From Candidatus Dormiibacterota bacterium (lineage in GTDB: Bacteria > Chloroflexota > Dormibacteria > Aeolococcales > Bog-877), in contig JBAQYY010000042.1 in NCBI GenBank assembly GCA_049790415.1, positions 5,094-69,093 on the forward strand: a stretch of DNA of 64,000 nucleotides, given 5' to 3'. This document shows positions 1-64,000 of this stretch, piece by piece. Every line of letters starts with the position of its first letter. The stretch's first letter is position 1. Below the pieces are notes generated by a model. The model worked only from the letters and a program-made list of their open reading frames with translations. It was not told the DNA's origin and searched no databases. A program made the translations under genes and the position numbers.

Positions 1-209
1 CATGGTGTACACAGAGTAGCACAAACGTGAGAGGACTCTCCCCAGCCGGAAGACGGAGAAGTAACTCGGGCAACTCTTGGTGCCAGAGGGTCGAACCTTG
101 CGCCCCAGAGGCCCAAACCTGTACGAATGCAGTGGATGCGAACGATACCCCGACGCGGAAGCAGAAATCACCTAACTTCTCGCACTAGGCGGAGGTTTAG
201 CGGGCCGCA

Positions 210-1085
210 GTGAGTCAGATGACTGAGCTTGACTTTAGCGACGGCGCGGCGGTGCCGAACCTGGCCGTTGCCTGGATCCACGGTTCCGAAGCCGCCAAGT
301 ACAACGCCGACCCCGATATCCAAGTGCACTCCTACGACGAGCACACCTACATCCTGCGCCAGAACATGGCGGTGAGCTACGAGGCACCCTTCATGTTTCT
401 CCTCTTCGGACGGTCCCAGGCACTTCTTCTCGACACCGGTGCGACCGCGAGTCCGCGCTTCTTTCCACTGCGACGCACCATCGACTCGATCATGACCAAC
501 TGGATGAACGCGCATGCACACCCAGACGATTACCGCTTACTGGTCCTCCACACCCACTCACACACTGACCACACCGCGGCTGATGAACAGTTCGCGGATC
601 GACCCAACACGTTCCTAATTGGGGCTAAGCGGGATCAGGCCTGGCCCTACTTCGGCTTCGCCGACGAGCCGGAGGCAGTAGTCGACGTCGATCTCGGCGG
701 GCGGGTTATCGATTGCCTGGCAACCCCCGGCCATCACGAGGCTGCGGTCACTTACTACGATCGCTACAGCGGCATTCTGTTCACCGGCGACACCATTTAT
801 CCGGGTCGCCTCTATATCTTCGACTGGGCAGCCTTCATCCGTTCGATCGACCGGCTCGTCGAGTGGTGTACGCAGCGGCCAGTCAAATACCTGCTCGGCT
901 GTCACATCGAAATGAGTACCACGGCGGGGGTGGACTATCCCGTCGGCTGGAGCTACCAGCCCGATGAAACACCACTAGAACTGACGACCGACCATCTGGA
1001 CCAGATCCAGGACACGCTGCGAGGTCACAACTTCCAACGCCAGCGCTACGTGCTGCCCGAGTTGATCATCACGCCGGTGGGCTAG
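210..1085 (+). CDS. MBL-fold metallo-hydrolase
   Basis: 291-aa ORF with the metallo-beta-lactamase zinc motif HTHSHTDH (HxHxDH). Downstream His ligands are present (ATPGHHEAA, GCHIE). Confidence 0.8.
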   Translation: MSQMTELDFSDGAAVPNLAVAWIHGSEAAKYNADPDIQVHSYDEHTYILRQNMAVSYEAPFMFLLFGRSQALLLDTGATASPRFFPLRRTIDSIMTNWMNAHAHPDDYRLLVLHTHSHTDHTAADEQFADRPNTFLIGAKRDQAWPYFGFADEPEAVVDVDLGGRVIDCLATPGHHEAAVTYYDRYSGILFTGDTIYPGRLYIFDWAAFIRSIDRLVEWCTQRPVKYLLGCHIEMSTTAGVDYPVGWSYQPDETPLELTTDHLDQIQDTLRGHNFQRQRYVLPELIITPVG

Positions 1086-1128
1086 TCCCGCGTCGGCGTT
1101 TTCGGAAGCAACCGACCAGGCTGCCGGA

Positions 1129-1692
1129 TCAGCTGAGAAAGGGCCATTGAAGCCAGGTTCCTAGAACCGGCTCAAGTGACTCCTCCTCAAACGCCAGATG
1201 TTCCAACAGCCGTGTCGATAGTTCGTTTAGGGCATCCACCAACCTGCCTCGCTCCAGCGTCGAGTCACCCGCATTTAGGGCGTCGGCGGTCGCCTCGACG
1301 TCATCAAGCAGAAGAGATACCGCTCGGTGATCTGCCTCCAACCGGTCGACAACCGTGTTCAAGCGAGCGTCGGCCTGGCGCACAGCGGGAAAGAGCGCAA
1401 CATCCTCCGCCCCGTGGTGCCCATGGACGAACCTGCAGTAATGGAGACAGGTTATGCGAAGCTGAAAGAGGGGACCGCCAGCCTGCAGATAGCGGATCTC
1501 ACCCTGCACCTCGGCCGCAGTGGCGCCGTCGGTAACCGCTCTGGCGAGCCGTTCACAGGTGCGCAGATCTCGTCGCAGCAGGTTGTGCACCCACTTCAAC
1601 TGGTCCAGGATAGTGGTTGTCCCAGGGCCGTTAGTGGACACTATCCGCCGACAGCTCCGGTGCCGTAGACGAGTAGCCCAACATGCATCCAA
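1129..1692 (-). CDS. Hemerythrin (HHE cation-binding) domain protein
   Basis: Helical ORF with spaced His/Glu/Asp ligand motifs (FVHGHHGAEDV, LEADH, LLEHLAFEEE) typical of hemerythrin-like domains. The start is uncertain; an internal GTG near 1641 is possible. Confidence 0.6.
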   Translation of the reverse strand: MDACWATRLRHRSCRRIVSTNGPGTTTILDQLKWVHNLLRRDLRTCERLARAVTDGATAAEVQGEIRYLQAGGPLFQLRITCLHYCRFVHGHHGAEDVALFPAVRQADARLNTVVDRLEADHRAVSLLLDDVEATADALNAGDSTLERGRLVDALNELSTRLLEHLAFEEESLEPVLGTWLQWPFLS

Positions 1693-1747
1693 ACCAGAAT
1701 AGGGCGTGTCAGTCGGGTGAGGTCAGGGAAGGCCAGTCTGCGCCGGC

Positions 1748-2764
1748 TTGCCTTCCATCGTGGAAGCGAGCTGGACTGCCGGCGCGGATCCATTGTCACC
1801 GGGACCCCTTGATACTTCTGCAGGAGTGCCCAGAGAGAGCCCGACCCAAGCACCGGTGAGTCCGTTTCCGACCACCGTCGGTCATCTGCTGCTGAGAGGT
1901 GGTGGCGGAGAGCCGGTGGATTGGCGGCGCATCCTGGCCTCGCACGGGGTGGCTACCCTGCCGCCCAATCGCATCGACAGCACGGCCTGGACCCTGCAGA
2001 CGACGCTCACGGGGGAAGACGGGCTGAGCCACGCGGTACTGGTCGCTGAGCTGCAGTCGGGAGTGGCGACCGTGCGCGGCAGGGGAGTGTTTTCGCCCGC
2101 GGATAGCGAGCGCATTCTCGCGATCTGCCGCCGAATCCTGAGCCTGGACGAGGACCTCTCGCGCTTCTATCTAATCGCGGCTCGCGATCCCGACATCGCC
2201 TGGGCGACCGCTGGCGCGGGCCGGATGCTGCGCAGTCCGAGTGTGTTCGAGGACGTGGTCAAGACCATCTGCACCACCAACTGTGCTTGGTCCGGCACCG
2301 AGAGGATGGTGGCGGCACTGGTGGGTCGCCTGGGCCGCCCCGACGGTTACGGTGAGCACGCCTTCCCCAGTCCACAGGCGATGGCCGAGGCGGACCTCGA
2401 CTTTTATCGGGATGTGGCCAGGACCGGTTATCGCGGGCCCTATCTGCAAGCGCTCGCCCGGGTTGTCGCCTCCGGAGCCCTCGATCTAGACGCTCTCAAA
2501 GATCCCGCTCTGACCGACGCCGAGGCCGAGCTTCGACTTCTCTCCCTGGCCGGGGTTGGCCCCTACGCCGCGGCTCACATCATGCTGACGGCGTTGGGCC
2601 GCTACCGACTGCTAATCCTGGATTCCTGGACTCGGCCCACCTACGCGCAGTTGAGCGGAAGGCGCACCTCGGAGCTAGCTATCCGGCGCCGCTTCCGCAA
2701 GTTCGGCGCCTATCAAGGGTTGGCCTTCTGGCTCTACCTGACCCGCGACTGGGTCGCGGAATGA
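1748..2764 (+). CDS. HhH-GPD DNA glycosylase (AlkA / 3-methyladenine glycosylase II-like)
   Basis: C-terminal helix-hairpin-helix signature LSLAGVGPYAAAHIMLTALG followed by a conserved Asp (LILDSW). The size and AlkA-like N-terminal domain fit the family. The start (TTG at 1748) is uncertain. Confidence 0.65.
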   Translation: MPSIVEASWTAGADPLSPGPLDTSAGVPRESPTQAPVSPFPTTVGHLLLRGGGGEPVDWRRILASHGVATLPPNRIDSTAWTLQTTLTGEDGLSHAVLVAELQSGVATVRGRGVFSPADSERILAICRRILSLDEDLSRFYLIAARDPDIAWATAGAGRMLRSPSVFEDVVKTICTTNCAWSGTERMVAALVGRLGRPDGYGEHAFPSPQAMAEADLDFYRDVARTGYRGPYLQALARVVASGALDLDALKDPALTDAEAELRLLSLAGVGPYAAAHIMLTALGRYRLLILDSWTRPTYAQLSGRRTSELAIRRRFRKFGAYQGLAFWLYLTRDWVAE

Positions 2765-2793
2765 CACTCCGGAAGCTGTCCGCTTTTTGCCCC

Positions 2794-3810
2794 TCAGCGG
2801 ACATGGAGCGGGAGAGCCGGGGCTGGTGCCAGCGATACCTGCCAGGGAAGCGGCAGGGGATACCACTCCAGGTCGAGCAGACGCCGCGGCGCCTTGTGGG
2901 GAACCGGGTACTGCATGGCGAAGACGCGATCTCCGCCACCACGGATCTCACCCGCGGCAGCGCAGTTGAGCGCATGGTCGGTACTCGCCTTGTAGTCGAC
3001 GCCCGAGAGACCCTCGACAAAGTTGGGGCAGAAATTCCGCAAATTGATCGTCTTCTTGCCAGCGTTGCTCAGCAGCAACCGATATTTCAGCAGGTGCCCT
3101 GGAACCGCCCTACCGGGGTCAATCAGCTTCGCGACCAGCTTGAAGATGGGCGCCGGCGCCGGCGTGCCGGTTGCCGAGAAGGCAACTAGCCCTACCGACC
3201 CGCACGGTGCGAACAACGGTGACTGGGAAATCGTTGTCACCACCAACGCGCCAGTGGGACCGGGGAATGTGAACGTCATGCGGGCGACCGTTGCTGCGCT
3301 GCGCAGGCAGTTGGCGCCATCCAGCTGCTGGGGACTCCAGACCAATCCGACCGACGCCTCGCCTCCGGGAGTAGCTGTGTGATTCGGGCTGATGCTCTGG
3401 TTGGCAGCCATTAGAACGTCGGTCGTATCCACTGTGGGTGCGGCACCGGAATGTGCTTCGATCTCATTGCCATCTGAGCCGAATAGGCGGAGTGTGGGCG
3501 CTCCAGAGAGACGGCACTCGGTCGACGAGTGGTTGACGATGACGACGTCGCTCTGCAACTGCGCCCCGGTCATTCCTTGGGTTCCGGTGAGGGCGCCAGT
3601 CAGCTGTGCCGCCCGACACAGGGGAGTGCCAATTGGGATGGCGTCAGGTTTTGGTCCGACGGTCCGTGGCGCCGTCGCCGGCCGAGAACTCCACGGCACC
3701 ACGTGCACGGTGGACTTGGCGAGAGCAGCTGTTCCACCCGGCACCAGGGACAGGAGAGCCAGCCCCAAGGCTAGTCCGCCGCAGCAGCGGCGGCGGCGCC
3801 ATCGCGTCAT
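2794..3810 (-). CDS. Secreted protein with DUF4232-like Cys-framed beta domains
   Basis: The ORF is trimmed to ATG 3810 (MTRWRRRRCCGGLALGLALLSLVPGGTAALA = Arg-rich n-region plus hydrophobic signal peptide). The pattern C..AQL....(hydrophobic strand)N.S...C.L.G.P.L is repeated as in DUF4232. The 5' extension to 4080 is rejected because it overlaps the divergent DinB gene. Confidence 0.5.
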   Translation of the reverse strand: MTRWRRRRCCGGLALGLALLSLVPGGTAALAKSTVHVVPWSSRPATAPRTVGPKPDAIPIGTPLCRAAQLTGALTGTQGMTGAQLQSDVVIVNHSSTECRLSGAPTLRLFGSDGNEIEAHSGAAPTVDTTDVLMAANQSISPNHTATPGGEASVGLVWSPQQLDGANCLRSAATVARMTFTFPGPTGALVVTTISQSPLFAPCGSVGLVAFSATGTPAPAPIFKLVAKLIDPGRAVPGHLLKYRLLLSNAGKKTINLRNFCPNFVEGLSGVDYKASTDHALNCAAAGEIRGGGDRVFAMQYPVPHKAPRRLLDLEWYPLPLPWQVSLAPAPALPLHVR

Positions 3811-3853
3811 GCCCGCCAGTCTGGCAGCGACCATGCCGCCTGTCCATGCCATC

Positions 3854-4345
3854 ATGCAGGGGATGTCCAAAGAGTCTGACCTGGACTTTCCCGTGGGCAA
3901 CCCCGATGAGCGTGAACTGCTGATCAGCTGGCTGCACTTCCTGCGGGGCGCCATCCTGCGCAAGCTCGAAGGCTTGAGCGAAGAGGCTGCCCGATGGCGC
4001 CCTGACGACCGCCTGATCTCGCTGCTCGGCATCGTCAACCACCTCACCCACGTTGAGTGGAGGTGGATCGACGGCGCCATGCTCGGGGAGGAGACGAGCC
4101 GGAGCGAGGAGGAGTTTCACCCTGGGTCCGAGCTACCCCTAGCCGATGCCGTCGAGGCCTACCGGGCGCGTGCCGAGAAGACCGATGCCGTGATCAGAGC
4201 GATGCCGTCACTGGCGGAAGCGAGCGTCCGCGGTGAGGGCCGCGATCTGCGCTGGGTGGTGCTGCACCTGATCAACGAGACAGCGCGGCATGCCGGCCAT
4301 GCGGACTCCACCCGGGAGCTGCTGGACGGCCTGACCGGCGAGTGA
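3854..4345 (+). CDS. DinB-family (DUF664/mycothiol-dependent-type) four-helix-bundle protein
   Basis: The C-terminal 164 aa of ORF 3392..4345, starting at ATG 3854, carry DinB His-triad elements (NHLTHVEWRW, LINETARHAGHAD). The upstream part of the ORF is antisense to the secreted-protein gene. Confidence 0.75.
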   Translation: MQGMSKESDLDFPVGNPDERELLISWLHFLRGAILRKLEGLSEEAARWRPDDRLISLLGIVNHLTHVEWRWIDGAMLGEETSRSEEEFHPGSELPLADAVEAYRARAEKTDAVIRAMPSLAEASVRGEGRDLRWVVLHLINETARHAGHADSTRELLDGLTGE

Positions 4346-4426
4346 GCAGCGCCGCGACGGCGTGATCTTCTCCTCCGCCCGGGGTGACGGTCCAAGCTTG
4401 CTGCTAGCCTAGAAGGGCAGTGGTGT

Positions 4427-4446
4427 GGGCCCTCCTGACCGGGCCC
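4427..4446 (+). terminator. Possible intrinsic terminator hairpin after the DinB gene
   Basis: GGGCCC-tcctgacc-GGGCCC stem-loop about 80 nt after the stop codon, followed by a pyrimidine/T-rich tract (ttccttctctc). The call is structural only. Confidence 0.25.
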
Positions 4447-4477
4447 CGTCCGCCCGATTCCTTCTCTCAGCTTCCCT

Positions 4478-5467
4478 TTGGAGGTAGCTCAGTTGACTCA
4501 GATGCCGTACCGCCGTCTCGGTCGTTCCGGACTCAAGGTGAGTCTGCTCTCGCTAGGCTCGTGGGTGAGCTTCGGAGCGCAGGTCGACGAGGACAAGGCG
4601 CTTGCCTGTATGAAGGCTGCCTACGACGGCGGCGTGAACTTCTTCGACAACGCCGAAGCCTATGCCGAGGGTGAGTCGGAGCAGATCATGGGCACCGCGC
4701 TGGCGCGGGCCGGCTGGCCCCGCAAGAGCTACGTCGTTTCGAGCAAGTTCTTCTGGGGCCTAGGGGACGGGGTCAACCTGTCCAACACCCTCAACCGCAA
4801 GTACCTGCTGCAGGCAGTCGACGCGTCGCTGGAGCGCTTCGGCCTCGACTTCCTCGATCTCGTCTTCTGCCACCGGGCTGACCCCGAGACCCCGATTGAG
4901 GAGACGGTCTGGGCCATGCATGACCTGATCGACCGGGGCAAGGCCCTCTACTGGGGCACTTCGGAGTGGGCCGCAGATGAGATCCGGGCCGCCTTCGAGG
5001 TCGCGGAGCGTCATCACCTGCACAAGCCGGTGATGGAACAGCCCGAGTACAACCTGTTCGCCCGCAAGCGGGTGGAACAGGAATACGCCCGGCTCTACGA
5101 AGACTGGGGACTGGGTCTGACCACCTGGAGCCCGCTGGCTTCGGGGTTGCTCACCGGTAAGTACCTGGAGGGCGTGCCCGCCGGCAGCCGAGCCGCGCTT
5201 CCCGGGTACGAATGGCTGCGCGACCAGCTGACCGATGCGGATGCCAACGCCAAGGTCCGGCGGCTCAAGGAGATTGCTGACCAACTGGGGTGCTCACTGG
5301 CGGAGCTGGCTCTCGCCTGGTGCGCCCATAACCCGCACGTCTCCACGGTCATCACCGGGGCGACCAGCGTCGAGCAGGTGGAGCAGAACTTGCGCTCACT
5401 GCAGGTCCTGGACAAACTCACGCCGGCGGTCCTGAGCCGGATCGACGAGCTCTTCCCGGTCGACTGA
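4478..5467 (+). CDS. Aldo/keto reductase (Kv-beta subunit-like subfamily)
   Basis: [21 protein letters not shown]..., the NFFDNAEAY motif and GTSEW... are hallmarks of AKR and voltage-gated K channel beta-type oxidoreductases. The true start is probably TTG 4493 or ATG 4502, downstream of GGAGG at 4480. Confidence 0.85.
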
Positions 5468-5540
5468 GCGGCTCGACCGAAGGGCGTCTCAACCAGGCGG
5501 AGCGACGCGGGCGATTAGGGGAGGCAGCCGCAGCGGGAGT

Positions 5541-6326
5541 CTAGCTGGCCTCGACGAAGCGGCGGAGAAGGTCGGTCCAGCCGTCATCGCCGTCGAAGGT
5601 GGCCTGGAGGAGCTGGGCGTGATCCCCGATCTGCTCGACGCAGCGGTGCTCCAGCTCGACCAAGACCCCGCCCTCGGCGGTGGGCCTGAAGCGCACCTCG
5701 ATCTCGCTACGAACCGCAGGATCGTATTTCCAGTCCGAACTAACGCGCCAGCCCAAAACCACCCGCTGGACCGGTTCGAAGACCAGCACCTCACCCCAGG
5801 GAGACTCGCTGCCGTCATCGCCCCGTTCGTACCAGCGGCCGGCTGGCTTTGGCTCCATGACGATCGTCACGGCTGCCGCTACCCCGAAGTGGCAGCGGCC
5901 CAAAGGCCACCAGTCCCCCATGCCAGCGGTGAAGAGGTTGAAGGCACGCTCCGGACTGATCCGCAGGGTGACCTCCCGGCGGACCAGGAACCTAGCCTCG
6001 GGGTCGGAGTTCACTTCGGCTCGTCGTCCCACGGGCACCCCGCTGACTTCGGCGCTGGGCAAATTCGCGATCCGTTCCAGGTAATCCCGAAGTTCCCCCA
6101 CCCCCTTGGAGTTGACCCGGTAGGCCAGCTGCCGATGGCTACGGTCCTCAGTGACCAGGCCGGCGCCCTGCAAGGTTGACAACCAGTCGACCAGGACCGG
6201 CACCGGGGCGGCGAGCTGGGTCGCCAGTTCGGCAGCTGTCCGGGGTCCGTCGCCGAGGCGTTCCAAAACCTCGCGGCGACCGGGGTCGGCGAGAGCGTCG
6301 ATGGCACGGCTGAGGGTGGAAGCCAC
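5541..6326 (-). CDS. ArsR-family wHTH regulator fused to an SRPBCC/AHSA1 (Aha1-like) domain
   Basis: The N-terminus DALADPGRREVLERL...RTAAELA...LSTLQGAGLV is an ArsR/SmtB HTH. The C-terminal 150 aa (ISPERAFNLFT...WWP...W..G) matches the activator-of-Hsp90-ATPase-like SRPBCC fold. Confidence 0.75.
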   Translation of the reverse strand: MASTLSRAIDALADPGRREVLERLGDGPRTAAELATQLAAPVPVLVDWLSTLQGAGLVTEDRSHRQLAYRVNSKGVGELRDYLERIANLPSAEVSGVPVGRRAEVNSDPEARFLVRREVTLRISPERAFNLFTAGMGDWWPLGRCHFGVAAAVTIVMEPKPAGRWYERGDDGSESPWGEVLVFEPVQRVVLGWRVSSDWKYDPAVRSEIEVRFRPTAEGGVLVELEHRCVEQIGDHAQLLQATFDGDDGWTDLLRRFVEAS

Positions 6327-6419
6327 GGCGGTAACTATGAGCCCCGTGGCGCCCTCAAGGAAAGCCGGGTCAGAATTGCCGCCGATTCGTCAGCACAGGA
6401 AACCGACTCCATCAAGTCT

Positions 6420-6956
6420 TCAGCCGTCGGAGTCGGACCCCTTCAGACTCCGGCGCAGCTCAGAAAGAGCTGCCTCCATGGCAGCTGACAGAGCCCGTCG
6501 GGCTTGCTCTGGATTGGACGCGGACGTGGCCAGTCGCCCCCACTCGCCGCTGAACCGAGATAGCTGTCGCTGCAACTCGCTGCCCAACGGAGTCGTCTGA
6601 TCCTGGTTTCGCAGCGCCTTGGCTTGGGCCCGCATCTCCTCCCGAAGCGCCTGGGCCGAGCGGCGCACGTCGGCCTTGAGAGGGGAGCCCATCCCGTGAT
6701 GAATCCTCTCCACCTCGGCGTCGAGCTCGCCGACCTGGGCCGCCTGCTCGCGGAGTTCCGCTCTGCCCGCCTCCGTGAGCCGGTAGAAGACACGCCCCGC
6801 CTCGTCGCGGGCAGCCACCAGCCCATCGCGCTCGAGCTGGCGCAGCCGCGGATAAACCGTCCCTGCGGAGGGTCGGTAATCGCCACCGATCCGTTCCTGC
6901 AGGGTGCGGATGATCTGGTAGCCGTGCAGCTCGCCCTCCTCGAGGAGGGCGAGCAC
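6420..6956 (-). CDS. PadR-family transcriptional regulator
   Basis: LALLEEGELHGYQIIRTLQERIGGDYRPSAGTVYPRLRQLERDGLV is the canonical PadR wHTH. The conserved N-terminal helix (FRHGWLRLY) is encoded in frame upstream of the annotated GTG, so the start may be CTG at 6995 (see findings). Confidence 0.8.
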   Translation of the reverse strand: MLALLEEGELHGYQIIRTLQERIGGDYRPSAGTVYPRLRQLERDGLVAARDEAGRVFYRLTEAGRAELREQAAQVGELDAEVERIHHGMGSPLKADVRRSAQALREEMRAQAKALRNQDQTTPLGSELQRQLSRFSGEWGRLATSASNPEQARRALSAAMEAALSELRRSLKGSDSDG

Positions 6957-6991
6957 GTACAGCCGCAGCCAGCCGTGTCGAAAGACTGGGC

Positions 6992-7777
6992 TCAGGCGCT
7001 CGCCTCCGCGAGCACCGCCACCGCCCCGGACACGGTGCTGACCCGGACCTCGCCTTGGCCCTCCCCGAGCGCTCCCTTGAGAGTTCTGGAGCCGGGACCG
7101 CTCTTGGCCTTCAGTTCGGGAAAGCTCGAAGTCAGTCGCCCCGAGACGGAATCCACGCGCACCGCTTGCGATGGCTCCGAGGCCAGCCGCAGGTAGACCG
7201 CCCCGGACACTGTCTGGACCTCGGCGGTGGCGGTGGATCCCGCCTGTTGGAGGTCCGCCGTGACGTCACCGGAAACGCTCTCCAGGCGAACCGCGTTGGC
7301 CAGGTAGGCGTCGAGCGTCACGTCTCCAGACACGGTCTCGCCGCGGAGTTCGCCAGCTTGGCCACGGGCGTTGAGTTCCCCCGACACGGTGGTGGCCCGG
7401 GTCTTGCCGCTCAGGCTCTCCAGGGTGATCTCGCCGGACACGGTCTCCAACTTCACGTCGGCGGCCAGCCCCTCGGCCAGGACGGAGGCGGACACGGCCT
7501 CCAGGTGGACCTTGCAGTCCGCTGGCACCTGAATCGCCAGGGAGGCCGAGACCTTGCTCAGGCCCCAGGAGGGATGGGGCTGCTCCTGACTTATCTCCAG
7601 ACGACCTTGGGCCAGACTGACCTGCAGCTCGGGTCCGGTGACCTGTCGGACCTCGAGAGTGGCCGGACCTTCGCCGGCCCTCAGCTCGACCTCACCGCCA
7701 ACCAGGTTGACGCGAAGGTCGGACGGGATCTCATCGAATTGGATCGTCTCTGGTGCTTCGATCTTCCACTCGCTCAT
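6992..7777 (-). CDS. DUF4097-type beta-strand-repeat protein (putative adhesin fold), co-operonic with PadR
   Basis: Repeated V(S/T)G(D/E)(V/I)..... strands (TVSGEITL, TVSGELNA, TVSGDVTL, SVSGDVTA, TVSGAVYL, SVSGRLTS, TVSGAVAV) are typical of DUF4097. PadR-DUF4097 pairing is a common arrangement. Confidence 0.65.
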   Translation of the reverse strand: MSEWKIEAPETIQFDEIPSDLRVNLVGGEVELRAGEGPATLEVRQVTGPELQVSLAQGRLEISQEQPHPSWGLSKVSASLAIQVPADCKVHLEAVSASVLAEGLAADVKLETVSGEITLESLSGKTRATTVSGELNARGQAGELRGETVSGDVTLDAYLANAVRLESVSGDVTADLQQAGSTATAEVQTVSGAVYLRLASEPSQAVRVDSVSGRLTSSFPELKAKSGPGSRTLKGALGEGQGEVRVSTVSGAVAVLAEASA

Positions 7778-7806
7778 TGCAGACCTCCCACTTCGTTCGG
7801 CGGATT

Positions 7807-7843
7807 ACGATATAGCGCACTCTAGCACAACGCGATATATCGT
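7807..7843. promoter_or_regulatory. AT-rich inverted repeat upstream of the DUF4097-PadR operon (candidate PadR operator)
   Basis: ACGATATAGCG (7807-7817) and CGCGATATATCGT (7831-7843) are near-perfect reverse complements. They lie 30-66 nt upstream of the operon start, in the only AT-rich patch of this region. Confidence 0.4.
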
Positions 7844-7867
7844 GTCTGCGGCGACCCCGAGAGCTAG

Positions 7868-8836
7868 TCAGTCAGGTCTCGCCCCTTCCTCGGCCGCGCC
7901 GGGAGAGTCGATCTCCGGCCAGCGGAGGTCGGCGAAGCGGCGCAGATGATGCTGCTCGGCATATTGCAGGCAGCCCTCGACGATCTCCTTGCTGGCTTGG
8001 GGATTGTTGAAGTTGGCGGTGCCGACCTGGACAGCATCTGCACCTGCCACCAAGAACTCCAGGGCGTCGCTGGGGCTGGCGATGCCGCCGATCCCGATTA
8101 CCGGGATCCGCACCGCCCGACGGACCCGAGTGACCGCCGCCAGAGCCAGCGGCTTGATCGCCGGGCCACTCAGGCCTCCCGTGCCCAGGCCGGGCAGTAC
8201 CGGGCGCCGGGAGGGCAGATTCACCTTCATGCCGACGTAGGTGTTGACTGCCGAGACCGCGTCGGCGCCGGCGTCCTCGACAGCCCGGGCGACCTCAGCG
8301 ATGTCAGTCACGTTGGGGCTCAGCTTCACCACCAGGGGAAGATCAGTAGCCGCGCGGACGGCGGCGACGCAGCGAGCGGCTGCCGCCGGTTCGGTGGCGA
8401 AGTCGAGCCCGTGGGCGATGTTGGGGCAGGAGATGTTGAGCTCAACTCCAGCCACCCCAGCCACCCCAGTCAGCCGTTCGACCACCATGACGTACTCGGC
8501 GATGTCGGCTCCGGCCACGTTGACCAGGACCGGCACCGGCCAGGCGGCCCACCGGGGCGCGTAGTCGCCGGCCACCACCTCAACGCCGGGGTTCTGCAAT
8601 CCGATCGAGTTGAGCATCCCCGCCGCGGTCTCGGCGATTCGGGGCGGACGGTTGCCCTCTCGAGGCAGCGGTGTCGTGCCCTTGCTGAAGATGGCGCCCA
8701 GGTGGCCGATCCCGGCTAGGGCCTCAGCCTCGAAGCCGAAGCCGAACGTTCCGGAGGCAACTGCGATGGGGTTCTTCAAGACGAGACCGCGGCCGAGGTC
8801 GACCCGGGCATCGAAGGCGGCCGAGAGCGTGCTCAT
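7868..8836 (-). CDS. pyrD: Dihydroorotate dehydrogenase, class 1B catalytic subunit
   Basis: VDLGRGLVLKNPIAVASGTFGFG..., NISCPN and GGLSGPAIKPLAL are DHOD class 1 motifs. The start is set at ATG 8836, which forms an ATGA overlap with the pyrK stop. Confidence 0.85.
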   Translation of the reverse strand: MSTLSAAFDARVDLGRGLVLKNPIAVASGTFGFGFEAEALAGIGHLGAIFSKGTTPLPREGNRPPRIAETAAGMLNSIGLQNPGVEVVAGDYAPRWAAWPVPVLVNVAGADIAEYVMVVERLTGVAGVAGVELNISCPNIAHGLDFATEPAAAARCVAAVRAATDLPLVVKLSPNVTDIAEVARAVEDAGADAVSAVNTYVGMKVNLPSRRPVLPGLGTGGLSGPAIKPLALAAVTRVRRAVRIPVIGIGGIASPSDALEFLVAGADAVQVGTANFNNPQASKEIVEGCLQYAEQHHLRRFADLRWPEIDSPGAAEEGARPD

Positions 8837-9710
8837 GCCAGGTGCGCCGGTTGCAAAAGGAGCTGCTCCCAGTCCAGCAGCGATGCCCGGAGGACGGGTC
8901 CCTGACGGCAGCACAACCCGATCACCGGGTCGCCCTCACCCCGGAGTGGGATGGCGCACCCGAGACACGTTCCGAAACCACATCCCAGGGGCGCCTCGAT
9001 GGAGACCTCCAGCGGCAGATTGCTGGAGTTGGAGCTCGAGATCAGCTGGAAAACCGCGCCCAACATCTGGTTGGGTCCGCAAGCGTAGACGCGGTCGACA
9101 TCCTTGAGGACCGGGAGAAGGCCGGCCGTGATGCGCCCAGGACGGCCCTGGCTGCCGTCTTCGGTGAACTGGACGACCTCCTGAATTCCGCTCGGGAGGA
9201 GGTCCTCCGGATAGAGCTCATCACGGGTCCTCGCCCCATTCACCCAAATCACCTCTTCCCCCAGCTGCCGCAGTCGCTCCGCCAGCAAGGGGAAGGGAGC
9301 CGCTCCCAGGCCGCCCAGGACCAATGCCGAGCGCCCAGGCCTCTCGGGCAGAGTGAAGCCCCGGCCCAGGGGACCGAGAATTCGAGCCCGGACCCCAGGG
9401 GAGTAGGCGCGCAGCCGCCGGCTTCCCTCTCCGACCACACCGAGGTAGAAGGCCACTGTGCCGGTGTTGGGGTCGGCCCGGCTGAAGGAGAAGGGGCGGC
9501 GCAGGAGAGGGATATGGCTGCGCTCGACCCAGATCTGCGCGAACTCACCGGGTTGGGCCAGCTGGGCGATCTTCGGGGAGATGAAGCTTATCTCGAACAG
9601 GTTGCCCGCCAAGGGACGGAGTTGGCTGCATTCGGCGAACTCCTCGATCGCCCGGCTGAGGTCACTCTCACCGGCAAGGCCCTTGGCTGAGGCGGCGTTA
9701 GCCATAAGGC

Positions 9711-9714
<4 letters not shown>
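8833..9714 (-). CDS. pyrK: Dihydroorotate dehydrogenase electron-transfer subunit (FAD/2Fe-2S)
   Basis: Ferredoxin-reductase-like fold (RRPFSFS FAD motif, LVLGGLGAAP NAD motif) with the C-terminal 2Fe-2S cluster motif GCGFGTCLGCA...CC. It sits directly upstream of pyrD. Confidence 0.8.
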
Positions 9715-14168
<4,454 letters not shown>

Positions 14169-15476
14169 TCAGTCTCCCTGCAACTCCGGGACCAGCTCCC
14201 GGTTGAGGTGGACCATGCGACCGCCGGCAAAGGTGGCCAGCACCGTTCCCTTCAAAGGCTCGCCCCAGAAGGGAGTGTTGGTCCCCAGCGAGAGCCAGGA
14301 CTGGGGGCTCGGGGTCCAACTCTGGTTGGGGTCGAACCAGGTCAGGGAGGCGGCTTCGCCGGACCGGATCCCATCCCCAGGAGCCGCCGCACCTGCCGGT
14401 CCCAGGACGCGCCGGGGCCCGGCGGTGAGGGTCTCGACCACCCGACCCAGGTGGGAGAGCGCCCCTCCCTGGCCGAGGACAGCGGAGAGGACCAGTTGGA
14501 TCCCGCTGAAGCCGGGCAACCTCTCTGAGGGAGGGGCCGCTTCGTGGGGGGCATGGTCGCTGGCAATCGCGTCGATGGTGCCCTCGAGCAGAGCTCCCCA
14601 GAGAGCCATTCGGTCCGCTTCCGTGCGCAAGGGGGGGTTGCAGCGGGCGGGATCTGCGGATCCGACAGCGCCGGCGGCGCCGGTGAGCATCAGATGGTGC
14701 GGCGTCACCTCCGCGGTCACTGGAAGACCCTCCTTCTTGGCCTGGCGAACTAGGTCGACGCCGCCAGCGGTACTCACGTGCTGGAGGTGGAGTCGGGCGT
14801 GGGGTGTATCGCGGAGCACCGAGATTGCTGTTTCGATGGCTGAGAGCTCGGCGCCGGGGGGACGGATGTGCCACCGACTGGGGTCTTCGCTGCCGCGGTT
14901 GGCGAGCTTTAGGAGTTCCTCGTCCTCGGGATGGATGGCCACCACCAGGCCCAGCGCCGCCGCCCGGGTCAGCACCTCTGCCAGCCGCTCCGCGGCCATC
15001 CCATGGCGGCCGTCGTCGGAGAAACCGACGGCACCGCCATGGGCCAGTGCCTCGAGGTTGGCAACCTCGACTCCGGCGATGTCCTTGGAGCAGGCTGCGA
15101 ACTGGAGGACGGGGACCTTTCCCCAAGCCTTGTTGTGCCGTTGGCTCCGCCGTAGGCGCTCCACCGTGTCCACCGGAGGCGTCAGGTTGGCCATGGCGCA
15201 GACCGCGCCAAAGCCGCCCGCTGATGCGGCCGCGGTGGCCCGAGCGATGCGCTCCTTCCAGGGTTGACCAGGCTCACGGAGGTGGCAGTGGAGGTCGAGG
15301 AATGATGGCGCGACCACCGAGCCCTCGCGGCGCACCGCCGTACCACCTCGGGGAAGCTTGATCTCGGCGCCTACCTGCTTGAGGACGCCATCCTCGAGGA
15401 GCAGGTCGCTGTCCTCGAGATCGACCCCGTTGAAGGGGTCGATCAGCCGAACCCCCTGGAGAAGGATCCGGCTCAA
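14169..15476 (-). CDS. pyrC: Dihydroorotase
   Basis: Amidohydrolase signature FLDLHCHLREPG plus the DHOase pattern (ASDHAPH). It abuts the carAB start and overlaps the pyrR stop by 4 nt. Confidence 0.85.
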   Translation of the reverse strand: MSRILLQGVRLIDPFNGVDLEDSDLLLEDGVLKQVGAEIKLPRGGTAVRREGSVVAPSFLDLHCHLREPGQPWKERIARATAAASAGGFGAVCAMANLTPPVDTVERLRRSQRHNKAWGKVPVLQFAACSKDIAGVEVANLEALAHGGAVGFSDDGRHGMAAERLAEVLTRAAALGLVVAIHPEDEELLKLANRGSEDPSRWHIRPPGAELSAIETAISVLRDTPHARLHLQHVSTAGGVDLVRQAKKEGLPVTAEVTPHHLMLTGAAGAVGSADPARCNPPLRTEADRMALWGALLEGTIDAIASDHAPHEAAPPSERLPGFSGIQLVLSAVLGQGGALSHLGRVVETLTAGPRRVLGPAGAAAPGDGIRSGEAASLTWFDPNQSWTPSPQSWLSLGTNTPFWGEPLKGTVLATFAGGRMVHLNRELVPELQGD

Positions 15477-16051
15477 GTCCGCTCTTCCTCCGAGGGACGC
15501 AGGAGGACAGCGTCGCCTTCATCGCACTCGGCCAGCCGCACCAGGACTCGCTCGTCCTCGGCAGTGGGCTGGTTCCGGCCCACATAGGTAGCCCGCAAGG
15601 GGAGCTCCCGGTGGCCCCGATCCACCACCACCAAGAGCTCGACGGCTCGGGGCCGGGCGATGTCAGCCAGGGCGGCCAGGGCGGCACGTCCGGTCCGGCC
15701 GTGGAAGAGGACATCGTCGACCAGCACCACTACCCGGTCACTGACCGCATCGACAGTTGCCGGAGGCAGGGGGTACTGGGTCGTATCCGCCGTCTTGACC
15801 CGCGGTTGATCGTCGCGGTAGGCGCCGACGTCGAGGGTGACGCCGCGCCACTTACCGCCACCCTGCTCTCCAATCAGATTGATGAGACGAGCGGCTAAGA
15901 AAGCGCCCCTGGTGACGATGCCACAGAGCACCGCTTCGCCATCGGGGTGGTGCTCGCGGAGCTCGCAAGCCAAGCGCCAGAGGGTTCGCTGCAAGTCCTC
16001 GGGGCCGAGCAGGACCGGCATCCCCGGCGTCGTCATTTGGCTGGTACTCAT
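15473..16051 (-). CDS. pyrR: Bifunctional pyr operon regulator / uracil phosphoribosyltransferase PyrR
   Basis: 192 aa with the PRPP-binding motif VVVLVDDVLFHGRTGRAAL and the PyrR N-terminal pattern (LL.PEDLQRTLWRLA.EL.E). Confidence 0.85.
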   Translation of the reverse strand: MSTSQMTTPGMPVLLGPEDLQRTLWRLACELREHHPDGEAVLCGIVTRGAFLAARLINLIGEQGGGKWRGVTLDVGAYRDDQPRVKTADTTQYPLPPATVDAVSDRVVVLVDDVLFHGRTGRAALAALADIARPRAVELLVVVDRGHRELPLRATYVGRNQPTAEDERVLVRLAECDEGDAVLLRPSEEERT

Positions 16052-17055
16052 GCGGCCAGCAGCGTCTTCATCAGGGCCATGCGCACGGAAACGCCGTTGC
16101 GTGCCTGGCGGAAATAGGCAGCCCGCGAGTCCTGGTCGATGGCCGGGTCGATCTCGCCAACCCGGGGCAGGGGATGCATCACGATCGCACCCTGCGGCAG
16201 ACGGTCCATCACCGCCTCGGTGATTCGGAAGTGACGGCGGTTGTCCTCGGACTCCTCCCAGGGCTCACTGAAGCGCTCCACCTGGATCCTGGTCTGGTAG
16301 ACGACGTCGGCGTCGGCGACGGCCTCCAGAAGGTTCTCTGTCTCTCGCACTACGACTCCGTGCTTGAGAAGGTGCTCGACCACCCCTGCGCTCATGCGGA
16401 TGCTGTCGGGGGCGACCAGGGTGACCCGGAGGCCGCTGTAGAGCGCCAGCAGATAGGCCAGCGAGTGCACCGTGCGGCCGTGACTCAGGTCGCCCACCAT
16501 GACCACGTGGAGGTCATCGAGCCTTCCCAGCTCAACCTGAATGGTGAAGAGATCGAGCAGCGCCTGAGTCGGATGCTGACCGGGACCGTCGCCGGCGTTG
16601 ATGATGGGAACCGGGGAGATCTCGGCGGCTCGGGCGGCGGCACCTTCTTCGGAATGGCGGAGAACGATGCAATCCGAGTAACCGGCCACGATCCGCACCG
16701 TGTCCTCCAGCGTCTCTCCCTTGATCGCCGACGAGAAGTCGCGGGCATTCTCGGTGGAAATGACCTGGCCGCCCAGGCGGAGCATGGCCGCCTCAAAGCT
16801 CAGCCGTGTTCTGGTGCTGGGCTCGTAAAAGAGGGTGGCCAGGATGCGGCCCGGCAAGAGCTGGGCACCGCCGCTCTCTCTGAGCTGCTCCATTTCGGTG
16901 CTCAGCTGGAAGAGCTGGCTGAGGCGTTCGCGGTCGAACTGCTGGGCCGCGACGACATGACGAAGTGGAGTCAGCTTGGCGCTCGAGGGCTCGCTTACCG
17001 CCATGAAGTCCTCCTCCAGGAGTCCTTGTGGCCGGCAGGCGGCCGCAGCGGTCAA
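16048..17055 (-). CDS. pyrB: Aspartate carbamoyltransferase catalytic subunit
   Basis: Motifs FYEPSTRTRLSFEAA, HPTQALLD and HPLPR. The sequence is closer to the enterobacterial/archaeal PyrB type, but no pyrI is present. The start is either TTG 17055 (9 nt after AAGGAG) or ATG 17004 (after GGAGGAGGA). Confidence 0.85.
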   Translation of the reverse strand: MTAAAACRPQGLLEEDFMAVSEPSSAKLTPLRHVVAAQQFDRERLSQLFQLSTEMEQLRESGGAQLLPGRILATLFYEPSTRTRLSFEAAMLRLGGQVISTENARDFSSAIKGETLEDTVRIVAGYSDCIVLRHSEEGAAARAAEISPVPIINAGDGPGQHPTQALLDLFTIQVELGRLDDLHVVMVGDLSHGRTVHSLAYLLALYSGLRVTLVAPDSIRMSAGVVEHLLKHGVVVRETENLLEAVADADVVYQTRIQVERFSEPWEESEDNRRHFRITEAVMDRLPQGAIVMHPLPRVGEIDPAIDQDSRAAYFRQARNGVSVRMALMKTLLAA

Positions 17056-17064
17056 ACCGCTGAG

Positions 17065-17093
17065 CTCCTTACCGGCCTCGCTGGACCGGTTTC
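17065..17093 (-). promoter_or_regulatory. PyrR-binding RNA hairpin in the pyrB leader, adjacent to the Shine-Dalgarno sequence
   Basis: The minus-strand RNA reads gaaACCGGUC-CAGCGA-GGCCGGUaaggag. This is a 7-bp stem with hexaloop CAGCGA (consensus CNGNGA), and UCCAGCGAGGC closely matches the PyrR binding-loop core UCCAGAGAGGC. AAGGAG follows immediately. Confidence 0.6.
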
Positions 17094-17460
17094 AAGGTCG
17101 CGTCGCAACCATCATATCGCGGCTTGGCGGGGCAGGGCGCTTCTTCACGACGGAATCGATCCGACACCTCATCCAGGGTGGACAGGTCGCCAGGAACTTT
17201 CACCGTGGAAGCCCACGGCATGTCGAAACGGCGGCCACTCCCGCGAGGCATTTGCGGCTTCGCGTAAAACGTTGCCGATGTAGCAGAGCCTCGTAGATTC
17301 GAAGCGCCCCGGATGCAATCCGCGGGCGTCCTTTGTGAGGGGCCGCAAGTACTTGCCGCAGCCGACTGGCGCGTACCAAAGGCTGCCTGCTTGCCACCAG
17401 GGCGCGGACGCGATCAGAAGACCAGTTGCGCGATTCCAAGGTCAGTGGGATGCTGACGCC

Positions 17461-18474
17461 ATGGAAGTCCGGGATGTCCGAGTTCACGGCGAGCGGGTAA
17501 TCCAGGAGGTAGAGCGAGCAGTTGTCGGCAAGCGTGCCGTTCTGGAGTTGATCCTCAGCGGCATCCTGGCTGATGGGCACGTCCTCTTGGAGGACTATCC
17601 CGGTTTGGCGAAGACCCTCATCGCCCGCTCATTCGCGCAGTCGATGAAGCTCGTCTTTGCCCGGGTTCAGTTCACTCCCGACCTGATGCCCTCCGACATC
17701 ACCGGCTCTTCTATATACAACCAACGGACCAGTGAATTCCAGATGCGGCGGGGACCAATCTTTACCAATCTCCTTTTGGGCGATGAGATCAATCGCTCCC
17801 CTCCGAAAACGCAAGCCGCCTTGCTCGAGGGGATGCAGGAGCGGCAGGTCACAATCGAAGGCCACACCATGGCCTTGCCTCGGCCATTCTTGGTCATGGC
17901 TACGCAGAACCCGATCGAGTACGAAGGCACCTACCCCCTTCCAGAAGCCCAGCTGGATCGTTTTCTGCTGCGTGCCAGCGTCGGGTATCCCGATCCAGCC
18001 GACGAGGAGCGCATGGTGCGCGAGCGCCACCTCCGTCAGCACGACGAGGTGCGGCTCACCCCCGTTCTCGACGGGCCCACCCTGCTCGACTGCCAAGCGG
18101 CCGTAGAGGGAGTACTGGTCACCGACGACCTCTTCCACTACATCGTTCAGCTCGTGGGCGCGACACGGCAGAGCTCACGCGTCTTGGTCGGGGCCAGCCC
18201 GCGGGGGAGCTTGGCGCTGCTGCGTCTTTCCCGTGCTCGCGCCGCTCTGATGGGCCGTGACTTCGTCGTTCCGGACGACGTTCAGGCGGTGGCCGTACCA
18301 GCACTGGCTCACCGACTCACTCTTCGCCCCGAGCTGTGGGCGCAGCGCATCCGAGCTGACGACGTCGTCCTGGAGTGCCTCAAGACCGTTCCTGTGCCAC
18401 CCACCCTGCCCCCAGAGATGATGAGGTCGCTGGCAACAGCAGCCGAGGGCGGAGAGTCCCCGAGGCAGGAATGA
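17461..18474 (+). CDS. MoxR-family AAA+ ATPase
   Basis: GHVLLEDYPGLAKT (Walker A variant), FTNLLLGDEINR (Walker B) and VMATQNPIEYEGTYPLPEAQLDRF (sensor/Arg finger) are the MoxR signature. The start is trimmed to ATG 17461. Confidence 0.85.
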   Translation: MEVRDVRVHGERVIQEVERAVVGKRAVLELILSGILADGHVLLEDYPGLAKTLIARSFAQSMKLVFARVQFTPDLMPSDITGSSIYNQRTSEFQMRRGPIFTNLLLGDEINRSPPKTQAALLEGMQERQVTIEGHTMALPRPFLVMATQNPIEYEGTYPLPEAQLDRFLLRASVGYPDPADEERMVRERHLRQHDEVRLTPVLDGPTLLDCQAAVEGVLVTDDLFHYIVQLVGATRQSSRVLVGASPRGSLALLRLSRARAALMGRDFVVPDDVQAVAVPALAHRLTLRPELWAQRIRADDVVLECLKTVPVPPTLPPEMMRSLATAAEGGESPRQE

Positions 18475-19835
18475 GCCCGACCGCCTCGTCAGGACGAGGC
18501 CAATCTTCCAGCAGTGACCCTTCGCAGATGTCTCGGCAAGTACCAGATGGCCTCATGGCCTTGGTCAGCGAGCCCACCGCTCAATTGGGCGGCTTGCTAT
18601 TCCTGGCCGCCTCGGGTTGCCTAACCGCCTTGGCTCTTGGGCTCCCTGCCTTGGCAGCGGTGGTGGCGCCGATGGGGCTGTGGCTGCTCTGGGGACTGAT
18701 GGCAGCGGGCCACCCGAGCTGCCAAGTAAGCCTGGTTCTGGACCGCGATCGTGCGGTGGAAGGAGAAGTCGTGGAGCTCACGGTGGTTGTCGAAGGCGCG
18801 AGCTCGTTCCAGCGCGTGCTCTGCAGCGTATCCCTACCACCGGGCCTCACTGCCGATCCACCTCCTTCTCGTCTGGCGATGGCGCCGAACCGGAGTGGGA
18901 CAGCTTCCTCCACCCTCTCAATCCGCTGCGGCCGATGGGGGGTCCACCGGATCGATCCCTGCTTGGTGGTCGCTCGCAATGCATTCGCCATCTCTCAAGC
19001 GCGGGGAAGGAGCCTCAACTCGGTCGAAGTAAATGTCTATCCAGCCACGCCACGCCTTAGTGGCGGCGTAAGGCCTTGGGCAACCCAAGTCTATGTGGGC
19101 GAAGAAAGGGCTCGAGAGCGAGGCCAGGGGTTTGAATTCGCCGACATACGCCAGTACCAGCCCGGGGACCAGACGCGGCGCATCAATTGGACTGTGACAG
19201 CGCGGAGGTCTGAGCCGTACGTCAACTTGCAGCACCCAGAGCGCAATGTGGACATCGTCCTCCTTGTCGACGCCTTCACCGACCTGCAGCTGGGAAGCAA
19301 CAGCACGCTGGCATGGGCTGGGAGGGCTGCAGCGGCACTGGCTGAGCTTCATCTCGCCCGCCGAGATCGGATCGGTCTGCTCTCATATGGTGGAGTACTG
19401 CGGTCGCTGCCACCGGGCTCAGGAAGCACTCATCTCTATCGGTTCCTGGACTCTCTGATCGAGACCGAGGTGGTATCGAGCTTCGAGCGTCCTACTCTGA
19501 ATCGGCTACCACCGCGGTCATTGCCGCCCCAAGCCCTGGTAATCGCCTTCACGCCTCTAGTGGATCCGCGGATGATCAAGGTGCTTCTGGAGCTGCATGG
19601 CCGGGGATGCGATCTGGCCGTAATCGAGATCGACCCGGAGCGATTTACCTCTTGGGGTACGGGCACCGGCGAAGATGCCAGCCGACGGATTTGGCGGCTG
19701 GTCCGTTCAGCCGCGCGCCGCGACATTTGGCGCTCTGGCGTGCCACTGGTTCGCTGGGACACCTCCGACCCGCTCGATGCCGCGCTTGTTCAAATCAATC
19801 AAATGAGGCATGGACAATGGCGCGTCCGGGCTTGA
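18471..19835 (+). CDS. DUF58 domain protein (MoxR partner, degenerate vWA-like)
   Basis: ATG 18471 forms an ATGA overlap with the moxR stop. Two N-terminal TM helices are followed by the DUF58 core GQGFEFADIRQYQPGDQTRRINWTVTARR...VDIVLLVD. Confidence 0.75.
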   Translation: MSPTASSGRGQSSSSDPSQMSRQVPDGLMALVSEPTAQLGGLLFLAASGCLTALALGLPALAAVVAPMGLWLLWGLMAAGHPSCQVSLVLDRDRAVEGEVVELTVVVEGASSFQRVLCSVSLPPGLTADPPPSRLAMAPNRSGTASSTLSIRCGRWGVHRIDPCLVVARNAFAISQARGRSLNSVEVNVYPATPRLSGGVRPWATQVYVGEERARERGQGFEFADIRQYQPGDQTRRINWTVTARRSEPYVNLQHPERNVDIVLLVDAFTDLQLGSNSTLAWAGRAAAALAELHLARRDRIGLLSYGGVLRSLPPGSGSTHLYRFLDSLIETEVVSSFERPTLNRLPPRSLPPQALVIAFTPLVDPRMIKVLLELHGRGCDLAVIEIDPERFTSWGTGTGEDASRRIWRLVRSAARRDIWRSGVPLVRWDTSDPLDAALVQINQMRHGQWRVRA

Positions 19836-20935
19836 TCCCGCAACTGACCGTCGGCGTACTGGCCGTGGCCGTCACCGGTCTCATCGCTGTGCAGATCCTC
19901 AACCTCGGTCCGCTCCTTCCCCAGCTTGCTCTGGTCGGAGGACTGGGCGCCATCGTCGCCGTATTGTTGGCCGTCGGACTGAGGAGACCGCGACTGGTTA
20001 CCGCGGCCGGGGCAGGACTCCTGATGGCGTATGCGCTCACTCTCGTGGACAGGTCGGACTCTTCAGTCGCGGCCACCTCGGCCCCCGTCATTGCCGGAGG
20101 CATCGTCCTCAGCATTCAGCTGGCCTGGTGGGCTACAGAGCTGCGTACAACAGCTCGAGAATCCGCGCTGGACCTAGCCCGTCGGGGAGCACAGCTCGGG
20201 GCCAGCGCAGTCGTCGCGGGACTCATCGCTGAAGTGATCTGGCAGGCCAGCCGGATTCACTTAGGTCAAGGGCTGTCATTTTTGGTCTTCGGTCTGCTGG
20301 CCGCGATAGGACTTGCCGCTCTGTTTCTGGCTGTCTCCTCTCTACGGCGAACACCGAGGCGGGAGCCCCTCATTGCCCGATCAACTATGCAGCCGCGTGC
20401 GATATACCTCCCATCCCACTCCCTATCCCCCCACAAGGGACTGAGCACGCTCATTGTTCCAGCCGATGCTCCGACATCGAGACGCAGGCGCAACGGAGTC
20501 GGGTTACGGTCGATGATTGCGGGGGTTCTGCTCCTGGCGGATGCCGCAGTCATCGCGATAGCCCTTTATTTTTCGGGTATCTCGAAAGGGCCGAATGCCG
20601 CGCCTGCCATCACGCTTGGCCTCACAGTAGCCGGCGCAATAGTCATGGGCTGGCTCGGATTGAGTGTGGAAGCACTCGTACGACCTGTTACCACGTTCGA
20701 GGAACTCTCACCCGCGAATACCCCGCCGCCACCCACTGGCCTGGGGAGCCTCGGGGTGATCAGGTCGATGACTCGGCGCGCTTGGAAAACGGGACGGTGC
20801 GACGCCGAATTCGGCACTTACCTTGCTTCGCTTGATAGCCGCCTGGCTGAGGCACGCAGTCCGGATAAAGCCCCAAAATCATTAGCGGAGGTCGGGGCTC
20901 TGCTCGCAGACTTGGAGCGCGGGACTGATGCCTAA
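19817..20935 (+). CDS. Polytopic membrane protein, function unknown
   Basis: From ATG 19817 (MARPGLIPQLTVGVLAVAVTG...) I count about 8 hydrophobic helices by eye, then a soluble C-terminal tail. The gene overlaps its neighbours on both sides (19 nt and 8 nt), which implies translational coupling within the MoxR operon. Confidence 0.5.
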   Translation: MARPGLIPQLTVGVLAVAVTGLIAVQILNLGPLLPQLALVGGLGAIVAVLLAVGLRRPRLVTAAGAGLLMAYALTLVDRSDSSVAATSAPVIAGGIVLSIQLAWWATELRTTARESALDLARRGAQLGASAVVAGLIAEVIWQASRIHLGQGLSFLVFGLLAAIGLAALFLAVSSLRRTPRREPLIARSTMQPRAIYLPSHSLSPHKGLSTLIVPADAPTSRRRRNGVGLRSMIAGVLLLADAAVIAIALYFSGISKGPNAAPAITLGLTVAGAIVMGWLGLSVEALVRPVTTFEELSPANTPPPPTGLGSLGVIRSMTRRAWKTGRCDAEFGTYLASLDSRLAEARSPDKAPKSLAEVGALLADLERGTDA

Positions 20936-21614
20936 TACACGCCGGTGGACAGTGCGATCGATATTCTCGTTCATCGTGCTGAGCCTGGTTGCGGCTTTTC
21001 TAATTGCCCTTGTCGTGACGATGAGCACCTCGCGGATCGGGGCAATCAGGTTGCCTGAAAGCGGCCTCGGCCGCGCGGCCGTCGCCGGCGGGTACACCGC
21101 GGGTTTGGACCCGAGAACCACGGACTGCCATAGCGTAGGGGTACGATGCCGGCGTGAGGCTGGCGCCGCCGCCCGGCGGCCAGGTACTCCGGTACCATCG
21201 TGGGAGCTCGCGCTTGCCGGCTTGCTAGCTGGTGGCGCGGCCGGCTTCCTCTGGAGGACACGCCGCACACAGCTGAGTGACCCCAGCCAAGTCAGTTCCA
21301 GTCTTGAATCATCGCCCAGGACTCGGCGAACGCCGGGCAACCCGAGGGAGAGGGTGCTGGCGGCCTTCGCCGATGTCGAGGAACGACTTACGCGCGGGGG
21401 GATCACCCGAGAGAAGTGGGAGGCGCCGGAAAGCTACTTGGCGCGGGCGGTACCAGATAACACGCGCGGCGGATCCCCAGTCGGCAAATTGGCCCGACTT
21501 TATGCCTTGGCGCGTTATTCTCGTCATCAGATCGACAGCTCCGCGGCCGCACAGGCCGAGGGGGCAGCAGCGGAGTTGGGCGACCGCTTCGATCCCCCCT
21601 CGGTGGCTCCTTAG
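20928..21614 (+). CDS. DUF4129-like membrane-anchored protein, paralog A
   Basis: N-terminal TM (IFSFIVLSLVAAFLIALVV), a second TM (WELALAGLLAGGAAGFLW), then the DUF4129-type C-terminal region RERVLAAFADVEERL...WEAPESYLARA...LARLYALARYSRHQID. Confidence 0.6.
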   Translation: MPNTRRWTVRSIFSFIVLSLVAAFLIALVVTMSTSRIGAIRLPESGLGRAAVAGGYTAGLDPRTTDCHSVGVRCRREAGAAARRPGTPVPSWELALAGLLAGGAAGFLWRTRRTQLSDPSQVSSSLESSPRTRRTPGNPRERVLAAFADVEERLTRGGITREKWEAPESYLARAVPDNTRGGSPVGKLARLYALARYSRHQIDSSAAAQAEGAAAELGDRFDPPSVAP

Positions 21615-21692
21615 GGTGCGCCCATTTAATGAGGCCGAGGAATCCCAGCATCGACTTCGTGCCTCTGCAGGGGGCCGTTGAGCGTATCCAGG

Positions 21693-22364
21693 ATGAGTAG
21701 TCCTCGCACGCATCTCGGGCGGTCGACGTCATGGCTCATCCTGCTAAGTCTGGTCGCGACTTCTCTAATCGCCCTTGTTGCGATCATGAGTACTTCCCGA
21801 GTCGGGACGATCAAGTTGCCCGAGCATAGACATACCGTCGTCCACATCCGAAAGGGGTTCCCAGGCGACGGCCACCTACCTTGTGACGCGGCCGGTGCCC
21901 AATGCCGTCGCGCTGTCAGTCCCTCCCGGGGCAGGAGCGCTCCGGTGCCGTCGTGGGAACTTGCGCTCGCTGGCTTGCTTACTGCAGGCGCAGTCGGCGT
22001 CCTCTGGAAGACGCGCCGCACGCAGCGGAGTGACGCCCGCCAAGCTGGTTCCAGTCTTGAGTCATCGCCCCAGGCTCGCAGAATGCCGACTAACCCCAGG
22101 GAGATCGTGCTGGCGGCCTTCGCAGATGTCGAGGAAAGCCTCACGAGCCGCGGGATTGCTAGGGAGACGTGGGAGGCGCCGGAAGGCTACCTGAGTAGAG
22201 CCATACCGGACAGCCGACACTCCAGTCGCGCTGGTCCTACGCTTGCGCGCCTGTACGCGCTGGCGCGCTACTCACATCACTCCATCGACACGGCGGCGGC
22301 GACCCAAGCTCTCGCTGCATCGATTGAGTTGTCCTCTAGAGTGGGCACGGACTCTGGACCGTGA
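21693..22364 (+). CDS. DUF4129-like membrane-anchored protein, paralog B
   Basis: Collinear with paralog A when started at ATG 21693 (MSSPRTHLGRSTSWLILLSLVATSLIALV...; WELALAGLLTAGAVGVLW; REIVLAAFADVEESL...WEAPEGYLSRA...LARLYALARYSHHSID). Confidence 0.6.
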   Translation: MSSPRTHLGRSTSWLILLSLVATSLIALVAIMSTSRVGTIKLPEHRHTVVHIRKGFPGDGHLPCDAAGAQCRRAVSPSRGRSAPVPSWELALAGLLTAGAVGVLWKTRRTQRSDARQAGSSLESSPQARRMPTNPREIVLAAFADVEESLTSRGIARETWEAPEGYLSRAIPDSRHSSRAGPTLARLYALARYSHHSIDTAAATQALAASIELSSRVGTDSGP

Positions 22365-22502
22365 TCTCGACCGCAAGGGCATCCGAGATGTGAGATTGCC
22401 AAAATCGGGAAGGGGGCGGAAAGCGCGCTCCACGCTTCGTCAGAGTATGCCCAACTGCCAGCCTTTCCAGAAACTCGCAAAGGGCCCACGACGATTCTCA
22501 TC

Positions 22503-22946
22503 ATGCGTGGAGTAATGCCTAGGGACAAAGTCACGACTCACGCCTGCTGGGGCCTGGCAGTGCTTACGAGCTTGATGATCGTGCTGAGCGGATGTTCACC
22601 TTCCGATCCGATACCCAGAGGGTATGGCCAAGTCGTCGGCGGAATCGATGCATGCGCTGCTCATGTTGAACTGCATCGCCCGGGATTTGTAGCGGGTACC
22701 GTACGGGTGTTCCGCGGCACCGTGTCTGAGACCCGTACACAATCTAAAGGTAATACCACCGTGCTCCCGACGGACCAAGTCGCATCGACCTATGTCGACA
22801 AGCTACGGCAGTATCGGATTACCCTGAAACCCGGGAAATATGTGCTTGTGGCGCACTACGCTAAGTCGCAAATTGTTTCGTGGGTTTCAGTTGTCATACG
22901 GCGTGGCATGGTTACGAACCAGAATATCCCCAGCCCGTGTATTTAG
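22503..22946 (+). CDS. Lipoprotein, function unknown
   Basis: Signal peptide ending in the lipobox LSGC (AVLTSLMIVLSGCSP). The mature part is beta-rich (KPGKYVLVAHY). This is the least GC-rich coding stretch of the window. Confidence 0.55.
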   Translation: MRGVMPRDKVTTHACWGLAVLTSLMIVLSGCSPSDPIPRGYGQVVGGIDACAAHVELHRPGFVAGTVRVFRGTVSETRTQSKGNTTVLPTDQVASTYVDKLRQYRITLKPGKYVLVAHYAKSQIVSWVSVVIRRGMVTNQNIPSPCI

Positions 22947-22988
22947 GTGGTCTCCCTGAAGTTGGGAGTCCCGTTGTCTATCCGACTC

Positions 22989-24089
22989 TCAGTCGGCTGT
23001 GCCATCTGCGGTGGCAAGCTCTAAGTAAGCTGCGCGTTCTTGCTCACTCAACGGGGAGTGGCCAGCGGCGAGCACCTTTACGCGAAGAAAGAGGTCTCCG
23101 CCTGCTGCTGACGCTTTGAGGGCGGGGATGCCCTTGCCGGCGACGCGCAGCATTCTTCCCGGCGGACAGTTCGCGGGAATCGTCACCTCCAAGCCGCCCG
23201 CCGGCCCGGCGGTGACCACCTTGCCACCCAGCGCGGCGCGGTAGTCCCGTACCGGTAAGTCCTGGTAAACGTTGCGGACTTTGACCTCGGTGCCGGTGGG
23301 CAGATTGAGTTTTACCTTGAGATACAGATCGCCGCGCTTGCCTTCGCCAACTCCGCTGGCGCCCTCGCCGGCCACTCGGATCTTCGAGCCCTCGGTGACG
23401 CCCTTGGGGATGGTCACCTTGAGATTCCGATGTCGGTACTGGCGGCCGGTACCGGAACAAGCTGGACAGGCCTTGACGCCCACCTTGGTCGCGGTTCCGC
23501 CGCCGCCACTGGCTTCCGTCACCCGGCCGCTGCCGCCACAGGTGGGACAGGTCTCAACAATCGAGACCTGCATGGTCCGGTCCCCGCCTTGCATGGCCTC
23601 GGCGAGGGTGACTTCTAGTTGATCCTCGCTGTCGGCCCCCTTCTTGGCGGCGAGGTTTTCCCGGCGGAGGTGCTCCATCTGGGCTTCGATCCAGGGATCG
23701 TTGGGGTCGCTGCCGCGGCCACCAAAGAAGGTCTCGAAGAAGTCGCTGAATCCACCGAATCGGGCTCCGGCCCGATCCGCGGCCCGCTGGGCGGTCTGCC
23801 GGGCTCGAGTTCCGGCGTCGGCGACCGGCTGCCCGTGCTCACGGCGGAAGGCCTCGGCCCTTTCGATCTGCTCCCAGTCCGACCCCAAGCGATCGTATTT
23901 GGAGCGCTTCGCGGGGTCCTTGAGGACCTCATAGGCCTCGTTGACCCGCTTGAATCGCTCGGTGGCCTTGGGATCCTTGTTGACGTCCGGATGGAGCTCC
24001 CGGGCCAGCTTGCGATAGCGGGCTCGGACCTCCTTGTCCGTGGCGGTGCGAGGAACGCCTAGGGTCGCGTAGTAGTCGCGGAACTCCAC
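22989..24089 (-). CDS. DnaJ-class J-domain chaperone with a single zinc centre
   Basis: J domain DYYATLGVPRTATDKEVRARYRKLARELHPDVNKD, a G/F-rich linker (FGGFSDFFETFFGG), only two CxxCxGxG repeats (CPTCGGSG, CPACSGTG) and a C-terminal substrate-binding beta domain. Confidence 0.8.
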   Translation of the reverse strand: MEFRDYYATLGVPRTATDKEVRARYRKLARELHPDVNKDPKATERFKRVNEAYEVLKDPAKRSKYDRLGSDWEQIERAEAFRREHGQPVADAGTRARQTAQRAADRAGARFGGFSDFFETFFGGRGSDPNDPWIEAQMEHLRRENLAAKKGADSEDQLEVTLAEAMQGGDRTMQVSIVETCPTCGGSGRVTEASGGGGTATKVGVKACPACSGTGRQYRHRNLKVTIPKGVTEGSKIRVAGEGASGVGEGKRGDLYLKVKLNLPTGTEVKVRNVYQDLPVRDYRAALGGKVVTAGPAGGLEVTIPANCPPGRMLRVAGKGIPALKASAAGGDLFLRVKVLAAGHSPLSEQERAAYLELATADGTAD

Positions 24090-24116
24090 AGCTTCAAGGT
24101 ACCGTCTCGGCCCCGC

Positions 24117-25376
24117 TCACGAAACGTTTGTTTCCCAGCCAGGCTCCTCAAGCTGGGATCGGATGTCGACGACAGCAGCTCCGAGATGGGGCAGCAGGGT
24201 CCCATCTGGAGCGCAACAGGTCCCCTCGAAGAGGAGGCGGGCCAATTCCCTCCCCGGTCGGGACTCTGACTGGACCACTAGACCAGCCTCGCCTGGGAAG
24301 GGGCCGCTCAGACCCATCTTCCCAGTCGGGCGAAAATGCCCGTCCGGAGTCAGAGTCCCCCGTGCCGACGCCAGAGCTGGGTGCGAGCGCCTTCTGCCCC
24401 GTTGATAGAGGATGAGCTGCGACCAGCGGCACTCCAAGGTTTGGCTGCTGAGCTCGCCAATCCCAAAGCTGGCCAGGTGCTGGTCTAGAAGTCCCGGGCT
24501 CCCGCCGTCACGGGCGGTGAGACTGAAGAGGGGCAGAGAAGCCACCGGCCGGGGGTTGATCTCGATGCACCAGATCGTCCCCTCGGCGCCCACCACTAAA
24601 TCCAAGCCAAAGACGCCCCGGTGGCCCACACCCTGGAGCCAGTGCCCAGCCTGGCGGGCCAGTGCCTGCACAGCGGATGCTTGCGGCACGGGCTGGCCGT
24701 AGTCGTTGCCGCAGGAGCCCAGTGAATGCGGGGTCAGACTCTCGATCCCGGTCAATTGCAGGCTCGCCGGGCCGAACAACAGATTGCCCTCGGTGACAAC
24801 CCCGGTCACGGTGACCGGAACTCCCAAGACGCGCTCGGCGATCCGGCAGGTTCGCCCCGCAAACCGCTGGAGAAGATGGGCGAGTTGATCGGGGGTCTCC
24901 GCCAGATAGGTGTGTTCGCCGGAGAAACCTCGAGCCAGTTGGAAGATCACCGGCAGCCTGAGCTCGCCAGCAGCGGTCAGGAGGTCGGCGCCGGCGACCC
25001 CTGCCCGGGTGGGAGGGATGGGCAGCCCCGCCGCCGGGGCACTGCGACTGAAGTAGCTCTTGTTCTCAATCCGACGGGCGATCAAGGCGGGCGAGTTGGC
25101 CACGATGACACCGACTTCTTGGGCCAGTCGCTCCACTTGAGCCGAGTTCTTCCAGACCACGATGGCGTCCGACCGCTCGCGCAGATCAACCTGAACTGAG
25201 GCATCAGCGAGGAGCGCAGCCGTTGAGGCGGGGGCTGGTACTTGAAACCGGGCCCAGCCAGGCCCCTCTTCTCGGGCCAGCCCGCAATCCTCGGCACAGA
25301 TGGCCTTGAGCCCAGCTGCCAGCACCGGAAGCGGGTCGGGACCGACAAAGGTCACTCCGATCTTGCCGGCCTTCAT
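24117..25376 (-). CDS. ATP-grasp family carboxylate-amine ligase
   Basis: 419 aa. It has a pre-ATP-grasp region, a central IENKSYF...LPVIFQLARGFSGEHTY nucleotide-binding segment and the C-terminal Mg/ATP motif GVFGLDLVVGAEGTIWCIEINPRP. The start forms an ATGA overlap with the PLP-enzyme stop. Confidence 0.7.
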   Translation of the reverse strand: MKAGKIGVTFVGPDPLPVLAAGLKAICAEDCGLAREEGPGWARFQVPAPASTAALLADASVQVDLRERSDAIVVWKNSAQVERLAQEVGVIVANSPALIARRIENKSYFSRSAPAAGLPIPPTRAGVAGADLLTAAGELRLPVIFQLARGFSGEHTYLAETPDQLAHLLQRFAGRTCRIAERVLGVPVTVTGVVTEGNLLFGPASLQLTGIESLTPHSLGSCGNDYGQPVPQASAVQALARQAGHWLQGVGHRGVFGLDLVVGAEGTIWCIEINPRPVASLPLFSLTARDGGSPGLLDQHLASFGIGELSSQTLECRWSQLILYQRGRRRSHPALASARGTLTPDGHFRPTGKMGLSGPFPGEAGLVVQSESRPGRELARLLFEGTCCAPDGTLLPHLGAAVVDIRSQLEEPGWETNVS

Positions 25377-26461
25377 GACGGTCCGGTTTTGCTGAAGCCG
25401 GCCCCTGCCAGGAGTCCATCAAGCTCCTCTTCGGTATTGGCCATCGGGAGTGGAGGATCGCCGGGGTGTTGCCTGGGTTCCTGATCGAGCTGCGACTCGT
25501 CTCCAGTCAGCACCGCGATCCAGCGCCCCTCCGCCACCTGGGTGTCGGCGGCCACCGCTTGCCGCATCGCCGCCAGGGCGGCCAGCCCTTCCCAGGACGT
25601 CCGGACGCCGTGGCGGGCGGCTATCTCTCGAACCTCTTCGGCCTCTTCGGCGCTCACTCGCCAGCCCCGCCCGCCGCTGCGGCGAACCTCCCGTCGGACT
25701 GCGGGCGCCCGCCGCGAGCGGTGGGTGCCGAGCTCCCCTAAGAGCGACTGCTCCCCAGGTTGCGGGGGACTCGAGGGATACCAGGGGCGGGTCAGCTCTC
25801 CACCCGGGGAGCCCTCCACCACGTGCAGCGCCGGGCGCTGCTCCGGGGGCAGCAGCTGCTCCATCCCCTCAGCGATACCCAAGGCACTGGCTCCGCTGCT
25901 GGAGAAAACAAAGACTGCCGCCAGCGGCTCCTGCTCGACCAGCTCAGCCGCTATCCCCCGGTAAGCGTTGGGGGCGAGCAGGTTGGCGGAGCCGCGGAGG
26001 TCGGAGAGGCCCCAGTCGCGGACGCCATGGTGCAGCAGAGCGACCGGACTGTCGCTGAGGACGGTCAGTTGCTGATAGATCTCAAGCCGCTGCAGCTTGA
26101 GCCGAGGCGTCCGTGGTGAGACCAGGCTCAACACCCGGAGGCCACCCAAGGAGGCGTACGCCGCCGCCGCGATGGCGGCGTTGCCTGAAGAGGAGATGAC
26201 CGCCTGACGGCCACCCGAAGCGAGCAGGACTGAGCAGAGCAAGCTCAGAGAACGCGCCTTGTGCGACCCGGTCGGAGAGAGGTCCTCGCGCTTGAGCATC
26301 AGGTTGGGAATCCCGAGCGAGGACCCCAGTTCTCCGGCCGCCTCCAGCGGCGTCATCCCCTCTCCGAGTGAGAGCTGAGATGCCGCCGGTAGACTGACGC
26401 CGAAGAGCCGGGCGTGGATCCACTGTCCCTGGGGGCCGTCATTCCCCTCAGCGCCGGGCAT
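25373..26461 (-). CDS. Fold-type-II PLP-dependent enzyme (PALP family: threonine synthase / cysteine synthase-like)
   Basis: From ATG 26461: LGEGMTPLE...LKREDLSPTGSHKARS (Schiff-base Lys), SSSGNAAIAAAAYA and the SSSGASALG phosphate loop. The 64-codon 5' extension in the ORF track is antisense to the LysW-like ORF and is rejected. Confidence 0.7.
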   Translation of the reverse strand: MPGAEGNDGPQGQWIHARLFGVSLPAASQLSLGEGMTPLEAAGELGSSLGIPNLMLKREDLSPTGSHKARSLSLLCSVLLASGGRQAVISSSGNAAIAAAAYASLGGLRVLSLVSPRTPRLKLQRLEIYQQLTVLSDSPVALLHHGVRDWGLSDLRGSANLLAPNAYRGIAAELVEQEPLAAVFVFSSSGASALGIAEGMEQLLPPEQRPALHVVEGSPGGELTRPWYPSSPPQPGEQSLLGELGTHRSRRAPAVRREVRRSGGRGWRVSAEEAEEVREIAARHGVRTSWEGLAALAAMRQAVAADTQVAEGRWIAVLTGDESQLDQEPRQHPGDPPLPMANTEEELDGLLAGAGFSKTGPS

Positions 26462-26476
26462 TAATGGAGGTCTCCA

Positions 26477-26650
26477 GTGAGCACGATCGGCGCCGTCGCC
26501 AAGAACTGTCCTGACTGCGGCACCGTTCTCGACCTCGCCGACGTGGCGGAGATTGGCGACCTCGTCGACTGCCCCAATTGCGGAGCCACCTTCGAACTGG
26601 TGGGACTCAACCCCCTCACTCTGGCTCCCTTCGAGGATGAGGAGAAGTAG
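26477..26650 (+). CDS. LysW/ArgW-like zinc-ribbon small protein (candidate amino-group carrier protein), 57 aa
   Basis: Absent from the supplied ORF track, which lists nothing shorter than 60 aa. GGAGG lies 6 nt upstream of GTG 26477. Translation: VSTIGAVAKNCPDCGTVLDLADVAEIGDLVDCPNCGATFELVGLNPLTLAPFEDEEK. It has two CxxC knuckles, a GDLVxCxxCGAxxELVGLxPLxL core and an acidic tail, as in the LysW family. Confidence 0.6.
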   Translation: MSTIGAVAKNCPDCGTVLDLADVAEIGDLVDCPNCGATFELVGLNPLTLAPFEDEEK

Positions 26651-28169
26651 CATCCCTTACCGCCCGCCGGAAACCACCCTGGCGGTAGTGGGCGCTGAAG
26701 AAGCCCGGGCAGGCGGGAGAGAGGAGGACCGTGTCTCCCGGCTGAGCCAGCTCGGTTGCCAGGCCGACCGCCTCTTGGAGCGTCCCGACCCGGCTCACTA
26801 GCTCCTCCCGGCCCGTCCTGCTGACCTCCTCAGCCAGTCGATCCGACCCCTTCCCGGGCAGCAGCAGCACCCGCTTGACGAGTCCGCCGACCATTGCTGA
26901 CAGCTCGCCGAAGTCGATGCCCTTGTCCTCTCCGCCAGCGATCAGGATGCAAGGTCGGTTCAGCCCGAGGATGGCCGCCACGGTCGACTGAGGTGTGGTG
27001 CTGGAGAGGTCATCGACGTAGTCGATCCCCCCGTGTTGACGCACCAGCTCGGTGCGATGGCGAAGCGGCCGAAAATTCTCGATCGCCTGGGCCGCCTGGG
27101 CCAGCTGGTCCGGCTCCGGAGGAGCCAGGACGGCCAGCACCGTGAGGGCGGCCCGGACATTGCTCAAGTTGTGCCGACCCAACAAGGGGACACTCGCTGT
27201 GGCCATGACTGGACGGGAGGTTCCTTGCCAGCGCAGTCGGAGCAGGCCGTCCTCCTCATAGGCACCATCCAGACCCGAAAGCTGCTCCTGGCCATGGGCG
27301 AAACGGAGCTGGCGAATCTCTGTCCGGAGATCGCCGCCGGCCAGACTTTGAGCATCGTCGCCGTTGCGGATCGCCACCTCGCAGCCAGGGAGTTCAAAGA
27401 TTCGCCGCTTGGCGGCAACGTATCCGGCCAGGCCCTGGTGCTCGTCGAGGTGATTGGGCGTGATGTTGGTCAAGCAGGCGACCCGGGGGGCACGCTCCAG
27501 CTGGAGTAGCTGGCGGTTGCTTATCTCCAGGATCAGGCAGCCTGTGCCATCGTCGGCGGCCACCTCCAGCAGAGCCTGGCGGTCGTGCCGGTCGTTGCCG
27601 GCCAGCCAGACGGTGGGGTAGAGACCGCTCTGAGGCACCAGCGCCGCTACCAGTGAACTGGTGGTCGACTTGCCGTGGGTTCCGGTGATGCCCACCACCT
27701 CGCCCCGGGCGAGGTCGAGGTAGGCCTGGATCAGTGAATAAAACGGATGACCCTTCTCCTTCAGCTTCTGCAGGGGAGCGTTGGCCGCCGCCAGGAACCA
27801 GGCCTGGGTGGGGATGATCAGGCTCGACTTCTCTATCTCCTTGAGGTATTCGCCCGCCAGATGCAGCGAGCGCAGCCCGGTGAGCAACTCCTCCAGACGC
27901 TGCTGGCGCGCCTTTGGGTCCATCCCGGCGTGGGCCAGGTGGTGGGAGCGGCGCAGGCTCTCCAGGTCCGGCTGCTGGTCGTGGCCGACCAGATTGGTGA
28001 AGCCCGCGGCCAGGAGATAGCGGGCCATCTCACCGCCCTCGACGCTAGCCACCCCCACCAGATCGATCTGGCTCTGGCGAAGTTCGGCCAGCCGGGCGGG
28101 CACCCGAAGTTCGGCGTGACCAGACGGCCAAGGGGAAGTAGCCGCCGCGGCAGGGGCCGGGAACTCCAT
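26616..28169 (-). CDS. MurD-like Mur-ligase family protein (paralog outside the dcw cluster)
   Basis: From ATG 28169: N-terminal Rossmann-like domain, then GITGTHGKSTTSSL (P-loop), LEISNRQL, NITPNHLDEH, LLGRHNLSNVRAAL, RHRTELV...IDYVDDLSSTTP, IAGGEDKGIDF and LLSPACPGF. These are collinear with the MurD motifs. An insertion of about 100 aa precedes the P-loop. Confidence 0.8.
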   Translation of the reverse strand: MEFPAPAAAATSPWPSGHAELRVPARLAELRQSQIDLVGVASVEGGEMARYLLAAGFTNLVGHDQQPDLESLRRSHHLAHAGMDPKARQQRLEELLTGLRSLHLAGEYLKEIEKSSLIIPTQAWFLAAANAPLQKLKEKGHPFYSLIQAYLDLARGEVVGITGTHGKSTTSSLVAALVPQSGLYPTVWLAGNDRHDRQALLEVAADDGTGCLILEISNRQLLQLERAPRVACLTNITPNHLDEHQGLAGYVAAKRRIFELPGCEVAIRNGDDAQSLAGGDLRTEIRQLRFAHGQEQLSGLDGAYEEDGLLRLRWQGTSRPVMATASVPLLGRHNLSNVRAALTVLAVLAPPEPDQLAQAAQAIENFRPLRHRTELVRQHGGIDYVDDLSSTTPQSTVAAILGLNRPCILIAGGEDKGIDFGELSAMVGGLVKRVLLLPGKGSDRLAEEVSRTGREELVSRVGTLQEAVGLATELAQPGDTVLLSPACPGFFSAHYRQGGFRRAVRDATSPHPRREPE

Positions 28170-28179
28170 CGGAGCTAGG

Positions 28180-29085
28180 TTAGCGGGCGGGAGCGATTGC
28201 TCCCGGCACCCGCCGAACGGTGAGCACCTGATAGCGCGCGCGGAACTCATTGAGTGGTTCTCGCCGCACCTCATTGCACTCGCTGCAGGCATGAACCACC
28301 TCGTCATCGGCAAGATAGAGAGCGAGGTGGCTGGTCCGTTTCGGACCGCGGTGCACAGCGCAGATCAGATCTACCTCACGCAGCTCGGCGATCCGGACCC
28401 GCTCCCCTATCTTTCGCTGGGCCCGGCTGTTGCGGGGAAGGAGCACCCCGGCCCTGAGGTAGGCGCGCCAGCTAAGACCGGAGCAGTCGATCCCCTGGTC
28501 CCCGGTGCCGCCGAAGACATAGGGGCGTCCCAGCAGGTCGAGGGCGGCCTCTCGCACCACCTGCGGGTCCCAACCGGAAGCGGGCACGGTGGCCGTCCCG
28601 GTCACTCCCTCGGCGCCAGCTGGTCCCCAGCGGTAGGGCGAACCCGGGCGCACCCAGCCGACCGCATCCCCGGGCGCGCGGACCAAGTACTGACCGTCCC
28701 GGACGGCGAGCAGCCCGGCGGCGGGGTCTCCCGGGAGTAGCTGGGTGGTGAGCTCCTGCTTGTCCGAGGCCTGATCTGGACGGCGCCGCCAGATGTCCAG
28801 CGTTCCCCCTTCGGCATGGAGGGCGACGCGGGTGCGGCGGGTGGCCAACACCAAGAGTCGGCAGGTGGCTCCCGGCCAGAGTTCGGCCACCCGTCGGCGC
28901 AACTCCAGCGCCTGGCCTGGCAGCGCCACGGTGCCCCGGATCCCATCAGTCGTCACCTGGACCTCGATCAAAGCCTCGCCATAGCGAGCCATGGCCTCCC
29001 GGCGAAGGCTTGCAATGGAGTCCTCCAGCGCCAGCGCCTCCCGGCCGGAGTTCAACTTTCCGACGACCCGAAGAGTCGCCGCCAC
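28180..29085 (-). CDS. NlpC/P60 (C40) cysteine peptidase with N-terminal SH3b-like region
   Basis: C-terminal catalytic module GRPYVFGGTG..GIDCSGLSWRAY...SHLALYLADDEVVHA (Cys-His-His). This resembles gamma-D-glutamyl-diamino-acid endopeptidases of the YkfC type. The start is uncertain: GTG 29085 overlaps the upstream gene by 34 nt, and ATG 28992 is an alternative. Confidence 0.75.
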   Translation of the reverse strand: MAATLRVVGKLNSGREALALEDSIASLRREAMARYGEALIEVQVTTDGIRGTVALPGQALELRRRVAELWPGATCRLLVLATRRTRVALHAEGGTLDIWRRRPDQASDKQELTTQLLPGDPAAGLLAVRDGQYLVRAPGDAVGWVRPGSPYRWGPAGAEGVTGTATVPASGWDPQVVREAALDLLGRPYVFGGTGDQGIDCSGLSWRAYLRAGVLLPRNSRAQRKIGERVRIAELREVDLICAVHRGPKRTSHLALYLADDEVVHACSECNEVRREPLNEFRARYQVLTVRRVPGAIAPAR

Positions 29086-29930
29086 CCGGTACGGTGCGTC
29101 TCACCCTTGAGCTGACCTGGATGGAGTTGGAGAGACTGACCGTCGGTGCTGAACAGAACCGGGCTCAAAGGGAAGCTCGCCAACCGGTACAGCCGGCGGA
29201 CCACCTCGGTCATCCTGTCGGTGCTGGCAGCGTCGCCAACGCCAGCCACCACCATGGCCCGGTCGGGGGCCGCCAGAATTGCCCGGCCGTTGCCCAACTC
29301 GGCGAGTTTCTCCAAGAAGGCAGGTACCAGGAGCAGGCTGCTGGAAAAGAGGATGTCGTCGGTGAAGAGCCAGGTTCTCTGCTCTGGTTCTTTGTTCAGG
29401 ACGGCGCTCCAGCGGGTCAAGCGGAGGGCGGTGTTGCGATCGGCGAGCTCCATCAACTGCTGCTCGTCGAGCCCGCCGATTTCTGCCTCGGCCCGGGAGA
29501 CTCCCCGCATGGCGTCGTCGGGCAGCGCCTCCGCGACAAACGCCAGCAAACCTCCAGGAACCTCTCGGGTGGCCAGCTCGGCATAGCGACTGAATCGGCG
29601 AATAGTGCGGCCCGCCCGGACGCACCACACCAAGGCGCCCGGATCCGGAGCCGGCATGGAGGGCTCAGGATGGTCCTCTGCAGCGCTCAGGCGGGGTGCG
29701 GCAGCAGTGACGAAATGAGAGATGCGCTCAGGCATAGACGCCTCGGGCTGGCTCGCTTCCGCGAAGAGCGACTCCAGCGAGAGCGATACCTGGGATCGAT
29801 CCTTGCGGGCCAGGACCCCAAAATCGTTGTCGCGGGCGCTGAATTCCCAACCCCGGTAGCGAGCCCGAAACTGGGTTAGGAGTCGCTCCTGGAACAGTTG
29901 GCGCTCGCTGTCCAGACGGATTGTCGGCAT
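29052..29930 (-). CDS. Hypothetical protein, DUF1444 (YtpQ)-like by weak resemblance
   Basis: 292 aa and soluble. The overall layout and a few blocks (ILAAPDRAMVVAG, SPVLFSTDGQSLQL) recall the YtpQ/DUF1444 family. There is no catalytic motif I can name. Confidence 0.35.
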   Translation of the reverse strand: MPTIRLDSERQLFQERLLTQFRARYRGWEFSARDNDFGVLARKDRSQVSLSLESLFAEASQPEASMPERISHFVTAAAPRLSAAEDHPEPSMPAPDPGALVWCVRAGRTIRRFSRYAELATREVPGGLLAFVAEALPDDAMRGVSRAEAEIGGLDEQQLMELADRNTALRLTRWSAVLNKEPEQRTWLFTDDILFSSSLLLVPAFLEKLAELGNGRAILAAPDRAMVVAGVGDAASTDRMTEVVRRLYRLASFPLSPVLFSTDGQSLQLHPGQLKGETHRTGWRRLFGSSES

Positions 29931-29934
29931 CGGT

Positions 29935-31923
29935 CTATTTTGACCGCGAGCGCGAGGCTACGTAGTCGACTAACACGTAGTCGCCGAGCCGGTCGGGGCT
30001 GACGAAGAAGACGCGACCCCGATTCTGGCGAGTGAGTTGCTGGATGAACTGGACCAGGTACTGGTTGGTCTCGAGCATAAAAGTGTTGATCACAATTCCC
30101 TCCCTGGTGCAGTGACGCACCTCCTGAAGGGTCTTGCGAAATGTCTCGGGCAAGGGCGGGTACATGAAGACGGCATGGGTGCCCTCCATGTGGGCCGTGG
30201 GTTCGCCATCGCTGACGATGATTATCTGGCGATTCCCGGCCCGATGTCGGTGCAGCAGTCGGCGCGCCAGCATCAGTCCGTGCTGCATGTTGGTGCCGTA
30301 GACGTACTCACTGTAGGAGAGTTGGGCCAGCATGGCCGGACTGATTTCCCGGGCGTAGTCGGAAAAACCGACGACGTAGAGGGTATCCCGGGGATACTGG
30401 GTACGGATCAAGGAATTCAGCGCCAGAGCCATTTTCTTGGCCGCGTAGAAGTAGCCTCGCAAGGGCATGCTGCGGCTCATGTCGAGCATCAGCACGGTGT
30501 TGGTCTGCACGCTGCGCTCGGATTCCCGCACCTCGAAGTCGTCGACGTTTAGGCGCAGGGGACGGCTTCCATCGCTGTGCCGGACAGCGTTCATAAGGGT
30601 CTTTTCCACGTCGAGGTTGAAGGGATCCCCGAACTGGTAGGGCTTGCTGTCATCACTGACCTCGGGGCCAGTCCCCAGGCTGCCCTGGGGATGACTGCCG
30701 AAGCCATCGGCGGAGAGGTGCTGGAAGATGTCGGCCAGCGCCTTCTGGCCGATCTTGCGCACTCCCTGCGGAGTCAGCTCCAGCCCGTCGCCATCACGCT
30801 TGAGCTGTCCTTTGGCCTCCAGCTCGCTGACCAGGGCCTGGATCTTGAGCATGTTGGCAGCCGAGTCGGGTCCCAGGCTTTCCGCCATCTGCTCCAGCAA
30901 CTCCGGGGGCACATCGGCGCCGGCGTAAGCCTGCCGGATGCCCCTTTCCAACGAGTCGAGCTGTTGCAGTTCGCCCATCACGTCGAGGGCACCCGGCAGA
31001 TCGAGTTCCTCGCCGCCGAAGAAGGGGAAACGCGAACCGGAAGACGCCTGCGGCGACATCTGGCCGAGCAGCCGGGAGAGTTGAGCCAGCTGTTCTTGGA
31101 GTTCCTGATCGCTGAGGGCGGCCCGCATGATCTCCTGCAGTTGCTGACGCGTCTCCGGTGACGCTGATTCCAGCAGCGAGTTGAGTTCGGCCATCTGTTG
31201 GCGCAGCTGGTCGAGGAAGGACTCCAGATCCTCGGGATGGTCGGGGAAGTAGCTGCCCCACTTCTCCATGAACTCCTGGTAGCGAGGAGGTTCGCCCCGC
31301 TGCTGTCGCTCCAGCATCTGGTTGAGGTCGTGGATCATTTCGCGTAGCTGGCCGATGTCCTGCGCACCCAGGTTCTGGACTGCCTTACCGAGGTCCTGGA
31401 AGTGGCGCTCGACGAGGTTCCGACGGAGCTCGCCCAGAAGCTCCTGGAAGTCCTGACCCGCCTCTTGGTCGAGGAACTCGTACTCCTGGAGCTGGCGGAT
31501 CGCGGAACCCGCCTCGGGAGGCAGCGCATCGAGTTGTTCCAGACGGCTCCGGGTCAGTCTCTCCACTAGGCGCTGGTGATCGCTTCCGGCCGCCTCGCGA
31601 GCGCGCTCCTGCAGGGTGGTGCGCTCCTTTTGGAGAATCCGGTCGAGCCGCTCCTCGATGTCCTTGAAGAGGCCATCCAGGTTGTAGCGCTCGAGCTTCT
31701 CCTGGCGCTGTTCGCGGAGTTGGTCGAGGAGGTCCTCCAAGCCTTGGAGCTGGTTGCCCTGGCTGTCCCTGAAGCCCTGGCTCAGGAGCCGGCGGAGGGC
31801 GGACTCAAAGTCCCAGCCGTGGAAGACGTCCTCTGCCAGGCGCGAGAAGAGTTCGCCCGAGTCAGGAAGGTCACCTTCCTGACTGCCGTCCCAACGGCTG
31901 TAGAGTTCGCGGGCCGCGGCCAT
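29935..31923 (-). CDS. Large vWA-domain protein (COG4867-like)
   Basis: 662 aa. A long Glu/Leu/Gln-rich helical N-terminal part is followed by a C-terminal von Willebrand A domain with a MIDAS-like VLMLDMSRSM and later VVGFSDYA...IIIVSDGEPTA. Confidence 0.7.
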   Translation of the reverse strand: MAAARELYSRWDGSQEGDLPDSGELFSRLAEDVFHGWDFESALRRLLSQGFRDSQGNQLQGLEDLLDQLREQRQEKLERYNLDGLFKDIEERLDRILQKERTTLQERAREAAGSDHQRLVERLTRSRLEQLDALPPEAGSAIRQLQEYEFLDQEAGQDFQELLGELRRNLVERHFQDLGKAVQNLGAQDIGQLREMIHDLNQMLERQQRGEPPRYQEFMEKWGSYFPDHPEDLESFLDQLRQQMAELNSLLESASPETRQQLQEIMRAALSDQELQEQLAQLSRLLGQMSPQASSGSRFPFFGGEELDLPGALDVMGELQQLDSLERGIRQAYAGADVPPELLEQMAESLGPDSAANMLKIQALVSELEAKGQLKRDGDGLELTPQGVRKIGQKALADIFQHLSADGFGSHPQGSLGTGPEVSDDSKPYQFGDPFNLDVEKTLMNAVRHSDGSRPLRLNVDDFEVRESERSVQTNTVLMLDMSRSMPLRGYFYAAKKMALALNSLIRTQYPRDTLYVVGFSDYAREISPAMLAQLSYSEYVYGTNMQHGLMLARRLLHRHRAGNRQIIIVSDGEPTAHMEGTHAVFMYPPLPETFRKTLQEVRHCTREGIVINTFMLETNQYLVQFIQQLTRQNRGRVFFVSPDRLGDYVLVDYVASRSRSK

Positions 31924-31933
31924 TGCCGCTTGC

Positions 31934-33328
31934 CTAGCTTCCGTAGACGGTGCTGCCGTCCACCACCGTCTTGTTCAGGCGCTTGGAGAGGTGCAACCCC
32001 TCCAGAACCAGTTCTAACGCCGCTGCCACCGACCCCGGCTGCTGGGGTTCGTCGAGGTCGCTCAGGATCCGCTTCATCTCGGGGATACCATCGGCCACCT
32101 GGAGGTAACGCTCCAGCGCCACCATCTCGCCGACTTCGATGGTGAGCCCTTCCTCGAAGCGGGCCAGCACCGGTGCGAACTCCTGCACCGCGAAGTGGCG
32201 CCGGAAGACATTGGTGCACGCGCTCCGGAGCAGCTTCTGGAGCAGGGCCTGGTCCTCGCCCTCCTCCCAGGTCTCCAATTCCAGCTTGCCCAGCGTTGAA
32301 GCGGTCAGCGCGCCGAGGTCACTCAGCCGCGGCACCGCCTCGGGCTCGGCCAGGCTGATGGCGCGGCGAACCGCGTTGGCGCAGAGGCTTTCGAAATTGG
32401 CGATCGAGAGCCGGACCGAGACTCCCGAGCGCTGGTTGATCTGGGTGGTGCGCCGAGCCAGCTGGGAGATCTCGGCGACCAGCTCCAACATGTATTGGGG
32501 CACGTGGAGGGGAATGCCTAATCCCGAGAACTGGTCGCGCTCCTGCTGGATGATCTCGGCCTCGGCTTCCGGGGAGCGCGGGTAGTGGGTGCGGATCTGG
32601 GCCCCGAAGCGGTCCTTGAGCGGGGTGATGATCCGGCCCCGGTTGGTGTAGTCCTCGGGGTTGGCAGTGGCCACCACCAACACGTCCAGGGGCAGGCGAA
32701 CCTGGAAGCCGCGGATCTGGACGTCGCGCTCTTCCATGATGTTGAGTAGCCCCACCTGGATCCGCTCGGCCAAATCGGGGAGCTCGTTGATGGCAAAGAT
32801 GCCCCGGTTGACCCGAGGCAGCAGGCCGTAGTGGATGGTCAGCTCGTCGGCCAGATAGCGTCCTTCGGCCACCCGAATCGGATCCACCTCGCCGATCAGG
32901 TCGGCAATGGAGGTGTCGGGAGTGGCCAGTTTTTCACCGAACCGCTCCGCCCGCCCGATCCACGTTATCGGCGTTTGGTCACCCATCTCGCCGACCAGAT
33001 CGCGACCGAGGCGGCTGATCGGCGCGTAGGGATGGTCGTGGACCTCACTGCCACGAATCATTGGAACCTGTTCGTCCAGGAGTTGGGCCATGGCCCGGAT
33101 CAGCCGCGACTTGGCCTGGCCCCGTTCGCCGAGGAACACCATGTCCTGCCCCGCCAGCAGGGCATTCTCGATCTGGGGCAGTACCGTGTCCTGGTATCCG
33201 ACCAGGCCCTGGAAGCGCTCCCGGCCATGGCGCAGTGCCTCGATCAGGTTGTCGCGCAGCTCCTCCCGGACCGAGCGCATCCGGTACTCGCTGCCGCGTA
33301 GCTCACCAAGGGTGCTCGGGAGTGCCAT
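31934..33328 (-). CDS. ChlI/MoxR-type AAA+ ATPase (Mg-chelatase subunit I-like)
   Basis: Walker A FLGERGQAKS, Walker B/sensor GIFAINELPDL...LLNIMEERDVQIRG...VLVVATANPEDYTNRGRIITPLKDRF, and a C-terminal helical lid. It lies 10 nt upstream of the vWA gene. Confidence 0.75.
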   Translation of the reverse strand: MALPSTLGELRGSEYRMRSVREELRDNLIEALRHGRERFQGLVGYQDTVLPQIENALLAGQDMVFLGERGQAKSRLIRAMAQLLDEQVPMIRGSEVHDHPYAPISRLGRDLVGEMGDQTPITWIGRAERFGEKLATPDTSIADLIGEVDPIRVAEGRYLADELTIHYGLLPRVNRGIFAINELPDLAERIQVGLLNIMEERDVQIRGFQVRLPLDVLVVATANPEDYTNRGRIITPLKDRFGAQIRTHYPRSPEAEAEIIQQERDQFSGLGIPLHVPQYMLELVAEISQLARRTTQINQRSGVSVRLSIANFESLCANAVRRAISLAEPEAVPRLSDLGALTASTLGKLELETWEEGEDQALLQKLLRSACTNVFRRHFAVQEFAPVLARFEEGLTIEVGEMVALERYLQVADGIPEMKRILSDLDEPQQPGSVAAALELVLEGLHLSKRLNKTVVDGSTVYGS

Positions 33329-33428
33329 TCAGACCCGAGCCCCCAGACCACCAGGTCGCACCATTTGCCCACTATAGTCAGGCCCTCCAGAGCGAGCCCG
33401 AAGTGAGAGCAAACTCCAGCCTGAAGCT

Positions 33429-34274
33429 GTGAGCCGTCTCCCCGGAGGTCCCGATCCTCCAAGCTATCAAGCTATGGAACGGAACACGCCCGAGTCGGCG
33501 GCGGGCAGTACCAGCGGCTACGGCCAGCACCGCCAGTCGGCCGCCGACCAGACGGGCTATACGGTCAGATTTGGCTGGGGCCTGCCCGGGGTGGAGACTC
33601 TGGCCCCCCATTCGGATGTGCTGGTGGTGGTCGACGTGATCACCTTCTCGACGGCGGTGGCGGTGGCGATTGAGGGCGGTTGTCGCATCTACCCCCACCC
33701 CTGGGACCCGGAAGCCGCTCAGGCTCGGGGGCGCGAGCTGGGGATCCCGGTGGCGGTGAGTCGCTCTGCGGTGTCCTCGGCGCAGCCCTACTCCCTCTCC
33801 CCGGCGACTCTCAGCCGAGCGCCGGCGGGAGCCGCGATCGTGTTGCCGTCGCCCAACGGCTCAGCCCTCTCGGCGGCCGCCAGTCAGTACCCGGTCCAGG
33901 TTGTCGCCGGCTCATTGCGCAACGCTTTCGCGGTCGCCCGCTTTGCCCGCCAACAAGGCAAGGTGATCTCGGTTATCGCCGCCGGTGAGCGCTGGGCGGA
34001 CGGATCTCTGGACTTGGCACTGGAGGACATGGTCGGAGCCGGAGCGATCATCGACGGTCTCCGTCGACGTCGCCGTTCGCCGGAGGCGACGGCGGCCGCG
34101 GTGGTCTACCGGCAGGCGCGCAAACAAGGCTTGCGGGCAACTCTGCAAGAGTGCGTCTCGGGGCGCGAGATGCGTCGCCGCGAATACGGGGATGAGCTGG
34201 AGTGGGCGGCCGCTCTCAATGTATCGACGGTTGTCCCGGTACTCCGCGATGGTGCCTTCCAAGGCGTCGGCTGA
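33429..34274 (+). CDS. 2-phosphosulfolactate phosphatase (ComB) family protein
   Basis: VLVVVDVITFSTAVAVAIEGG..., SPNGS and IAAGERW... are ComB-family blocks. The start is uncertain (GTG 33429 or ATG 33474). Confidence 0.65.
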   Translation: MSRLPGGPDPPSYQAMERNTPESAAGSTSGYGQHRQSAADQTGYTVRFGWGLPGVETLAPHSDVLVVVDVITFSTAVAVAIEGGCRIYPHPWDPEAAQARGRELGIPVAVSRSAVSSAQPYSLSPATLSRAPAGAAIVLPSPNGSALSAAASQYPVQVVAGSLRNAFAVARFARQQGKVISVIAAGERWADGSLDLALEDMVGAGAIIDGLRRRRRSPEATAAAVVYRQARKQGLRATLQECVSGREMRRREYGDELEWAAALNVSTVVPVLRDGAFQGVG

Positions 34275-34303
34275 TCAGCACTTGTCAACGCTGCCTGGGC
34301 CCG

Positions 34304-34338
34304 GGTGACGCTCCCCGCCAGGCGGTCGGAGAGTCACC
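34304..34338 (+). terminator. GC-rich stem-loop after the ComB-like gene
   Basis: GGTGAC-g-CTCC-CCGC-cag-GCGG-tc-GGAG-a-GTCACC forms a long imperfect hairpin 30 nt after the stop. No clear U-tract follows. Confidence 0.3.
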
Positions 34339-34409
34339 GTCGGCGTCCCCTAAGCACACTTTAATTTCGTCACCGGTAAGGGCGCCCAGGCGCCGATAGA
34401 GGAGGAGCC

Positions 34410-34811
34410 ATGACTGATCACTCCCAGGTCCTCAAGGACTTGAGCGCGCCCATCGCCGAGCTTCGGCAGGCGATTCCTGAGGTGTGGGCGGCCTACAGCC
34501 AGACCCAGCGCGCGGCGACGGCGGAAGGGGCGGTGTCCTCCAAGAACAAAGAACTGATCGCGCTGGCCATCTCCATCGTCAAGAGATGTGATGGCTGCGT
34601 CGCCGCCCACGCTCGTGGTGCCGCGCGCCGCGGAGCCACGCCGCAAGAAGTTGCCGAGACCATCGGGGTGACGCTCTCACTGGAAGGCGGCCCGGCGACG
34701 GTGTGGGGTCCCCGCGCCTGGGAGGCTTACCAGCAGTTCGCCGCCGAGAATGCCAGACTGGCGACGGAGCCGCGAGGCCCGCTGACTAACTTTGGCATCG
34801 GCGACAAATGA
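34410..34811 (+). CDS. Carboxymuconolactone decarboxylase / AhpD-like alkylhydroperoxidase family protein
   Basis: 133 aa with the AhpD-type redox motif CDGCVAAH inside the helical CMD fold. Confidence 0.75.
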   Translation: MTDHSQVLKDLSAPIAELRQAIPEVWAAYSQTQRAATAEGAVSSKNKELIALAISIVKRCDGCVAAHARGAARRGATPQEVAETIGVTLSLEGGPATVWGPRAWEAYQQFAAENARLATEPRGPLTNFGIGDK

Positions 34812-34870
34812 CGCGTCGCTAACGCGGCGCTCGCGGGAGCACTTTAGCGTCTGGGAGAAGGGGGTCAAAC

Positions 34871-35272
34871 GTGACTGGTTTCAAGGCGTTCCTCATGAAG
34901 GGGAACCTGGTTCAACTGGCGGTGGCTTTCGTCATCGGTCTCACCTTCGCCGCCCTGATCCAGTCCCTGGTGGGCGGTTTGTTCAGTCCGCTGGTCCTGG
35001 CAATCTTCGGTAAGCCCACCTTGAACTCACTGTATTTCACTATCAACCATGCCCAATTTCAGTACGGACAAGTGATCAACGCTGCCATCACCTTTGTCCT
35101 CACCGCGGCGGTTCTCTACTTCGTCATCGTCGTGCCCTACCAAGCCTGGGTGACGCGCACCCAGCGCGTGCCCGATCCCACCACCAAGCAATGCCCGGAG
35201 TGTCTCAGCGAGATTCCGCTGGGTGCCTCGCGGTGTGCCTTCTGCACAGCCGCGCAAGCAGCCCACACCTGA
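34871..35272 (+). CDS. mscL: Large-conductance mechanosensitive channel with C-terminal zinc-ribbon tail
   Basis: FKAFLMKGNLVQLAVAFVIGLTF is the MscL TM1 signature and a second TM is present. The cytoplasmic tail ends CPECLSEIPLGASRCAFC (CxxC...CxxC). Confidence 0.8.
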   Translation: MTGFKAFLMKGNLVQLAVAFVIGLTFAALIQSLVGGLFSPLVLAIFGKPTLNSLYFTINHAQFQYGQVINAAITFVLTAAVLYFVIVVPYQAWVTRTQRVPDPTTKQCPECLSEIPLGASRCAFCTAAQAAHT

Positions 35273-35330
35273 CCCCTGAAGGTAGGTGTCTCAAAAAGCG
35301 CCGTGGTCGCGGTCGGCTACCTTGGTAGCG

Positions 35331-36122
35331 ATGTCCGACAAGCAAGAGCTGGAACGCAACCCCTCGGTCCTGCTGCCGGTGAGCTCGCCGCCGCTCCCGC
35401 CGCCGCAGTCGATGGCGCTGGCCGTTGTCGAGGTCATCGACCTGGGACCGAGTCTGCGCCAGATCCGACTCGGTGGCGAGGATCTCCTCGGCTTCACCTT
35501 TGCCCCGGGGCAGGATTTGATGCTGCGCCTGCCGCTGCCCGCCGGCGAGATGGTCAGTCGGCGCTACACGATCCGGCGGGCGGATCCCCGGGCTGGGCAG
35601 GCCGACCTTAACGTGGTCATACACGGTGACGGTCCGGCCGCCCGCTGGGCCAGAGCTGCCCAACCGGGCCAGCAGCTGGCCGAGGTGGTCGGTCCGCGCG
35701 GCAAGATAACCCTCGACCCGACATCCGAGTGGCATCTATTCCTGGGTGACGAGACCTACATTCCCGGGACGCTGGCCATGCTCGATGCCCTCCCCCTGCC
35801 CACTTCGGCACGGGCCGTTATTGAGGTCGCGACAGGTGCCGACGAACAGCCCTTCGCTGCCCGCGAAGGGATTCGCATCGACTGGGTCAGGAGAGGCGAC
35901 CAGCCTCCCGGAGATGTGGACCGGCTGCTTCAGGAGCTGCGTCGCTGGCAGCTTCCCCCTGGACGTGGCCATGTCTACATCGCGGCGGAGGTAAGAGTCG
36001 CCCTGACCCTGCGCGACGAACTGCTGGGTCGGGGATTGTCCCGGGATCAGGTATCCGCCAAGGGCTACTGGAGCCGAGGCCGGGCCAACGCCAGCCGAGG
36101 GGAGCCAGACGATCCCACCTAG
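35331..36122 (+). CDS. Siderophore-interacting protein (FAD-binding_9 / SIP family flavin reductase)
   Basis: The RRYTIRR FAD motif, the beta-barrel N-domain and the C-terminal SIP domain (HVYIAAEVRV...GYWSRG) identify the family. The start is set at ATG 35331. Confidence 0.7.
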   Translation: MSDKQELERNPSVLLPVSSPPLPPPQSMALAVVEVIDLGPSLRQIRLGGEDLLGFTFAPGQDLMLRLPLPAGEMVSRRYTIRRADPRAGQADLNVVIHGDGPAARWARAAQPGQQLAEVVGPRGKITLDPTSEWHLFLGDETYIPGTLAMLDALPLPTSARAVIEVATGADEQPFAAREGIRIDWVRRGDQPPGDVDRLLQELRRWQLPPGRGHVYIAAEVRVALTLRDELLGRGLSRDQVSAKGYWSRGRANASRGEPDDPT

Positions 36123-36197
36123 AACGTCTTCGCCCCGGCAGGTTTCCGCTGACCGCGCCGGGGTGTCGCCAACAACACTGCCTCGGGGGAGTCGGTC

Positions 36198-36704
36198 ATG
36201 AGCGATCCCGGAGCGCTATTTCAAGTTTTCCCGGTGATGCCCTCGGACTGGGCCGAATACAAGGAGATCCGCCTGCGGGCCTTGGCTGATGCGCCCTCGG
36301 CCTTCGGCTCCTCCTGGGCGGTGGAGCGGGAGCGCCCGGACGAAGCCTGGCGAGAGCGCGCCGGTGCGACCCCCAAGAGACAGATTTGGTCGGCGCGGTC
36401 TCGGGAGGGCTGGGTTGGCTTGGTCGGAGCTCTCCGCGAGGACGACGGGAAGGTGCAGCTGGTTTCCATGTGGGTTGATCCAAGTTGGCGTCGTCGCGGA
36501 GTTGCCCGAGCTCTGATCGCGGTGGTGGTGGCCTGGTTCGGCACTGCCCCGAACACGGGCCTCTACCTGTGGGTCAGTTCGGACAATGAGGCCGCTCGTC
36601 GCTGCTACCAGACTGAGGGGTTCCAGCTCAGCGGAGCTCGCTCGCCCCTGCCCTCGGATCCGCGTCGGAGCCGGGTGGAGATGCACCTGGTCGGGCCCAG
36701 CTGA
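36198..36704 (+). CDS. GNAT-family N-acetyltransferase
   Basis: 168 aa. The acetyl-CoA motif A is VDPSWRRRGVARAL (Q/RxxGxG/A type). Confidence 0.75.
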   Translation: MSDPGALFQVFPVMPSDWAEYKEIRLRALADAPSAFGSSWAVERERPDEAWRERAGATPKRQIWSARSREGWVGLVGALREDDGKVQLVSMWVDPSWRRRGVARALIAVVVAWFGTAPNTGLYLWVSSDNEAARRCYQTEGFQLSGARSPLPSDPRRSRVEMHLVGPS

Positions 36705-36721
36705 CCTGGCGGCGAGGTCAG
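36701..36721 (+). terminator. Perfect 7-bp hairpin overlapping the GNAT stop codon
   Basis: CTGACCT-ggcggcg-AGGTCAG. No U-tract follows, so function is uncertain. Confidence 0.25.
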
Positions 36722-36891
36722 CTGAGCGACTTCTCACTTCCCCAGCGACATCGTCGGTGCCCGACGCGAGATCATGTTGAGGACGGGACCACGTGGGGTA
36801 GCTTCCTGTCCTTGGGTCAGGGAGGGACGCAGACGAGAGCCCGACCGGTCTGCGATCCCGGTAGCTTGGTGGCGAGGAGGCAGTAGAGACT

Positions 36892-37287
36892 GTGATCTGG
36901 CTCTTTCTGGCATTGGTTCTAGTTGCCCACGAAGCCTCCCACGCTCTGGCGCTATGGGCTTATCGAGTGCCCTTCGCCCCTCGCGTCTGGTACAGCCGGG
37001 ACTTCCCCTGGCTCGGCTTTGGCTGGAAGTACTACGTGGACAAAGTCGACCTCCGCCAGCGGCGCACCATCTTGGTGGTGGGGCCGATCGTCGAGGCGAT
37101 TCTCTGGTCTGTGGGAGCGCTGCTCTTTCCCACCTATTTCTTGGGATTGATCGTGATGGCCGGAGCGACCCTCCTGCTCAACCGGCTGGTGCCCGGCGGC
37201 GACCTATGGAAGGCGCAGCGCTTGGCGCACTCGGCGTCGCTGAGCTTGAGTGGCCGGGACGTCCCTCCCCTCTGGGCGAGCCGTTAG
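36892..37287 (+). CDS. Small membrane protein with HExxH motif (putative minimal zinc metalloprotease)
   Basis: 131 aa with three or four hydrophobic helices. HEASH is embedded in TM1 (LALVLVAHEASHALALW), as in site-2-protease/M50-like and DUF3267-like proteins. Confidence 0.45.
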   Translation: MIWLFLALVLVAHEASHALALWAYRVPFAPRVWYSRDFPWLGFGWKYYVDKVDLRQRRTILVVGPIVEAILWSVGALLFPTYFLGLIVMAGATLLLNRLVPGGDLWKAQRLAHSASLSLSGRDVPPLWASR

Positions 37288-37367
37288 CGAGACTTTCGGT
37301 CCCCGGCCGCCAAAGTCAACTCAAGATCGCCAGGTGCCTTCTGAGATCCAGCCCGTAGACTGACCTC

Positions 37368-38654
37368 GTGGCGCCTGACAACCCGGCTGCCCCGGAGGCC
37401 GCAGCGAGCGCCGCGCCTGCACCCGAGCACAAGGCGGTCGCTGCTAGGAAGCCTCCACCGGGAGGCATTCCGCCCGGTACCTGGGGCTGGATCCGAGCCG
37501 CCGCCATCACTGTCACCATCTTTGTGGTCTATCAACTGCTGTTGGTGGTGGCCGGCTGGCTGACCACCATCCTGACGGTGATCCTGGCCTTGGTTCTGGC
37601 CGTCGCGATCACCTTCATCGCCGATCCCGTCGTCGGCCTGCTCCGCCGCCGGGCCCACTTCCCCGCCACCCTGGCAGTTCTGACCACTCTGATCGTGGGG
37701 ATTGTCGTGGTCGCGGGAGTGCTCTACATCGTAGGCGGACCGCTGATCGGGGAGGCTCGCGGATTGGCGGCTCAGATTCCCCATCTGCTGACCCGGGCCA
37801 ACACTGTAATCAAGCATCTCCGCACCCAGCTCAGCCAGCACGGCATTCAGGTTGGCGGCGGTGGGGTCGTCCCCACCAATCTGACCTCCTATATCCCCGG
37901 CGCCACCGGCATCCTGCTCCACGGTCTCTCCAGCACGGTCACGGTGCTGGTCGATGTCTTCGTGGGCTTGGTGATCTCCTTCTGGCTGCTCAAGGACGGC
38001 CGGGTGCTGCGGCAGCAGTTTCAGGAACTACTGCCGGGCCGCCTGCGCAGCGAGGTCAACTTCGGCTTCGACGCCTTTGCGGTGGTGGTCGGGGGCTACG
38101 TCCGGGCCCAACTCCTGATGGCGTTGCTGGTCGCCATCCTGGCCGGTGCCGGGACGGCGATTCTAGGGGTGCCCTTTCCCCTGGTGATCGCCGTGGCCAC
38201 CTTCGTCTTCGAACTGATCCCGCTGGTCGGCCCTTTCGCCGGGGGAGCCGTCGCTCTCCTCCTGGCCCTCACCAAGAGCCCGGAGCTGGCCCTCTTCACG
38301 CTCATCCTCTTCCTTGCGATTCACATCATCGAGGGGTACCTGCTGGCGCCCCGGATCCAGGCCAAGTTCGTCCGCCTCCATCCCCTGGTGGCCCTGCTGG
38401 CTCTCTTCGGCGGGATCGAGGCGGCGGGATTCTTAGGCGCCCTCTTCGCCGTCCCCGTCGCCAGCTTGTTCGCGGTCTTTCTCCGGGCCGGGGTGCTCGA
38501 CTGGCGCCACAACCGCCCCGATCTATTCGGGGCCCGGGCCACCCAGGCGGCGGCGGTGGGTGGCGCGCCGGGGCGACGGGTCCTGCGCGAGTTCACTCCC
38601 ATCCACAAGGATCTCTGGAACTGGATCAAACGCCGGGGTCGGCGCGCTTCATGA
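37368..38654 (+). CDS. AI-2E family transporter (PerM/YhhT-like permease)
   Basis: 428 aa with about 8 TM helices and the conserved C-terminal half (FVFELIPLVGPFAGGAVALLLAL...IHIIEGYLLAPRI) typical of the AI-2E family. Confidence 0.8.
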   Translation: MAPDNPAAPEAAASAAPAPEHKAVAARKPPPGGIPPGTWGWIRAAAITVTIFVVYQLLLVVAGWLTTILTVILALVLAVAITFIADPVVGLLRRRAHFPATLAVLTTLIVGIVVVAGVLYIVGGPLIGEARGLAAQIPHLLTRANTVIKHLRTQLSQHGIQVGGGGVVPTNLTSYIPGATGILLHGLSSTVTVLVDVFVGLVISFWLLKDGRVLRQQFQELLPGRLRSEVNFGFDAFAVVVGGYVRAQLLMALLVAILAGAGTAILGVPFPLVIAVATFVFELIPLVGPFAGGAVALLLALTKSPELALFTLILFLAIHIIEGYLLAPRIQAKFVRLHPLVALLALFGGIEAAGFLGALFAVPVASLFAVFLRAGVLDWRHNRPDLFGARATQAAAVGGAPGRRVLREFTPIHKDLWNWIKRRGRRAS

Positions 38655-40160
38655 GGCCCGACTGGCGGCCCTGACACCTCCCTTCCGGTGAGCGGCGGCC
38701 GGACTTTTCTCGATGAACGGGGCGAGCAGGCCGGGCCGCGCCTGCTCCGCTACTCGGACCGCTTCCGCCCAGGTCAGGTCCTGCATTCGGTAGGCCTGCC
38801 GGCCGGCCGCGGTGGTAGCGATCAGATTGACCACCTGGGAGCGGCGCTGGAAGAAGGACTGGTGCAAGTTCCAGCCGATGATTCCCTCCGAGGAGAGCAT
38901 GCAGCGCCGCCGCACCAAAGAGCCAGAGCGGACCACCAGCCGCTCCTTGATCACCGCGTGGCCCAGGCTGCGGTAGCGGTCCGCCGCCAGCGGTAGGCCG
39001 AGCAGCAGCAGGGCTAGGACGGCCAGCCATCCCCAGGCCGGCATATCTCCCAGCCACCAGCCGATCAGGAGAACGAGCAGAGCTGGAACGGTCACTAGCA
39101 GGACTCGGTTGAAGCGGCGCCGGCGGGCGATGCGGCCGTGGGCCAGCAAGTCGCATTCAACCGGCGTCGCCGAGCCCAGGATCAGGGCGGAAACCGACTG
39201 GGCCAAGGCTCGGGGAGCTGGCGGAAGCAGCATTGAACCGCCCCGCTCGGCACCGCGGCCGACCCGCAGTCCGGTGGCGATGGCGATGCAGCGGCCGCCG
39301 TGGACCCAGCGCAAGAGCAGCGGCTCACTGAACTCGACGCCGCGCAGGCGACGCTCGTCGATACTGACAATCCGGCTGGTGAGGAGACCGCGGGTCACCT
39401 GAAGCGTGCCTGCCTGCCGAGTCAGGCGAAAGTTCCAGAAGCTGAGGATGTAGCCCAAGGTCGAAGCCAACGAGATCACGATGGCGACGGCGAGGATCAG
39501 GGCCGCTACCAGCACTGGCGTGGAGGAGCCGGAGCCGAGCTGCTCCAGGACCGCATGCACCGGGCCGATGCGACTGGGATTGAGGTGGTCCTCGTTGACG
39601 ATCTGGAGGCCAAAGCCGATCACCGCCAGGACGGTCACCGCCCCCGACAGGGTGAAGGGCCCGTAGCCGATCCATCGGGGCTGCCAGTGGGCGAGTTCGG
39701 TAGGAAGGGGGGGCCCTGCGGTAGTGCTGGTAGCGGTCGCGCTCAGGGCGGATTGATGAAGCAACTGCTCTCGCAGCCAGCCGGCATCCTGGGCACTGAG
39801 CCCATCCAGCTTGAGCCCCCGGTCATCCTTGCGATCGGTCCGGCCGGTGCCGATGGTGATGCTGGCCAGCCCCAGCATCCGGTGCAGGACGTTGGCGGTG
39901 AGGTCAACCGTCCGGATCCGGTCTCGTGGCACAGTCAGGGTCCGCCGCCGGAAAAGGCCGCGGCGGAGCTGGACTTGTACCGGTCCGATCTGGTAGCCAG
40001 TCGTGAACCAGCGCACGGTACCCGCCAACAGCGCGAGCACCAGGCCAGCCAGTCCCCAGAGCGGCCCCTTGCCGCTGCCACTTCCGGCCAGCACCAAGAC
40101 CACCAGCCAGGGAATGTTCTTGAGGATCTCCTGGACCGGGAGCAGGACCAGCATGCGCAC
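38649..40160 (-). CDS. YdbT-like membrane protein with three bacterial PH (bPH_2/DUF304) domains
   Basis: 503 aa. The unit of a two-TM hairpin followed by a PH-like domain is repeated (e.g. RRGLFRRRTLTVPRDRIRTVDL, TRGLLTSRIVSIDERRLRGVEF, RSGSLVRRRCMLSSEGIIGWNL). Confidence 0.7.
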   Translation of the reverse strand: MRMLVLLPVQEILKNIPWLVVLVLAGSGSGKGPLWGLAGLVLALLAGTVRWFTTGYQIGPVQVQLRRGLFRRRTLTVPRDRIRTVDLTANVLHRMLGLASITIGTGRTDRKDDRGLKLDGLSAQDAGWLREQLLHQSALSATATSTTAGPPLPTELAHWQPRWIGYGPFTLSGAVTVLAVIGFGLQIVNEDHLNPSRIGPVHAVLEQLGSGSSTPVLVAALILAVAIVISLASTLGYILSFWNFRLTRQAGTLQVTRGLLTSRIVSIDERRLRGVEFSEPLLLRWVHGGRCIAIATGLRVGRGAERGGSMLLPPAPRALAQSVSALILGSATPVECDLLAHGRIARRRRFNRVLLVTVPALLVLLIGWWLGDMPAWGWLAVLALLLLGLPLAADRYRSLGHAVIKERLVVRSGSLVRRRCMLSSEGIIGWNLHQSFFQRRSQVVNLIATTAAGRQAYRMQDLTWAEAVRVAEQARPGLLAPFIEKSPAAAHRKGGVRAASRAS

Positions 40161-40228
40161 GTCCAGCCTTCGCCAGTCGTCATCGGCACTGGCGGAAGCT
40201 GCCAGATCGCCATCCCCGGTGGGGTTGA

Positions 40229-40738
40229 TCAGGTTGCGTCTCCGGGAGTCTGCTGCGCGATCGCGGTCAGCTCTTCGACCAATCCCTGGGCCGTGGCCCG
40301 GTCGAGTCCAGTGATCTGCAGTGGACCCGCCGCCGACGCGGTGTTGGCGGTCACCTTGACGAGCCCAAAGAGCTGTTCGATGGGTCCCCGCTCACTGTCC
40401 ACCGTCTGGAGCCGGGACAGAGGAGCGATCCGGCGCTCCTGATGAAACCAGCCGGCCTGGGTGTAGACCGCCACCGGAGTGACCTCCCAGCGGTGCACCC
40501 GGTAGCGCCATCTGGGCATGACGATCAGATGCGTTGCGGCCAGGACGACGGTGATGGCCAGCAAAGTCCAATGCCAGCCCCCGGAGCCGGGCGCGGCCAC
40601 CATCCAGATCACCTCCCCGACCAGGAGCACGACCCAGCCAATGGCGGCTCTGGCGGTCCAGTACCAGACCGCCAGCGGACTGACCAGGTGCCGAGGCGGG
40701 CGCAACCAGGGTGCGTTTGTCTCGGGCGCCTGCTCCAT
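40229..40738 (-). CDS. YdbS-like membrane protein with a single bPH_2 domain
   Basis: 169 aa with two TM helices, then QAGWFHQERRIAPLSRLQTVDSERGPIEQLFGL. It is the canonical upstream partner of YdbT. Confidence 0.65.
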   Translation of the reverse strand: MEQAPETNAPWLRPPRHLVSPLAVWYWTARAAIGWVVLLVGEVIWMVAAPGSGGWHWTLLAITVVLAATHLIVMPRWRYRVHRWEVTPVAVYTQAGWFHQERRIAPLSRLQTVDSERGPIEQLFGLVKVTANTASAAGPLQITGLDRATAQGLVEELTAIAQQTPGDAT

Positions 40739-40743
40739 CTCTG

Positions 40744-41484
40744 CTACTGAGTTGCCAACTTGAGCCGGGAGCGCATCAGGGTGAGCACCGATGGGTCACC
40801 GCCTTGGCTAAGGCCGGCCTCTGAGCGTCGCCCCCACAACCAAAGCAGCACGCTCTCCGGGTCGCCGCTGACCTCGGCGTCGGGTACCCCCTGCGGGGTG
40901 GCGACTTGGACCGACTCTCGGTCCAGCGCCACCTCCCAGGCTCGCCCCCCGGTGGTGACCACGACCCGTTGGCCCGCACAACCATCGCCGGCAACCTCCG
41001 ACCAGTCCCCGGCGAGGAAGATGACCAGCACCTCGTCGACCCCGTCCGTGGCCAGCTCGGCGTCGATCGAGGTCGGTTCCCCCACGCTGAGTTCGGCGTC
41101 GACGCGGTGGATGACCGTCTCGTGAGCCATGCGCCTGGCCCAGAAGCCCACCGTCTGATCAGCTGGCCACCAGGTGGCCGCGGGCGCCTCCGGACCACGC
41201 TCGGCTAGCAGCGACAGGAGGCGTCCCTGGGCATCTGCCAGCCACTCGAGCGGGTCCCGCTCTGGGGGCCAGGCGGGGGGCCAGGGGTCAGGTACTTGCC
41301 CGGTCAGCGTGCAGGAGATCTTGTGCTCATAGACCTCGGCAACGTGGTTGACCACGTCGGCAACCGTCCAGCCCGGACAGGGCGGCACATCGGCCTCCAG
41401 GTGGCCACGGGCGACCGCCGCCAGGCGATCGCCATCTGATTGGACGTGGTCGAGGAAGGTCTGGAACTCGATGCCAGACAGCAT
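40744..41484 (-). CDS. Mycothiol-dependent maleylpyruvate-isomerase-like (DinB_2 / TIGR03083-type) protein
   Basis: From ATG 41484: FLDHVQSDGDRLAAVA....PCPGWTVADVVNHVAEV... followed by a C-terminal SCP2-like region. Confidence 0.65.
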   Translation of the reverse strand: MLSGIEFQTFLDHVQSDGDRLAAVARGHLEADVPPCPGWTVADVVNHVAEVYEHKISCTLTGQVPDPWPPAWPPERDPLEWLADAQGRLLSLLAERGPEAPAATWWPADQTVGFWARRMAHETVIHRVDAELSVGEPTSIDAELATDGVDEVLVIFLAGDWSEVAGDGCAGQRVVVTTGGRAWEVALDRESVQVATPQGVPDAEVSGDPESVLLWLWGRRSEAGLSQGGDPSVLTLMRSRLKLATQ

Positions 41485-41536
41485 AGGGAAAGCGGGGTTG
41501 GCGGTCGCCGTTGTACCAGCCGGGCGGGGAATTCTG

Positions 41537-41893
41537 CTAGTGACGGACCAGGAGCCGGCCGCCCTCGGTGGCAGGCGGCTGGTAGGGGATCCCGTAGTGC
41601 TTGAACACCCGAGCCTCATCGTCCAGGGAGAGCTCGCCCCCTTTATCGATGTTGGGAGCGTGGTGGATCTCCGACTTGAGCCGTCCCACCTTGAGATAGT
41701 CCTGCCCCAGCGTCGCTCCCGCCAAGGGGACGAAGGTGAGGTGGCGACCGAAGAGTCCGGTGTGGACGGTCACGAAGAGGGGCTCATCGCTGGCGGCGTC
41801 GAAATAGACGTCCTCCATTTGCCCTACCGCCTCTCCTTCAGCGTCGACAACGTCCTTCCCCTCCCACTCGCGGATGTTCTCAAGCTCGTTCAC
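41537..41893 (-). CDS. PRC-barrel domain protein
   Basis: 118 aa. WEGKDVVDAEGEAVGQMEDVYFD....PLFVTV is the PRC-barrel pattern. Confidence 0.65.
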   Translation of the reverse strand: MNELENIREWEGKDVVDAEGEAVGQMEDVYFDAASDEPLFVTVHTGLFGRHLTFVPLAGATLGQDYLKVGRLKSEIHHAPNIDKGGELSLDDEARVFKHYGIPYQPPATEGGRLLVRH

Positions 41894-41951
41894 AAAGGTC
41901 CTCCATCCTCCGGACGCGACCAGGGTATTGGTTCAGCCCCTCTTAGGCAGA

Positions 41952-43103
41952 CTACTCTGCGGCCTCGGTGGGGGCGAGCGCACGCTGGGCGTGTTCGAAA
42001 GCGGAGTTGGCCGCAGGCACGCCGCAGTAGATGGCGGTCTGGAGGAGAACCTCGGCGATCTGCCCGGGAGTGAGGTCGTCGGCCGCCGCCCGTACGTGCA
42101 TCTCGAACTCGTCCCAGCGGCCCCCGGCGACAAGCAGGGCCAGGGTGACGCAACGGCGGGTGAACTGGTCCAGGCCGGGACGAGCCCAGACCTCGCCCCA
42201 GGCGTATCTGGTGATCAGCTCCTGGAAGTCGCTGGTCAACGCGGTGGCGTGGCCCAGCGCCTGGTCGACATACTCGTCGCCCAGCACTCTCCGCCGGGCT
42301 GCCATACCCCGGGCGAACTGGCCACCTGTGAGCTGCCCCAAAACCGCGCTGACGAAAGCCTCTGGCTGCTCCACGTTGGCCAGGTGGGCGGCGCCCGAGA
42401 GGACTTGCAGGGCGGCGTTGGGGATGGCCACCTGCAGCTCCAGGCCCCGCAACGGCAGGGCGGCCTGGTCCATGGCTCCGGCCAGGATCAGGGTCGGTTC
42501 CGCGATGGTGGCCAGCTGGCCGGTGAGGTCGGCAGTGGCCAGGGCCTCGCAACCAGCCGCGTAGGACTCGGGATCGACGGCCACCAGCTGCTCCCGGAAG
42601 CGCTCCACCGTGGCTGGCTGGGAGCTCATGAACTCCGGACAAAACCAGCGCTCCAGGATCTGCTCGCGGAGGGGCGCCAGGCCATCCGCCCGGACCGAGG
42701 CGGCCCGGTCCAGCCAGTACTGCCCGGGCGCCATCTGGGCGCTGCTGCAGGCCACCACCAGCTGCTCCACCCGCTCCGGGTGGCGCGCGGCGATCGACAG
42801 GCAGATCATTCCGCCCAGGGAGAGACCGCAGAAGCAGGCCCGCTTGATACCGAGGCGATCGAGTAGGAAGAGGAGCTGATCAGCCAGCCCCTCCACCGAG
42901 TAGGGTCCCGGTCGCGGGGCTGAGCCGCCGTGTCCGGGGTAGTCGTAGCGGAGGATTCGAAAGTAGCGCAGCAGCGCCGGGACCTGCGACTCCCAGAGGT
43001 CGATGGTGGTCCCCAGTGAATTCACCAGAACCAGTACCGGGCCCTGGGCGGGCCCGTCGAGCTGGTAGTGGGTGTCGCCACCGGTCATGTCGAGCTGGCT
43101 CAT
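41952..43103 (-). CDS. pcaL: Bifunctional 3-oxoadipate enol-lactonase / 4-carboxymuconolactone decarboxylase
   Basis: An N-terminal alpha/beta hydrolase (GLSLGG nucleophile elbow) is fused to a C-terminal CMD domain (...TRRCVTLALLVAGGRWDEFEMHVRAA). Confidence 0.8.
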   Translation of the reverse strand: MSQLDMTGGDTHYQLDGPAQGPVLVLVNSLGTTIDLWESQVPALLRYFRILRYDYPGHGGSAPRPGPYSVEGLADQLLFLLDRLGIKRACFCGLSLGGMICLSIAARHPERVEQLVVACSSAQMAPGQYWLDRAASVRADGLAPLREQILERWFCPEFMSSQPATVERFREQLVAVDPESYAAGCEALATADLTGQLATIAEPTLILAGAMDQAALPLRGLELQVAIPNAALQVLSGAAHLANVEQPEAFVSAVLGQLTGGQFARGMAARRRVLGDEYVDQALGHATALTSDFQELITRYAWGEVWARPGLDQFTRRCVTLALLVAGGRWDEFEMHVRAAADDLTPGQIAEVLLQTAIYCGVPAANSAFEHAQRALAPTEAAE

Positions 43104-44515
43104 GCATCCTCCTGGGGCGGGCCTGGACGCAGTGCCAGGGCTCGGTCGATCAATTCTTGGGTGGCTCCCAGGTAGGTTGCCGGCTCGAAAAGCTCATCGA
43201 GGCCAGCTGAACCCAAGTCCTGGGATGCCTCGGGGACGTTGGCGAGTTCGTCACGGAGGCCGGTGGCGTTGGCGGTGCTGCGCCGAGATGCCTCGTCGAC
43301 CCTCCTTCGACCGGGCCCCCGGCCCTGGCGGCGGCTGAGCTCGAGAGCGACGCGCTCGGCCATGATTCCGCCGCGGGTCAGGGCGAGGTTGGCCGCCATC
43401 CGTTCCTCGTCCACCTGGAGCCCGTCCAGGAGATGGTGGAGCCAGCTGGTCACACCACCGGAGAGGCGGAGCATCGCCGTCAGGGTGGTCCACTCAGCTT
43501 GCCAGTCCCCGGTGGCGCGCTCCAGTTCCTGAGCCATCCCTGCCAGCATCACCGCGGCCAGGCCGGCGATCCGCCGATAGCTGGCGATGATGGCAACCGA
43601 GCTGGCGGCATTCCGCTTCTGGGGCATCGCCGATGAGCTACCAGCACCGTCTGACTCGGGCTCACTCACCTCGCCGACCTCGGTCTGACTGAGCAGCACC
43701 ACATCCTGGGCGATCTTGGCGGCGACCCCGGCCACCAGGCAGAGTGCGCTCGCCAGCTGGGCCGGGCGCACTCGGTCCGTGTGCCAGGGGAGAAGGGGCT
43801 CCGCCAGCTGCAGGTGTGCCGCCAGCAGACTCACCACCTGGGTCCCGCCACCCTCCAGCGAGGCAAGCGTGCCGGCGGCACCCCCCAGCTGCACCGCGAG
43901 CCCGCTCTCCTCGACGCTCTTCAGGATCCCCTCGACTTCCAGGATGGCGATCAGCCACTCCGCTGCCTTCAAGCCAAAGGTTCTCGGCACCGCGTGCTGG
44001 AGCAGGGTCCGACCCACTTGCAGCGTGGCCCGATGGCGCTCGGCGAGCTCGGCGGCGGCGCGTCCGGCGCCAACCAGGTCCGCTCTCAGCAACTTCGAGC
44101 TGCGCTTGGCCACCAGCATCATCGCCGTGTCCATGGCGTCCTGGCTGGTGGCGCCCCAGTGCACCCAGGTGGCCGCGTCCTCGGGGAGCTGATCCATCAG
44201 CGCACGAACCATCGGCGAGACCGGGTTGCCACCTTGAGGGGCACTGCGCCCGAGACTCTCCAGGTCGAAGTTCTCGGCCTGGCAACGGCCCTCGATGGCC
44301 AAGGCCGCCGGGGCGGGGATGAGGCCCGCCTCAGCTTGGGCTCGAGCCAGGCCGGCTTCGAAGTCCAAGAGCGCCTGCAGCCAGGCGCGATCTGAGGTGG
44401 CCTGAGCCAGGGCGGGGGTCGTTTCGAGGGCACCGAAGAGACCGAGCTGGGAGTCGTCCCCGGCGGCAGCAGCGGCCCTTCGCTTCTCGTCAGCGCTCAA
44501 AGAAGACCGTCTCAC
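43100..44515 (-). CDS. pcaB: 3-carboxy-cis,cis-muconate cycloisomerase
   Basis: Fumarate-lyase superfamily signature GSSSAMPQKRN, in pca context. The GTG start overlaps the pcaG 3' end. Confidence 0.8.
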   Translation of the reverse strand: MRRSSLSADEKRRAAAAAGDDSQLGLFGALETTPALAQATSDRAWLQALLDFEAGLARAQAEAGLIPAPAALAIEGRCQAENFDLESLGRSAPQGGNPVSPMVRALMDQLPEDAATWVHWGATSQDAMDTAMMLVAKRSSKLLRADLVGAGRAAAELAERHRATLQVGRTLLQHAVPRTFGLKAAEWLIAILEVEGILKSVEESGLAVQLGGAAGTLASLEGGGTQVVSLLAAHLQLAEPLLPWHTDRVRPAQLASALCLVAGVAAKIAQDVVLLSQTEVGEVSEPESDGAGSSSAMPQKRNAASSVAIIASYRRIAGLAAVMLAGMAQELERATGDWQAEWTTLTAMLRLSGGVTSWLHHLLDGLQVDEERMAANLALTRGGIMAERVALELSRRQGRGPGRRRVDEASRRSTANATGLRDELANVPEASQDLGSAGLDELFEPATYLGATQELIDRALALRPGPPQEDA

Positions 44516-45035
44516 CCTTGCCCTGAAGGACTATGTCGAAGCGAAACCCGGAAGCGGTGGGCTGCGCGATCAGGGTCTTCCGCGCCTCCTCATCCGGGAT
44601 GGCGGCCAGCACCGGATCGGTGCGGTTCGCCTCCTCCTCGTCGGGGAAGTAGATCCTGGTGAAGAGCTGACGGAGCAGGCCCCGGCCGAACACCTGAACC
44701 GCGACATGGGGCGCCTGCGGTCTACCAGCCGGCCCCGCGACCGAGCCCGGCTTGACGGTGAAGAACCGGAAGGCTCCCTCCTCGTCGCTCAGGCTACGAC
44801 CGAAGCCGGCCCAGCCGGGCCTACATTCCGGGGGGAACCTCCCACTCTCGTCGGCTTGCCAGATCTCCACTGCCGCGTCAGGCACAGGTTCGCCGGCACC
44901 ATCCAGGACCAGTCCCTCGAGGAGGACTACTCCCGGATCTTCGGGACGGACCAGTTGCTCCGCACCCTCCCAAGTGAGTCCCAAGCTGAAGAAGGGACCG
45001 GCGGTCTGGGAGGGGCTGTTGGGGAGTCGGCTCAC
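44490..45035 (-). CDS. pcaG: Protocatechuate 3,4-dioxygenase alpha subunit
   Basis: 181 aa with the N-terminal TAGPFF motif and intradiol dioxygenase fold. It follows pcaH with a 4-nt overlap. Confidence 0.85.
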   Translation of the reverse strand: MSRLPNSPSQTAGPFFSLGLTWEGAEQLVRPEDPGVVLLEGLVLDGAGEPVPDAAVEIWQADESGRFPPECRPGWAGFGRSLSDEEGAFRFFTVKPGSVAGPAGRPQAPHVAVQVFGRGLLRQLFTRIYFPDEEEANRTDPVLAAIPDEEARKTLIAQPTASGFRFDIVLQGKGETVFFER

Positions 45036-45778
45036 GGCTGCTCCGAGGGTTCGAAGGGAGTGCTGGCTACTCCGTCGAGGACGATGTCAAAGCGGTAGCC
45101 CAGCGCCCACTCCTCCACGGTGAGATCCATGGCGAAGGTCGAAACCAACCGGGGCCGGGCTTCAGTCGGAAGGGACAGCGAGATGGGGTCCTGGCTCATC
45201 AGTGGGTCGCCAGGAAAGTACATCTGAGTCACCAGCCGCTCACTGAAGGCATTGCCGAACAGAGAGAAGTGGATGTGCGCCGGCCGCCAGGCGTTGGGGT
45301 GGTTGGCCCAGGGGTAGGAGCCGGGCTTGATGGTGACGAAGCGGTATTCCCCGCGGTCATCGGTGAGGAGACGCCCACCGCCGGTGAAGTTGGGATCCAG
45401 CGGGGCCGGATGCACGTCATTGCGATGGGCGTAGCGACCGGCGGCATTGGCCTGCCAGACCTCCATCAACTGATTGCGCACCGGTCGTCCCTCGGAGTCG
45501 GTGACCTTACCCGCCACAATGATCCGCTCTCCCAGGGGCTCACCCTGGTGCTGGCGGGTGAGATCGGCGTCGAGCGGGGTGGGCGGCAGGTGACCATAGA
45601 CGGGACCGCTGCGGTCGGCCAACGCCTCGGGCAACGCCACGAGCGGCCGCTGCGGGGAGCGGAGGATGGTCGAGGCGTAGTCGGGGAAGAGGTAAGGGGG
45701 TTGCACTCTTTCCAGCCCGTCGCCGCCCCGACTCGCGCTGTTGGTCACAGGTTCTCTTCCTTTCGCCGGCGTGGCCAA
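45032..45778 (-). CDS. pcaH: Protocatechuate 3,4-dioxygenase beta subunit
   Basis: Intradiol dioxygenase iron ligand region MEVWQANAAGRYAH...RPAHIHFS. Confidence 0.85.
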   Translation of the reverse strand: MATPAKGREPVTNSASRGGDGLERVQPPYLFPDYASTILRSPQRPLVALPEALADRSGPVYGHLPPTPLDADLTRQHQGEPLGERIIVAGKVTDSEGRPVRNQLMEVWQANAAGRYAHRNDVHPAPLDPNFTGGGRLLTDDRGEYRFVTIKPGSYPWANHPNAWRPAHIHFSLFGNAFSERLVTQMYFPGDPLMSQDPISLSLPTEARPRLVSTFAMDLTVEEWALGYRFDIVLDGVASTPFEPSEQP

Positions 45779-45838
45779 GCCAGCCGCGTCGTGGATGACG
45801 TTACAACGGGCAATCTCACCGCGGACCGCTAACCCTGG

Positions 45839-46645
45839 TCACTCGTCCGCCGGCGACCTGAACGCGCGCAGGGCGGCCAGTTCCTCGGCGGTTGGCGGCT
45901 CCGAGCGGAGAACTTGCTTAGCGACTTTGAGCGGCCATCCGGTAGCGCTGCGCGCCTCTTCTAGGTCGACCCCGGGATGGAGGGCGGTGAGGGTCAACTC
46001 ACAAGTCTTCGGATCAGGTCGGAGCACTCCCAGATCGGTGATCACCATCACCGGCCCCGCTCCCTTCTGACCGAGCCTTTCTCGGTCACCGGGACCGGTA
46101 CCGAAGCCGATCGAGGTCACGAAGTCCAGCTTCTCGACGAAGGTCCTCTGGCTCTGTCGAACCACGACGATGACCTTCTTGCAGCAGGCGGCGATCTCGG
46201 GCGCCCCGCCAGCCCCTGGCAGGCGCACCGTGGGCTTTTCGTAGGGACCGACAACGGTCGTATTGAGATTGGCGAAACGGTCGATCTGGGCTGCCCCCAG
46301 GAAGCCGACGTCCACACGCCCCGCCTGGAGCCAGTAGTTGAAGATCTCCGGCACGGAGACGACCGCGTCGGCGGTGTCAGCCAACTCGCCGTCTCCGATC
46401 GAGAGCGGAGGGCGGTGAGGCTTGGCCCCGATTGTCCCTGACTCATATATAAGGACTACGTTGGGCGCGAAGACCAAGCGGGCCAGGTTAGCTGCTACCG
46501 AGGGCACCCCGATCCCCACGAAACACACCGTTCCGTCGGGCAGGGCCCGAGCTGCCTCTACCGTCATCATCTCCTCGGAGGTGTAGGCGGGAGTCAGCGC
46601 GCTGGCCTGCTCCGCCTCGACCCACGCCTTGCTACGGGCAACCAC
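45839..46645 (-). CDS. pcaJ: 3-oxoadipate CoA-transferase subunit B
   Basis: CoA-transferase beta subunit (LIYESG catalytic Glu region), adjacent to subunit A and the pca genes. Confidence 0.75.
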   Translation of the reverse strand: MVARSKAWVEAEQASALTPAYTSEEMMTVEAARALPDGTVCFVGIGVPSVAANLARLVFAPNVVLIYESGTIGAKPHRPPLSIGDGELADTADAVVSVPEIFNYWLQAGRVDVGFLGAAQIDRFANLNTTVVGPYEKPTVRLPGAGGAPEIAACCKKVIVVVRQSQRTFVEKLDFVTSIGFGTGPGDRERLGQKGAGPVMVITDLGVLRPDPKTCELTLTALHPGVDLEEARSATGWPLKVAKQVLRSEPPTAEELAALRAFRSPADE

Positions 46646-46647
46646 GG

Positions 46648-47490
46648 TCAGCTGACCCCGGCTGAACTCGCCGACCTCTGGCCTTGCTCCACGACGTGCT
46701 CATCCATCCACTGCAGGAAGCGCTGGCGGTCGCGGCTGATCTCGTCCCACTCCGTGTAGAAGGTGTTGTCGCGGCTCGAGTACCCGGCCGCGTACGAGGG
46801 GTGGGCGCCGCCCGGTACTAGCGCCACCGCCGTCACCGTCCATGACGGCAGGACAATGGCGCCTGCGCTGTGGGGGACCAGCTCGTCGACGATCTCCTCG
46901 ACTGTCACCAGCGACCGTGCCGATGCCAGCACGACCTCCTTCTGGACTCCCTGGATCCCCCAGAGGAGCACGTTGCCCTGACGATCCGCCTGCTGGGCGT
47001 GAATGATGCCAACGTCCGGCCGCAAGGCAGCGACCGCAGTCAGGCGCTCGCCGGTGAAGGGACAATCGATGGGGGCGATGGTGCTGAGCAGGGGTTGGAG
47101 ATCGGTCCCCTCATAGCCGCGCAGGACGGCAAACGGTAGTCCCGAAGCTCCCGCGACATAGCGGTTGGTCAGGCCCGCGTGACTGTGCTCCTCGATTTCC
47201 AGGGCATGAGGCCACTGGTGCTCGACGGCGTCTCGAAAACGGTGCAGAGATCCGACCCCGGGGTTGCCTCCCCAAGAGAAGACCATCTTGTCGGCACAGC
47301 CCATGCCGATCATCTGGTCGTAGATCACGTCCGGGGTAAGCCGGATCAGGGTCAGGTGGCGGCGCTGCTGCCGGATCACCTCGTGGCCGGCAGCGAAGGG
47401 GATCAGATGGGTGAATCCCTCCAGAGCCACGCTGTCGCCGTCGTGGACGAGCTGGGAGATGGCCTCGGGCAGGCTCACGATTTCAGCCAT
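46648..47490 (-). CDS. pcaI: 3-oxoadipate CoA-transferase subunit A
   Basis: CoA-transferase alpha subunit family (glutaconate-CoA-transferase-like, as in actinobacterial PcaI). It lies 2 nt upstream of subunit B. Confidence 0.75.
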   Translation of the reverse strand: MAEIVSLPEAISQLVHDGDSVALEGFTHLIPFAAGHEVIRQQRRHLTLIRLTPDVIYDQMIGMGCADKMVFSWGGNPGVGSLHRFRDAVEHQWPHALEIEEHSHAGLTNRYVAGASGLPFAVLRGYEGTDLQPLLSTIAPIDCPFTGERLTAVAALRPDVGIIHAQQADRQGNVLLWGIQGVQKEVVLASARSLVTVEEIVDELVPHSAGAIVLPSWTVTAVALVPGGAHPSYAAGYSSRDNTFYTEWDEISRDRQRFLQWMDEHVVEQGQRSASSAGVS

Positions 47491-47559
47491 CGCTGGCCAC
47501 CGAGCGCCGCGCCAGACTAGCCGTTCCGGAGACTCGGCTGAATATCTGATCCAAGGCCG

Positions 47560-49107
47560 TTACGCCGCCTTCTCGAGGGAACCGGTGTTCATGACCTCGA
47601 GAATCTTCGACTGATTGAGAGAAGCCCCATCAAGCTCGGCGCAGATGCGATGGCGATAGAAGACCAGCACCCGGTCGCAGACGGTAGCCAGTTCGTCGAG
47701 GTCGGTGGAGCAGAGAATCACCACCGCCTGGCGTTCCAGTAGGCGCCGAAACAAGTTGTGCATCTCGGCCTTGGCCCCCACGTCAACCCCCCGGGTGGGG
47801 TCGTCCAAGAGCAGAACGGTGGGCTCAGACTCCAGCCACTTGGCGAAGACCAGCTTCTGCTGGTTGCCACCGGAAAGCATGGCCGCCATCTGGTTGGGTG
47901 AGCTCGCCCGGATCCCCAGCTCCTCCATCCAGCGCCGCGCCCGTCGTCGGAGCGACCGCCCCCCAACCAGGAAGCCGTCCCGAGCCAAAGCGAAGGACCG
48001 GACTTGGGCCATGTTCTCCCAGAGGGGCTTATCCAGCATCAGGCCCACCCGCCGGCGGTCGCCCGAGACCAGGGCCACCCCGCTGCTAATGCAGGAGCGA
48101 AGACCTCGCGGCAACGGCTTGCCCCCAGGCAGCCAGACCTGGCCGCGCTTGGCGACGCGACTACCACTGACGACCTCGAGCACTCCCAGCGGGCCGGATC
48201 CGGCGAGGCCCGCCAGGCCGACGATCTCGCCTGGAGCGACTTTGAAGCTGACGTCCTCGAGAGCGCCCGCAAGCGAGATCCCCTCCAACCGGAGCCCAGG
48301 ATCGGAGTGCCCAGGTGCCTCTGGGTTCGGCTCCGCCGAGGTACTGACCTCAGATGCAGCCGCAGCTGCCGGCTGGCTCAGTGTGCGCTGGTAGCGGTCG
48401 CCCAACATGGCGGCGACTAGGGTGCTCACGTCGATCTCCTCGCGGCGGGCCCCGGCGAGAGCCACCTGGCCATCCCTGAGAACCGTGAATTCATCACAGA
48501 GTCTCATTGCCTCTTCGAGGATGTGGGAGACGAAAACGACGGCGACGTTGCGTTCGCGAAGCGCCGCCAGGGCCGACATCAAGGCCTCGGTGCTGTCGGT
48601 CTGGAGTGCGGAGGTGGGTTCGTCCAGAATCAGCACCGAGGGGTTGCTGACCAGAGCCTTAGCGATCTCGACCAGCTGTCGCTGAGCAAGGTCGAGGTTA
48701 CCGAGGCGCTCCCGGAGCGACACCTGGAGTCCCAGCTCCGCCAGCACCGGTTCCGCCTGTTTGGCCATGGTGGCGCGATCGACGAGGGGTCCCCGGAGCG
48801 GCTCGCGCATGGGGTAGAGGTTGGCCAGGACGTCGAGGTCGGGAAAGAGGTTGAGCTCCTGGGAAACCATCGCCACCCCGTGGCGAGCTGCGTCGGCGGT
48901 GTTGGCGAAGGCGACGTCGGAGTCGTTGAGGCGCAGGACACCAGCGTCGGGTCGGACCGCTCCCGCGATGATCTTGACGAGGGTCGACTTACCCGCGCCG
49001 TTCTCACCTAGAAGAGCATGCGCCGATCCGGCCTTGACGACGAGGTCTGCTTCTCGGAGCGCGACCACGCCGCCGTAGCTCTTGCTGATGCCCCGCGCCT
49101 CAAACAT
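47560..49107 (-). CDS. Sugar-type (CUT2) ABC transporter ATP-binding protein, duplicated ABC domains
   Basis: From ATG 49107: Walker A GENGAGKST, the signature-region sequence LDLAQRQLVEIAKAL, Walker B ILDEPT, and a second degenerate ABC domain with LSGGNQQK. Confidence 0.85.
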   Translation of the reverse strand: MFEARGISKSYGGVVALREADLVVKAGSAHALLGENGAGKSTLVKIIAGAVRPDAGVLRLNDSDVAFANTADAARHGVAMVSQELNLFPDLDVLANLYPMREPLRGPLVDRATMAKQAEPVLAELGLQVSLRERLGNLDLAQRQLVEIAKALVSNPSVLILDEPTSALQTDSTEALMSALAALRERNVAVVFVSHILEEAMRLCDEFTVLRDGQVALAGARREEIDVSTLVAAMLGDRYQRTLSQPAAAAASEVSTSAEPNPEAPGHSDPGLRLEGISLAGALEDVSFKVAPGEIVGLAGLAGSGPLGVLEVVSGSRVAKRGQVWLPGGKPLPRGLRSCISSGVALVSGDRRRVGLMLDKPLWENMAQVRSFALARDGFLVGGRSLRRRARRWMEELGIRASSPNQMAAMLSGGNQQKLVFAKWLESEPTVLLLDDPTRGVDVGAKAEMHNLFRRLLERQAVVILCSTDLDELATVCDRVLVFYRHRICAELDGASLNQSKILEVMNTGSLEKAA

Positions 49108-49112
49108 TTCGG

Positions 49113-50219
49113 TTAGTTGATGTCCGCCAGTGGCTTGATGTACTTCTTGGGATGGGCCAACTCGTTGTTGACTTCCTTCTTGAACCAAGCCGCGCGTGTG
49201 GACGCGTTCTTCTGCCGGGCCTGGATCTCCTTGATGTTCTTCTTGGTCACCACCAGGTAGCCGGGATTCCACCAGCCGCTGGGAATCTTGGCGCCGTTGA
49301 GCGCGTGCTCGGCCAAGATGTGGACCGCGATATAGCCCTTGAGCCAGTGCTCGGGCGAGACCAGAACCTGGACCAGGCCAGACTTGATCCCCTGCAGGGC
49401 GACGGGATCGAGGTCGTCGGCACCGACAAGGTAGTGCTTGCCGGTCGTCCGCTCAATGTCCGCCATCGAAGTCGCGTCCTGGCTCCCCGGCCCGACGTAG
49501 GCGAGGGCTGTGGGATTGGCCGCGACGGCCGCTTGCCAAGCAGCGAGGTTGGTTGCCGGCGCCTGGGTCGAGTCAAAGTTGACGAAGGTGATGTTGGGCC
49601 GCTCCTTGTGGATGCGCTTGGTGAAGCCGTTGTTACGAGCCACCAGTGGAGGCAGTCCAGGGGTATCAGTTCCGATCACGATCGACCCCGTCGCGTTGGC
49701 GGGGATCTTGGGAAGGAGGGCGTTAGCCAGCGCCACTCCCAACGTGGTGTTGCTGTTGCCGACGTAGAACTTCACGTAGGGGCTGGGGATATAAGTATCA
49801 ACCTCGACCAAGGGAATGTGAGCCTTGCCCGCCTGCGTCAGTGGCTGTGCGAAGGAGCCCGGGACCAGGGTTTCCAGGGCAATGCCGTTTTTCGAAGTGG
49901 ACTCCGCGCTGGTGAACTCGGAGACCTGGGCGGTCGCATCGACCGGGGTGTCAGGCGCCAGCGAGGTCAGCGTGATTCCGGTGTTCTTGGCCGCCGCCTG
50001 GGCACCGAGGTACATCTCTTCGGCAAAGTCCTCAGCAGCGCCCGCGTAGAGGAATGCCAAGTGAATCGACGACGGCTTGACCTTGGCGGACGCACTGGCT
50101 GCGCCAACTGTCACCGAGGCCAGAGCGCTCCCAAGGATGACCGCGCCTCCGATCGCACCGGTAAGTAGCCGGTGTCGTGCCAGTCGCCCTCTGGCACCAG
50201 TCGCATCTGTTAAGCGCAT
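49113..50219 (-). CDS. ABC transporter periplasmic substrate-binding protein (type I PBP, ribose/xylose-like)
   Basis: From ATG 50219, preceded by GGGAGG. It has a signal peptide with a twin-Arg-like RGRLARHRLL and AxA cleavage (ASASA), followed by a Peripla_BP-like body. Confidence 0.75.
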   Translation of the reverse strand: MRLTDATGARGRLARHRLLTGAIGGAVILGSALASVTVGAASASAKVKPSSIHLAFLYAGAAEDFAEEMYLGAQAAAKNTGITLTSLAPDTPVDATAQVSEFTSAESTSKNGIALETLVPGSFAQPLTQAGKAHIPLVEVDTYIPSPYVKFYVGNSNTTLGVALANALLPKIPANATGSIVIGTDTPGLPPLVARNNGFTKRIHKERPNITFVNFDSTQAPATNLAAWQAAVAANPTALAYVGPGSQDATSMADIERTTGKHYLVGADDLDPVALQGIKSGLVQVLVSPEHWLKGYIAVHILAEHALNGAKIPSGWWNPGYLVVTKKNIKEIQARQKNASTRAAWFKKEVNNELAHPKKYIKPLADIN

Positions 50220-50345
50220 GAAATAGCCTCCCTTAGCTAATCGACTTGCCATGGCTGTATGGCCATTTGGCACCTTCTGACACGAACGCCGAGACGCCAA
50301 GCGTTTGCAGGTTGCGAGCTCCCGCCGGAGCCAGAACGGCCCCTT

Positions 50346-51437
50346 TCAAAGCCCGAGCTTCCGTTGTCGACGGCCACGTTGGTGACGCAGCAGGCTGTCG
50401 ATGGAAACCGCCACGATGATCACCGCACCCTCAGCGAATGAAGTCCAGTTGAGGGGCACGTTGAAGAAGACCAAGGCGCTGTTGACCATGCCCAGCAAGA
50501 TGGCTCCCACCACGGCGCCGATGACGGTGGCGTTGCCCCCCCGCAGCGAGGTGCCTCCGATCACCGCCGCAGCGATGGCGGTCAACTCGAAGTTCTGTCC
50601 GATCTCGGGGTCACCGGACTGGTAGAAGGCCAGCGCCAGCTCCCCGGCCAGGCCGGCCAGCAGGCCCATCATCACCAGGGCTTGCACGCGGACGCGCCGA
50701 ATTGAGATACCTGAGAAGGTGGCGGCGTCGGGATTAGAACCGATGGAGCGGACCCGATACCCGAAGGGCGTCAGTTTGAGCACCACGGTGAGCACGATGA
50801 CCATGACGATCAGTGCCCAAATGTCGAAGGGCACTCCCAGGACATCGCCGCCAACGATGTTGAAGAAGGAATTGTTGGTCGGGATACCGGTGATCTGTTC
50901 GCCTCCGGTCAGGGCGATGGCCATCCCGGTGTACATCGAGAGCGTGCCCAGGGTGGCCACGATGGCGGGTATGCCGATGAACTGCACGAGCAGGGCGTTG
51001 ACCAGCCCGAGCACCCCCCCCAGCCCGATTGCAATCAGCGCTGCCAGCCAGGGATTCATGCCTCCTTGATCTAGCATGGAGGCGACCACCAGGGTGAGGG
51101 CGAGCATGGCTCCCACGGAGAGGTCGATCTCCAGCATGGCCAGCAGAAAGGCCATGCCGGCGGCGAGGATGGCGATCCAGGTGGCCTGTTGAATCACCTG
51201 GATCAACTGGTTCGGGGACAGGAAAGAGGGGTGAATGATCCCCACCACCACGACCAGCACCACCAGGGCCACGAAGATGCCCGTGGAGTCGGCCTCGAAG
51301 AGGCGTCGGCCCAGGGTCCGCAACTGAGGCAGCGAGCCCAGGTCACGCTTAGGGCCCTTGGTGCCGACCGACCCCGCCTCGGAGCCCTCTTCGACCGCTT
51401 CCTTGCCTAGCTGACCTTCCGCGCTGGTATCGGTCAT
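50346..51437 (-). CDS. ABC transporter permease (RbsC/XylH family)
   Basis: 363 aa with about 9-10 TM helices and typical blocks (IDLSVGAMLAL, GGTSLRGG). Confidence 0.8.
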   Translation of the reverse strand: MTDTSAEGQLGKEAVEEGSEAGSVGTKGPKRDLGSLPQLRTLGRRLFEADSTGIFVALVVLVVVVGIIHPSFLSPNQLIQVIQQATWIAILAAGMAFLLAMLEIDLSVGAMLALTLVVASMLDQGGMNPWLAALIAIGLGGVLGLVNALLVQFIGIPAIVATLGTLSMYTGMAIALTGGEQITGIPTNNSFFNIVGGDVLGVPFDIWALIVMVIVLTVVLKLTPFGYRVRSIGSNPDAATFSGISIRRVRVQALVMMGLLAGLAGELALAFYQSGDPEIGQNFELTAIAAAVIGGTSLRGGNATVIGAVVGAILLGMVNSALVFFNVPLNWTSFAEGAVIIVAVSIDSLLRHQRGRRQRKLGL

Positions 51438-51506
51438 CGCCAGGTCCCCACCGGAGTGGGCTGAGACTGCCGCCCTAGCCGAGACTCAGGAGACGTGTTG
51501 CGTCTT

Positions 51507-51521
51507 GTACGCATAGCGTAC
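51507..51521. promoter_or_regulatory. Perfect palindrome in the ABC-operon / cupin divergent region
   Basis: GTACGC-ata-GCGTAC lies in an unusually AT-rich intergenic stretch. A second palindrome, TCACCC-tatc-GGGTGA, is at 51602-51617. Confidence 0.3.
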
Positions 51522-51722
51522 GAATGACCTCATCACGAACAGCGGATGTTATGCCGTCCTGGATCTGCTGTCAACGTAATTCTTCATCTCCGAAGTCACG
51601 GTCACCCTATCGGGTGATGCTCTCGAGTCGGGGCCCCTGGCGGCCACCTGGCTGAGGAGCTCTCGGACGCCGGACTCTGGGTATCATCGCTCGGCGGCAG
51701 AGCGGCCAATTCTGGAGGTTGG

Positions 51723-52172
51723 ATGGAGCTGGGGCGAGCGGTCCTCTTTCAGCCCGGAGAGGGGGAGCGGCTCGAGGCGCGAGGAAGTGTGATGTTCTTC
51801 AAGGCCGTCTCCGCCACTACCCAGGGACGGCTCTCGCTGATGGAGAGGACCCTCCCGCCGGGCGGTCGAATGCCACCAGCGCATGCTCACACCGAGACCG
51901 AGGAGGCCTACTTCGTCCTCGATGGGGAAGTCACCTTTCACGTCGATGGATACGAGGTCAAAGGCGAGCACGGCTGCTTCGTCCTGGTCCCTGGCGGCGT
52001 GCCACACACGTTCGGCAACGCCAGCGCCAAGGCTGCCCGCCTGTTGGTCATCCATGCCCCCGGCTTGGACTCCTACTTTCGCGAACTCCAGTCGCTCTGG
52101 GCCGGCGCTCAGGCTCCCGAGCTGGCGGCCGAACGAGAGCTGATGGCGCGTCACGGGATGACGCCTGCCTGA
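51723..52172 (+). CDS. Cupin-domain protein
   Basis: 149 aa. The cupin metal motifs are PPAHAHTETEEAYFVLDGE (motif 1) and G.FVLVPGGVPH.F (motif 2). GGAGG precedes the ATG. Confidence 0.7.
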   Translation: MELGRAVLFQPGEGERLEARGSVMFFKAVSATTQGRLSLMERTLPPGGRMPPAHAHTETEEAYFVLDGEVTFHVDGYEVKGEHGCFVLVPGGVPHTFGNASAKAARLLVIHAPGLDSYFRELQSLWAGAQAPELAAERELMARHGMTPA

Positions 52173-53323
52173 AGCGCGCCGTGTCGGCCGGTCAAGAGGA
52201 TGCAGATCACCCCACCGGAGATGCCCAGGGCAGCGATCAGGATGGCCATCAGCAGGGCGCTCCGACCGCCCGACAGACCCACCAACGGTGCGACGGCGCC
52301 CCCGATCAGGAATTGGGCCAACCCCAGCGCTCCCGAAGCGGCGCCGGCGTTATCACCGTGATCTGCTAGGGCCAAGGACATGGTGGTTGGCATCACCAGG
52401 CCGACGCTGGAGACGACCAGAAAGAGACCGGGGAGTAGGGCCGGGAGGCCGAGATGGAGCAGCACGCTGACGAGAACGACGATGCCTCCGAGCGCCGATT
52501 CGGTCAGACCCGCTGCCAGCAGTCGGCGTAAGGGGACGCGCCCCGCCAGCAAAGAGGCGACTCGGCTGGCGGCCATGATCCCGACCGCGTTGAGAGCGAA
52601 TAGGCCGCTGAACAGTTGCGGTGTTAGGCCATAGATTTCCTGGAGAACGTAGGCAGAGCCGGAGATGTAGGCGAACATCGCCCCCAGCACGAAGCCGTTG
52701 GCCAAGGTGTACCCGACGAAGACGCGGTCGCCCGCCAGGCGCCGCATCACGGCCAGGCTCGCTGACAAACCGCCACGCCGGCGCCGGGAAGGCGGCAGTG
52801 TCTCGGTCTGCCGAACGGCCAGCACGCTGAGCACGACCCCAACCGCCGCGAGTGCCAGGAAGATGCCCCGCCAACTGGTTATGCGGAGCACTTGGGCCCC
52901 GAAGACGGGTGCCACCACCGGGGCCACCCCGTTGACCAGGGTCAGCAAGGCGAAATAGTGGGCAATCGCCGATCCGGAGAATCGGTCGCGGATGATGGCT
53001 CGGGCGATCACGATCCCGGCCGCCCCGGTGAAGCCCTGGATGGCTCGCAGGATGATCAGCACCTCGACCGACGGTGCGGCGGCACAAAGCCCCGACGCGA
53101 TCGTGAAGAGGACCATGCCCACCACCAGTGGGGGCCGGCGGCCGAGGGCGTCGCTGAGGGGCCCCGCCACCAGCTGACCTGCGGCCAGCCCGAAGAGACA
53201 GGCGGTGATGGTGACCTGGACCAGGGAGGCGTTGCTGTGCAGCTCCCGGGTCAGGAAGGGGAGACCGGGGAGATAGGCGTCGATGCAGAGGGGTCCGATG
53301 GCTGTGAGTGCACCGAGCGCCAC
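52151..53323 (-). CDS. MFS transporter, Bcr/CflA drug-resistance subfamily
   Basis: LGALTAIGPLCIDAYLPGLP and LSDALGRRP are Bcr/CflA hallmarks, with 12 TM helices. The in-frame upstream codons (HLGLLVALG) look like part of TM1, so the real start may be a non-canonical codon upstream of GTG 53323. Confidence 0.8.
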   Translation of the reverse strand: MALGALTAIGPLCIDAYLPGLPFLTRELHSNASLVQVTITACLFGLAAGQLVAGPLSDALGRRPPLVVGMVLFTIASGLCAAAPSVEVLIILRAIQGFTGAAGIVIARAIIRDRFSGSAIAHYFALLTLVNGVAPVVAPVFGAQVLRITSWRGIFLALAAVGVVLSVLAVRQTETLPPSRRRRGGLSASLAVMRRLAGDRVFVGYTLANGFVLGAMFAYISGSAYVLQEIYGLTPQLFSGLFALNAVGIMAASRVASLLAGRVPLRRLLAAGLTESALGGIVVLVSVLLHLGLPALLPGLFLVVSSVGLVMPTTMSLALADHGDNAGAASGALGLAQFLIGGAVAPLVGLSGGRSALLMAILIAALGISGGVICILLTGRHGALQAGVIP

Positions 53324-53358
53324 CAGGAGGCCCAGGTGCCGCTGCGTCGGAGCTGGAC

Positions 53359-54231
53359 TCAGCGCGCCGAGGTCGCCCGGTATCGGGGAGTTTGCAGATC
53401 CGATTCGATCTCCCGCGCGGTGGTCTGGAGCTGGGGCAGGATGTCAGTGAGCATCGCCTCGACGGTCACCGAGGTGACGTGCGCCGAGACGTTCATGGCA
53501 GCGATCACCGCGCCTCGGCCGTCGCGGATCGGAACCGCCACCGAGCGCAGGCCTAGTTCCAGTTCCTGGTCGACGGTGGCATACCCCTGCTGACGGATCT
53601 CGTCGAGCACTTCTCGGAGTCGAATCTCGTCGACGATGGTGTTTGGCGTCAGCGGTTGGAACTGCACCTCGGCGAGGTAGTCGTCTAGTTCGCGCTGACC
53701 GAGACCAGCCAGGAGGACCCGTCCCATCGAGGCGGCGTACGCCGGGAAACGCGTACCCAGGGCGATGCTCACGCTCATGATGCGACGGCTCGGTGCCCGA
53801 ACCACGTAGACGATGTCCATTCCATCGAGCACCGAGATCGAGGCCGATTCGTGGACCCGGGCTCCCAGCTCCTCCAGGTGGGGCTGGGCGACCTCCGACA
53901 GTCCCAGTGCGGACAGGTAGGCATAGCCCAACTCCAGCACCCGAGGTCGGAGCGAGAAGTAGCGTCCCTCGCTGCGGGCATAACCGAGCTGAACCAGGGT
54001 GAGCAGGAAGCGTCGGGCGGCCGCCCGGGTCAGACCCGTGGCCTTGGCCACCTCGCTCAGGGTGAGCTGCGGGCGTTCTGCCCCGAACGCCCGAATCACG
54101 GCTAGACCACGCTCTAGGGACTGAACAAAGTCCGGGCTGCGACCATCTGCCCCGTCGAGCAGGTGCGGGCTGCCGCCTCTGTCCGGCTCGTCCTCGACTG
54201 CAGTCCGTGAGCCGCTGACTACCGATGTCAA
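53359..54231 (-). CDS. IclR-family transcriptional regulator (PcaR/PobR-like)
   Basis: N-terminal wHTH VQSLERGLAVIRAF....LTLSEVAKATGLTRAAARRFLLTLVQLGY plus a C-terminal IclR effector domain. It sits between two aromatic-catabolic gene sets. Confidence 0.8.
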   Translation of the reverse strand: MTSVVSGSRTAVEDEPDRGGSPHLLDGADGRSPDFVQSLERGLAVIRAFGAERPQLTLSEVAKATGLTRAAARRFLLTLVQLGYARSEGRYFSLRPRVLELGYAYLSALGLSEVAQPHLEELGARVHESASISVLDGMDIVYVVRAPSRRIMSVSIALGTRFPAYAASMGRVLLAGLGQRELDDYLAEVQFQPLTPNTIVDEIRLREVLDEIRQQGYATVDQELELGLRSVAVPIRDGRGAVIAAMNVSAHVTSVTVEAMLTDILPQLQTTAREIESDLQTPRYRATSAR

Positions 54232-54504
54232 CTGGAGAGTACCTCCGGGCGCGTTCCGCCGAACCGATCCCTCTTCCTAGTATGCGTTCTGTCCGGAGCT
54301 CGCACGAGCCGGCCGAGCACTACTGCAATCCAGTGCTCCGCCGTTCCAGGGAACCGCGCGTGGCACGCGCGCGCGAGAGCAGCGGTGACATTGGAGCCAG
54401 ACGTTGTCGTCCCTCGTCACGGGCTTCCCGCCTGGCTAGAATTGTGCCCCCGAGCGGCCCGTCTGCTACGCCGCAGCTTCCAAAGGACTTTCCGGTAGGG
54501 AGGA

Positions 54505-55455
54505 ATGGCGATCGCTGATCCCATGCTGCAGAGCCTTGAACCGAGCGCGTGGGCGCGGCAGTTGGTGGTCGGCGCGTACGACCTCCATGTACACGTAGCA
54601 CCTGACGTCATGGCGCGTCGCATTGACGACATCTCTCTGGCCCGCCGCTCAGTAGAGCTCGGTCTGGCCGGGTTTGCGCTCAAGTCCCATTACGTCTCCA
54701 CCGCCGAACGCGCCGCCGTCGTCAACGCCGCAGTTCCCGGCGTCAATGCGCTCGGTGCACTCACGCTGAACGCCGCGGTAGGCGGTCTTAATCCCATGGC
54801 GGTTGAGATTGCCGCGCGGGAGGGAGCCCGCATCGTCTGGATGCCGACGGTCGACGCGCGGAACCACCGCGCCAAGAGAGACGTAATGCCCGAGGGAGCT
54901 AGCCCGCCGATGTGGCTGGCTCTTCAGGAGGAGCTCGATCAGAAGGGTGTGACCGTTCCCCCGGTGGAGGTGGTCGACGAGCGGGGCTGGCTCGTGCCCC
55001 AGGCCCGTCCGGTGCTGGCCCTGGTCGCGGAGCACGACATGGTGCTCGCCACCGGCCACCTCAGCGGAGAAGAGATGAAGGTGGTCATTGAAGCGGCTCG
55101 GGAGGCGGGGGTACGTCGCATCATCGCGACTCACCCCGAGTTTCCGCTCGAGGACATGTCCAGCGACGAGCAGCGCGGCTTGTTAGCCGAAGGGGTTTTT
55201 CTGGAGCGCTGCTTCACCACGCCCTTCACCGGCAAGTGCGACTGGTCCCGGATGGTCGACAACATCAAAGCCACCGGACCCGCCAACAGCATCGTGACCA
55301 GCGACCTCGGCCAACCGCATAATCCTCCCGTGGAGGACGGTTTGGCCCTCATGGCTGATGCCCTCCGAGCCGCTGGATTCGACGATTCCGAGATCACCGC
55401 CATGATTGTCACCAACAGTCGAAAATTGGCCGGAGCAGAGGAATTAGGGGCATGA
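54505..55455 (+). CDS. Metal-dependent TIM-barrel hydrolase-like protein (amidohydrolase/PHP-related, DUF6282-like)
   Basis: N-terminal HxH metal motif (YDLHVHVAPD) with later His/Asp positions (KSHY, ATGH, ATHPEF, TSDLG) spaced as in amidohydrolase-type barrels. The family assignment is tentative. Confidence 0.45.
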   Translation: MAIADPMLQSLEPSAWARQLVVGAYDLHVHVAPDVMARRIDDISLARRSVELGLAGFALKSHYVSTAERAAVVNAAVPGVNALGALTLNAAVGGLNPMAVEIAAREGARIVWMPTVDARNHRAKRDVMPEGASPPMWLALQEELDQKGVTVPPVEVVDERGWLVPQARPVLALVAEHDMVLATGHLSGEEMKVVIEAAREAGVRRIIATHPEFPLEDMSSDEQRGLLAEGVFLERCFTTPFTGKCDWSRMVDNIKATGPANSIVTSDLGQPHNPPVEDGLALMADALRAAGFDDSEITAMIVTNSRKLAGAEELGA

Positions 55456-56180
55456 GCGAGACTTTTCCCAGCCCGGTTCTGGTGGTCAGTGCTCACGCCG
55501 CCGACTTTGTCTGGAGATCAGCCGGATACATCGCCCGCAGCACCGCCAGCGGCGGACAGGTCCACGTTGTCTGTCTCTCCTTCGGTGAGCGCGGCGAGTC
55601 CCAGGGCGCCTGGCGCCAGCCCGGCATGACCCTGGAGAAGGTGAAGGAGATTCGCCGCAGGGAGGCGGAGCGAGCGGGCGCTGTTCTGGGGGCCCAGGTG
55701 GCGTTTTTCGATCAGGGGGACTACCCGCTTCCCGACAACGACGAGATCCTCAATCTGCTGGTCGAGGCGCTCCGCACCGTGCAACCGGCGGTTATCCTGA
55801 CCCACTCCCAGGTCGATCCCTATAACTACGACCATCCGCGGGCAGCCGACTTGACCCTCCGTGCTCGCATGGTCGCTCAAGCAGTCGGCTATCCGTCGGC
55901 GCAACCGCCGCTAGGAGCGCCGCCGGTCTTTCGCTTCGAGCCTCATCAGCCCGAGATGTGCGATTTTCGGCCAGACGTTTTGGTCGACATCACCTCCGTC
56001 ATGGAGCGCAAGGAGGAAGCCATGGCGGCGATGGGCTCGCAGGAACACATGCCCGAGTACTATCGGGATTTGGCCAAGCGCCGCGCGGTGCAAGCGGTCC
56101 GCAACGGTGGCTCCAAGAGCATCAAGTTCGCCGAGGCCTACCAGCGCGTCTTCCCCCAGGTCAGTGAGGTGTTGCGGTGA
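55452..56180 (+). CDS. PIG-L/LmbE-family zinc enzyme, GalB (4-oxalomesaconate hydratase)-like
   Basis: VLVVSAHAADFVWRSAGYIA....G..VHVVCLSFGERGES matches the LmbE fold with the AHxxD variant seen in GalB-type hydratases. The gene is translationally coupled to the downstream RraA-like aldolase. Confidence 0.6.
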   Translation: MSETFPSPVLVVSAHAADFVWRSAGYIARSTASGGQVHVVCLSFGERGESQGAWRQPGMTLEKVKEIRRREAERAGAVLGAQVAFFDQGDYPLPDNDEILNLLVEALRTVQPAVILTHSQVDPYNYDHPRAADLTLRARMVAQAVGYPSAQPPLGAPPVFRFEPHQPEMCDFRPDVLVDITSVMERKEEAMAAMGSQEHMPEYYRDLAKRRAVQAVRNGGSKSIKFAEAYQRVFPQVSEVLR

Positions 56181-56875
56181 ATCCGCGGGTTGTGGTAGGA
56201 CCGTTGCGAGCCTCCGCCGACGTGACCAAAACCCTTGCTGATTGCGGAGTTGCGACAGTCCACGAAGCCCTCGGGCGGAGCGGTTTGCTGGGCCACCGGT
56301 TGCGTCCCCTCTGGCCGGGAGCGCGGGTAGGGGGAACCGCGATCACTGTGCTATGCGCTCCCGGTGACAACCTAATGATCCACGTCGCCATCGAGCAGGC
56401 CCAAGCCGGCGACATCTTAGTGATCACCACAACTTCTCCCAGCCAGGACGGGTTCATCGGCGAGTTGCTGGTCACCTCGATGGTGGTGCACGGAGTTGTG
56501 GGGGTGGTTACTACCACCGGCATTCGCGATACCGCTGAGATTCGAAAGATGCAGTTTCCCATCTGGTCGCAGAGCATCAGTGCCCAAGGTACGGTCAAGG
56601 CCACCGCCGGTTCGGTGAACCTACCCATTGCCATCGCGGGCACGCTTGTTGAGCCGGGCGATGTTGTGGTGGCCGACGACGATGGCGTCGTCTGCGTGCC
56701 CCGGCGGGACGCCGAGCCAACCGCGGCGGCCGCCCTGCAGCGAATCGAGAAGGAGGCGCAAGTAAGGGAGATTCTGAGGTCGGGCAAGCTCGGTCTGGAT
56801 CACTACGGGATGCGCCCTTTATTGGAGCGCCTGGGGGTGACCTATGTGCCCGCCGGCGACGAGAGCGAGAGCTGA
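56177..56875 (+). CDS. RraA-fold 4-carboxy-4-hydroxy-2-oxoadipate / HMG aldolase (LigK/GalC-like)
   Basis: RraA/class II aldolase pattern: VHEALGRSGL...G.A.TV....GDNLMIH.AIE.A..GD(I/V)LV....GELL...... followed by DDDGVV. Confidence 0.75.
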   Translation: MNPRVVVGPLRASADVTKTLADCGVATVHEALGRSGLLGHRLRPLWPGARVGGTAITVLCAPGDNLMIHVAIEQAQAGDILVITTTSPSQDGFIGELLVTSMVVHGVVGVVTTTGIRDTAEIRKMQFPIWSQSISAQGTVKATAGSVNLPIAIAGTLVEPGDVVVADDDGVVCVPRRDAEPTAAAALQRIEKEAQVREILRSGKLGLDHYGMRPLLERLGVTYVPAGDESES

Positions 56876-56905
56876 TATGGGCCAGCCTGAGGGCGGCTGA
56901 GGCGG

Positions 56906-57862
56906 GTGATGAGACGCCGCGACCTGGCCCACGTTGGAGCGGTGGAGTTGCTCACCGAAGTGCCCGACGCGACCACGGACTTCTTCGTGCGCTTGCTGGG
57001 CATGAGCGAGGTCGCCCGCTTGGGCGATTCCGTCTACCTGCACGCCTGGGACGACTACGAGCGCTTCACCGTCAAGGTTACTGCGAGCTCCGCATCAGGC
57101 ATCGGCCGTACCTGGCTGCGCGCCTCCGGCCCCGAGGAGCTGGCGCGCTGTGTCGCGGCCATTGAGGCGGTGGGGCTAGGCATAGGCTGGACGGATGGCG
57201 AGCAGGGGATCGGATCCACCTATCTCTTCCAGGATCCTGATGGGCACGGATACGGCATCTACTGGGACACCGAGTGGTACTCGGCACCAGCAGGCGCGCA
57301 ACCAGTGCTGAAGAATCAGGCGGCGCCTTTCCCGGGCCGGGGAGCCAACGTCCGGCGACTCGATCACGTCAACTATCTGGCGGCCGACGTGCAAGCCACC
57401 AGCCGTTTCGTGGCCGAGGTTCTAGGGGTGGCCATGTCCGAGCAGATCCTGCTCGACGACGGAACGCCGGCGGCGGTGTGGTACCACTTCGGCGAAAAAA
57501 CCTACGACTTGGTCTATACCGGGGATTGGACCGGCAGCAGAGGGCGCTTGCACCACGTCGCCTTCGCCGCCGACCAACGCGAGGATATCCTCCGCGCTGC
57601 CGACGTGATGCTCGAAGCCGGCATTCACATCGAGACGGGACCGCACAAGCACACCATTCAGCAGACCTTCTTCCTGTACGTCTGGGAACCCGGGGGCAAC
57701 CGGATTGAGGTCTGCAATGCGGGCGCCCGGCTTCTGCTAGCGCCCGACTGGAAGCCGATTTCCTGGTCTCAGGCAGAGCGGGCAAAGGGCCAGGCCTGGG
57801 GCATGAAGACGATTGAGAGCTTTCATAGCCACGGCACCCCGCCGGTGAAGGAGACCACCTAG
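56906..57862 (+). CDS. Type I extradiol ring-cleavage dioxygenase (VOC superfamily, catechol 2,3-dioxygenase-like)
   Basis: Two tandem VOC modules. The metal ligand context is RLDHVNY...LHHVAF...E, and the 318-aa size is typical of two-domain extradiol dioxygenases. Confidence 0.75.
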   Translation: MMRRRDLAHVGAVELLTEVPDATTDFFVRLLGMSEVARLGDSVYLHAWDDYERFTVKVTASSASGIGRTWLRASGPEELARCVAAIEAVGLGIGWTDGEQGIGSTYLFQDPDGHGYGIYWDTEWYSAPAGAQPVLKNQAAPFPGRGANVRRLDHVNYLAADVQATSRFVAEVLGVAMSEQILLDDGTPAAVWYHFGEKTYDLVYTGDWTGSRGRLHHVAFAADQREDILRAADVMLEAGIHIETGPHKHTIQQTFFLYVWEPGGNRIEVCNAGARLLLAPDWKPISWSQAERAKGQAWGMKTIESFHSHGTPPVKETT

Positions 57863-57903
57863 GCGGGCGGCATCGAGCTGATCGCCAAGTCCTGTGGCGC
57901 CGG

Positions 57904-58665
57904 TCAGTGCTTGGCGAACCCACCGTCGGCGTTGATGGCGGCGCCAGTCACGAAACCACTTCGTTCATCGCAGAGAAAGAGCAGGCTGCTAACCAGGTCT
58001 TCCGGCTTCTCTACCTTGGGAATCGCCTGCCCGCTGACCACCCGTTCCAGCTCGGCGGTGACCCCGGTTCGGACGGCCGTCTCGGTAGGTATTAGCCCAG
58101 GAGTTATGGCGTTGACGGTGATCCCCTCCGGACCCAGTTCGCTTGCCAGGGAGCGGGTGAACCCGATCAACCCGCCTTTGGAGGTGGTGTAGGCGACCAT
58201 CTTGGGCGGACCCAACCAGATGACCGCGCTGGCAATATTGACGATCCGCCCGCTCGGTGACAGCTTGAGCCAGGGTAGAACCGACTGGGTCGCCAGGAAT
58301 ACGCCGTCCAAGTTGAGTGTCATGATCTGGCGCCACTGCTGATAGGTCGTCTCTTCGAAGGCCACCAGGGGATAGATGCCGGCGTTGTTGACCAGGATGT
58401 CAATCCGGCCGAACTGGGCCGCCACCGAACGGCCCAGCTCCCCGGCCGCCGTCGACGAGGTCAGGTCGATGGTGAGCGGCAGGAAAGTACCACCCGCCGC
58501 CTGCACCGCGTCCGCGGTGGCGGCCATGTCGGCAATGTCGACGCCGGCAACCACGATTCCCGCCTGTGCCAGGCCCACGGCAAAGGCGCGACCCAGTCCA
58601 CCTGCGGCTCCAGTCAGGACCGCGACCCGGCCGGCCCCAGTGGTTGCCTCAGGTTCGCTGCTCAT
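57904..58665 (-). CDS. SDR-family oxidoreductase
   Basis: TGAAGGLG cofactor motif, NNAG, and the catalytic Y..xK (YTTSKGG). Confidence 0.85.
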   Translation of the reverse strand: MSSEPEATTGAGRVAVLTGAAGGLGRAFAVGLAQAGIVVAGVDIADMAATADAVQAAGGTFLPLTIDLTSSTAAGELGRSVAAQFGRIDILVNNAGIYPLVAFEETTYQQWRQIMTLNLDGVFLATQSVLPWLKLSPSGRIVNIASAVIWLGPPKMVAYTTSKGGLIGFTRSLASELGPEGITVNAITPGLIPTETAVRTGVTAELERVVSGQAIPKVEKPEDLVSSLLFLCDERSGFVTGAAINADGGFAKH

Positions 58666-60257
58666 GGGTCTGTCTCCTCGCTTCCGGTTAGTGAAACGTT
58701 TATCAGTAGTGGCTCGGTTCGCTCGCGCAGAGTGGGGATCACATCGTCGAGAAGCCCCACCAGTTCCGCCATGTCGGCGACATCACGAGCGGGACATCCC
58801 AGGCCGTCTGCTAGCTGGTCGAGGCGGACCTCGGAAAAGTTAGGCCAGGGCGCTTGGCCCTGCCGCGATGCCAGTCGATCCATGATCCCGTAACTGCCGT
58901 TGTCGAGCACGATGAAGAGGGCGCCCACTTGGTAATGGACAGCGCTCCAGAGGGCCTGGATTCCGTAGATGGCGGACCCATCGCCGACCAGGGCGACCAC
59001 CGGCCGTCCGGGGTCCGCCATGCGTAGACCGATGGAGGCCGGCAGGGCGAAGCCGAGTCCGCCCATGGCGGCGCTCAGGTAGCCCAGGGGCTCGCGGGCG
59101 GGTAGCATCAGCTGCAGGTCGTCGCGGCTGGAAGGGCTCTCTTCGACCACGATGGTGTCTCGATCAAGGCGCGCCGCCAGGGCGGCGAAGACGCGCCGGG
59201 GCGTGAGCGGCCCGGCGCCGTCGTGACTCTTGGGAGCTGGGCGGGTAATTGCCGCCGGGGCGGGACCGCCGCGGGCTGGGATCACCTGAGCCAGCTCCTC
59301 GCAGATGGCGGCGATCGGGCCTAGCACCGCCAGCCGAGCCGGGCTGCGATTGGCCTCAGCCGGTTCGTCGGTGATAACCGCGGCTACCGTACCTGCGGCG
59401 AACAGCGGACCGGGCTCGAAGTGGTATTGGCGTAGGGCGGCTGCTCCCACCACCAGTACCAGATCGTGGGCGGCCAAGGTCTCACGCAGACCGCTTCGTC
59501 CGGCCGGGAGGAAGCCCTGAAAACGCGGGAGATCCTGGGGGAATCCCGCCTGGGCGGTGAAGGGCTCCTGCCAAACCGGGCAGTTGAGCTGGTCGGCCAG
59601 CTTGACCAGGGCGTCCCAGGCTTCCCTGGTGTCGGCACCGGCACCGGTCACCAGGACCGGCCGCTTGGATGCGGCCAGCAGATCCCGGAGCTCGGTGAGC
59701 GCTGGCGCGGGAACAGACCTTGCCTGCACCAGCGACTGGGGCGCGGAGATGGCCGTGTCGTCCATCTCAACGCCCCAGTCGTCCATGGGCACGATCACCA
59801 GGGATGGGCCACGCTGCTCGAGCGCCTCGAGCCGCGCGCGGGCCAGCGCTCCGGGGACGCTCTCAGCGCGCAGGGGCAGATGAACCGAAACCGGGTAGTC
59901 CCCGGCCAACTTCTCGAGGTGGCCGGTCAGGAAGGGCTCGAACTCGATATGGCGCCTGTCCTGCTGGCCCACCAAGACCACCAGCGGGGCCCGGTTGACC
60001 CGGGCTGTGGCCAGAGCCGAGACCGCGTTGCCCAGCCCCGCTGCCGTGTGCAGGCTGACCAGCTGCGCTTGCCTGCTGGCCAGTGCGTAGCCGGCGGCCA
60101 TACCCACCGCCGCGTTCTCGTGGAGCGCCAGCACGTAGTGCAGATAGTCGGGGAAATCCGCCAGCAGAGGGATCTCGGTGGAACCGGGGTTGCCGAACCA
60201 GGTACGCAAGCCCAGCTCGGCTGCCAACTGGAAGGTGACTTCGCGAACGCTGGGCAC
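58662..60257 (-). CDS. Thiamine-diphosphate enzyme, benzoylformate decarboxylase-like
   Basis: 531 aa. It has an N-terminal Pyr domain (FGNPGSTEIPLL..., HENAAVGMAAGYA) and the C-terminal ThDP motif GDGSAIY...NN. Confidence 0.8.
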   Translation of the reverse strand: MPSVREVTFQLAAELGLRTWFGNPGSTEIPLLADFPDYLHYVLALHENAAVGMAAGYALASRQAQLVSLHTAAGLGNAVSALATARVNRAPLVVLVGQQDRRHIEFEPFLTGHLEKLAGDYPVSVHLPLRAESVPGALARARLEALEQRGPSLVIVPMDDWGVEMDDTAISAPQSLVQARSVPAPALTELRDLLAASKRPVLVTGAGADTREAWDALVKLADQLNCPVWQEPFTAQAGFPQDLPRFQGFLPAGRSGLRETLAAHDLVLVVGAAALRQYHFEPGPLFAAGTVAAVITDEPAEANRSPARLAVLGPIAAICEELAQVIPARGGPAPAAITRPAPKSHDGAGPLTPRRVFAALAARLDRDTIVVEESPSSRDDLQLMLPAREPLGYLSAAMGGLGFALPASIGLRMADPGRPVVALVGDGSAIYGIQALWSAVHYQVGALFIVLDNGSYGIMDRLASRQGQAPWPNFSEVRLDQLADGLGCPARDVADMAELVGLLDDVIPTLRERTEPLLINVSLTGSEETDP

Positions 60258-60466
60258 CGCTACCTGTCCCAGAGGAGGATTAGTCCGCCGACCCAGCTGG
60301 AGCCTGAGCTGCTACTTGTGGCTCCCAGCACGCGGCCAATTTAGCAGGATGACCAAGCCCTTCTTGAACGACAGCCGAGACGACCCAGCCGGCTGTCGCA
60401 CCCGAACAGCGCTAGTCCCGGGGGCCGCCGTATCATCCGGCCTCTCGGCAACCAACTGGAGGCAGC

Positions 60467-60916
60467 ATGGCCAACGACATCGACGGCTACGGATTTGCCG
60501 AGCAGGGTCGGACCATCGGCCGCCTCAGCTCTGACATTCGGGAACTCGACCGGGCGGGAATCGAGCGAGTGGCTCAGGGGTGGGACCGCCACGTCGGAGA
60601 GGCCCACCTGGACGCTTTCCGGGCCGCCGAGCAGGAAGCGTCGGAAGTTCTGGAGGCGACTGATCGGCTCGCCCAATGGCATCAGGTGCGGGACGCCCTT
60701 CACAGCCTGACCGAAGGCACTTCGGCACTGGTGAGTTGGAAGTCCGAGCATGGCGAGGTGGGCGAGAAGGCGGAGCGGGCGGCGCTGGCGGCAGCCCTGG
60801 GCCTGCTCGCGGGAGCGGACGGAGACCATCCCGATCTGCAGGTCCTTCTACGCCCCATGGGCGAGGCCCTGCCCTGGCTGGTGCTTGATCAGGAGCCCAG
60901 CCCCGGACCGGAGTGA
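60467..60916 (+). CDS. Hypothetical helical protein
   Basis: 149-aa ORF preceded by GGAGG. It has no recognisable motif, and coding is likely only from its codon bias and position. Confidence 0.35.
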   Translation: MANDIDGYGFAEQGRTIGRLSSDIRELDRAGIERVAQGWDRHVGEAHLDAFRAAEQEASEVLEATDRLAQWHQVRDALHSLTEGTSALVSWKSEHGEVGEKAERAALAAALGLLAGADGDHPDLQVLLRPMGEALPWLVLDQEPSPGPE

Positions 60917-61066
60917 CACGGCGGTCGCCGTCGCGAGCCCCACCGCCGAAGCCCCCGGAACACTTTCCGAAGCCACTCCGGACCCCAGATCGCGAGTGCG
61001 GGCTACGATGAAGTTGCCGCCCCGACTAGTTCGGGAATCAGCCGCCGAGCACCGAGGTCAACGCCT

Positions 61067-62458
61067 ATGTCGATGACCAGCACCCTCGAGCCGAGGGCTG
61101 AGAAGTTCCACCACGAAGCCCTCATGTACGCCGGCGACGAAGGGTTTCGGGCGGGCACTCTGCCCTTCATTCGGGAGGGGATCGCAGCCCGGGAGCCGGT
61201 GATGGTGGCGCTCGCCGCCGACCGCATTCGGGAACTGACCCGAGCGCTCGGGTCGGACGCCAAGGCGGTCCGCTTCGTCGACATTCGCCAGATCGGTTAC
61301 AACCCGGCTCGGATCATTCCTGCCTGGGTTGATTGGGTGGAAGCAGTCAGCCCCGACGGACGGCCTGTGCGGGGCATTGGAGAACCGGTCTGGGCAGGGC
61401 GGTCATCAGACGAGCTGGTGGAGTGCGAGCGCCACGAGGCGCTCCTCAACCTGGTCCTGGAGAAGCATTCCCAGTTGCGCTTGCTCTGCCCCTATGACGT
61501 CGATCAGTTGGATCCGTTGGCTCTCGAGGTGGGTCGGCGCACCCATCCCCTCGTGCTCCAGGGGGGCCAATCACTGAACAGCGAGCTGTACCCGGGGACG
61601 GGGCACATTTCGCAGCTGCACCAGGTGCCCTTGCCAGCTCCGCCGGCAGGCCGGATCGAGCTCGAGTTTGGGGCGGGCCAGGGTCCTGAGGTGCGCCAGG
61701 TGGTGGCCCGCTGCGCGGTCTCGGCCGAACTGCCGACCATGCGGCGAGCCGACTTGGAGTGGGCGGTCACGGAGCTGCTGACCAACAGCATCCGCCACGG
61801 TGGCGGCCGAGGCACGATCCGGGTCTGGGAGGACAGCGCCGGGATCGTTTGCGAAGTCCAAGACCGGGGTCGCCTCGATGATCCGCTGGTGGGGCGCTAC
61901 CGGCCGAAGTTTCCGGGGGCAGAAGTACGCGGGCTCTGGCTGGTCAACCAGATCTGCAATCTGGTCCAGGTCCGGTCTTCCGAGGTAGGCACCGTCGTCC
62001 GCATCCACGTCAGTCGTGCTGAAGGGCCCCGCGAGGTGGGTGGGGTGCCGCTCCTTTCCGACCAGTTGCTGACCGCGCTCGACAGATTCGCCCGGGAGGT
62101 GGAACGCCGCCTGAGCCAGAGCGACCGCTCCCTGCTATGGAGGCTCACCCCAGGAGCCGAGTCATTCCTGATGAGGCTGCCCGACGGCGGCGTCAGAAGG
62201 ACAGATCTGCCCCGTCTCCTAGCCACCGACTCGAGCGGAGTTCAGGAGCTGCAAACCGAGTTGGAGGCGCTGGGACTGCTGCATCAGCGGGCCGAAGCGG
62301 ACGCGGTTGTCCGGCTTCTCCCCACCGCCAAGGCGGGCCGCCTGCGGGAGGCGGTGACGGCGGCGCGGCGAGCCGTTCTCGAGCGCATGGTGTCGCGCCT
62401 GCCTGCTGCCACGCTGGCTGAGGTGGAGTCTGCCCTCGGCGGCTGGGCAGCTCGATAG
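61067..62458 (+). CDS. MEDS sensory domain - RsbW-like HATPase (anti-sigma serine kinase) - wHTH fusion protein
   Basis: The N-terminus HHEALMYAGDEGFRAGTLPFIREGIAAREPVMV is MEDS-like. The middle region AVTELLTNSIRHGGG..IRVWEDSAGIVCEVQDRG....G.GLWLVNQI carries the N- and G-boxes of HATPase_c_2. The C-terminal 130 aa resemble a MarR-type winged helix. Confidence 0.55.
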   Translation: MSMTSTLEPRAEKFHHEALMYAGDEGFRAGTLPFIREGIAAREPVMVALAADRIRELTRALGSDAKAVRFVDIRQIGYNPARIIPAWVDWVEAVSPDGRPVRGIGEPVWAGRSSDELVECERHEALLNLVLEKHSQLRLLCPYDVDQLDPLALEVGRRTHPLVLQGGQSLNSELYPGTGHISQLHQVPLPAPPAGRIELEFGAGQGPEVRQVVARCAVSAELPTMRRADLEWAVTELLTNSIRHGGGRGTIRVWEDSAGIVCEVQDRGRLDDPLVGRYRPKFPGAEVRGLWLVNQICNLVQVRSSEVGTVVRIHVSRAEGPREVGGVPLLSDQLLTALDRFAREVERRLSQSDRSLLWRLTPGAESFLMRLPDGGVRRTDLPRLLATDSSGVQELQTELEALGLLHQRAEADAVVRLLPTAKAGRLREAVTAARRAVLERMVSRLPAATLAEVESALGGWAAR

Positions 62459-62547
62459 TCAGAGCGGCCGCCCCGGCACCGACCAACCCGCCGGGGCCGT
62501 CGCCGGACGACCCGGTCTGGGCCCCCAGCAATGCCTTTCTTGACGAG

Positions 62548-62829
62548 TTGGACAGGATGGCCGAGCAGTGCGGGGAGTCCCCCTGGGGCCTGATCTCCAT
62601 CTACGCCACCCCCCGGTCAATCGTCTTGGTCTTCGACGACGACGTCTGCGGCGGGGCCCTGCGCGACAACCACATTGAGATCCGCACCCAAAAGTGGGAT
62701 CCCCTGTTCCAGGCGCTGCGCTCGGCCGGCCACACCAGCCGGACCAGACAGCTCCAGCTGCGGCCCCGCCGTCACCAAACGTATGACTGCCCCGAGTGCG
62801 AGCTCATCTGGGACAACGACTCGGCGTAG
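62548..62829 (+). CDS. Small hypothetical protein
   Basis: 93-aa ORF ending in a CPEC motif. There is no family assignment and coding status is uncertain. Confidence 0.3.
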   Translation: MDRMAEQCGESPWGLISIYATPRSIVLVFDDDVCGGALRDNHIEIRTQKWDPLFQALRSAGHTSRTRQLQLRPRRHQTYDCPECELIWDNDSA

Positions 62830-62878
62830 GCAGGCCGCTGCTATTTTGGTCCTGAGTGTGCAGCGGGACAGGACTCCT

Positions 62879-64000
62879 CTACTCCACCCCGGCTGGTTGG
62901 AGGCTCTCCCACATCGACGAGTAGGCGCCGGCGTCCGCCAGGAGCCCCTCGTGGCTGCCATCCTCGACGACCTTGCCGTCAGCGAGGATGACGATGCGGT
63001 CGGCTTTGCGGGCCGTCTGCAGGCGGTGGGCGATGATGATGGTGGTGCGTCCGCTGGCCAGCCGGGTCATGGCGGACCCCACCCTGGCCTCGGTGGCCAG
63101 ATCGAGGTTGGAGGTGGCCTCGTCGAGGACCAGGATCTTGGGGTCGATGAGCTGGGCCCGGGCCAGAGCGAGCAATTGGCGCTGGCCGGTTGAGAGCGAG
63201 CGGCCCCGTTCTAGCAGTTGGTGGTGATACCCGCCCTCCAGCTCCCCGATGAAGTAATCGGCGCCCACCGCCCGGGCGGCTGACTCGACCTCGGCGTCGG
63301 TCGCCCTGGGTCTTCCGTAGGCGATGTTGTCCCGGACCGAGCCCGAGAACAGGAAGGGCTCCTGCGGCACGTAACCGAGGCGGCGCCGGTACTCGCCGGG
63401 CTCGAAGGAACGTAGGTCTTGACCATCGACTAGGACCCGGCCTCGTTGGGGATCGTAGAAGCGAACAATCAGCTTGGCCAAGGTCGACTTACCGGCCCCG
63501 GTCTCGCCCACCAGAGCGATCGTCTGCCCAGCCGGAATCTCCAGGTCGATTCCCTGGAGCGCCTCGGGGGCATCGCCCTTCGCCGAGTCCCGAGGAACCC
63601 CCGGCGGTGAGAGTTCATCGCGGCTGGGATAGCGGAAGTGGACCCCCTGCAGTCGGACCGCCCCCTGGGACATCTCAACCCGGGCGGGGTGTTCCGGGGA
63701 GGGCGTCAGACTCCGCTGGGCCATCAGTTCTCGAATGCGCCGCATGGAGGCGCCTGCCTGCTGCCAGGAGTCAAAGACCTGGGACAGCTGCTGGATCGGC
63801 GAGAAGAACATGTCGATGTAGAGCAGGAACGCGATCAGGGCCCCGCTGGTGAGCTGACCCTGCGCGATCAGGTAGCCGCCGAATCCCAGAATCACCGCGT
63901 CGGCCGCGTCGGAGAGAAACTGGACGAAGGGGAAGTACACCGAGACCAGCCGCTGGGCGGAGAGGCGAGCGTCGAGATAGCGTTGCCCGAGGCGGTGGAA
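62879..64000 (-). CDS. ABC exporter, fused permease/ATPase (MsbA/ABCB type), 5'-truncated by the window edge
   Basis: C-terminal NBD with Walker A GETGAGKST, signature LSTGQRQ and Walker B ILVLDEAT. The reading frame stays open upstream of the listed Met to position 64000 (FHRLGQRYLDARLSAQRLVSVYFPF = TM6 region). Confidence 0.85.
   Translation of the reverse strand, partial: FHRLGQRYLDARLSAQRLVSVYFPFVQFLSDAADAVILGFGGYLIAQGQLTSGALIAFLLYIDMFFSPIQQLSQVFDSWQQAGASMRRIRELMAQRSLTPSPEHPARVEMSQGAVRLQGVHFRYPSRDELSPPGVPRDSAKGDAPEALQGIDLEIPAGQTIALVGETGAGKSTLAKLIVRFYDPQRGRVLVDGQDLRSFEPGEYRRRLGYVPQEPFLFSGSVRDNIAYGRPRATDAEVESAARAVGADYFIGELEGGYHHQLLERGRSLSTGQRQLLALARAQLIDPKILVLDEATSNLDLATEARVGSAMTRLASGRTTIIIAHRLQTARKADRIVILADGKVVEDGSHEGLLADAGAYSSMWESLQPAGVE

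Follow-up and report, generated by a model that had tools for sequence, protein, structure and literature searches.

In the LysW/ArgW pathway (LysW-LysX-LysZ-LysY-LysJ-LysK) of Thermus, Sulfolobus and Thermococcus, the gene of a small amino-group carrier protein, composed of a zinc-ribbon domain and an acidic tail that is short and flexible, neighbours genes for a hydrolase and an ATP-dependent carboxylate-amine ligase. The tail ends in -EDWGE and the γ-carboxyl group of its C-terminal Glu is the attachment site, while the ligase is an ATP-grasp enzyme of the RimK/LysX type and the hydrolase is the M20-type LysK. A five-gene locus on a contig of Candidatus Dormibacterota shares the zinc-ribbon protein with its acidic flexible tail and the neighbouring ligase and hydrolase genes. 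However, its carrier ends in -E-E-K, its constant ligase is a Mur ligase and its hydrolase is a C40 cysteine peptidase. Partners of the LysX/ArgX and LysZ/Y/J/K types, and with them kinase, reductase and aminotransferase genes, are absent; the survey of neighbours turned up no further conserved gene, and no description of the cassette was found in the literature searched. On the sequence data, the locus is best read as a conserved gene set serving a pathway that depends on a carrier protein, arranged around a LysW-family protein with a -Glu-Glu-Lys-COOH tail.

The locus lies in a window of 64 kb, which is the whole stretch of DNA that was analysed and to which all coordinates refer. The four enzyme genes are on the minus strand and, as the sequence-only reading had described, run co-directionally with short gaps or overlaps. 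The gene for an SH3b-NlpC/P60 (C40) peptidase (28180-29085, about 290-301 aa) has its start codon between approximately 29055 and 29085, with the exact position uncertain, and is separated by 10 nt from the gene for the MurD-like ligase (26616-28169, 517 aa). The stop of the PALP gene, encoding a fold-type II PLP enzyme (25373-26461, 362 aa), overlaps the start of the ATP-grasp ligase gene (24117-25376, 419 aa) by 4 nt. The carrier gene (26477-26650, plus strand, 57 aa) is antisense to all four; its 3′ end overlaps the 3′ end of the MurD-like gene by 35 nt, and its GTG start at 26477 is 15 nt apart from the divergent ATG of PALP at 26461. The earlier family assignments hold for the ATP-grasp ligase (PF02655, 3e-05; PRK06524, 4.7e-19), PALP (PF00291, 2.9e-37), the MurD-like ligase (PF08245/PF02875; TIGR01087, 207.9 bits) and the peptidase (PF00877, 3e-18). 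Two protein lengths had to be revised, i.e. 362 instead of 426 aa for PALP and 517 instead of 565 aa for the MurD-like protein, which is 100% identical to its annotated form, P0001. None of eight proteins compared with the PADLOC models matched a known anti-phage defence system.

The small protein had been taken for a LysW-type carrier with an acidic tail. It matches PF21344 (2e-12) and, in the PDB, LysW (3wwl, 1.3e-9; 5k2m, 2.4e-8), and its four-Cys zinc-ribbon globular domain is homologous to LysW. Thus, as judged from these profiles, it is a genuine LysW homologue, with a TIGR01206 score (46.1 bits) below the cut-off of 53.2. The reading frame is real: GGAGG is located 6 nt upstream of the GTG, and most substitutions among 18 Dormibacterota copies affect the third codon position (988, 834 and 2913 at the first, second and third positions). 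The C-terminus (...PFEDEEK) is different from what had been assumed, as its final residue is Lys. This Lys is present in every cassette locus, and the tail [FY]E[ED]EEK recurs in six lineages among members that were found independently of the tail. Tails terminating in EK were seen in 29 of 90 small similarity-based matches, and the matches with a classical DWGE tail fall into a group of their own. The C-terminal Glu that serves LysW as attachment site is absent from the cassette carriers.

The proposal that these genes co-occur across genomes is borne out by their distribution. All four enzymes are encoded at 40 of 108 carrier-anchored loci, while an edge truncates 56 others and about eight are true variants; the five-gene set is therefore present in 40 of about 48 assessable loci, and the 56 truncated ones contain nothing contradictory. 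The cassette spans at least six phylum-level labels, with hosts among Dormibacterota, other Chloroflexota, CSSED10-310, Planctomycetota, MAGs labelled "Deltaproteobacteria", and Gracilibacteria, and the set recurs across phyla with rearranged gene orders and fusions. Some lineages carry a natural fusion of the P60 and MurD-like proteins, and a D-glutamate-cyclase-like domain (PF14336, 1e-51 to 1e-55) is naturally fused to P60; such fusions tie the parts of the cassette to each other. This strong co-occurrence supports the view that the five genes belong to a single functional unit. In the minimal variants, the carrier is kept with the MurD-like ligase and/or P60, in some cases with P60 alone or with the ligase alone, while the PALP and ATP-grasp genes are either both present or both absent. 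The enzymes that constantly accompany the carrier are thus P60 and the MurD-like ligase and not the ATP-grasp ligase, which constitutes a second, separable module together with PALP. In one variant (L036), this module is replaced by a gene for an Asp/Glu racemase with both catalytic-type Cys residues.

MurD of the dcw cluster is the UDP-MurNAc-L-Ala:D-Glu ligase, and the cassette enzyme shares its fold, its ATP, Mg and carbamyl-Lys machinery, features of its N-domain and its D-Glu α-carboxylate binders. It matches MurD in the PDB at 1e-33, and the AF2 model (pLDDT 90.4) predicts a complete three-domain fold with Foldseek TM values of 0.84-0.85 (target-normalised) to E. coli MurD (1uag, 3uag and 4uag). 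The P-loop Lys and the equivalents of Asn138, His183, the carbamylated Lys198, Thr321 and Lys348 are kept in 38 of 38 members, and the N-domain Asp is also retained along with the ATP and Mg residues; the mapping was made on an E. coli MurD sequence. We take Thr321 and Lys348 to bind the D-Glu α-carboxylate and the loop S415-L416...F422 to bind the γ-carboxylate. In the family, this γ-carboxylate loop has lost 2 aa and reads SPAC[PA]x[FY]--[FY], and S318 is replaced by L/I. Both changes are family-specific and are not seen in the nearest dcw relatives; the loop is intact in the dcw MurDs of Armatimonadota and of P0076. The amino-acid loop, i.e. that for the D-Glu γ-carboxylate, is thus the only predicted site of remodelling, while the catalytic residues are kept.

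Different from dcw MurD, the cassette enzyme is encoded in linkage with the carrier and with P60, to which it can also be fused, and its genes have no dcw neighbours at any locus examined. As had been noted, the gene is located away from dcw genes, and the 64-kb window contains no dcw gene and no other Mur ligase. An additional insertion of some 100 aa had been ascribed to it, but part of this was an artefact of ORF calling; the remainder consists of a helical hairpin (about 25 aa, with model helices at 69-79 and 85-98) and a QxWF insert of three residues, and both N-domain inserts are shared with the long, bona fide dcw MurDs of Armatimonadota. The clade that sets the family apart from dcw MurDs has an NJ bootstrap of only 60%.

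The P60 peptidase has the SH3b plus P60 architecture and the catalytic Cys-His-His residues of C40 enzymes: C201 (the Cys of DCSG) and H253 are invariant in the family and H265 is almost so. Its profile aligns over the SH3b and catalytic domains to NpPCP (2evr) and AvPCP (2hbw), and also to YkfC (3h41) and DPP VI. The enzyme therefore resembles the SH3b-P60 γ-D-Glu-diamino-acid endopeptidases, with putative bond specificity. Like YkfC, AvPCP and NpPCP, which act in murein tripeptide recycling, it combines SH3b and NlpC/P60 domains, carries the catalytic Cys and His and lacks a signal peptide. On sequence inspection, no N-terminal signal sequence was seen in P60 or the other cassette proteins, and P60 is predicted to be cytoplasmic. 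It differs from these recycling enzymes by a conserved additional N-terminal α/β segment, by its carrier neighbour and, in some lineages, by its MurD-like or D-glutamate-cyclase-like fusions.

The PALP family profile finds threonine synthase as its best PDB match (ThrC 6cgq, 3.4e-35), followed by Ser/Thr dehydratases and aspartate racemase (5ybw, 7e-17). The PLP lysine is part of an invariant LKREDxxPxGSHK motif and the SSSGNA loop is present. PALP is nonetheless rejected as a threonine synthase, because its TIGR00260 score of 39.6 bits is far below the cut-off (167.1) and because the Arg of NSxNPxR, presumably the phosphate-binding motif of threonine synthase, aligns to Ala. It is accordingly described as a predicted threonine-synthase-like fold-type II PLP enzyme. 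For the ATP-grasp ligase, the profile gives weak PDB matches only (CPSase, BesA, PurK and VanA), and the top sequence match, the γ-glutamyl ligase BesA, covers just 41 residues. The AF2 model (pLDDT 93.7) is closest to PurK, PurD and biotin carboxylase (Foldseek TM 0.6-0.67), and the Mg/ATP motif E272-x-N274-x-R276 is invariant. The protein thus appears as a member of a distinct, uncharacterised family. An assignment as LysX/RimK-like was rejected, given the weak rimK_fam match (1.5e-4 over about 100 aa) and the fold; the analogy to carrier loading by a LysX-type ATP-grasp enzyme is likewise unsupported, as the nearest folds are those of PurK/biotin carboxylase and it is P60 and the MurD-like ligase that constantly accompany the carrier. 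Cyanophycin synthetase CphA1 contains the same two ligase superfamilies, ATP-grasp and Mur-ligase-like, and had been proposed as a parallel. However, CphA1 is one polypeptide, whereas the ligases of the cassette are separate proteins, of which the Mur-type one shows a much closer relationship to MurD. CphA is found neither among the PDB sequence matches of the MurD-like protein (E up to 1e-5) nor in its Foldseek top 50, and the G domain of CphA is not among the top matches of the ATP-grasp ligase. The parallel therefore has neither sequence nor fold support among these matches.

The theme that would connect these proteins is D-glutamate and γ-glutamyl-lysine-type bonds, i.e. the second position of the murein peptide. 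Ligation and release would fall to the MurD-like ligase and P60, respectively, whereas loading and conversion of the cargo may be the task of the PLP and ATP-grasp enzymes. We tentatively favour a carrier-tethered D-Glu-type residue that is handled by the MurD-like ligase and P60, although we hold this with less than even confidence. Several observations point to it: the LysW homology of the carrier and its invariant C-terminal Lys; the alignment of P60 with γ-D-Glu-diamino-acid endopeptidases; the D-glutamate-cyclase-like-P60 fusion and the racemase swap in L036; the aspartate racemase among the PALP matches, the BesA match and a GH3 NagZ-like neighbour; and the retention of the MurD fold and residues with a changed γ-carboxylate loop.

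In its most explicit form, for which we infer attachment site, step order and substrate identity alike, the ATP-grasp ligase would attach L-Glu through its γ-carboxyl group to the terminal Lys of the carrier, at the ε-amino group. The PLP enzyme would then convert the tethered Glu, with its α-amino and α-carboxyl groups still free, into D-Glu. The MurD-like ligase would activate UDP-MurNAc-L-Ala as normal MurD does and link it to the tethered D-Glu at its α-amine, and P60 would cleave the γ-D-Glu-Lys bond, which would release UDP-MurNAc-L-Ala-D-Glu and free the carrier. This exact sequence of ATP-grasp loading, PLP inversion, MurD-like ligation and P60 release is doubtful. Known P60 homologues cleave γ-D-Glu-Nα and not Nε bonds, and we know of no precedent for a fold-type II PLP enzyme that epimerises a protein-tethered Glu. 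The short BesA match and the PurK/biotin carboxylase-like fold of the ATP-grasp ligase also speak against it, as do the variants without ATP-grasp and PALP genes, which show no visible loading enzyme. Moreover, the route would be redundant in Deltaproteobacteria-labelled, Planctomycetota and Anaerolineae lineages, since ordinary murD and murI are expected there. In Xanthomonas, the MurD2/MurL route reportedly adds L-Glu first and epimerises it afterwards on the nucleotide precursor. The analogy would be one of logic alone, with position-2 D-Glu derived from a tethered intermediate and not from a free D-Glu pool; in the cassette, a protein would serve as tether and a PLP enzyme as epimerase, and a MurL homologue was not seen.

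Alternatively, the cassette might follow classical amino-group-carrier logic, the main idea of the sequence-only reading, which we regard as unlikely. The MurD-like ligase would then activate a carboxylate of the carrier (the Lys57 α-COOH, in the way MurD treats L-Ala, or a Glu γ-COOH) and add a D-amino acid through its α-amine. The PLP and ATP-grasp enzymes would make or extend the cargo, and P60 would free a small peptide or an unusual amino acid, neither of them a peptidoglycan precursor. The LysW homology and acidic tail agree with this, and the ligase and hydrolase pair recalls LysX/LysK. When Mur ligases extend a peptide, it is normally its C-terminal carboxylate that they activate, the conserved Thr321/Lys348 equivalents would suit a free α-amino acid as incoming substrate, and a distant ATP-grasp homologue occurs in an actinomycete biosynthetic-type cluster (L008). 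However, the N-terminal, UDP-binding domain and the Asn138/His183 equivalents are conserved as in the nearest genuine dcw MurDs, which argues for an unchanged nucleotide-linked acyl substrate, and the need for Lys as last residue is left unexplained. A transporter, regulator or further tailoring gene shared across lineages is absent among the cassette neighbours, and in Dormibacterota the region is syntenic and part of the core genome, not an island.

Cytoplasmic recycling or editing of murein peptides, the more ordinary alternative of the sequence-only reading, is improbable. It would have P60 act on L-Ala-γ-D-Glu-diamino acid like YkfC/AvPCP, the MurD-like enzyme re-ligate the salvaged material in the manner of Mpl, and the PLP and ATP-grasp enzymes convert the freed amino acids, with the carrier as an accessory or regulatory subunit and no covalent handle. 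The P60 architecture, its D-Glu-cyclase-like fusion and the missing signal peptides fit such a role, as does the GH3 NagZ-like gene that is translationally coupled upstream of the carrier at nine loci, but these loci belong to a single lineage. Mpl is a relative of MurC, and an Mpl identity was rejected at 23.8 bits for TIGR01081 (cut-off 388.7). The strictly conserved LysW-type carrier with its invariant terminal Lys beside the ligase would also be unexplained. Even less credible is a reversible C-terminal modification in the style of RimK/S6, tubulin tyrosination/glutamylation or Pup, in which the ligases extend the tail, P60 removes residues, possibly trimming the encoded Lys first, and the modified form is a signal or tag. 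The joining of ligase and hydrolase in one polypeptide, which recalls glutathionylspermidine synthetase/amidase, the Glu-rich tail, similar to RimK and TTLL substrates, and the variants with carrier and P60 or carrier and ligase only would be in line with it. Yet a conserved target or effector gene nearby is absent, the PLP enzyme is left without a role, and residues specific to the nucleotide-sugar substrate of MurD are retained. Finally, an ordinary housekeeping murD beside unrelated genes by chance would explain the murD label of P0001 in IMG and KO-style annotation, the TIGR01087 score only about 4 bits under the curated cut-off of 211.95 and the stable synteny within Dormibacterota, but it is almost certainly wrong, as it is already contradicted by the five-gene linkage across several phyla, with rearranged orders and fusions, and by the diagnostic loop change.

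Between the divergent starts of the carrier and PALP genes, the palindrome GGAGGTCTCC (26466-26475) was read straight from the sequence; it can be read as a Shine-Dalgarno sequence on both strands and may function as such.

A LysW-type carrier with a lysine terminus is genetically bound to a MurD paralogue and a C40 peptidase in a cassette that recurs in multiple phyla, and a PALP protein (a fold-type II PLP enzyme) together with an ATP-grasp ligase forms its usual second module. In the window, which is part of a Candidatus Dormibacterota MAG contig, the four enzyme genes are all encoded by the minus strand, within positions 24117-29085. They encode the ATP-grasp ligase (24117-25376, 419 amino acids; PF02655 3e-05, PRK06524 4.7e-19), the PALP protein (25373-26461, 362 amino acids; PF00291 2.9e-37), the MurD-family ligase (26616-28169, 517 amino acids; PF08245 and PF02875) and an NlpC/P60 peptidase (28180-29085, about 290-301 amino acids; PF00877 3e-18). 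The plus strand carries a 57 amino acid zinc-ribbon ORF of the LysW family (26477-26650; PF21344 2e-12), which matches the LysW structures 3wwl (1.3e-9) and 5k2m (2.4e-8) in the PDB. NCBI has an entry with the same sequence as the MurD-like protein (100% identity) under the name "Mur ligase family protein", and the NCBI names of the cassette proteins are generic throughout. An ORF of 565 amino acids starts 48 codons too far upstream for the MurD-like protein, and the PALP ORF had likewise been called too long.

The carrier gene is placed antisense within the enzyme operon, between the 3' end of the convergent MurD-like gene (26616-26650) and the start of the divergent PALP gene (26461-26477), and this arrangement implies that carrier and enzyme genes are transcribed through each other. 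The last 35 nt of the carrier gene overlap the MurD-like gene. The GTG start of the carrier is preceded at 6 nt by a GGAGG that is part of the palindrome GGAGGTCTCC, and the same palindrome also lies upstream of the PALP start, 15 nt from the carrier start. Among 18 Dormibacterota copies of the carrier, substitutions at codon positions 1, 2 and 3 number 988, 834 and 2913, respectively. This third-position bias shows that the antisense ORF is under protein-level selection. A promoter and terminator scan of the locus gave no signal above chance. The antisense layout is also seen in the homologous loci L001, L012-L064, L117 and L118, i.e. in Dormibacterota, a Chloroflexota MAG (L035/L055), three MAGs titled 'bacterium' (L021, L024, L039), L036 and Gracilibacteria; in Anaerolineae the carrier gene is in sense orientation.

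Co-occurrence of the cassette genes across genomes, which the sequence-only reading had proposed as a check, was borne out. All loci that were reached via homologues of the MurD-like or the ATP-grasp ligase contain the whole gene set in variable order. Dormibacterota have P60, MurD-like ligase, antisense carrier, PALP and ATP-grasp ligase, with flanks unchanged down to 55% identity, and Caldilineae have a P60-MurD-like fusion of 855 amino acids followed by carrier, PALP and ATP-grasp ligase. In locus L005 the carrier is followed by a D-glutamate-cyclase-like domain fused to P60 and then by MurD-like ligase, PALP and ATP-grasp ligase, while two related contigs (L009, L010) show the order GH3, carrier, P60, MurD-like ligase, PALP, ATP-grasp ligase. 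Carriers were further searched with a fixed-spacing DNA pattern comprising the second CxxCG, Glu, Pro and the tail, for which the chance expectation in the window is 0. One-genome-per-species contigs yielded 56 matching loci and metagenomes another 49, and the pooled counts may include duplicates between the two sets. According to the record titles, about 18 of these loci belong to Dormibacterota, and others to Anaerolineae, Ardenticatenales, Caldilineae, Epilinea, CSSED10-310, Planctomycetota and MAGs titled Deltaproteobacteria, proteobacterium or Rickettsiales; these labels are MAG titles, some of which are clearly wrong. When all six-frame ORFs were scanned with profiles derived from the six seed loci, 40 of 108 carrier loci, distributed over several phyla, contained all four enzymes and 56 were cut by a locus or contig edge with nothing contradictory. 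The remaining 12 were flagged as variants, of which about 8 are real. No further gene family common to the lineages was found, and the remaining conserved neighbours reflect lineage-specific synteny.

The variants follow a simple rule, in that PALP and ATP-grasp ligase are either both present or both absent. Among the reduced loci, L030 and L056 have carrier and MurD-like ligase beside a GT2 glycosyltransferase, L045 and L036 have carrier, P60 and MurD-like ligase, and in L025 P60 is the only partner of the carrier. The cassette therefore consists of two modules, one of carrier, MurD-like ligase and P60, the other of PALP and ATP-grasp ligase. In L036, which is devoid of the second module, a 683 amino acid protein (277-2328, plus strand) overlaps the P60 start; its N-terminal Asp/Glu racemase domain (PF01177 5.6e-25) retains both catalytic-type cysteines, and the following 443 amino acids have no Pfam or PDB match.

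Some loci deserve separate mention. In Gracilibacteria (L117, GCA_017993975.1), where genetic code 25 makes gene calls uncertain, the order is P60, MurD-like ligase, antisense carrier-like ORF and PALP. The carrier-like ribbon forms the C-terminal end of a 153 amino acid ORF (4794-5255, minus strand) with a long Asp/Glu-rich N-terminal region and the tail LIEEQK, and the MurD-like protein has no Pfam Mur_ligase_C match. The Chloroflexota MAG JAEWYL01 (OH_SFB_172) contains two closely related copies on two contigs (L035, L055), ordered ATP-grasp ligase, MurD-like ligase, antisense carrier, PALP, P60, which are explained either by a genuine duplication or by a bin that mixes two strains. Several records titled Candidatus Acidiferrales, Micrarchaeaceae or Micrarchaeia, the latter two archaeal (loci L015, DATLTJ010000084.1, and L016, DATKSI010000030.1; proteins P0068, P0265 and P0283), have the Dormibacterota-type cassette and synteny and branch inside Dormibacterota in the MurD tree; mis-binning or mislabelling of MAGs is most likely. 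A Peptidase_S51 gene of the cyanophycinase/dipeptidase E family about 4 kb downstream of the cassette on a Dormibacterota contig (L118:16766-17431, minus strand) was seen in no other lineage and is thus probably unrelated.

LysW-type carriers are known as partners of RimK-type ligases, both in the synthesis of lysine and arginine and in a few Streptomyces natural-product pathways. The cassette carrier has the LysW fold with a differently built tail, and its genetic partners are a Mur ligase and a C40 peptidase. The tail [FY]E[ED]EEK was present in 6 of 6 lineages that were found without reference to it. A phmmer search of the whole library with the 57 amino acid carrier returned 325 matches. 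The best 150 include 90 small proteins, 29 of which end in -EK, mostly as -EEEK or -EEK preceded by a hydrophobic residue; among the small-protein matches, classical LysW tails (-DWGE) are a group apart. The 105 loci from the DNA pattern have this tail by definition, so the evidence for its conservation comes from the loci found independently of it and from the phmmer search. The C-terminal lysine is the hallmark of this carrier subfamily. Among the long matches of a representative search, no LysW-like ribbon fused to an enzyme was found, only multi-ribbon, RDD or WD40 proteins.

The AF2 model of the MurD-like ligase (pLDDT 90.4) superimposes on substrate-bound E. coli MurD with a target-normalised TM of 0.84-0.85, followed by MurC. 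Cyanophycin synthetase is not among the 50 best fold matches, and the analogy to this enzyme drawn earlier has no support from sequence or fold searches. The extra insertion of about 100 amino acids noted previously shrinks, in comparison with canonical MurDs, to a helical insert of about 25 amino acids in the N-terminal domain (model helices 69-79 and 85-98) and a three-residue QxWF insert. Both are also found in the MurD of a complete Armatimonadota dcw cluster and are therefore not peculiar to the Dormibacterota locus. Residue positions were mapped on an E. coli MurD sequence. The equivalents of the P-loop Lys, the N-domain Asp, Asn138, His183, carbamylated Lys198, Thr321 and Lys348 are kept in 38 of 38 family members. 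In MurD, Thr321 and Lys348 bind the α-carboxylate of D-Glu, and the S415-L416 loop holds its γ-carboxylate. In the family, S318 is replaced by Leu/Ile and this loop is two residues shorter; the nearest dcw MurDs, those of Armatimonadota and P0076 in a MraY-MurI-MurD-FtsW-MurG cluster, have the canonical loop intact. Neighbour-joining trees group the family and five extra sequences in a single clade (60% bootstrap). Strict monophyly fails with 103 sequences (bootstrap 36/60), as the five extras, including the dcw MurD P0076, join. The best canonical MurD match, P0071, lies in a full dcw cluster, and its relatives are Armatimonadota, not Dormibacterota. Within the 64-kb window there is no second Mur ligase. 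The MurD-like ligase differs from MurD proper in its TIGR01087 score (207.9 bits versus a cut-off of 211.95), in its loop and, at the loci seen here, in its genomic context, which lacks dcw genes.

Inspection of the P60 sequence from the window showed no signal peptide. The P60 family has an invariant DCSG Cys and His253 and a nearly invariant His265, and its profile aligns with NpPCP and AvPCP over both the SH3b and the catalytic domain and also matches YkfC and DPP VI. At least three loci, confirmed by Pfam, have P60 fused to a D-glutamate-cyclase-like domain. The PALP profile is closest to threonine synthase in the PDB (6cgq 3.4e-35), followed by Ser/Thr dehydratases and aspartate racemase. 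Its PLP Lys is invariant; the curated ThrC cut-offs are missed by far, and an Ala aligns to the phosphate-binding Arg of ThrC. The ATP-grasp model (pLDDT 93.7) has the generic fold neighbours PurK, PurD and biotin carboxylase (TM 0.6-0.67). By sequence the ligase is linked weakly to CPSase and, over 41 residues, to BesA, and it does not belong to the LysX/RimK type. A defence system found no backing, with 0 PADLOC matches.

The recurring theme of these loci appears to be D-glutamate, considering the MurD-derived ligase, the γ-D-Glu-type peptidase, the D-glutamate-cyclase-like fusion, the racemase that once replaces the second module and the NagZ-like GH3 in one lineage. Since the differences of the MurD-like ligase from real MurDs are limited to the γ-carboxylate site for D-Glu, we infer that its nucleotide-linked acyl substrate is unchanged. 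The incoming residue would then be a D-Glu-type amino acid with an occupied side chain, most simply by an amide to the terminal Lys of the carrier. In the proposed route, Glu would be γ-linked to the ε-amine of the invariant C-terminal Lys and inverted to D-Glu on the protein; the MurD paralogue, which would then be a Mur ligase acting on a protein-bound substrate, would ligate the tethered D-Glu to UDP-MurNAc-L-Ala, and P60 would cut the product off the carrier. We consider the general claim, a carrier-tethered D-Glu-type residue used by a MurD-like ligase and P60, a tentative one that may well prove wrong, and the exact four-step route is unlikely. If true, this route would add a third way of making position 2 of the peptidoglycan stem, one independent of free D-Glu, and a LysW-type carrier would carry by its amine, not by its carboxylate.

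The main rival, the version of the sequence-only reading, places the cargo on the carrier carboxylate and yields a free small product. Murein-peptide recycling and a protein-modification cycle rank after it. The cassette does not show defining features of the LysW pathway (tail, LysX, LysZYJK), nor those of Mpl, threonine synthase or cyanophycin synthetase. The preferred reading of a carrier-tethered D-Glu-type residue lends itself to a direct test by intact-mass spectrometry on five small soluble proteins.

No description of this gene set was found in the literature searched, and the cassette may be regarded as a variant of carrier-protein-mediated amino-acid chemistry that is new in its Mur-ligase and C40 partners. 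Several phyla, most of them uncultured, show the link between carrier, Mur ligase and C40 peptidase, soil Dormibacterota and CPR Gracilibacteria among them. Should the carrier serve as a covalent handle, carrier-protein chemistry would extend to the Mur-ligase superfamily and an unrecognised branch of D-glutamate and murein-peptide metabolism would be indicated. In addition, KO-style pipelines label the MurD-like gene "murD", and cell-wall reconstructions of these phyla may count the wrong gene.

In the window, the cassette is flanked by ordinary genes, downstream by DnaJ and upstream by a MoxR-VWA-292-aa trio, with a pyrimidine operon and a protocatechuate cluster farther out. The trio (29052-33328, minus strand) lies directly upstream of P60 and comprises a second MoxR-like AAA ATPase (464 amino acids), a VWA protein (662 amino acids), which in another Dormibacterota locus matches Rv0959/Mb0984-type domains, and a 292 amino acid protein without Pfam match, whose ORF overlaps the called P60 start. 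It is syntenic throughout Dormibacterota and absent from other phyla, and is therefore probably a separate unit. The pyrimidine operon (pyrD 7868-8914, pyrC 14169-15476, PyrR-like PRTase 15473-16051, pyrB 16048-17055) includes a single 1485 amino acid ORF (9711-14168, minus strand) that represents a carA-carB fusion, in which the CPSase small chain and GATase are joined to the large chain. Downstream of a MoxR AAA_3 ATPase (17335-18474) and a 442 amino acid membrane protein without Pfam match, two tandem 228 amino acid paralogues (20928-21614 and 21678-22364, plus strand) are 56% identical, each with one predicted N-terminal membrane helix; the likewise duplicated long ORFs on the opposite strand are probably shadows of the high G+C content. 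The protocatechuate/β-ketoadipate-type cluster (41952-47490, minus strand) encodes an α/β-hydrolase fused to a carboxymuconolactone decarboxylase domain, a class-II lyase, a protocatechuate dioxygenase β subunit and two CoA-transferase subunits.

Follow-up and report, generated by a model that had tools for sequence, protein, structure and literature searches.

A putative carrier protein with a LysW-like zinc ribbon and a Glu-Glu-Lys tail, linked to a conserved set of four enzymes

The window, the whole 64-kb stretch of Dormibacterota DNA analysed here, contains a 57-codon gene for a small LysW-like zinc-ribbon protein, designated the carrier. On balance this protein is probably the dedicated carrier, or the covalent substrate, of a conserved set of four enzymes encoded around it, and not the LysW of a lysine pathway. 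The relevant features of the window are:

24117–25376, minus strand: ATP-grasp ligase of a distinct family, 419 aa (Pfam ATP-grasp_3, 24.6 bits, cut-off 23.2)
25373–26461, minus strand: fold-type-II PLP enzyme, threonine-synthase-like, 362 aa (Pfam PALP, 1.9e-37)
26466–26470, plus strand: Shine-Dalgarno sequence GGAGG, 6 nt 5′ of the carrier GTG
26477–26650, plus strand: carrier gene, 57-aa zinc-ribbon protein of predicted LysW fold, EEK-tail subfamily, GTG start and TAG stop
26507–26518, plus strand: first zinc knuckle CPDC (C11, C14), invariant in 27/27 sequences of alignment A1 and in the wider subfamily
26570–26581, plus strand: second zinc knuckle CPNC (C32, C35), invariant in alignment A1 and in the wider subfamily
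26630–26647, plus strand: C-terminal tail F-E-D-E-E-K, with the subfamily signature aromatic-x-[D/E]-E-E-K-COOH
26616–26650, both strands: convergent overlap of 35 nt between the 3′ ends of the carrier and Mur-type ligase genes, identical in all Dormibacterota-type loci read
26616–28169, minus strand: MurD-like ligase, about 517 aa (Pfam Mur_ligase_M and Mur_ligase_C)
28180–29085, minus strand: NlpC/P60 cysteine amidase (Pfam NLPC_P60, 3e-18), exact start uncertain

Identification of the carrier gene

The carrier ORF starts with GTG at 26477, ends with TAG at 26648–26650 and its 57 codons translate as VSTIGAVAKNCPDCGTVLDLADVAEIGDLVDCPNCGATFELVGLNPLTLAPFEDEEK, with two CxxC knuckles (C11/C14 and C32/C35) and a spacing of 17 residues from C14 to C32. 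It had been singled out in an original prediction made from the DNA letters and, upon re-reading the sequence, its coordinates, both terminal codons, the position of the GGAGG and the knuckle spacing were all exact. A GGAGG-like sequence also occurs at the matching position in most orthologous loci. The gene is situated between the stop of the Mur-type ligase gene (26616, minus strand) and the start of the PLP-enzyme gene (26461, minus strand), and all its neighbours occupy the other strand; it starts 15 nt from the divergent start codon of the PLP enzyme. Since its 3′ end overlaps that of the ligase gene, the gap to which the original prediction had assigned it is not simply intergenic: the ORF does lie between the ligase and PLP-enzyme genes, but it is antisense to the operon and runs into the ligase gene, which had gone unnoted.

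The length of the ORF is meaningless by itself, because this DNA has 65 % GC and 162 ORFs of at least 40 aa occur in 18 kb of the window. We therefore rely on 38 distinct orthologous nucleotide sequences, among which there were zero stops. Entropy was 0.94 at third codon positions versus 0.30–0.34 at positions 1 and 2, and pN/pS was 0.27 in the carrier frame; four other frames gave 1.6–1.8, and the antisense frame with shared wobble positions gave 0.40. Together with the match to the Pfam LysW family described below, these values place the ORF above chance, and the comparison of orthologues confirms it as a real gene under purifying selection. It was intact and syntenic in every relative, bearing out the original prediction. 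The accompanying supposition that annotation pipelines could miss so short an ORF proved wrong: gene callers picked it up on every contig read, the gene for this exact protein has already been predicted on a public contig, and NCBI and JGI label it ‘lysine biosynthesis protein LysW’. No Rfam family matched the carrier region, and scans for sigma-70 promoters and intrinsic terminators between 26000 and 27000 returned zero sites, a result that is uninformative for this phylum.

A sister group of LysW with a different C-terminal tail

Pfam family PF21344 (Zn_ribbon_LysW) matched residues 10–51 of the carrier with 47 bits (cut-off 27, E = 2e-12), and a profile of alignment A1, which comprises 27 Dormibacterota carrier sequences, matched LysW from Thermus (3wwl; E = 6e-12). 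The AF2 model of the carrier had a pLDDT of 78.6, and the five top matches in a PDB fold search with this model were all LysW (3wwl, 3wwn_B, 5eio_C, 5k2m), with TM scores of 0.64–0.79 and rmsd of 1.6–2.9 Å, the next match having E > 1. By sequence and by predicted fold, the carrier is thus a LysW-family zinc-ribbon protein. Nevertheless, it scored below cut-off with the LysW equivalog model TIGR01206 (46.1, cut-off 53.2) and with the archaeal LysW-ArgW model NF041070 (36.5, cut-off 75), and is therefore not a LysW equivalog; a type-B relative also stayed under both cut-offs (46.2 and 51.1, respectively). The family assignment of the original prediction consequently stood with the Pfam model and the fold, but not with these two stricter models.

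The difference from LysW is concentrated in the C-terminal tail, which departs from the canonical EDWGE, as predicted. Residues D54, E55, E56 and K57 were invariant in alignment A1, and the terminus E-E-K was found in 111/111 members of the subfamily, versus an EDWGE end in 40/40 canonical LysW sequences. The fourth cysteine is followed by 22 residues in 103 of the 111 EEK-tail proteins and by 26 in all 40 canonical sequences, the tail of the carrier being exactly 4 residues shorter than that of canonical LysW. The named hosts of the 111 sequences are Dormibacterota, Myxococcota and Firestonebacteria metagenome-assembled genomes (MAGs). The overlap found in Dormibacterota does not account for this conservation, since the tail is equally invariant in type-B operons, in which it is overlapped by no other gene. 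By these sequence criteria the carrier belongs to a separate, uncharacterised sister group of LysW, with an aromatic-x-[D/E]-E-E-K tail, and its database name is probably wrong.

Two further lines were discarded. Depletion of internal lysines, considered as a sign of a reactive terminal Lys, was unspecific, because the EEK-tail and canonical families are both poor in Lys and Arg. The out-of-phylum matches L045–L049 of a genome scan were rejected as orthologues, being two-ribbon proteins or domains of larger proteins. Searches of a plasmid collection with the type-B carrier and ATP-grasp proteins gave no match, and no cultured annotated host was found.

Conserved linkage of the carrier to four enzymes

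Linkage was examined in 61 non-redundant loci, counting for each enzyme only the loci in which it could be tested. The carrier gene was linked to the Mur ligase in 56/56 loci, to the PALP enzyme in 53/53, to the ATP-grasp ligase in 49/49 and to the NlpC/P60 amidase in 54/56, the two Dormibacterota loci completing this last count having no adjacent NlpC/P60 gene. Synteny was identical in contigs with as little as 63 % identity in the carrier. In distant lineages outside Dormibacterota, with 30–73 % GC, the five genes are packed tightly into one co-directional operon, with gaps of 0–4 nt or overlaps of 4 nt, and the carrier gene simply comes first on the common strand. In the Dormibacterota arrangement it is instead inverted between two of the enzyme genes, so that its mRNA is necessarily antisense to the transcription unit of the enzymes. 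The linkage of the carrier with the four enzymes thus survives rearrangement, in two gene arrangements and in named MAGs of three phyla. Examples of DNA bearing the module are the Dormibacterota chromosome OY969577.1 (locus L021) and contig CAWDQV010000001.1, and the MAGs come from peat, permafrost and soil samples. A type-B operon occupies positions 8001–12814 of locus L053, and type-B carriers are described by the pattern CDHCGVELE...[F/Y]EEEEK. Directly upstream of the module in the type-B lineage lies a genuine nagZ gene, an association limited to that lineage and absent in Dormibacterota and Firestonebacteria; this neighbour would also fit the recycling of murein peptides without a covalent carrier.

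The original prediction had named the four neighbouring enzymes correctly, and its observation that no LysX/Y/Z/J/K-type genes are nearby holds for the entire window. A tblastn search of the fetched EEK loci for these enzymes was likewise negative, the control locus alone being positive. This control is a canonical LysW with an EDWGE end, retrieved by the same search, and lies inside a complete α-aminoadipate operon (LysX/Y/Z/J and an M20 peptidase) whose LysX matches the RimK and LysX_preATP_grasp domains. No PEARL domain (LanB-like aminoacyl-tRNA-dependent ligase) was present among the neighbours in any context read. Literature searches on the gene set, on LysW-like proteins and on Dormibacterota lysine biosynthesis returned no description of the module, nor of the lysine pathway used by the phylum.

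The neighbouring enzymes

The start of the MurD-like ligase gene (ATG at 28169) was placed according to orthologues of 495–517 aa, the maximal ORF extending to 28313. Its product fell just short of the murD model TIGR01087 (207.9, cut-off 211.95), which it matched only at model positions 75–422. Alignments with MurD structures from the PDB reached E = 1e-33, starting from about residue 103, and preserved the catalytic motifs; part of the D-Glu pocket differs from that of MurD. Compared with the E. coli N-terminus, the N-terminal domain contains a family-specific insertion of ~45 aa and altered loop motifs, and its UDP-binding region could not be aligned with MurD. The NlpC/P60 amidase has a family-specific N-terminal domain of ~180 aa, and its nearest relatives in the PDB include γ-D-Glu-L-diamino-acid endopeptidases. 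Its Cys/His/His residues are conserved in both gene architectures and no signal peptide was found. The amidase therefore appears to be cytoplasmic, and both it and the ligase appear competent, as predicted from the catalytic residues that they keep.

The PLP enzyme aligned with threonine synthase 2zsj (4e-11), including the PLP-binding Lys, and reached no cut-off in NCBIfam. For the ATP-grasp ligase, ATP-grasp_3 was the sole Pfam family to pass, and the match to the rimK family was weak (E = 1.5e-4, 21 bits versus a cut-off of 143). The nearest folds to its AF2 model (pLDDT 93) were PurK, PurD and biotin carboxylase, with TM scores of ~0.6 and 12–17 % identity, and not LysX or RimK. A LysX-like identity was thus excluded by the fold search, which returned generic three-domain ATP-grasp enzymes only, and no substrate was assigned. 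The lack of likeness to LysX and the presence of carboxylases among the closest folds count against the mechanism proposed below. Distant relatives of this protein gave no functional clue, a homologue from Lentzea lying beside a decarboxylase gene without any carrier. None of the six proteins of the cluster matched the PADLOC defence models.

Proposed mechanism

From genomic context and homology we infer the following mechanism. The ribbon would dock on the enzymes, as LysW does on LysX, LysZ and LysY, and offer its tail to their active sites, where one or both ATP-dependent ligases would join the tail and an amino-acid building block by an amide bond. In the most economical mapping, the Mur-type ligase would handle the carrier as MurD handles UDP-MurNAc-L-Ala, its diverged N-terminal domain binding the carrier in place of UDP. 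It would then phosphorylate a carboxylate of the tail, either the α-carboxylate of Lys57 or a Glu side chain, and add the amino acid; alternatively, the ε-amine of the Lys could accept an activated carboxylate. Synthesis or remodelling of the amino-acid unit would fall to the PLP enzyme. The relatives of the NlpC/P60 amidase cleave γ-glutamyl-diamino-acid amide bonds, and the amidase itself would hydrolyse the link, releasing the product and regenerating the carrier, a role equivalent to that of LysK for LysW. Since the tail ends in Lys instead of Glu, the chemistry of LysW is not simply transferable, and the tethering chemistry of another kind put forward in the original prediction is consistent with the invariant EEK terminus. 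Some or all of the enzymes may, however, act on free metabolites and not on a tethered tail.

Comparison with known systems

The module most resembles the amino-group carrier proteins (AmCP) LysW/ArgW of Thermus, Sulfolobus, Thermococcus and Streptomyces (Vzb22), which serve the α-aminoadipate lysine, ornithine and DADH pathways. They share with the carrier the fold, a four-Cys zinc ribbon of ~50–57 aa with 39–49 % identity between the carrier and crystallised LysW over the ribbon, a strongly acidic character (pI ~4), a flexible acidic tail whose length is fixed and whose terminal motif is invariant, and a genomic setting that includes genes for an ATP-dependent amide ligase and an amide hydrolase. 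Conversely, the aromatic-x-[D/E]-E-E-K tail of the carrier ends in a Lys without a γ-carboxylate site, whereas LysW ends in E-D-W-G-E. The partners also differ: a MurD-like ligase, a non-RimK ATP-grasp enzyme, a fold-type-II PLP enzyme and an NlpC/P60 amidase for the carrier, as against LysX, the kinase LysZ, the reductase LysY, the fold-type-I aminotransferase LysJ and the M20 enzyme LysK for LysW.

With respect to murein synthesis, the ligase is closest to MurD, with about 208 bits on TIGR01087 and intact catalytic motifs, but remains just under the cut-off and differs in the unalignable N-terminal domain with its insertion and in part of the D-Glu pocket. The combination of an ATP-grasp enzyme and a Mur ligase is reminiscent of Ddl and MurF, although murein synthesis has no counterpart of the protein carrier. 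The closest relatives of the amidase are murein γ-glutamyl endopeptidases such as YkfC, from which it differs in its predicted cytoplasmic location and novel N-terminal domain. RimK, acting on ribosomal protein S6, and tubulin tyrosine ligase are ATP-grasp enzymes that extend acidic protein C-termini. As in these systems, the module pairs an ATP-grasp enzyme with a protein ending in a run of Glu; unlike them, its ATP-grasp enzyme is not of the RimK type according to the fold search, the substrate ends in Lys and there are three more obligatory partners. Graspetides combine a precursor of variable core with a microviridin-type ATP-grasp macrocyclase; in the module the ‘core’ does not vary, a folded ribbon would take the place of the leader, and the fold neighbours of the ATP-grasp enzyme are generic.

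In the pearlin pathways (3-thiaglutamate, ammosamide), amino acids are added to the C-terminal α-carboxylate of a ribosomal carrier peptide, modified and released by a protease. The module may follow a similar logic, provided that the terminal carboxylate is phosphorylated by the Mur-type ligase and receives an amino acid that is later removed by the peptidase; under the same condition, an amide tether and the regeneration of the carrier would be common to both (PMC9303977). The module differs in having no LanB-like, tRNA-dependent PEARL, its ligases being of the Mur and ATP-grasp types, and in that its carrier is a folded zinc ribbon, whereas pearlin peptides are unstructured and are recognised by the sequence at their C-terminus. 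With AmCP and pearlins as precedents for amide-tethered carriers (PMC9303977; PMC11726168), it is possible, and we propose it tentatively, that the EEK-tail proteins represent a third such pathway. The LysW-fold protein would then replace UDP-MurNAc as the handle of a MurD-derived ligase. A product resembling the peptidoglycan stem (glutamyl or diamino-acid), or another non-proteinogenic amino acid, would be assembled on or through Glu-Glu-Lys by the Mur-type and ATP-grasp ligases, remodelled by the PLP enzyme and released by the NlpC/P60 amidase, with a tether polarity or position (α-carboxylate or ε-amine of the Lys) unlike that of every known carrier.

Alternative explanations

A chance antisense ORF in high-GC DNA, with its conservation imposed from the minus strand, by a regulatory element or by a PLP gene extended at its N-terminal end, would be in line with the abundance of long ORFs on both strands, with the location of the ORF inside a run of minus-strand genes and with the one antisense frame that is open in all orthologues at a pN/pS of 0.40. 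This reading is already effectively refuted: the significant LysW profile and fold matches are confined to the plus frame, where pN/pS is also lowest and the third-position signal is clear, an equivalent protein is the first gene of one-strand operons in other phyla, and no Rfam family matched. It is also highly improbable that the carrier is an ordinary LysW/ArgW of α-aminoadipate lysine or ornithine biosynthesis with LysX/Y/Z/J/K encoded elsewhere in the genome. The passing of the Pfam LysW cut-off, the strong similarity in sequence and fold to crystallised LysW and the naming by NCBI and JGI are what this explanation has in its favour, but it conflicts with the two missed NCBIfam cut-offs (46.1 < 53.2; 36.5 < 75) and with the absence of α-aminoadipate pathway enzymes from the window and from all 61 loci, when the canonical form sits in a full operon of that pathway. 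The attachment site of LysW is the γ-carboxylate of its C-terminal Glu (PMC9303977; PMC12998189), and this residue is missing from the carrier, whose tail is 4 residues shorter and bears another invariant motif. The obligatory linkage to four unrelated enzymes in named MAGs of three phyla argues in the same direction.

The carrier could instead be a zinc-ribbon protein that acts on its neighbours non-covalently, as a subunit, adaptor or regulator, for example a scaffold or inhibitor of a cytoplasmic set for the recycling or remodelling of murein peptides (NlpC/P60 endopeptidase, MurD-like ligase and ATP-grasp ligase), with an EEK tail that would mimic a substrate or serve for docking. Of the four enzyme families, three make or cut bonds of peptidoglycan stem peptides, NagZ is encoded directly upstream in the type-B lineage, LysW contacts its enzymes by way of its globular domain and acidic surface (PMC9303977), and covalent modification of the carrier is itself argued from analogy. 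We regard such a role as rather unlikely, because the last three residues are invariant and at fixed length across phyla, as would be expected of a reactive terminus like EDWGE, because the nagZ link is confined to one lineage, being absent in Dormibacterota and Firestonebacteria, and because the remodelled UDP-binding domain of the ligase argues against ordinary UDP-MurNAc-peptide substrates. A small ribosomal peptide encoded in one operon with an ATP-grasp ligase and a peptidase, and with both a Lys amine and Glu carboxylates in its tail, also recalls a RiPP-like precursor, and RiPP-mining pipelines do pick up LysW-like genes (PMC7794033). The ATP-grasp enzyme would cross-link Glu and Lys of the tail in a graspetide-style lactam, or residues would be appended, and the NlpC/P60 amidase would free a small modified peptide as the product. 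The ‘leader’ of such a precursor would nonetheless be a conserved, folded LysW zinc ribbon and its ‘core’ would be invariant across phyla, unlike typical RiPP cores. Moreover, the conserved set includes no transporter or immunity gene, the nearest folds of the ATP-grasp enzyme are PurK, PurD and biotin carboxylase, and graspetide systems include neither a Mur ligase nor a PLP enzyme, which makes a RiPP clearly improbable.

Implications

Should the carrier indeed serve its four enzymes as a dedicated carrier, many public entries named ‘lysine biosynthesis protein LysW’ would be misnamed, and metabolic reconstructions that credit the α-aminoadipate route from such names would be wrong. The carrier-protein principle would be extended to a Mur ligase, a new ATP-grasp family, a fold-type-II PLP enzyme and an NlpC/P60 amidase, with the terminal Lys as a new tether and a protein substrate for a paralogue of MurD. 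The module is small and soluble and comprises five genes. An unknown metabolite or protein modification would be conserved from soil Dormibacterota to marine Myxococcota-like bacteria, and the EEK carrier may mark an unknown carrier-protein pathway.

A LysW-like gene inverted among its neighbors

The carrier, a 57-aa LysW-like zinc-ribbon protein, is specified by the following features (window positions):

26477–26650, plus strand: carrier ORF, with GTG at 26477, TAG at 26648–26650 and a 57-aa product, VSTIGAVAKNCPDCGTVLDLADVAEIGDLVDCPNCGATFELVGLNPLTLAPFEDEEK
26466–26470, plus strand: GGAGG, 6 nt before the carrier GTG
C11/C14 and C32/C35 of the translation, plus strand: CxxC knuckles of the carrier

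The ORF, its start and stop, the GGAGG and both knuckles occur in the sequence exactly as in the original prediction, which did not mention that the carrier is on the plus strand and all its neighbors on the minus strand. These are, from low to high coordinates, DnaJ, an ATP-grasp ligase, a PLP enzyme, a Mur-type ligase, an NlpC/P60 protein, an uncharacterized 292-aa protein, a VWA protein and a MoxR ATPase. The ATG of the PLP gene (minus, 26461) is divergent from the carrier GTG at 26477 and the two starts are 15 nt apart, with the GGAGG of the carrier between them (26459–26479). Transcripts of the carrier and of the PLP/ATP-grasp unit are thus bound to overlap in antisense, possibly a regulatory arrangement; no sigma-70-like promoter was detected around these divergent starts. 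At its other end, the last 35 nt of the carrier gene (26616–26650) overlap the convergent 3′ end of the Mur-type ligase gene (minus, stop at 26616–26618), the antisense of the carrier F-E-D-E-E-K codons encoding the ligase C-terminus, ...TSP[H/R]PR... This overlap was present in all loci of the Dormibacterota type (carrier gene inverted among the enzymes) that were read.

The size of the ORF alone is not evidence of a gene, as 18 kb of this 65% GC DNA hold 162 ORFs of 40 aa or more. The peptide scored 47 bits with Pfam Zn_ribbon_LysW (gathering score 27, E=2e-12), and a profile of the carrier and its relatives matched crystallized LysW from Thermus (E=6e-12) and Thermococcus (E=3e-11). The best five PDB neighbors of its AlphaFold model were all LysW (TM 0.64–0.79, rmsd 1.6–2.9 Å, 39–49% identity), with the next match at E>1. 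An identical protein is called as a gene on a public contig. Across 38 distinct orthologous nucleotide sequences, the carrier frame contained no stops, entropy was 0.94 at third codon positions vs. 0.30–0.34 at positions 1 and 2, and pN/pS was 0.27, compared to 1.6–1.8 in four other frames and 0.40 in the antisense frame that shares wobble positions with the carrier. No Rfam family matched the site. Judged by its conservation and predicted fold, the 57-codon ORF is a real gene, and these data leave next to no room for a chance ORF.

Annotation and C-terminal tail

The concern in the original prediction that pipelines could miss the ORF was unfounded, because the carrier and related proteins are already entered at NCBI and JGI as "lysine biosynthesis protein LysW". 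The window belongs to a Candidatus Dormibacterota MAG: its ATP-grasp matches an NCBI Dormibacterota protein with 100% identity, and its carrier shares 98% identity with the one in DATLRN010000010.1. Of the family models suggested with the prediction, the Pfam one recognized the carrier (47 vs. 27) but NCBIfam TIGR01206 did not (46.1, cut-off 53.2); the score with NF041070 was also below its cut-off (36.5 vs. 75). The substrate of LysW is attached to the γ-carboxylate of its terminal Glu (PMC9303977), E53 in the Thermococcus protein (PMC12998189), and AmCP-γ-linked intermediates have been reported for these amino-group carrier proteins (AmCP; PMC11726168); the carrier ends instead in Lys. By its sequence, the carrier is not a LysW equivalog, and it is probably misnamed at present in public databases. 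The earlier view of an atypical, LysW-like protein in a non-canonical context thus stands, except that the protein is neither unannotated nor equivalent to LysW.

Residues D54, E55, E56 and K57 were invariant in 27 Dormibacterota carriers. A wider search split the small LysW-ribbon proteins into tail classes, including the EEK class, with a Glu-Glu-Lys C-terminus.

Tail classes of small LysW-ribbon proteins
Canonical class, n=40: tail L-A-P-E-E-E-E-D-W-G-E; EDWGE in 40/40; 26 residues after the fourth Cys (40/40)
EEK class, n=111: tail P-x-x-L-x-x-[F/Y]-x-[D/E]-E-E-K; E-E-K in 111/111; 22 residues after the fourth Cys (103/111)

The EEK type makes up ca. 24 of the best 150 representatives from 1.84 billion proteins clustered at 50% identity, with Dormibacterota, Myxococcota and Candidatus Firestonebacteria as named hosts. 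Invariance of the tail is not a side effect of the ligase overlap, because it is equally invariant in operons in which no gene overlaps it.

Protein matches P0214–P0342 included many acidic-tail classes of the LysW-ribbon superfamily other than EDWGE and EEK (for example ...EEEDEDV, ...DDDWDD and ...EEEEAWE) and several multi-ribbon proteins of 100–600 aa. Tandem two-ribbon LysW-like proteins occur in contigs L046 (10007–10753), L047 (3666–4007), L048 (172–711) and L049 (2879–3607), which belong to MAGs of Limnocylindria, Rokubacteria and Binatia. These proteins share the motif ...FEYGA[F/Y]AAE..., placed at the C-terminus or close to it, and that of L046 continues as a hydrophobic C-terminal region. 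None is an ortholog of the EEK carrier.

Genomic context of EEK carriers

Tail class predicts genomic context. A census of all fetched loci yielded 61 non-redundant EEK loci. Of these, 51 had the Dormibacterota-type arrangement and 10 were operon-type, with five genes on one strand. The Dormibacterota order, ATP-grasp(−), PLP(−), carrier(+), ligase(−), NlpC/P60(−), and the 35-nt overlap were unchanged in contigs with carriers only 63% identical. Operon-type contigs, reached via distant ATP-grasp relatives (32–38% identity), contained the same genes in the order carrier, NlpC/P60, ligase, PLP enzyme and ATP-grasp, with gaps of 0–4 nt or 4-nt overlaps, in genomes spanning 30 to 73% GC. Both architectures keep the enzymes in the order NlpC/P60–ligase–PLP–ATP-grasp, the carrier gene alone being moved and inverted.

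Genes linked to EEK carriers, in loci whose contig extends far enough to test
Mur-type ligase: 56/56
PLP enzyme: 53/53
ATP-grasp: 49/49
NlpC/P60: 54/56

The two NlpC/P60 exceptions were L004/L029 (one Dormibacterota species), with a transposase-like ORF (...SFNSKARDELF..., 12637–13479) at the usual place, and locus L039, without an adjacent NlpC/P60 gene. The control was a canonical EDWGE protein that the same search had yielded; it sits in a textbook alpha-aminoadipate operon with homocitrate synthase, homoaconitase, homoisocitrate dehydrogenase, LysX (RimK and LysX_preATP_grasp domains), LysY, LysZ, LysJ and an M20 peptidase. With tblastn, none of these enzymes was detectable in the window or at any EEK locus, and Pfam annotation of the rest of the 64 kb likewise showed none. 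A carrier with the LysW fold and an invariant, fixed-length EEK terminus is thus obligatorily co-inherited with two ATP-dependent amide ligases, a PLP enzyme and a cytoplasmic amidase, with no LysW-pathway enzymes nearby.

In the type-B (operon-type) lineage, the carrier is directly preceded by a GH3 gene (L051, 3373–4467; L052, 3168–4331; L053, 6826–7935; L056, 2908–4005). It is absent in Dormibacterota and Firestonebacteria. Three loci with a typical Dormibacterota module are titled Candidatus Acidiferrales (L015), Micrarchaeaceae archaeon (L016) and Nanopelagicaceae (L031); these are probably taxonomic mislabels of MAGs, because their gene order is identical and carrier identity is 70–81%.

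Partner enzymes

The Mur-type ligase is closest to MurD (TIGR01087, 207.9 vs. cut-off 211.95; PDB MurD, E=1e-33). An alignment with the E. coli enzyme shows that it retains the P-loop, the Glu and His that bind Mg, the counterpart of the carbamylated MurD Lys, the HN..N, HR and DD motifs and the equivalents of Thr321 and Lys348, residues with functional roles in MurD. Other D-Glu contacts are changed, the equivalent of Lys319 being Ser and those of Ser415 and Leu416 being Gly and Phe. The N-terminal domain, which in MurD binds UDP, was left unaligned by HMMER; a MAFFT comparison with what we take to be the E. coli MurD N-terminus showed a family-specific insertion (ca. 45 residues) together with altered loop motifs that both architectures conserve.

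The NlpC/P60 protein keeps Cys/His/His and has a conserved N-terminal domain of ca. 180 aa, and in every lineage it lacks a signal peptide; gamma-D-glutamyl-L-diamino-acid endopeptidases are among its relatives of solved structure. The PLP enzyme is threonine-synthase-like, with the PLP-binding Lys aligned, and reached no curated family cut-off. The ATP-grasp has a confident model (pLDDT 93), to which PurK, PurD and biotin carboxylase come closest in fold (TM ca. 0.6, 12–17% identity); the enzyme is therefore not of the LysX/RimK type. Defense-system models did not match any of six cluster proteins.

Other genes of the window

Immediately upstream of the module and likewise on the minus strand are the 292-aa protein without a family match, the VWA protein and the MoxR-type AAA ATPase (29052–33328, minus). 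Precomputed Pfam matches of VWA orthologs are of the Rv0959/Mb0984 type, and the trio is conserved beside the module in Dormibacterota and absent from it in other phyla. Other gene sets are:

17335–22364, plus: second MoxR system, with an AAA_3 ATPase (17335–18474), a DUF58 protein (18375–19835), a 442-aa protein with hydrophobic stretches and no family match, and tandem DUF4129 paralogs (20928–21614 and 21678–22364, 56% identical)
41952–47490 and 53359–54231, minus: protocatechuate/beta-ketoadipate set, with dioxygenase alpha-/beta-like subunits, a Lyase_1 cycloisomerase-like enzyme, a hydrolase-CMD fusion and CoA-transferase A/B; an IclR regulator and an ABC uptake system are near
7868–17055, minus: pyrimidine biosynthesis operon, with ATCase, PyrR-like phosphoribosyltransferase, dihydroorotase, a 1485-aa fused carbamoyl-phosphate synthase and DHODH electron-transfer and catalytic subunits; syntenic with the carrier module in many Dormibacterota contigs

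A possible role for the EEK carrier

An ordinary LysW acting with distant partners is very improbable, being contradicted by the tail, the curated cut-offs, the genomic context in the window and the fetched loci, and the canonical control operon. The peptidoglycan flavor of three of the enzyme families would suit a non-covalent adaptor or regulator of a murein-peptide-type enzyme set, as would the genuine NagZ (beta-N-acetylhexosaminidase) gene upstream of the carrier in L053 (260 bits vs. NCBIfam cut-off 207), which hints at a link to peptidoglycan recycling. We nevertheless consider this role unlikely, since the invariant tail resembles a reactive terminus and the nagZ link is restricted to one lineage. 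A RiPP-like precursor is less likely still, because its "core" would be invariant and its "leader" folded.

We moderately favor a general carrier/substrate model for the EEK protein. By analogy with AmCP and pearlin (carrier-peptide) systems (PMC9303977), the ribbon would dock on the enzymes and present the tail to them; a ligase would join to the tail an amino-acid unit made or remodeled by the PLP enzyme, and the NlpC/P60 amidase would release the product and regenerate the carrier. Most economically, the carrier would take the place of UDP-MurNAc-L-Ala as substrate of the Mur-type ligase, whose remodeled domain 1 would bind the ribbon; a tail carboxylate would be phosphorylated and domain 3 would bring the incoming amino acid. 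Alternatively, because the terminal residue is Lys, its epsilon-amine could accept an activated carboxylate, reversing the polarity of LysW.

Known AmCP pathways lead to lysine, to ornithine/arginine and, via DADH, to vazabitide, ficellomycin and azinomycin, and a Serratia cluster uses the same LysX/Z/Y/J framework (PMC9303977, PMC11726168). Compared to these, the EEK carrier is of the LysW family but presumably differs in its tether, and its enzyme set is another one altogether; no description of the EEK subfamily or its gene set was found in the literature searched. We tentatively suggest, as plausible rather than probable, that it may belong to a third kind of carrier pathway with an amide tether, where a protein would stand in for UDP-MurNAc as the handle for a MurD-derived ligase.
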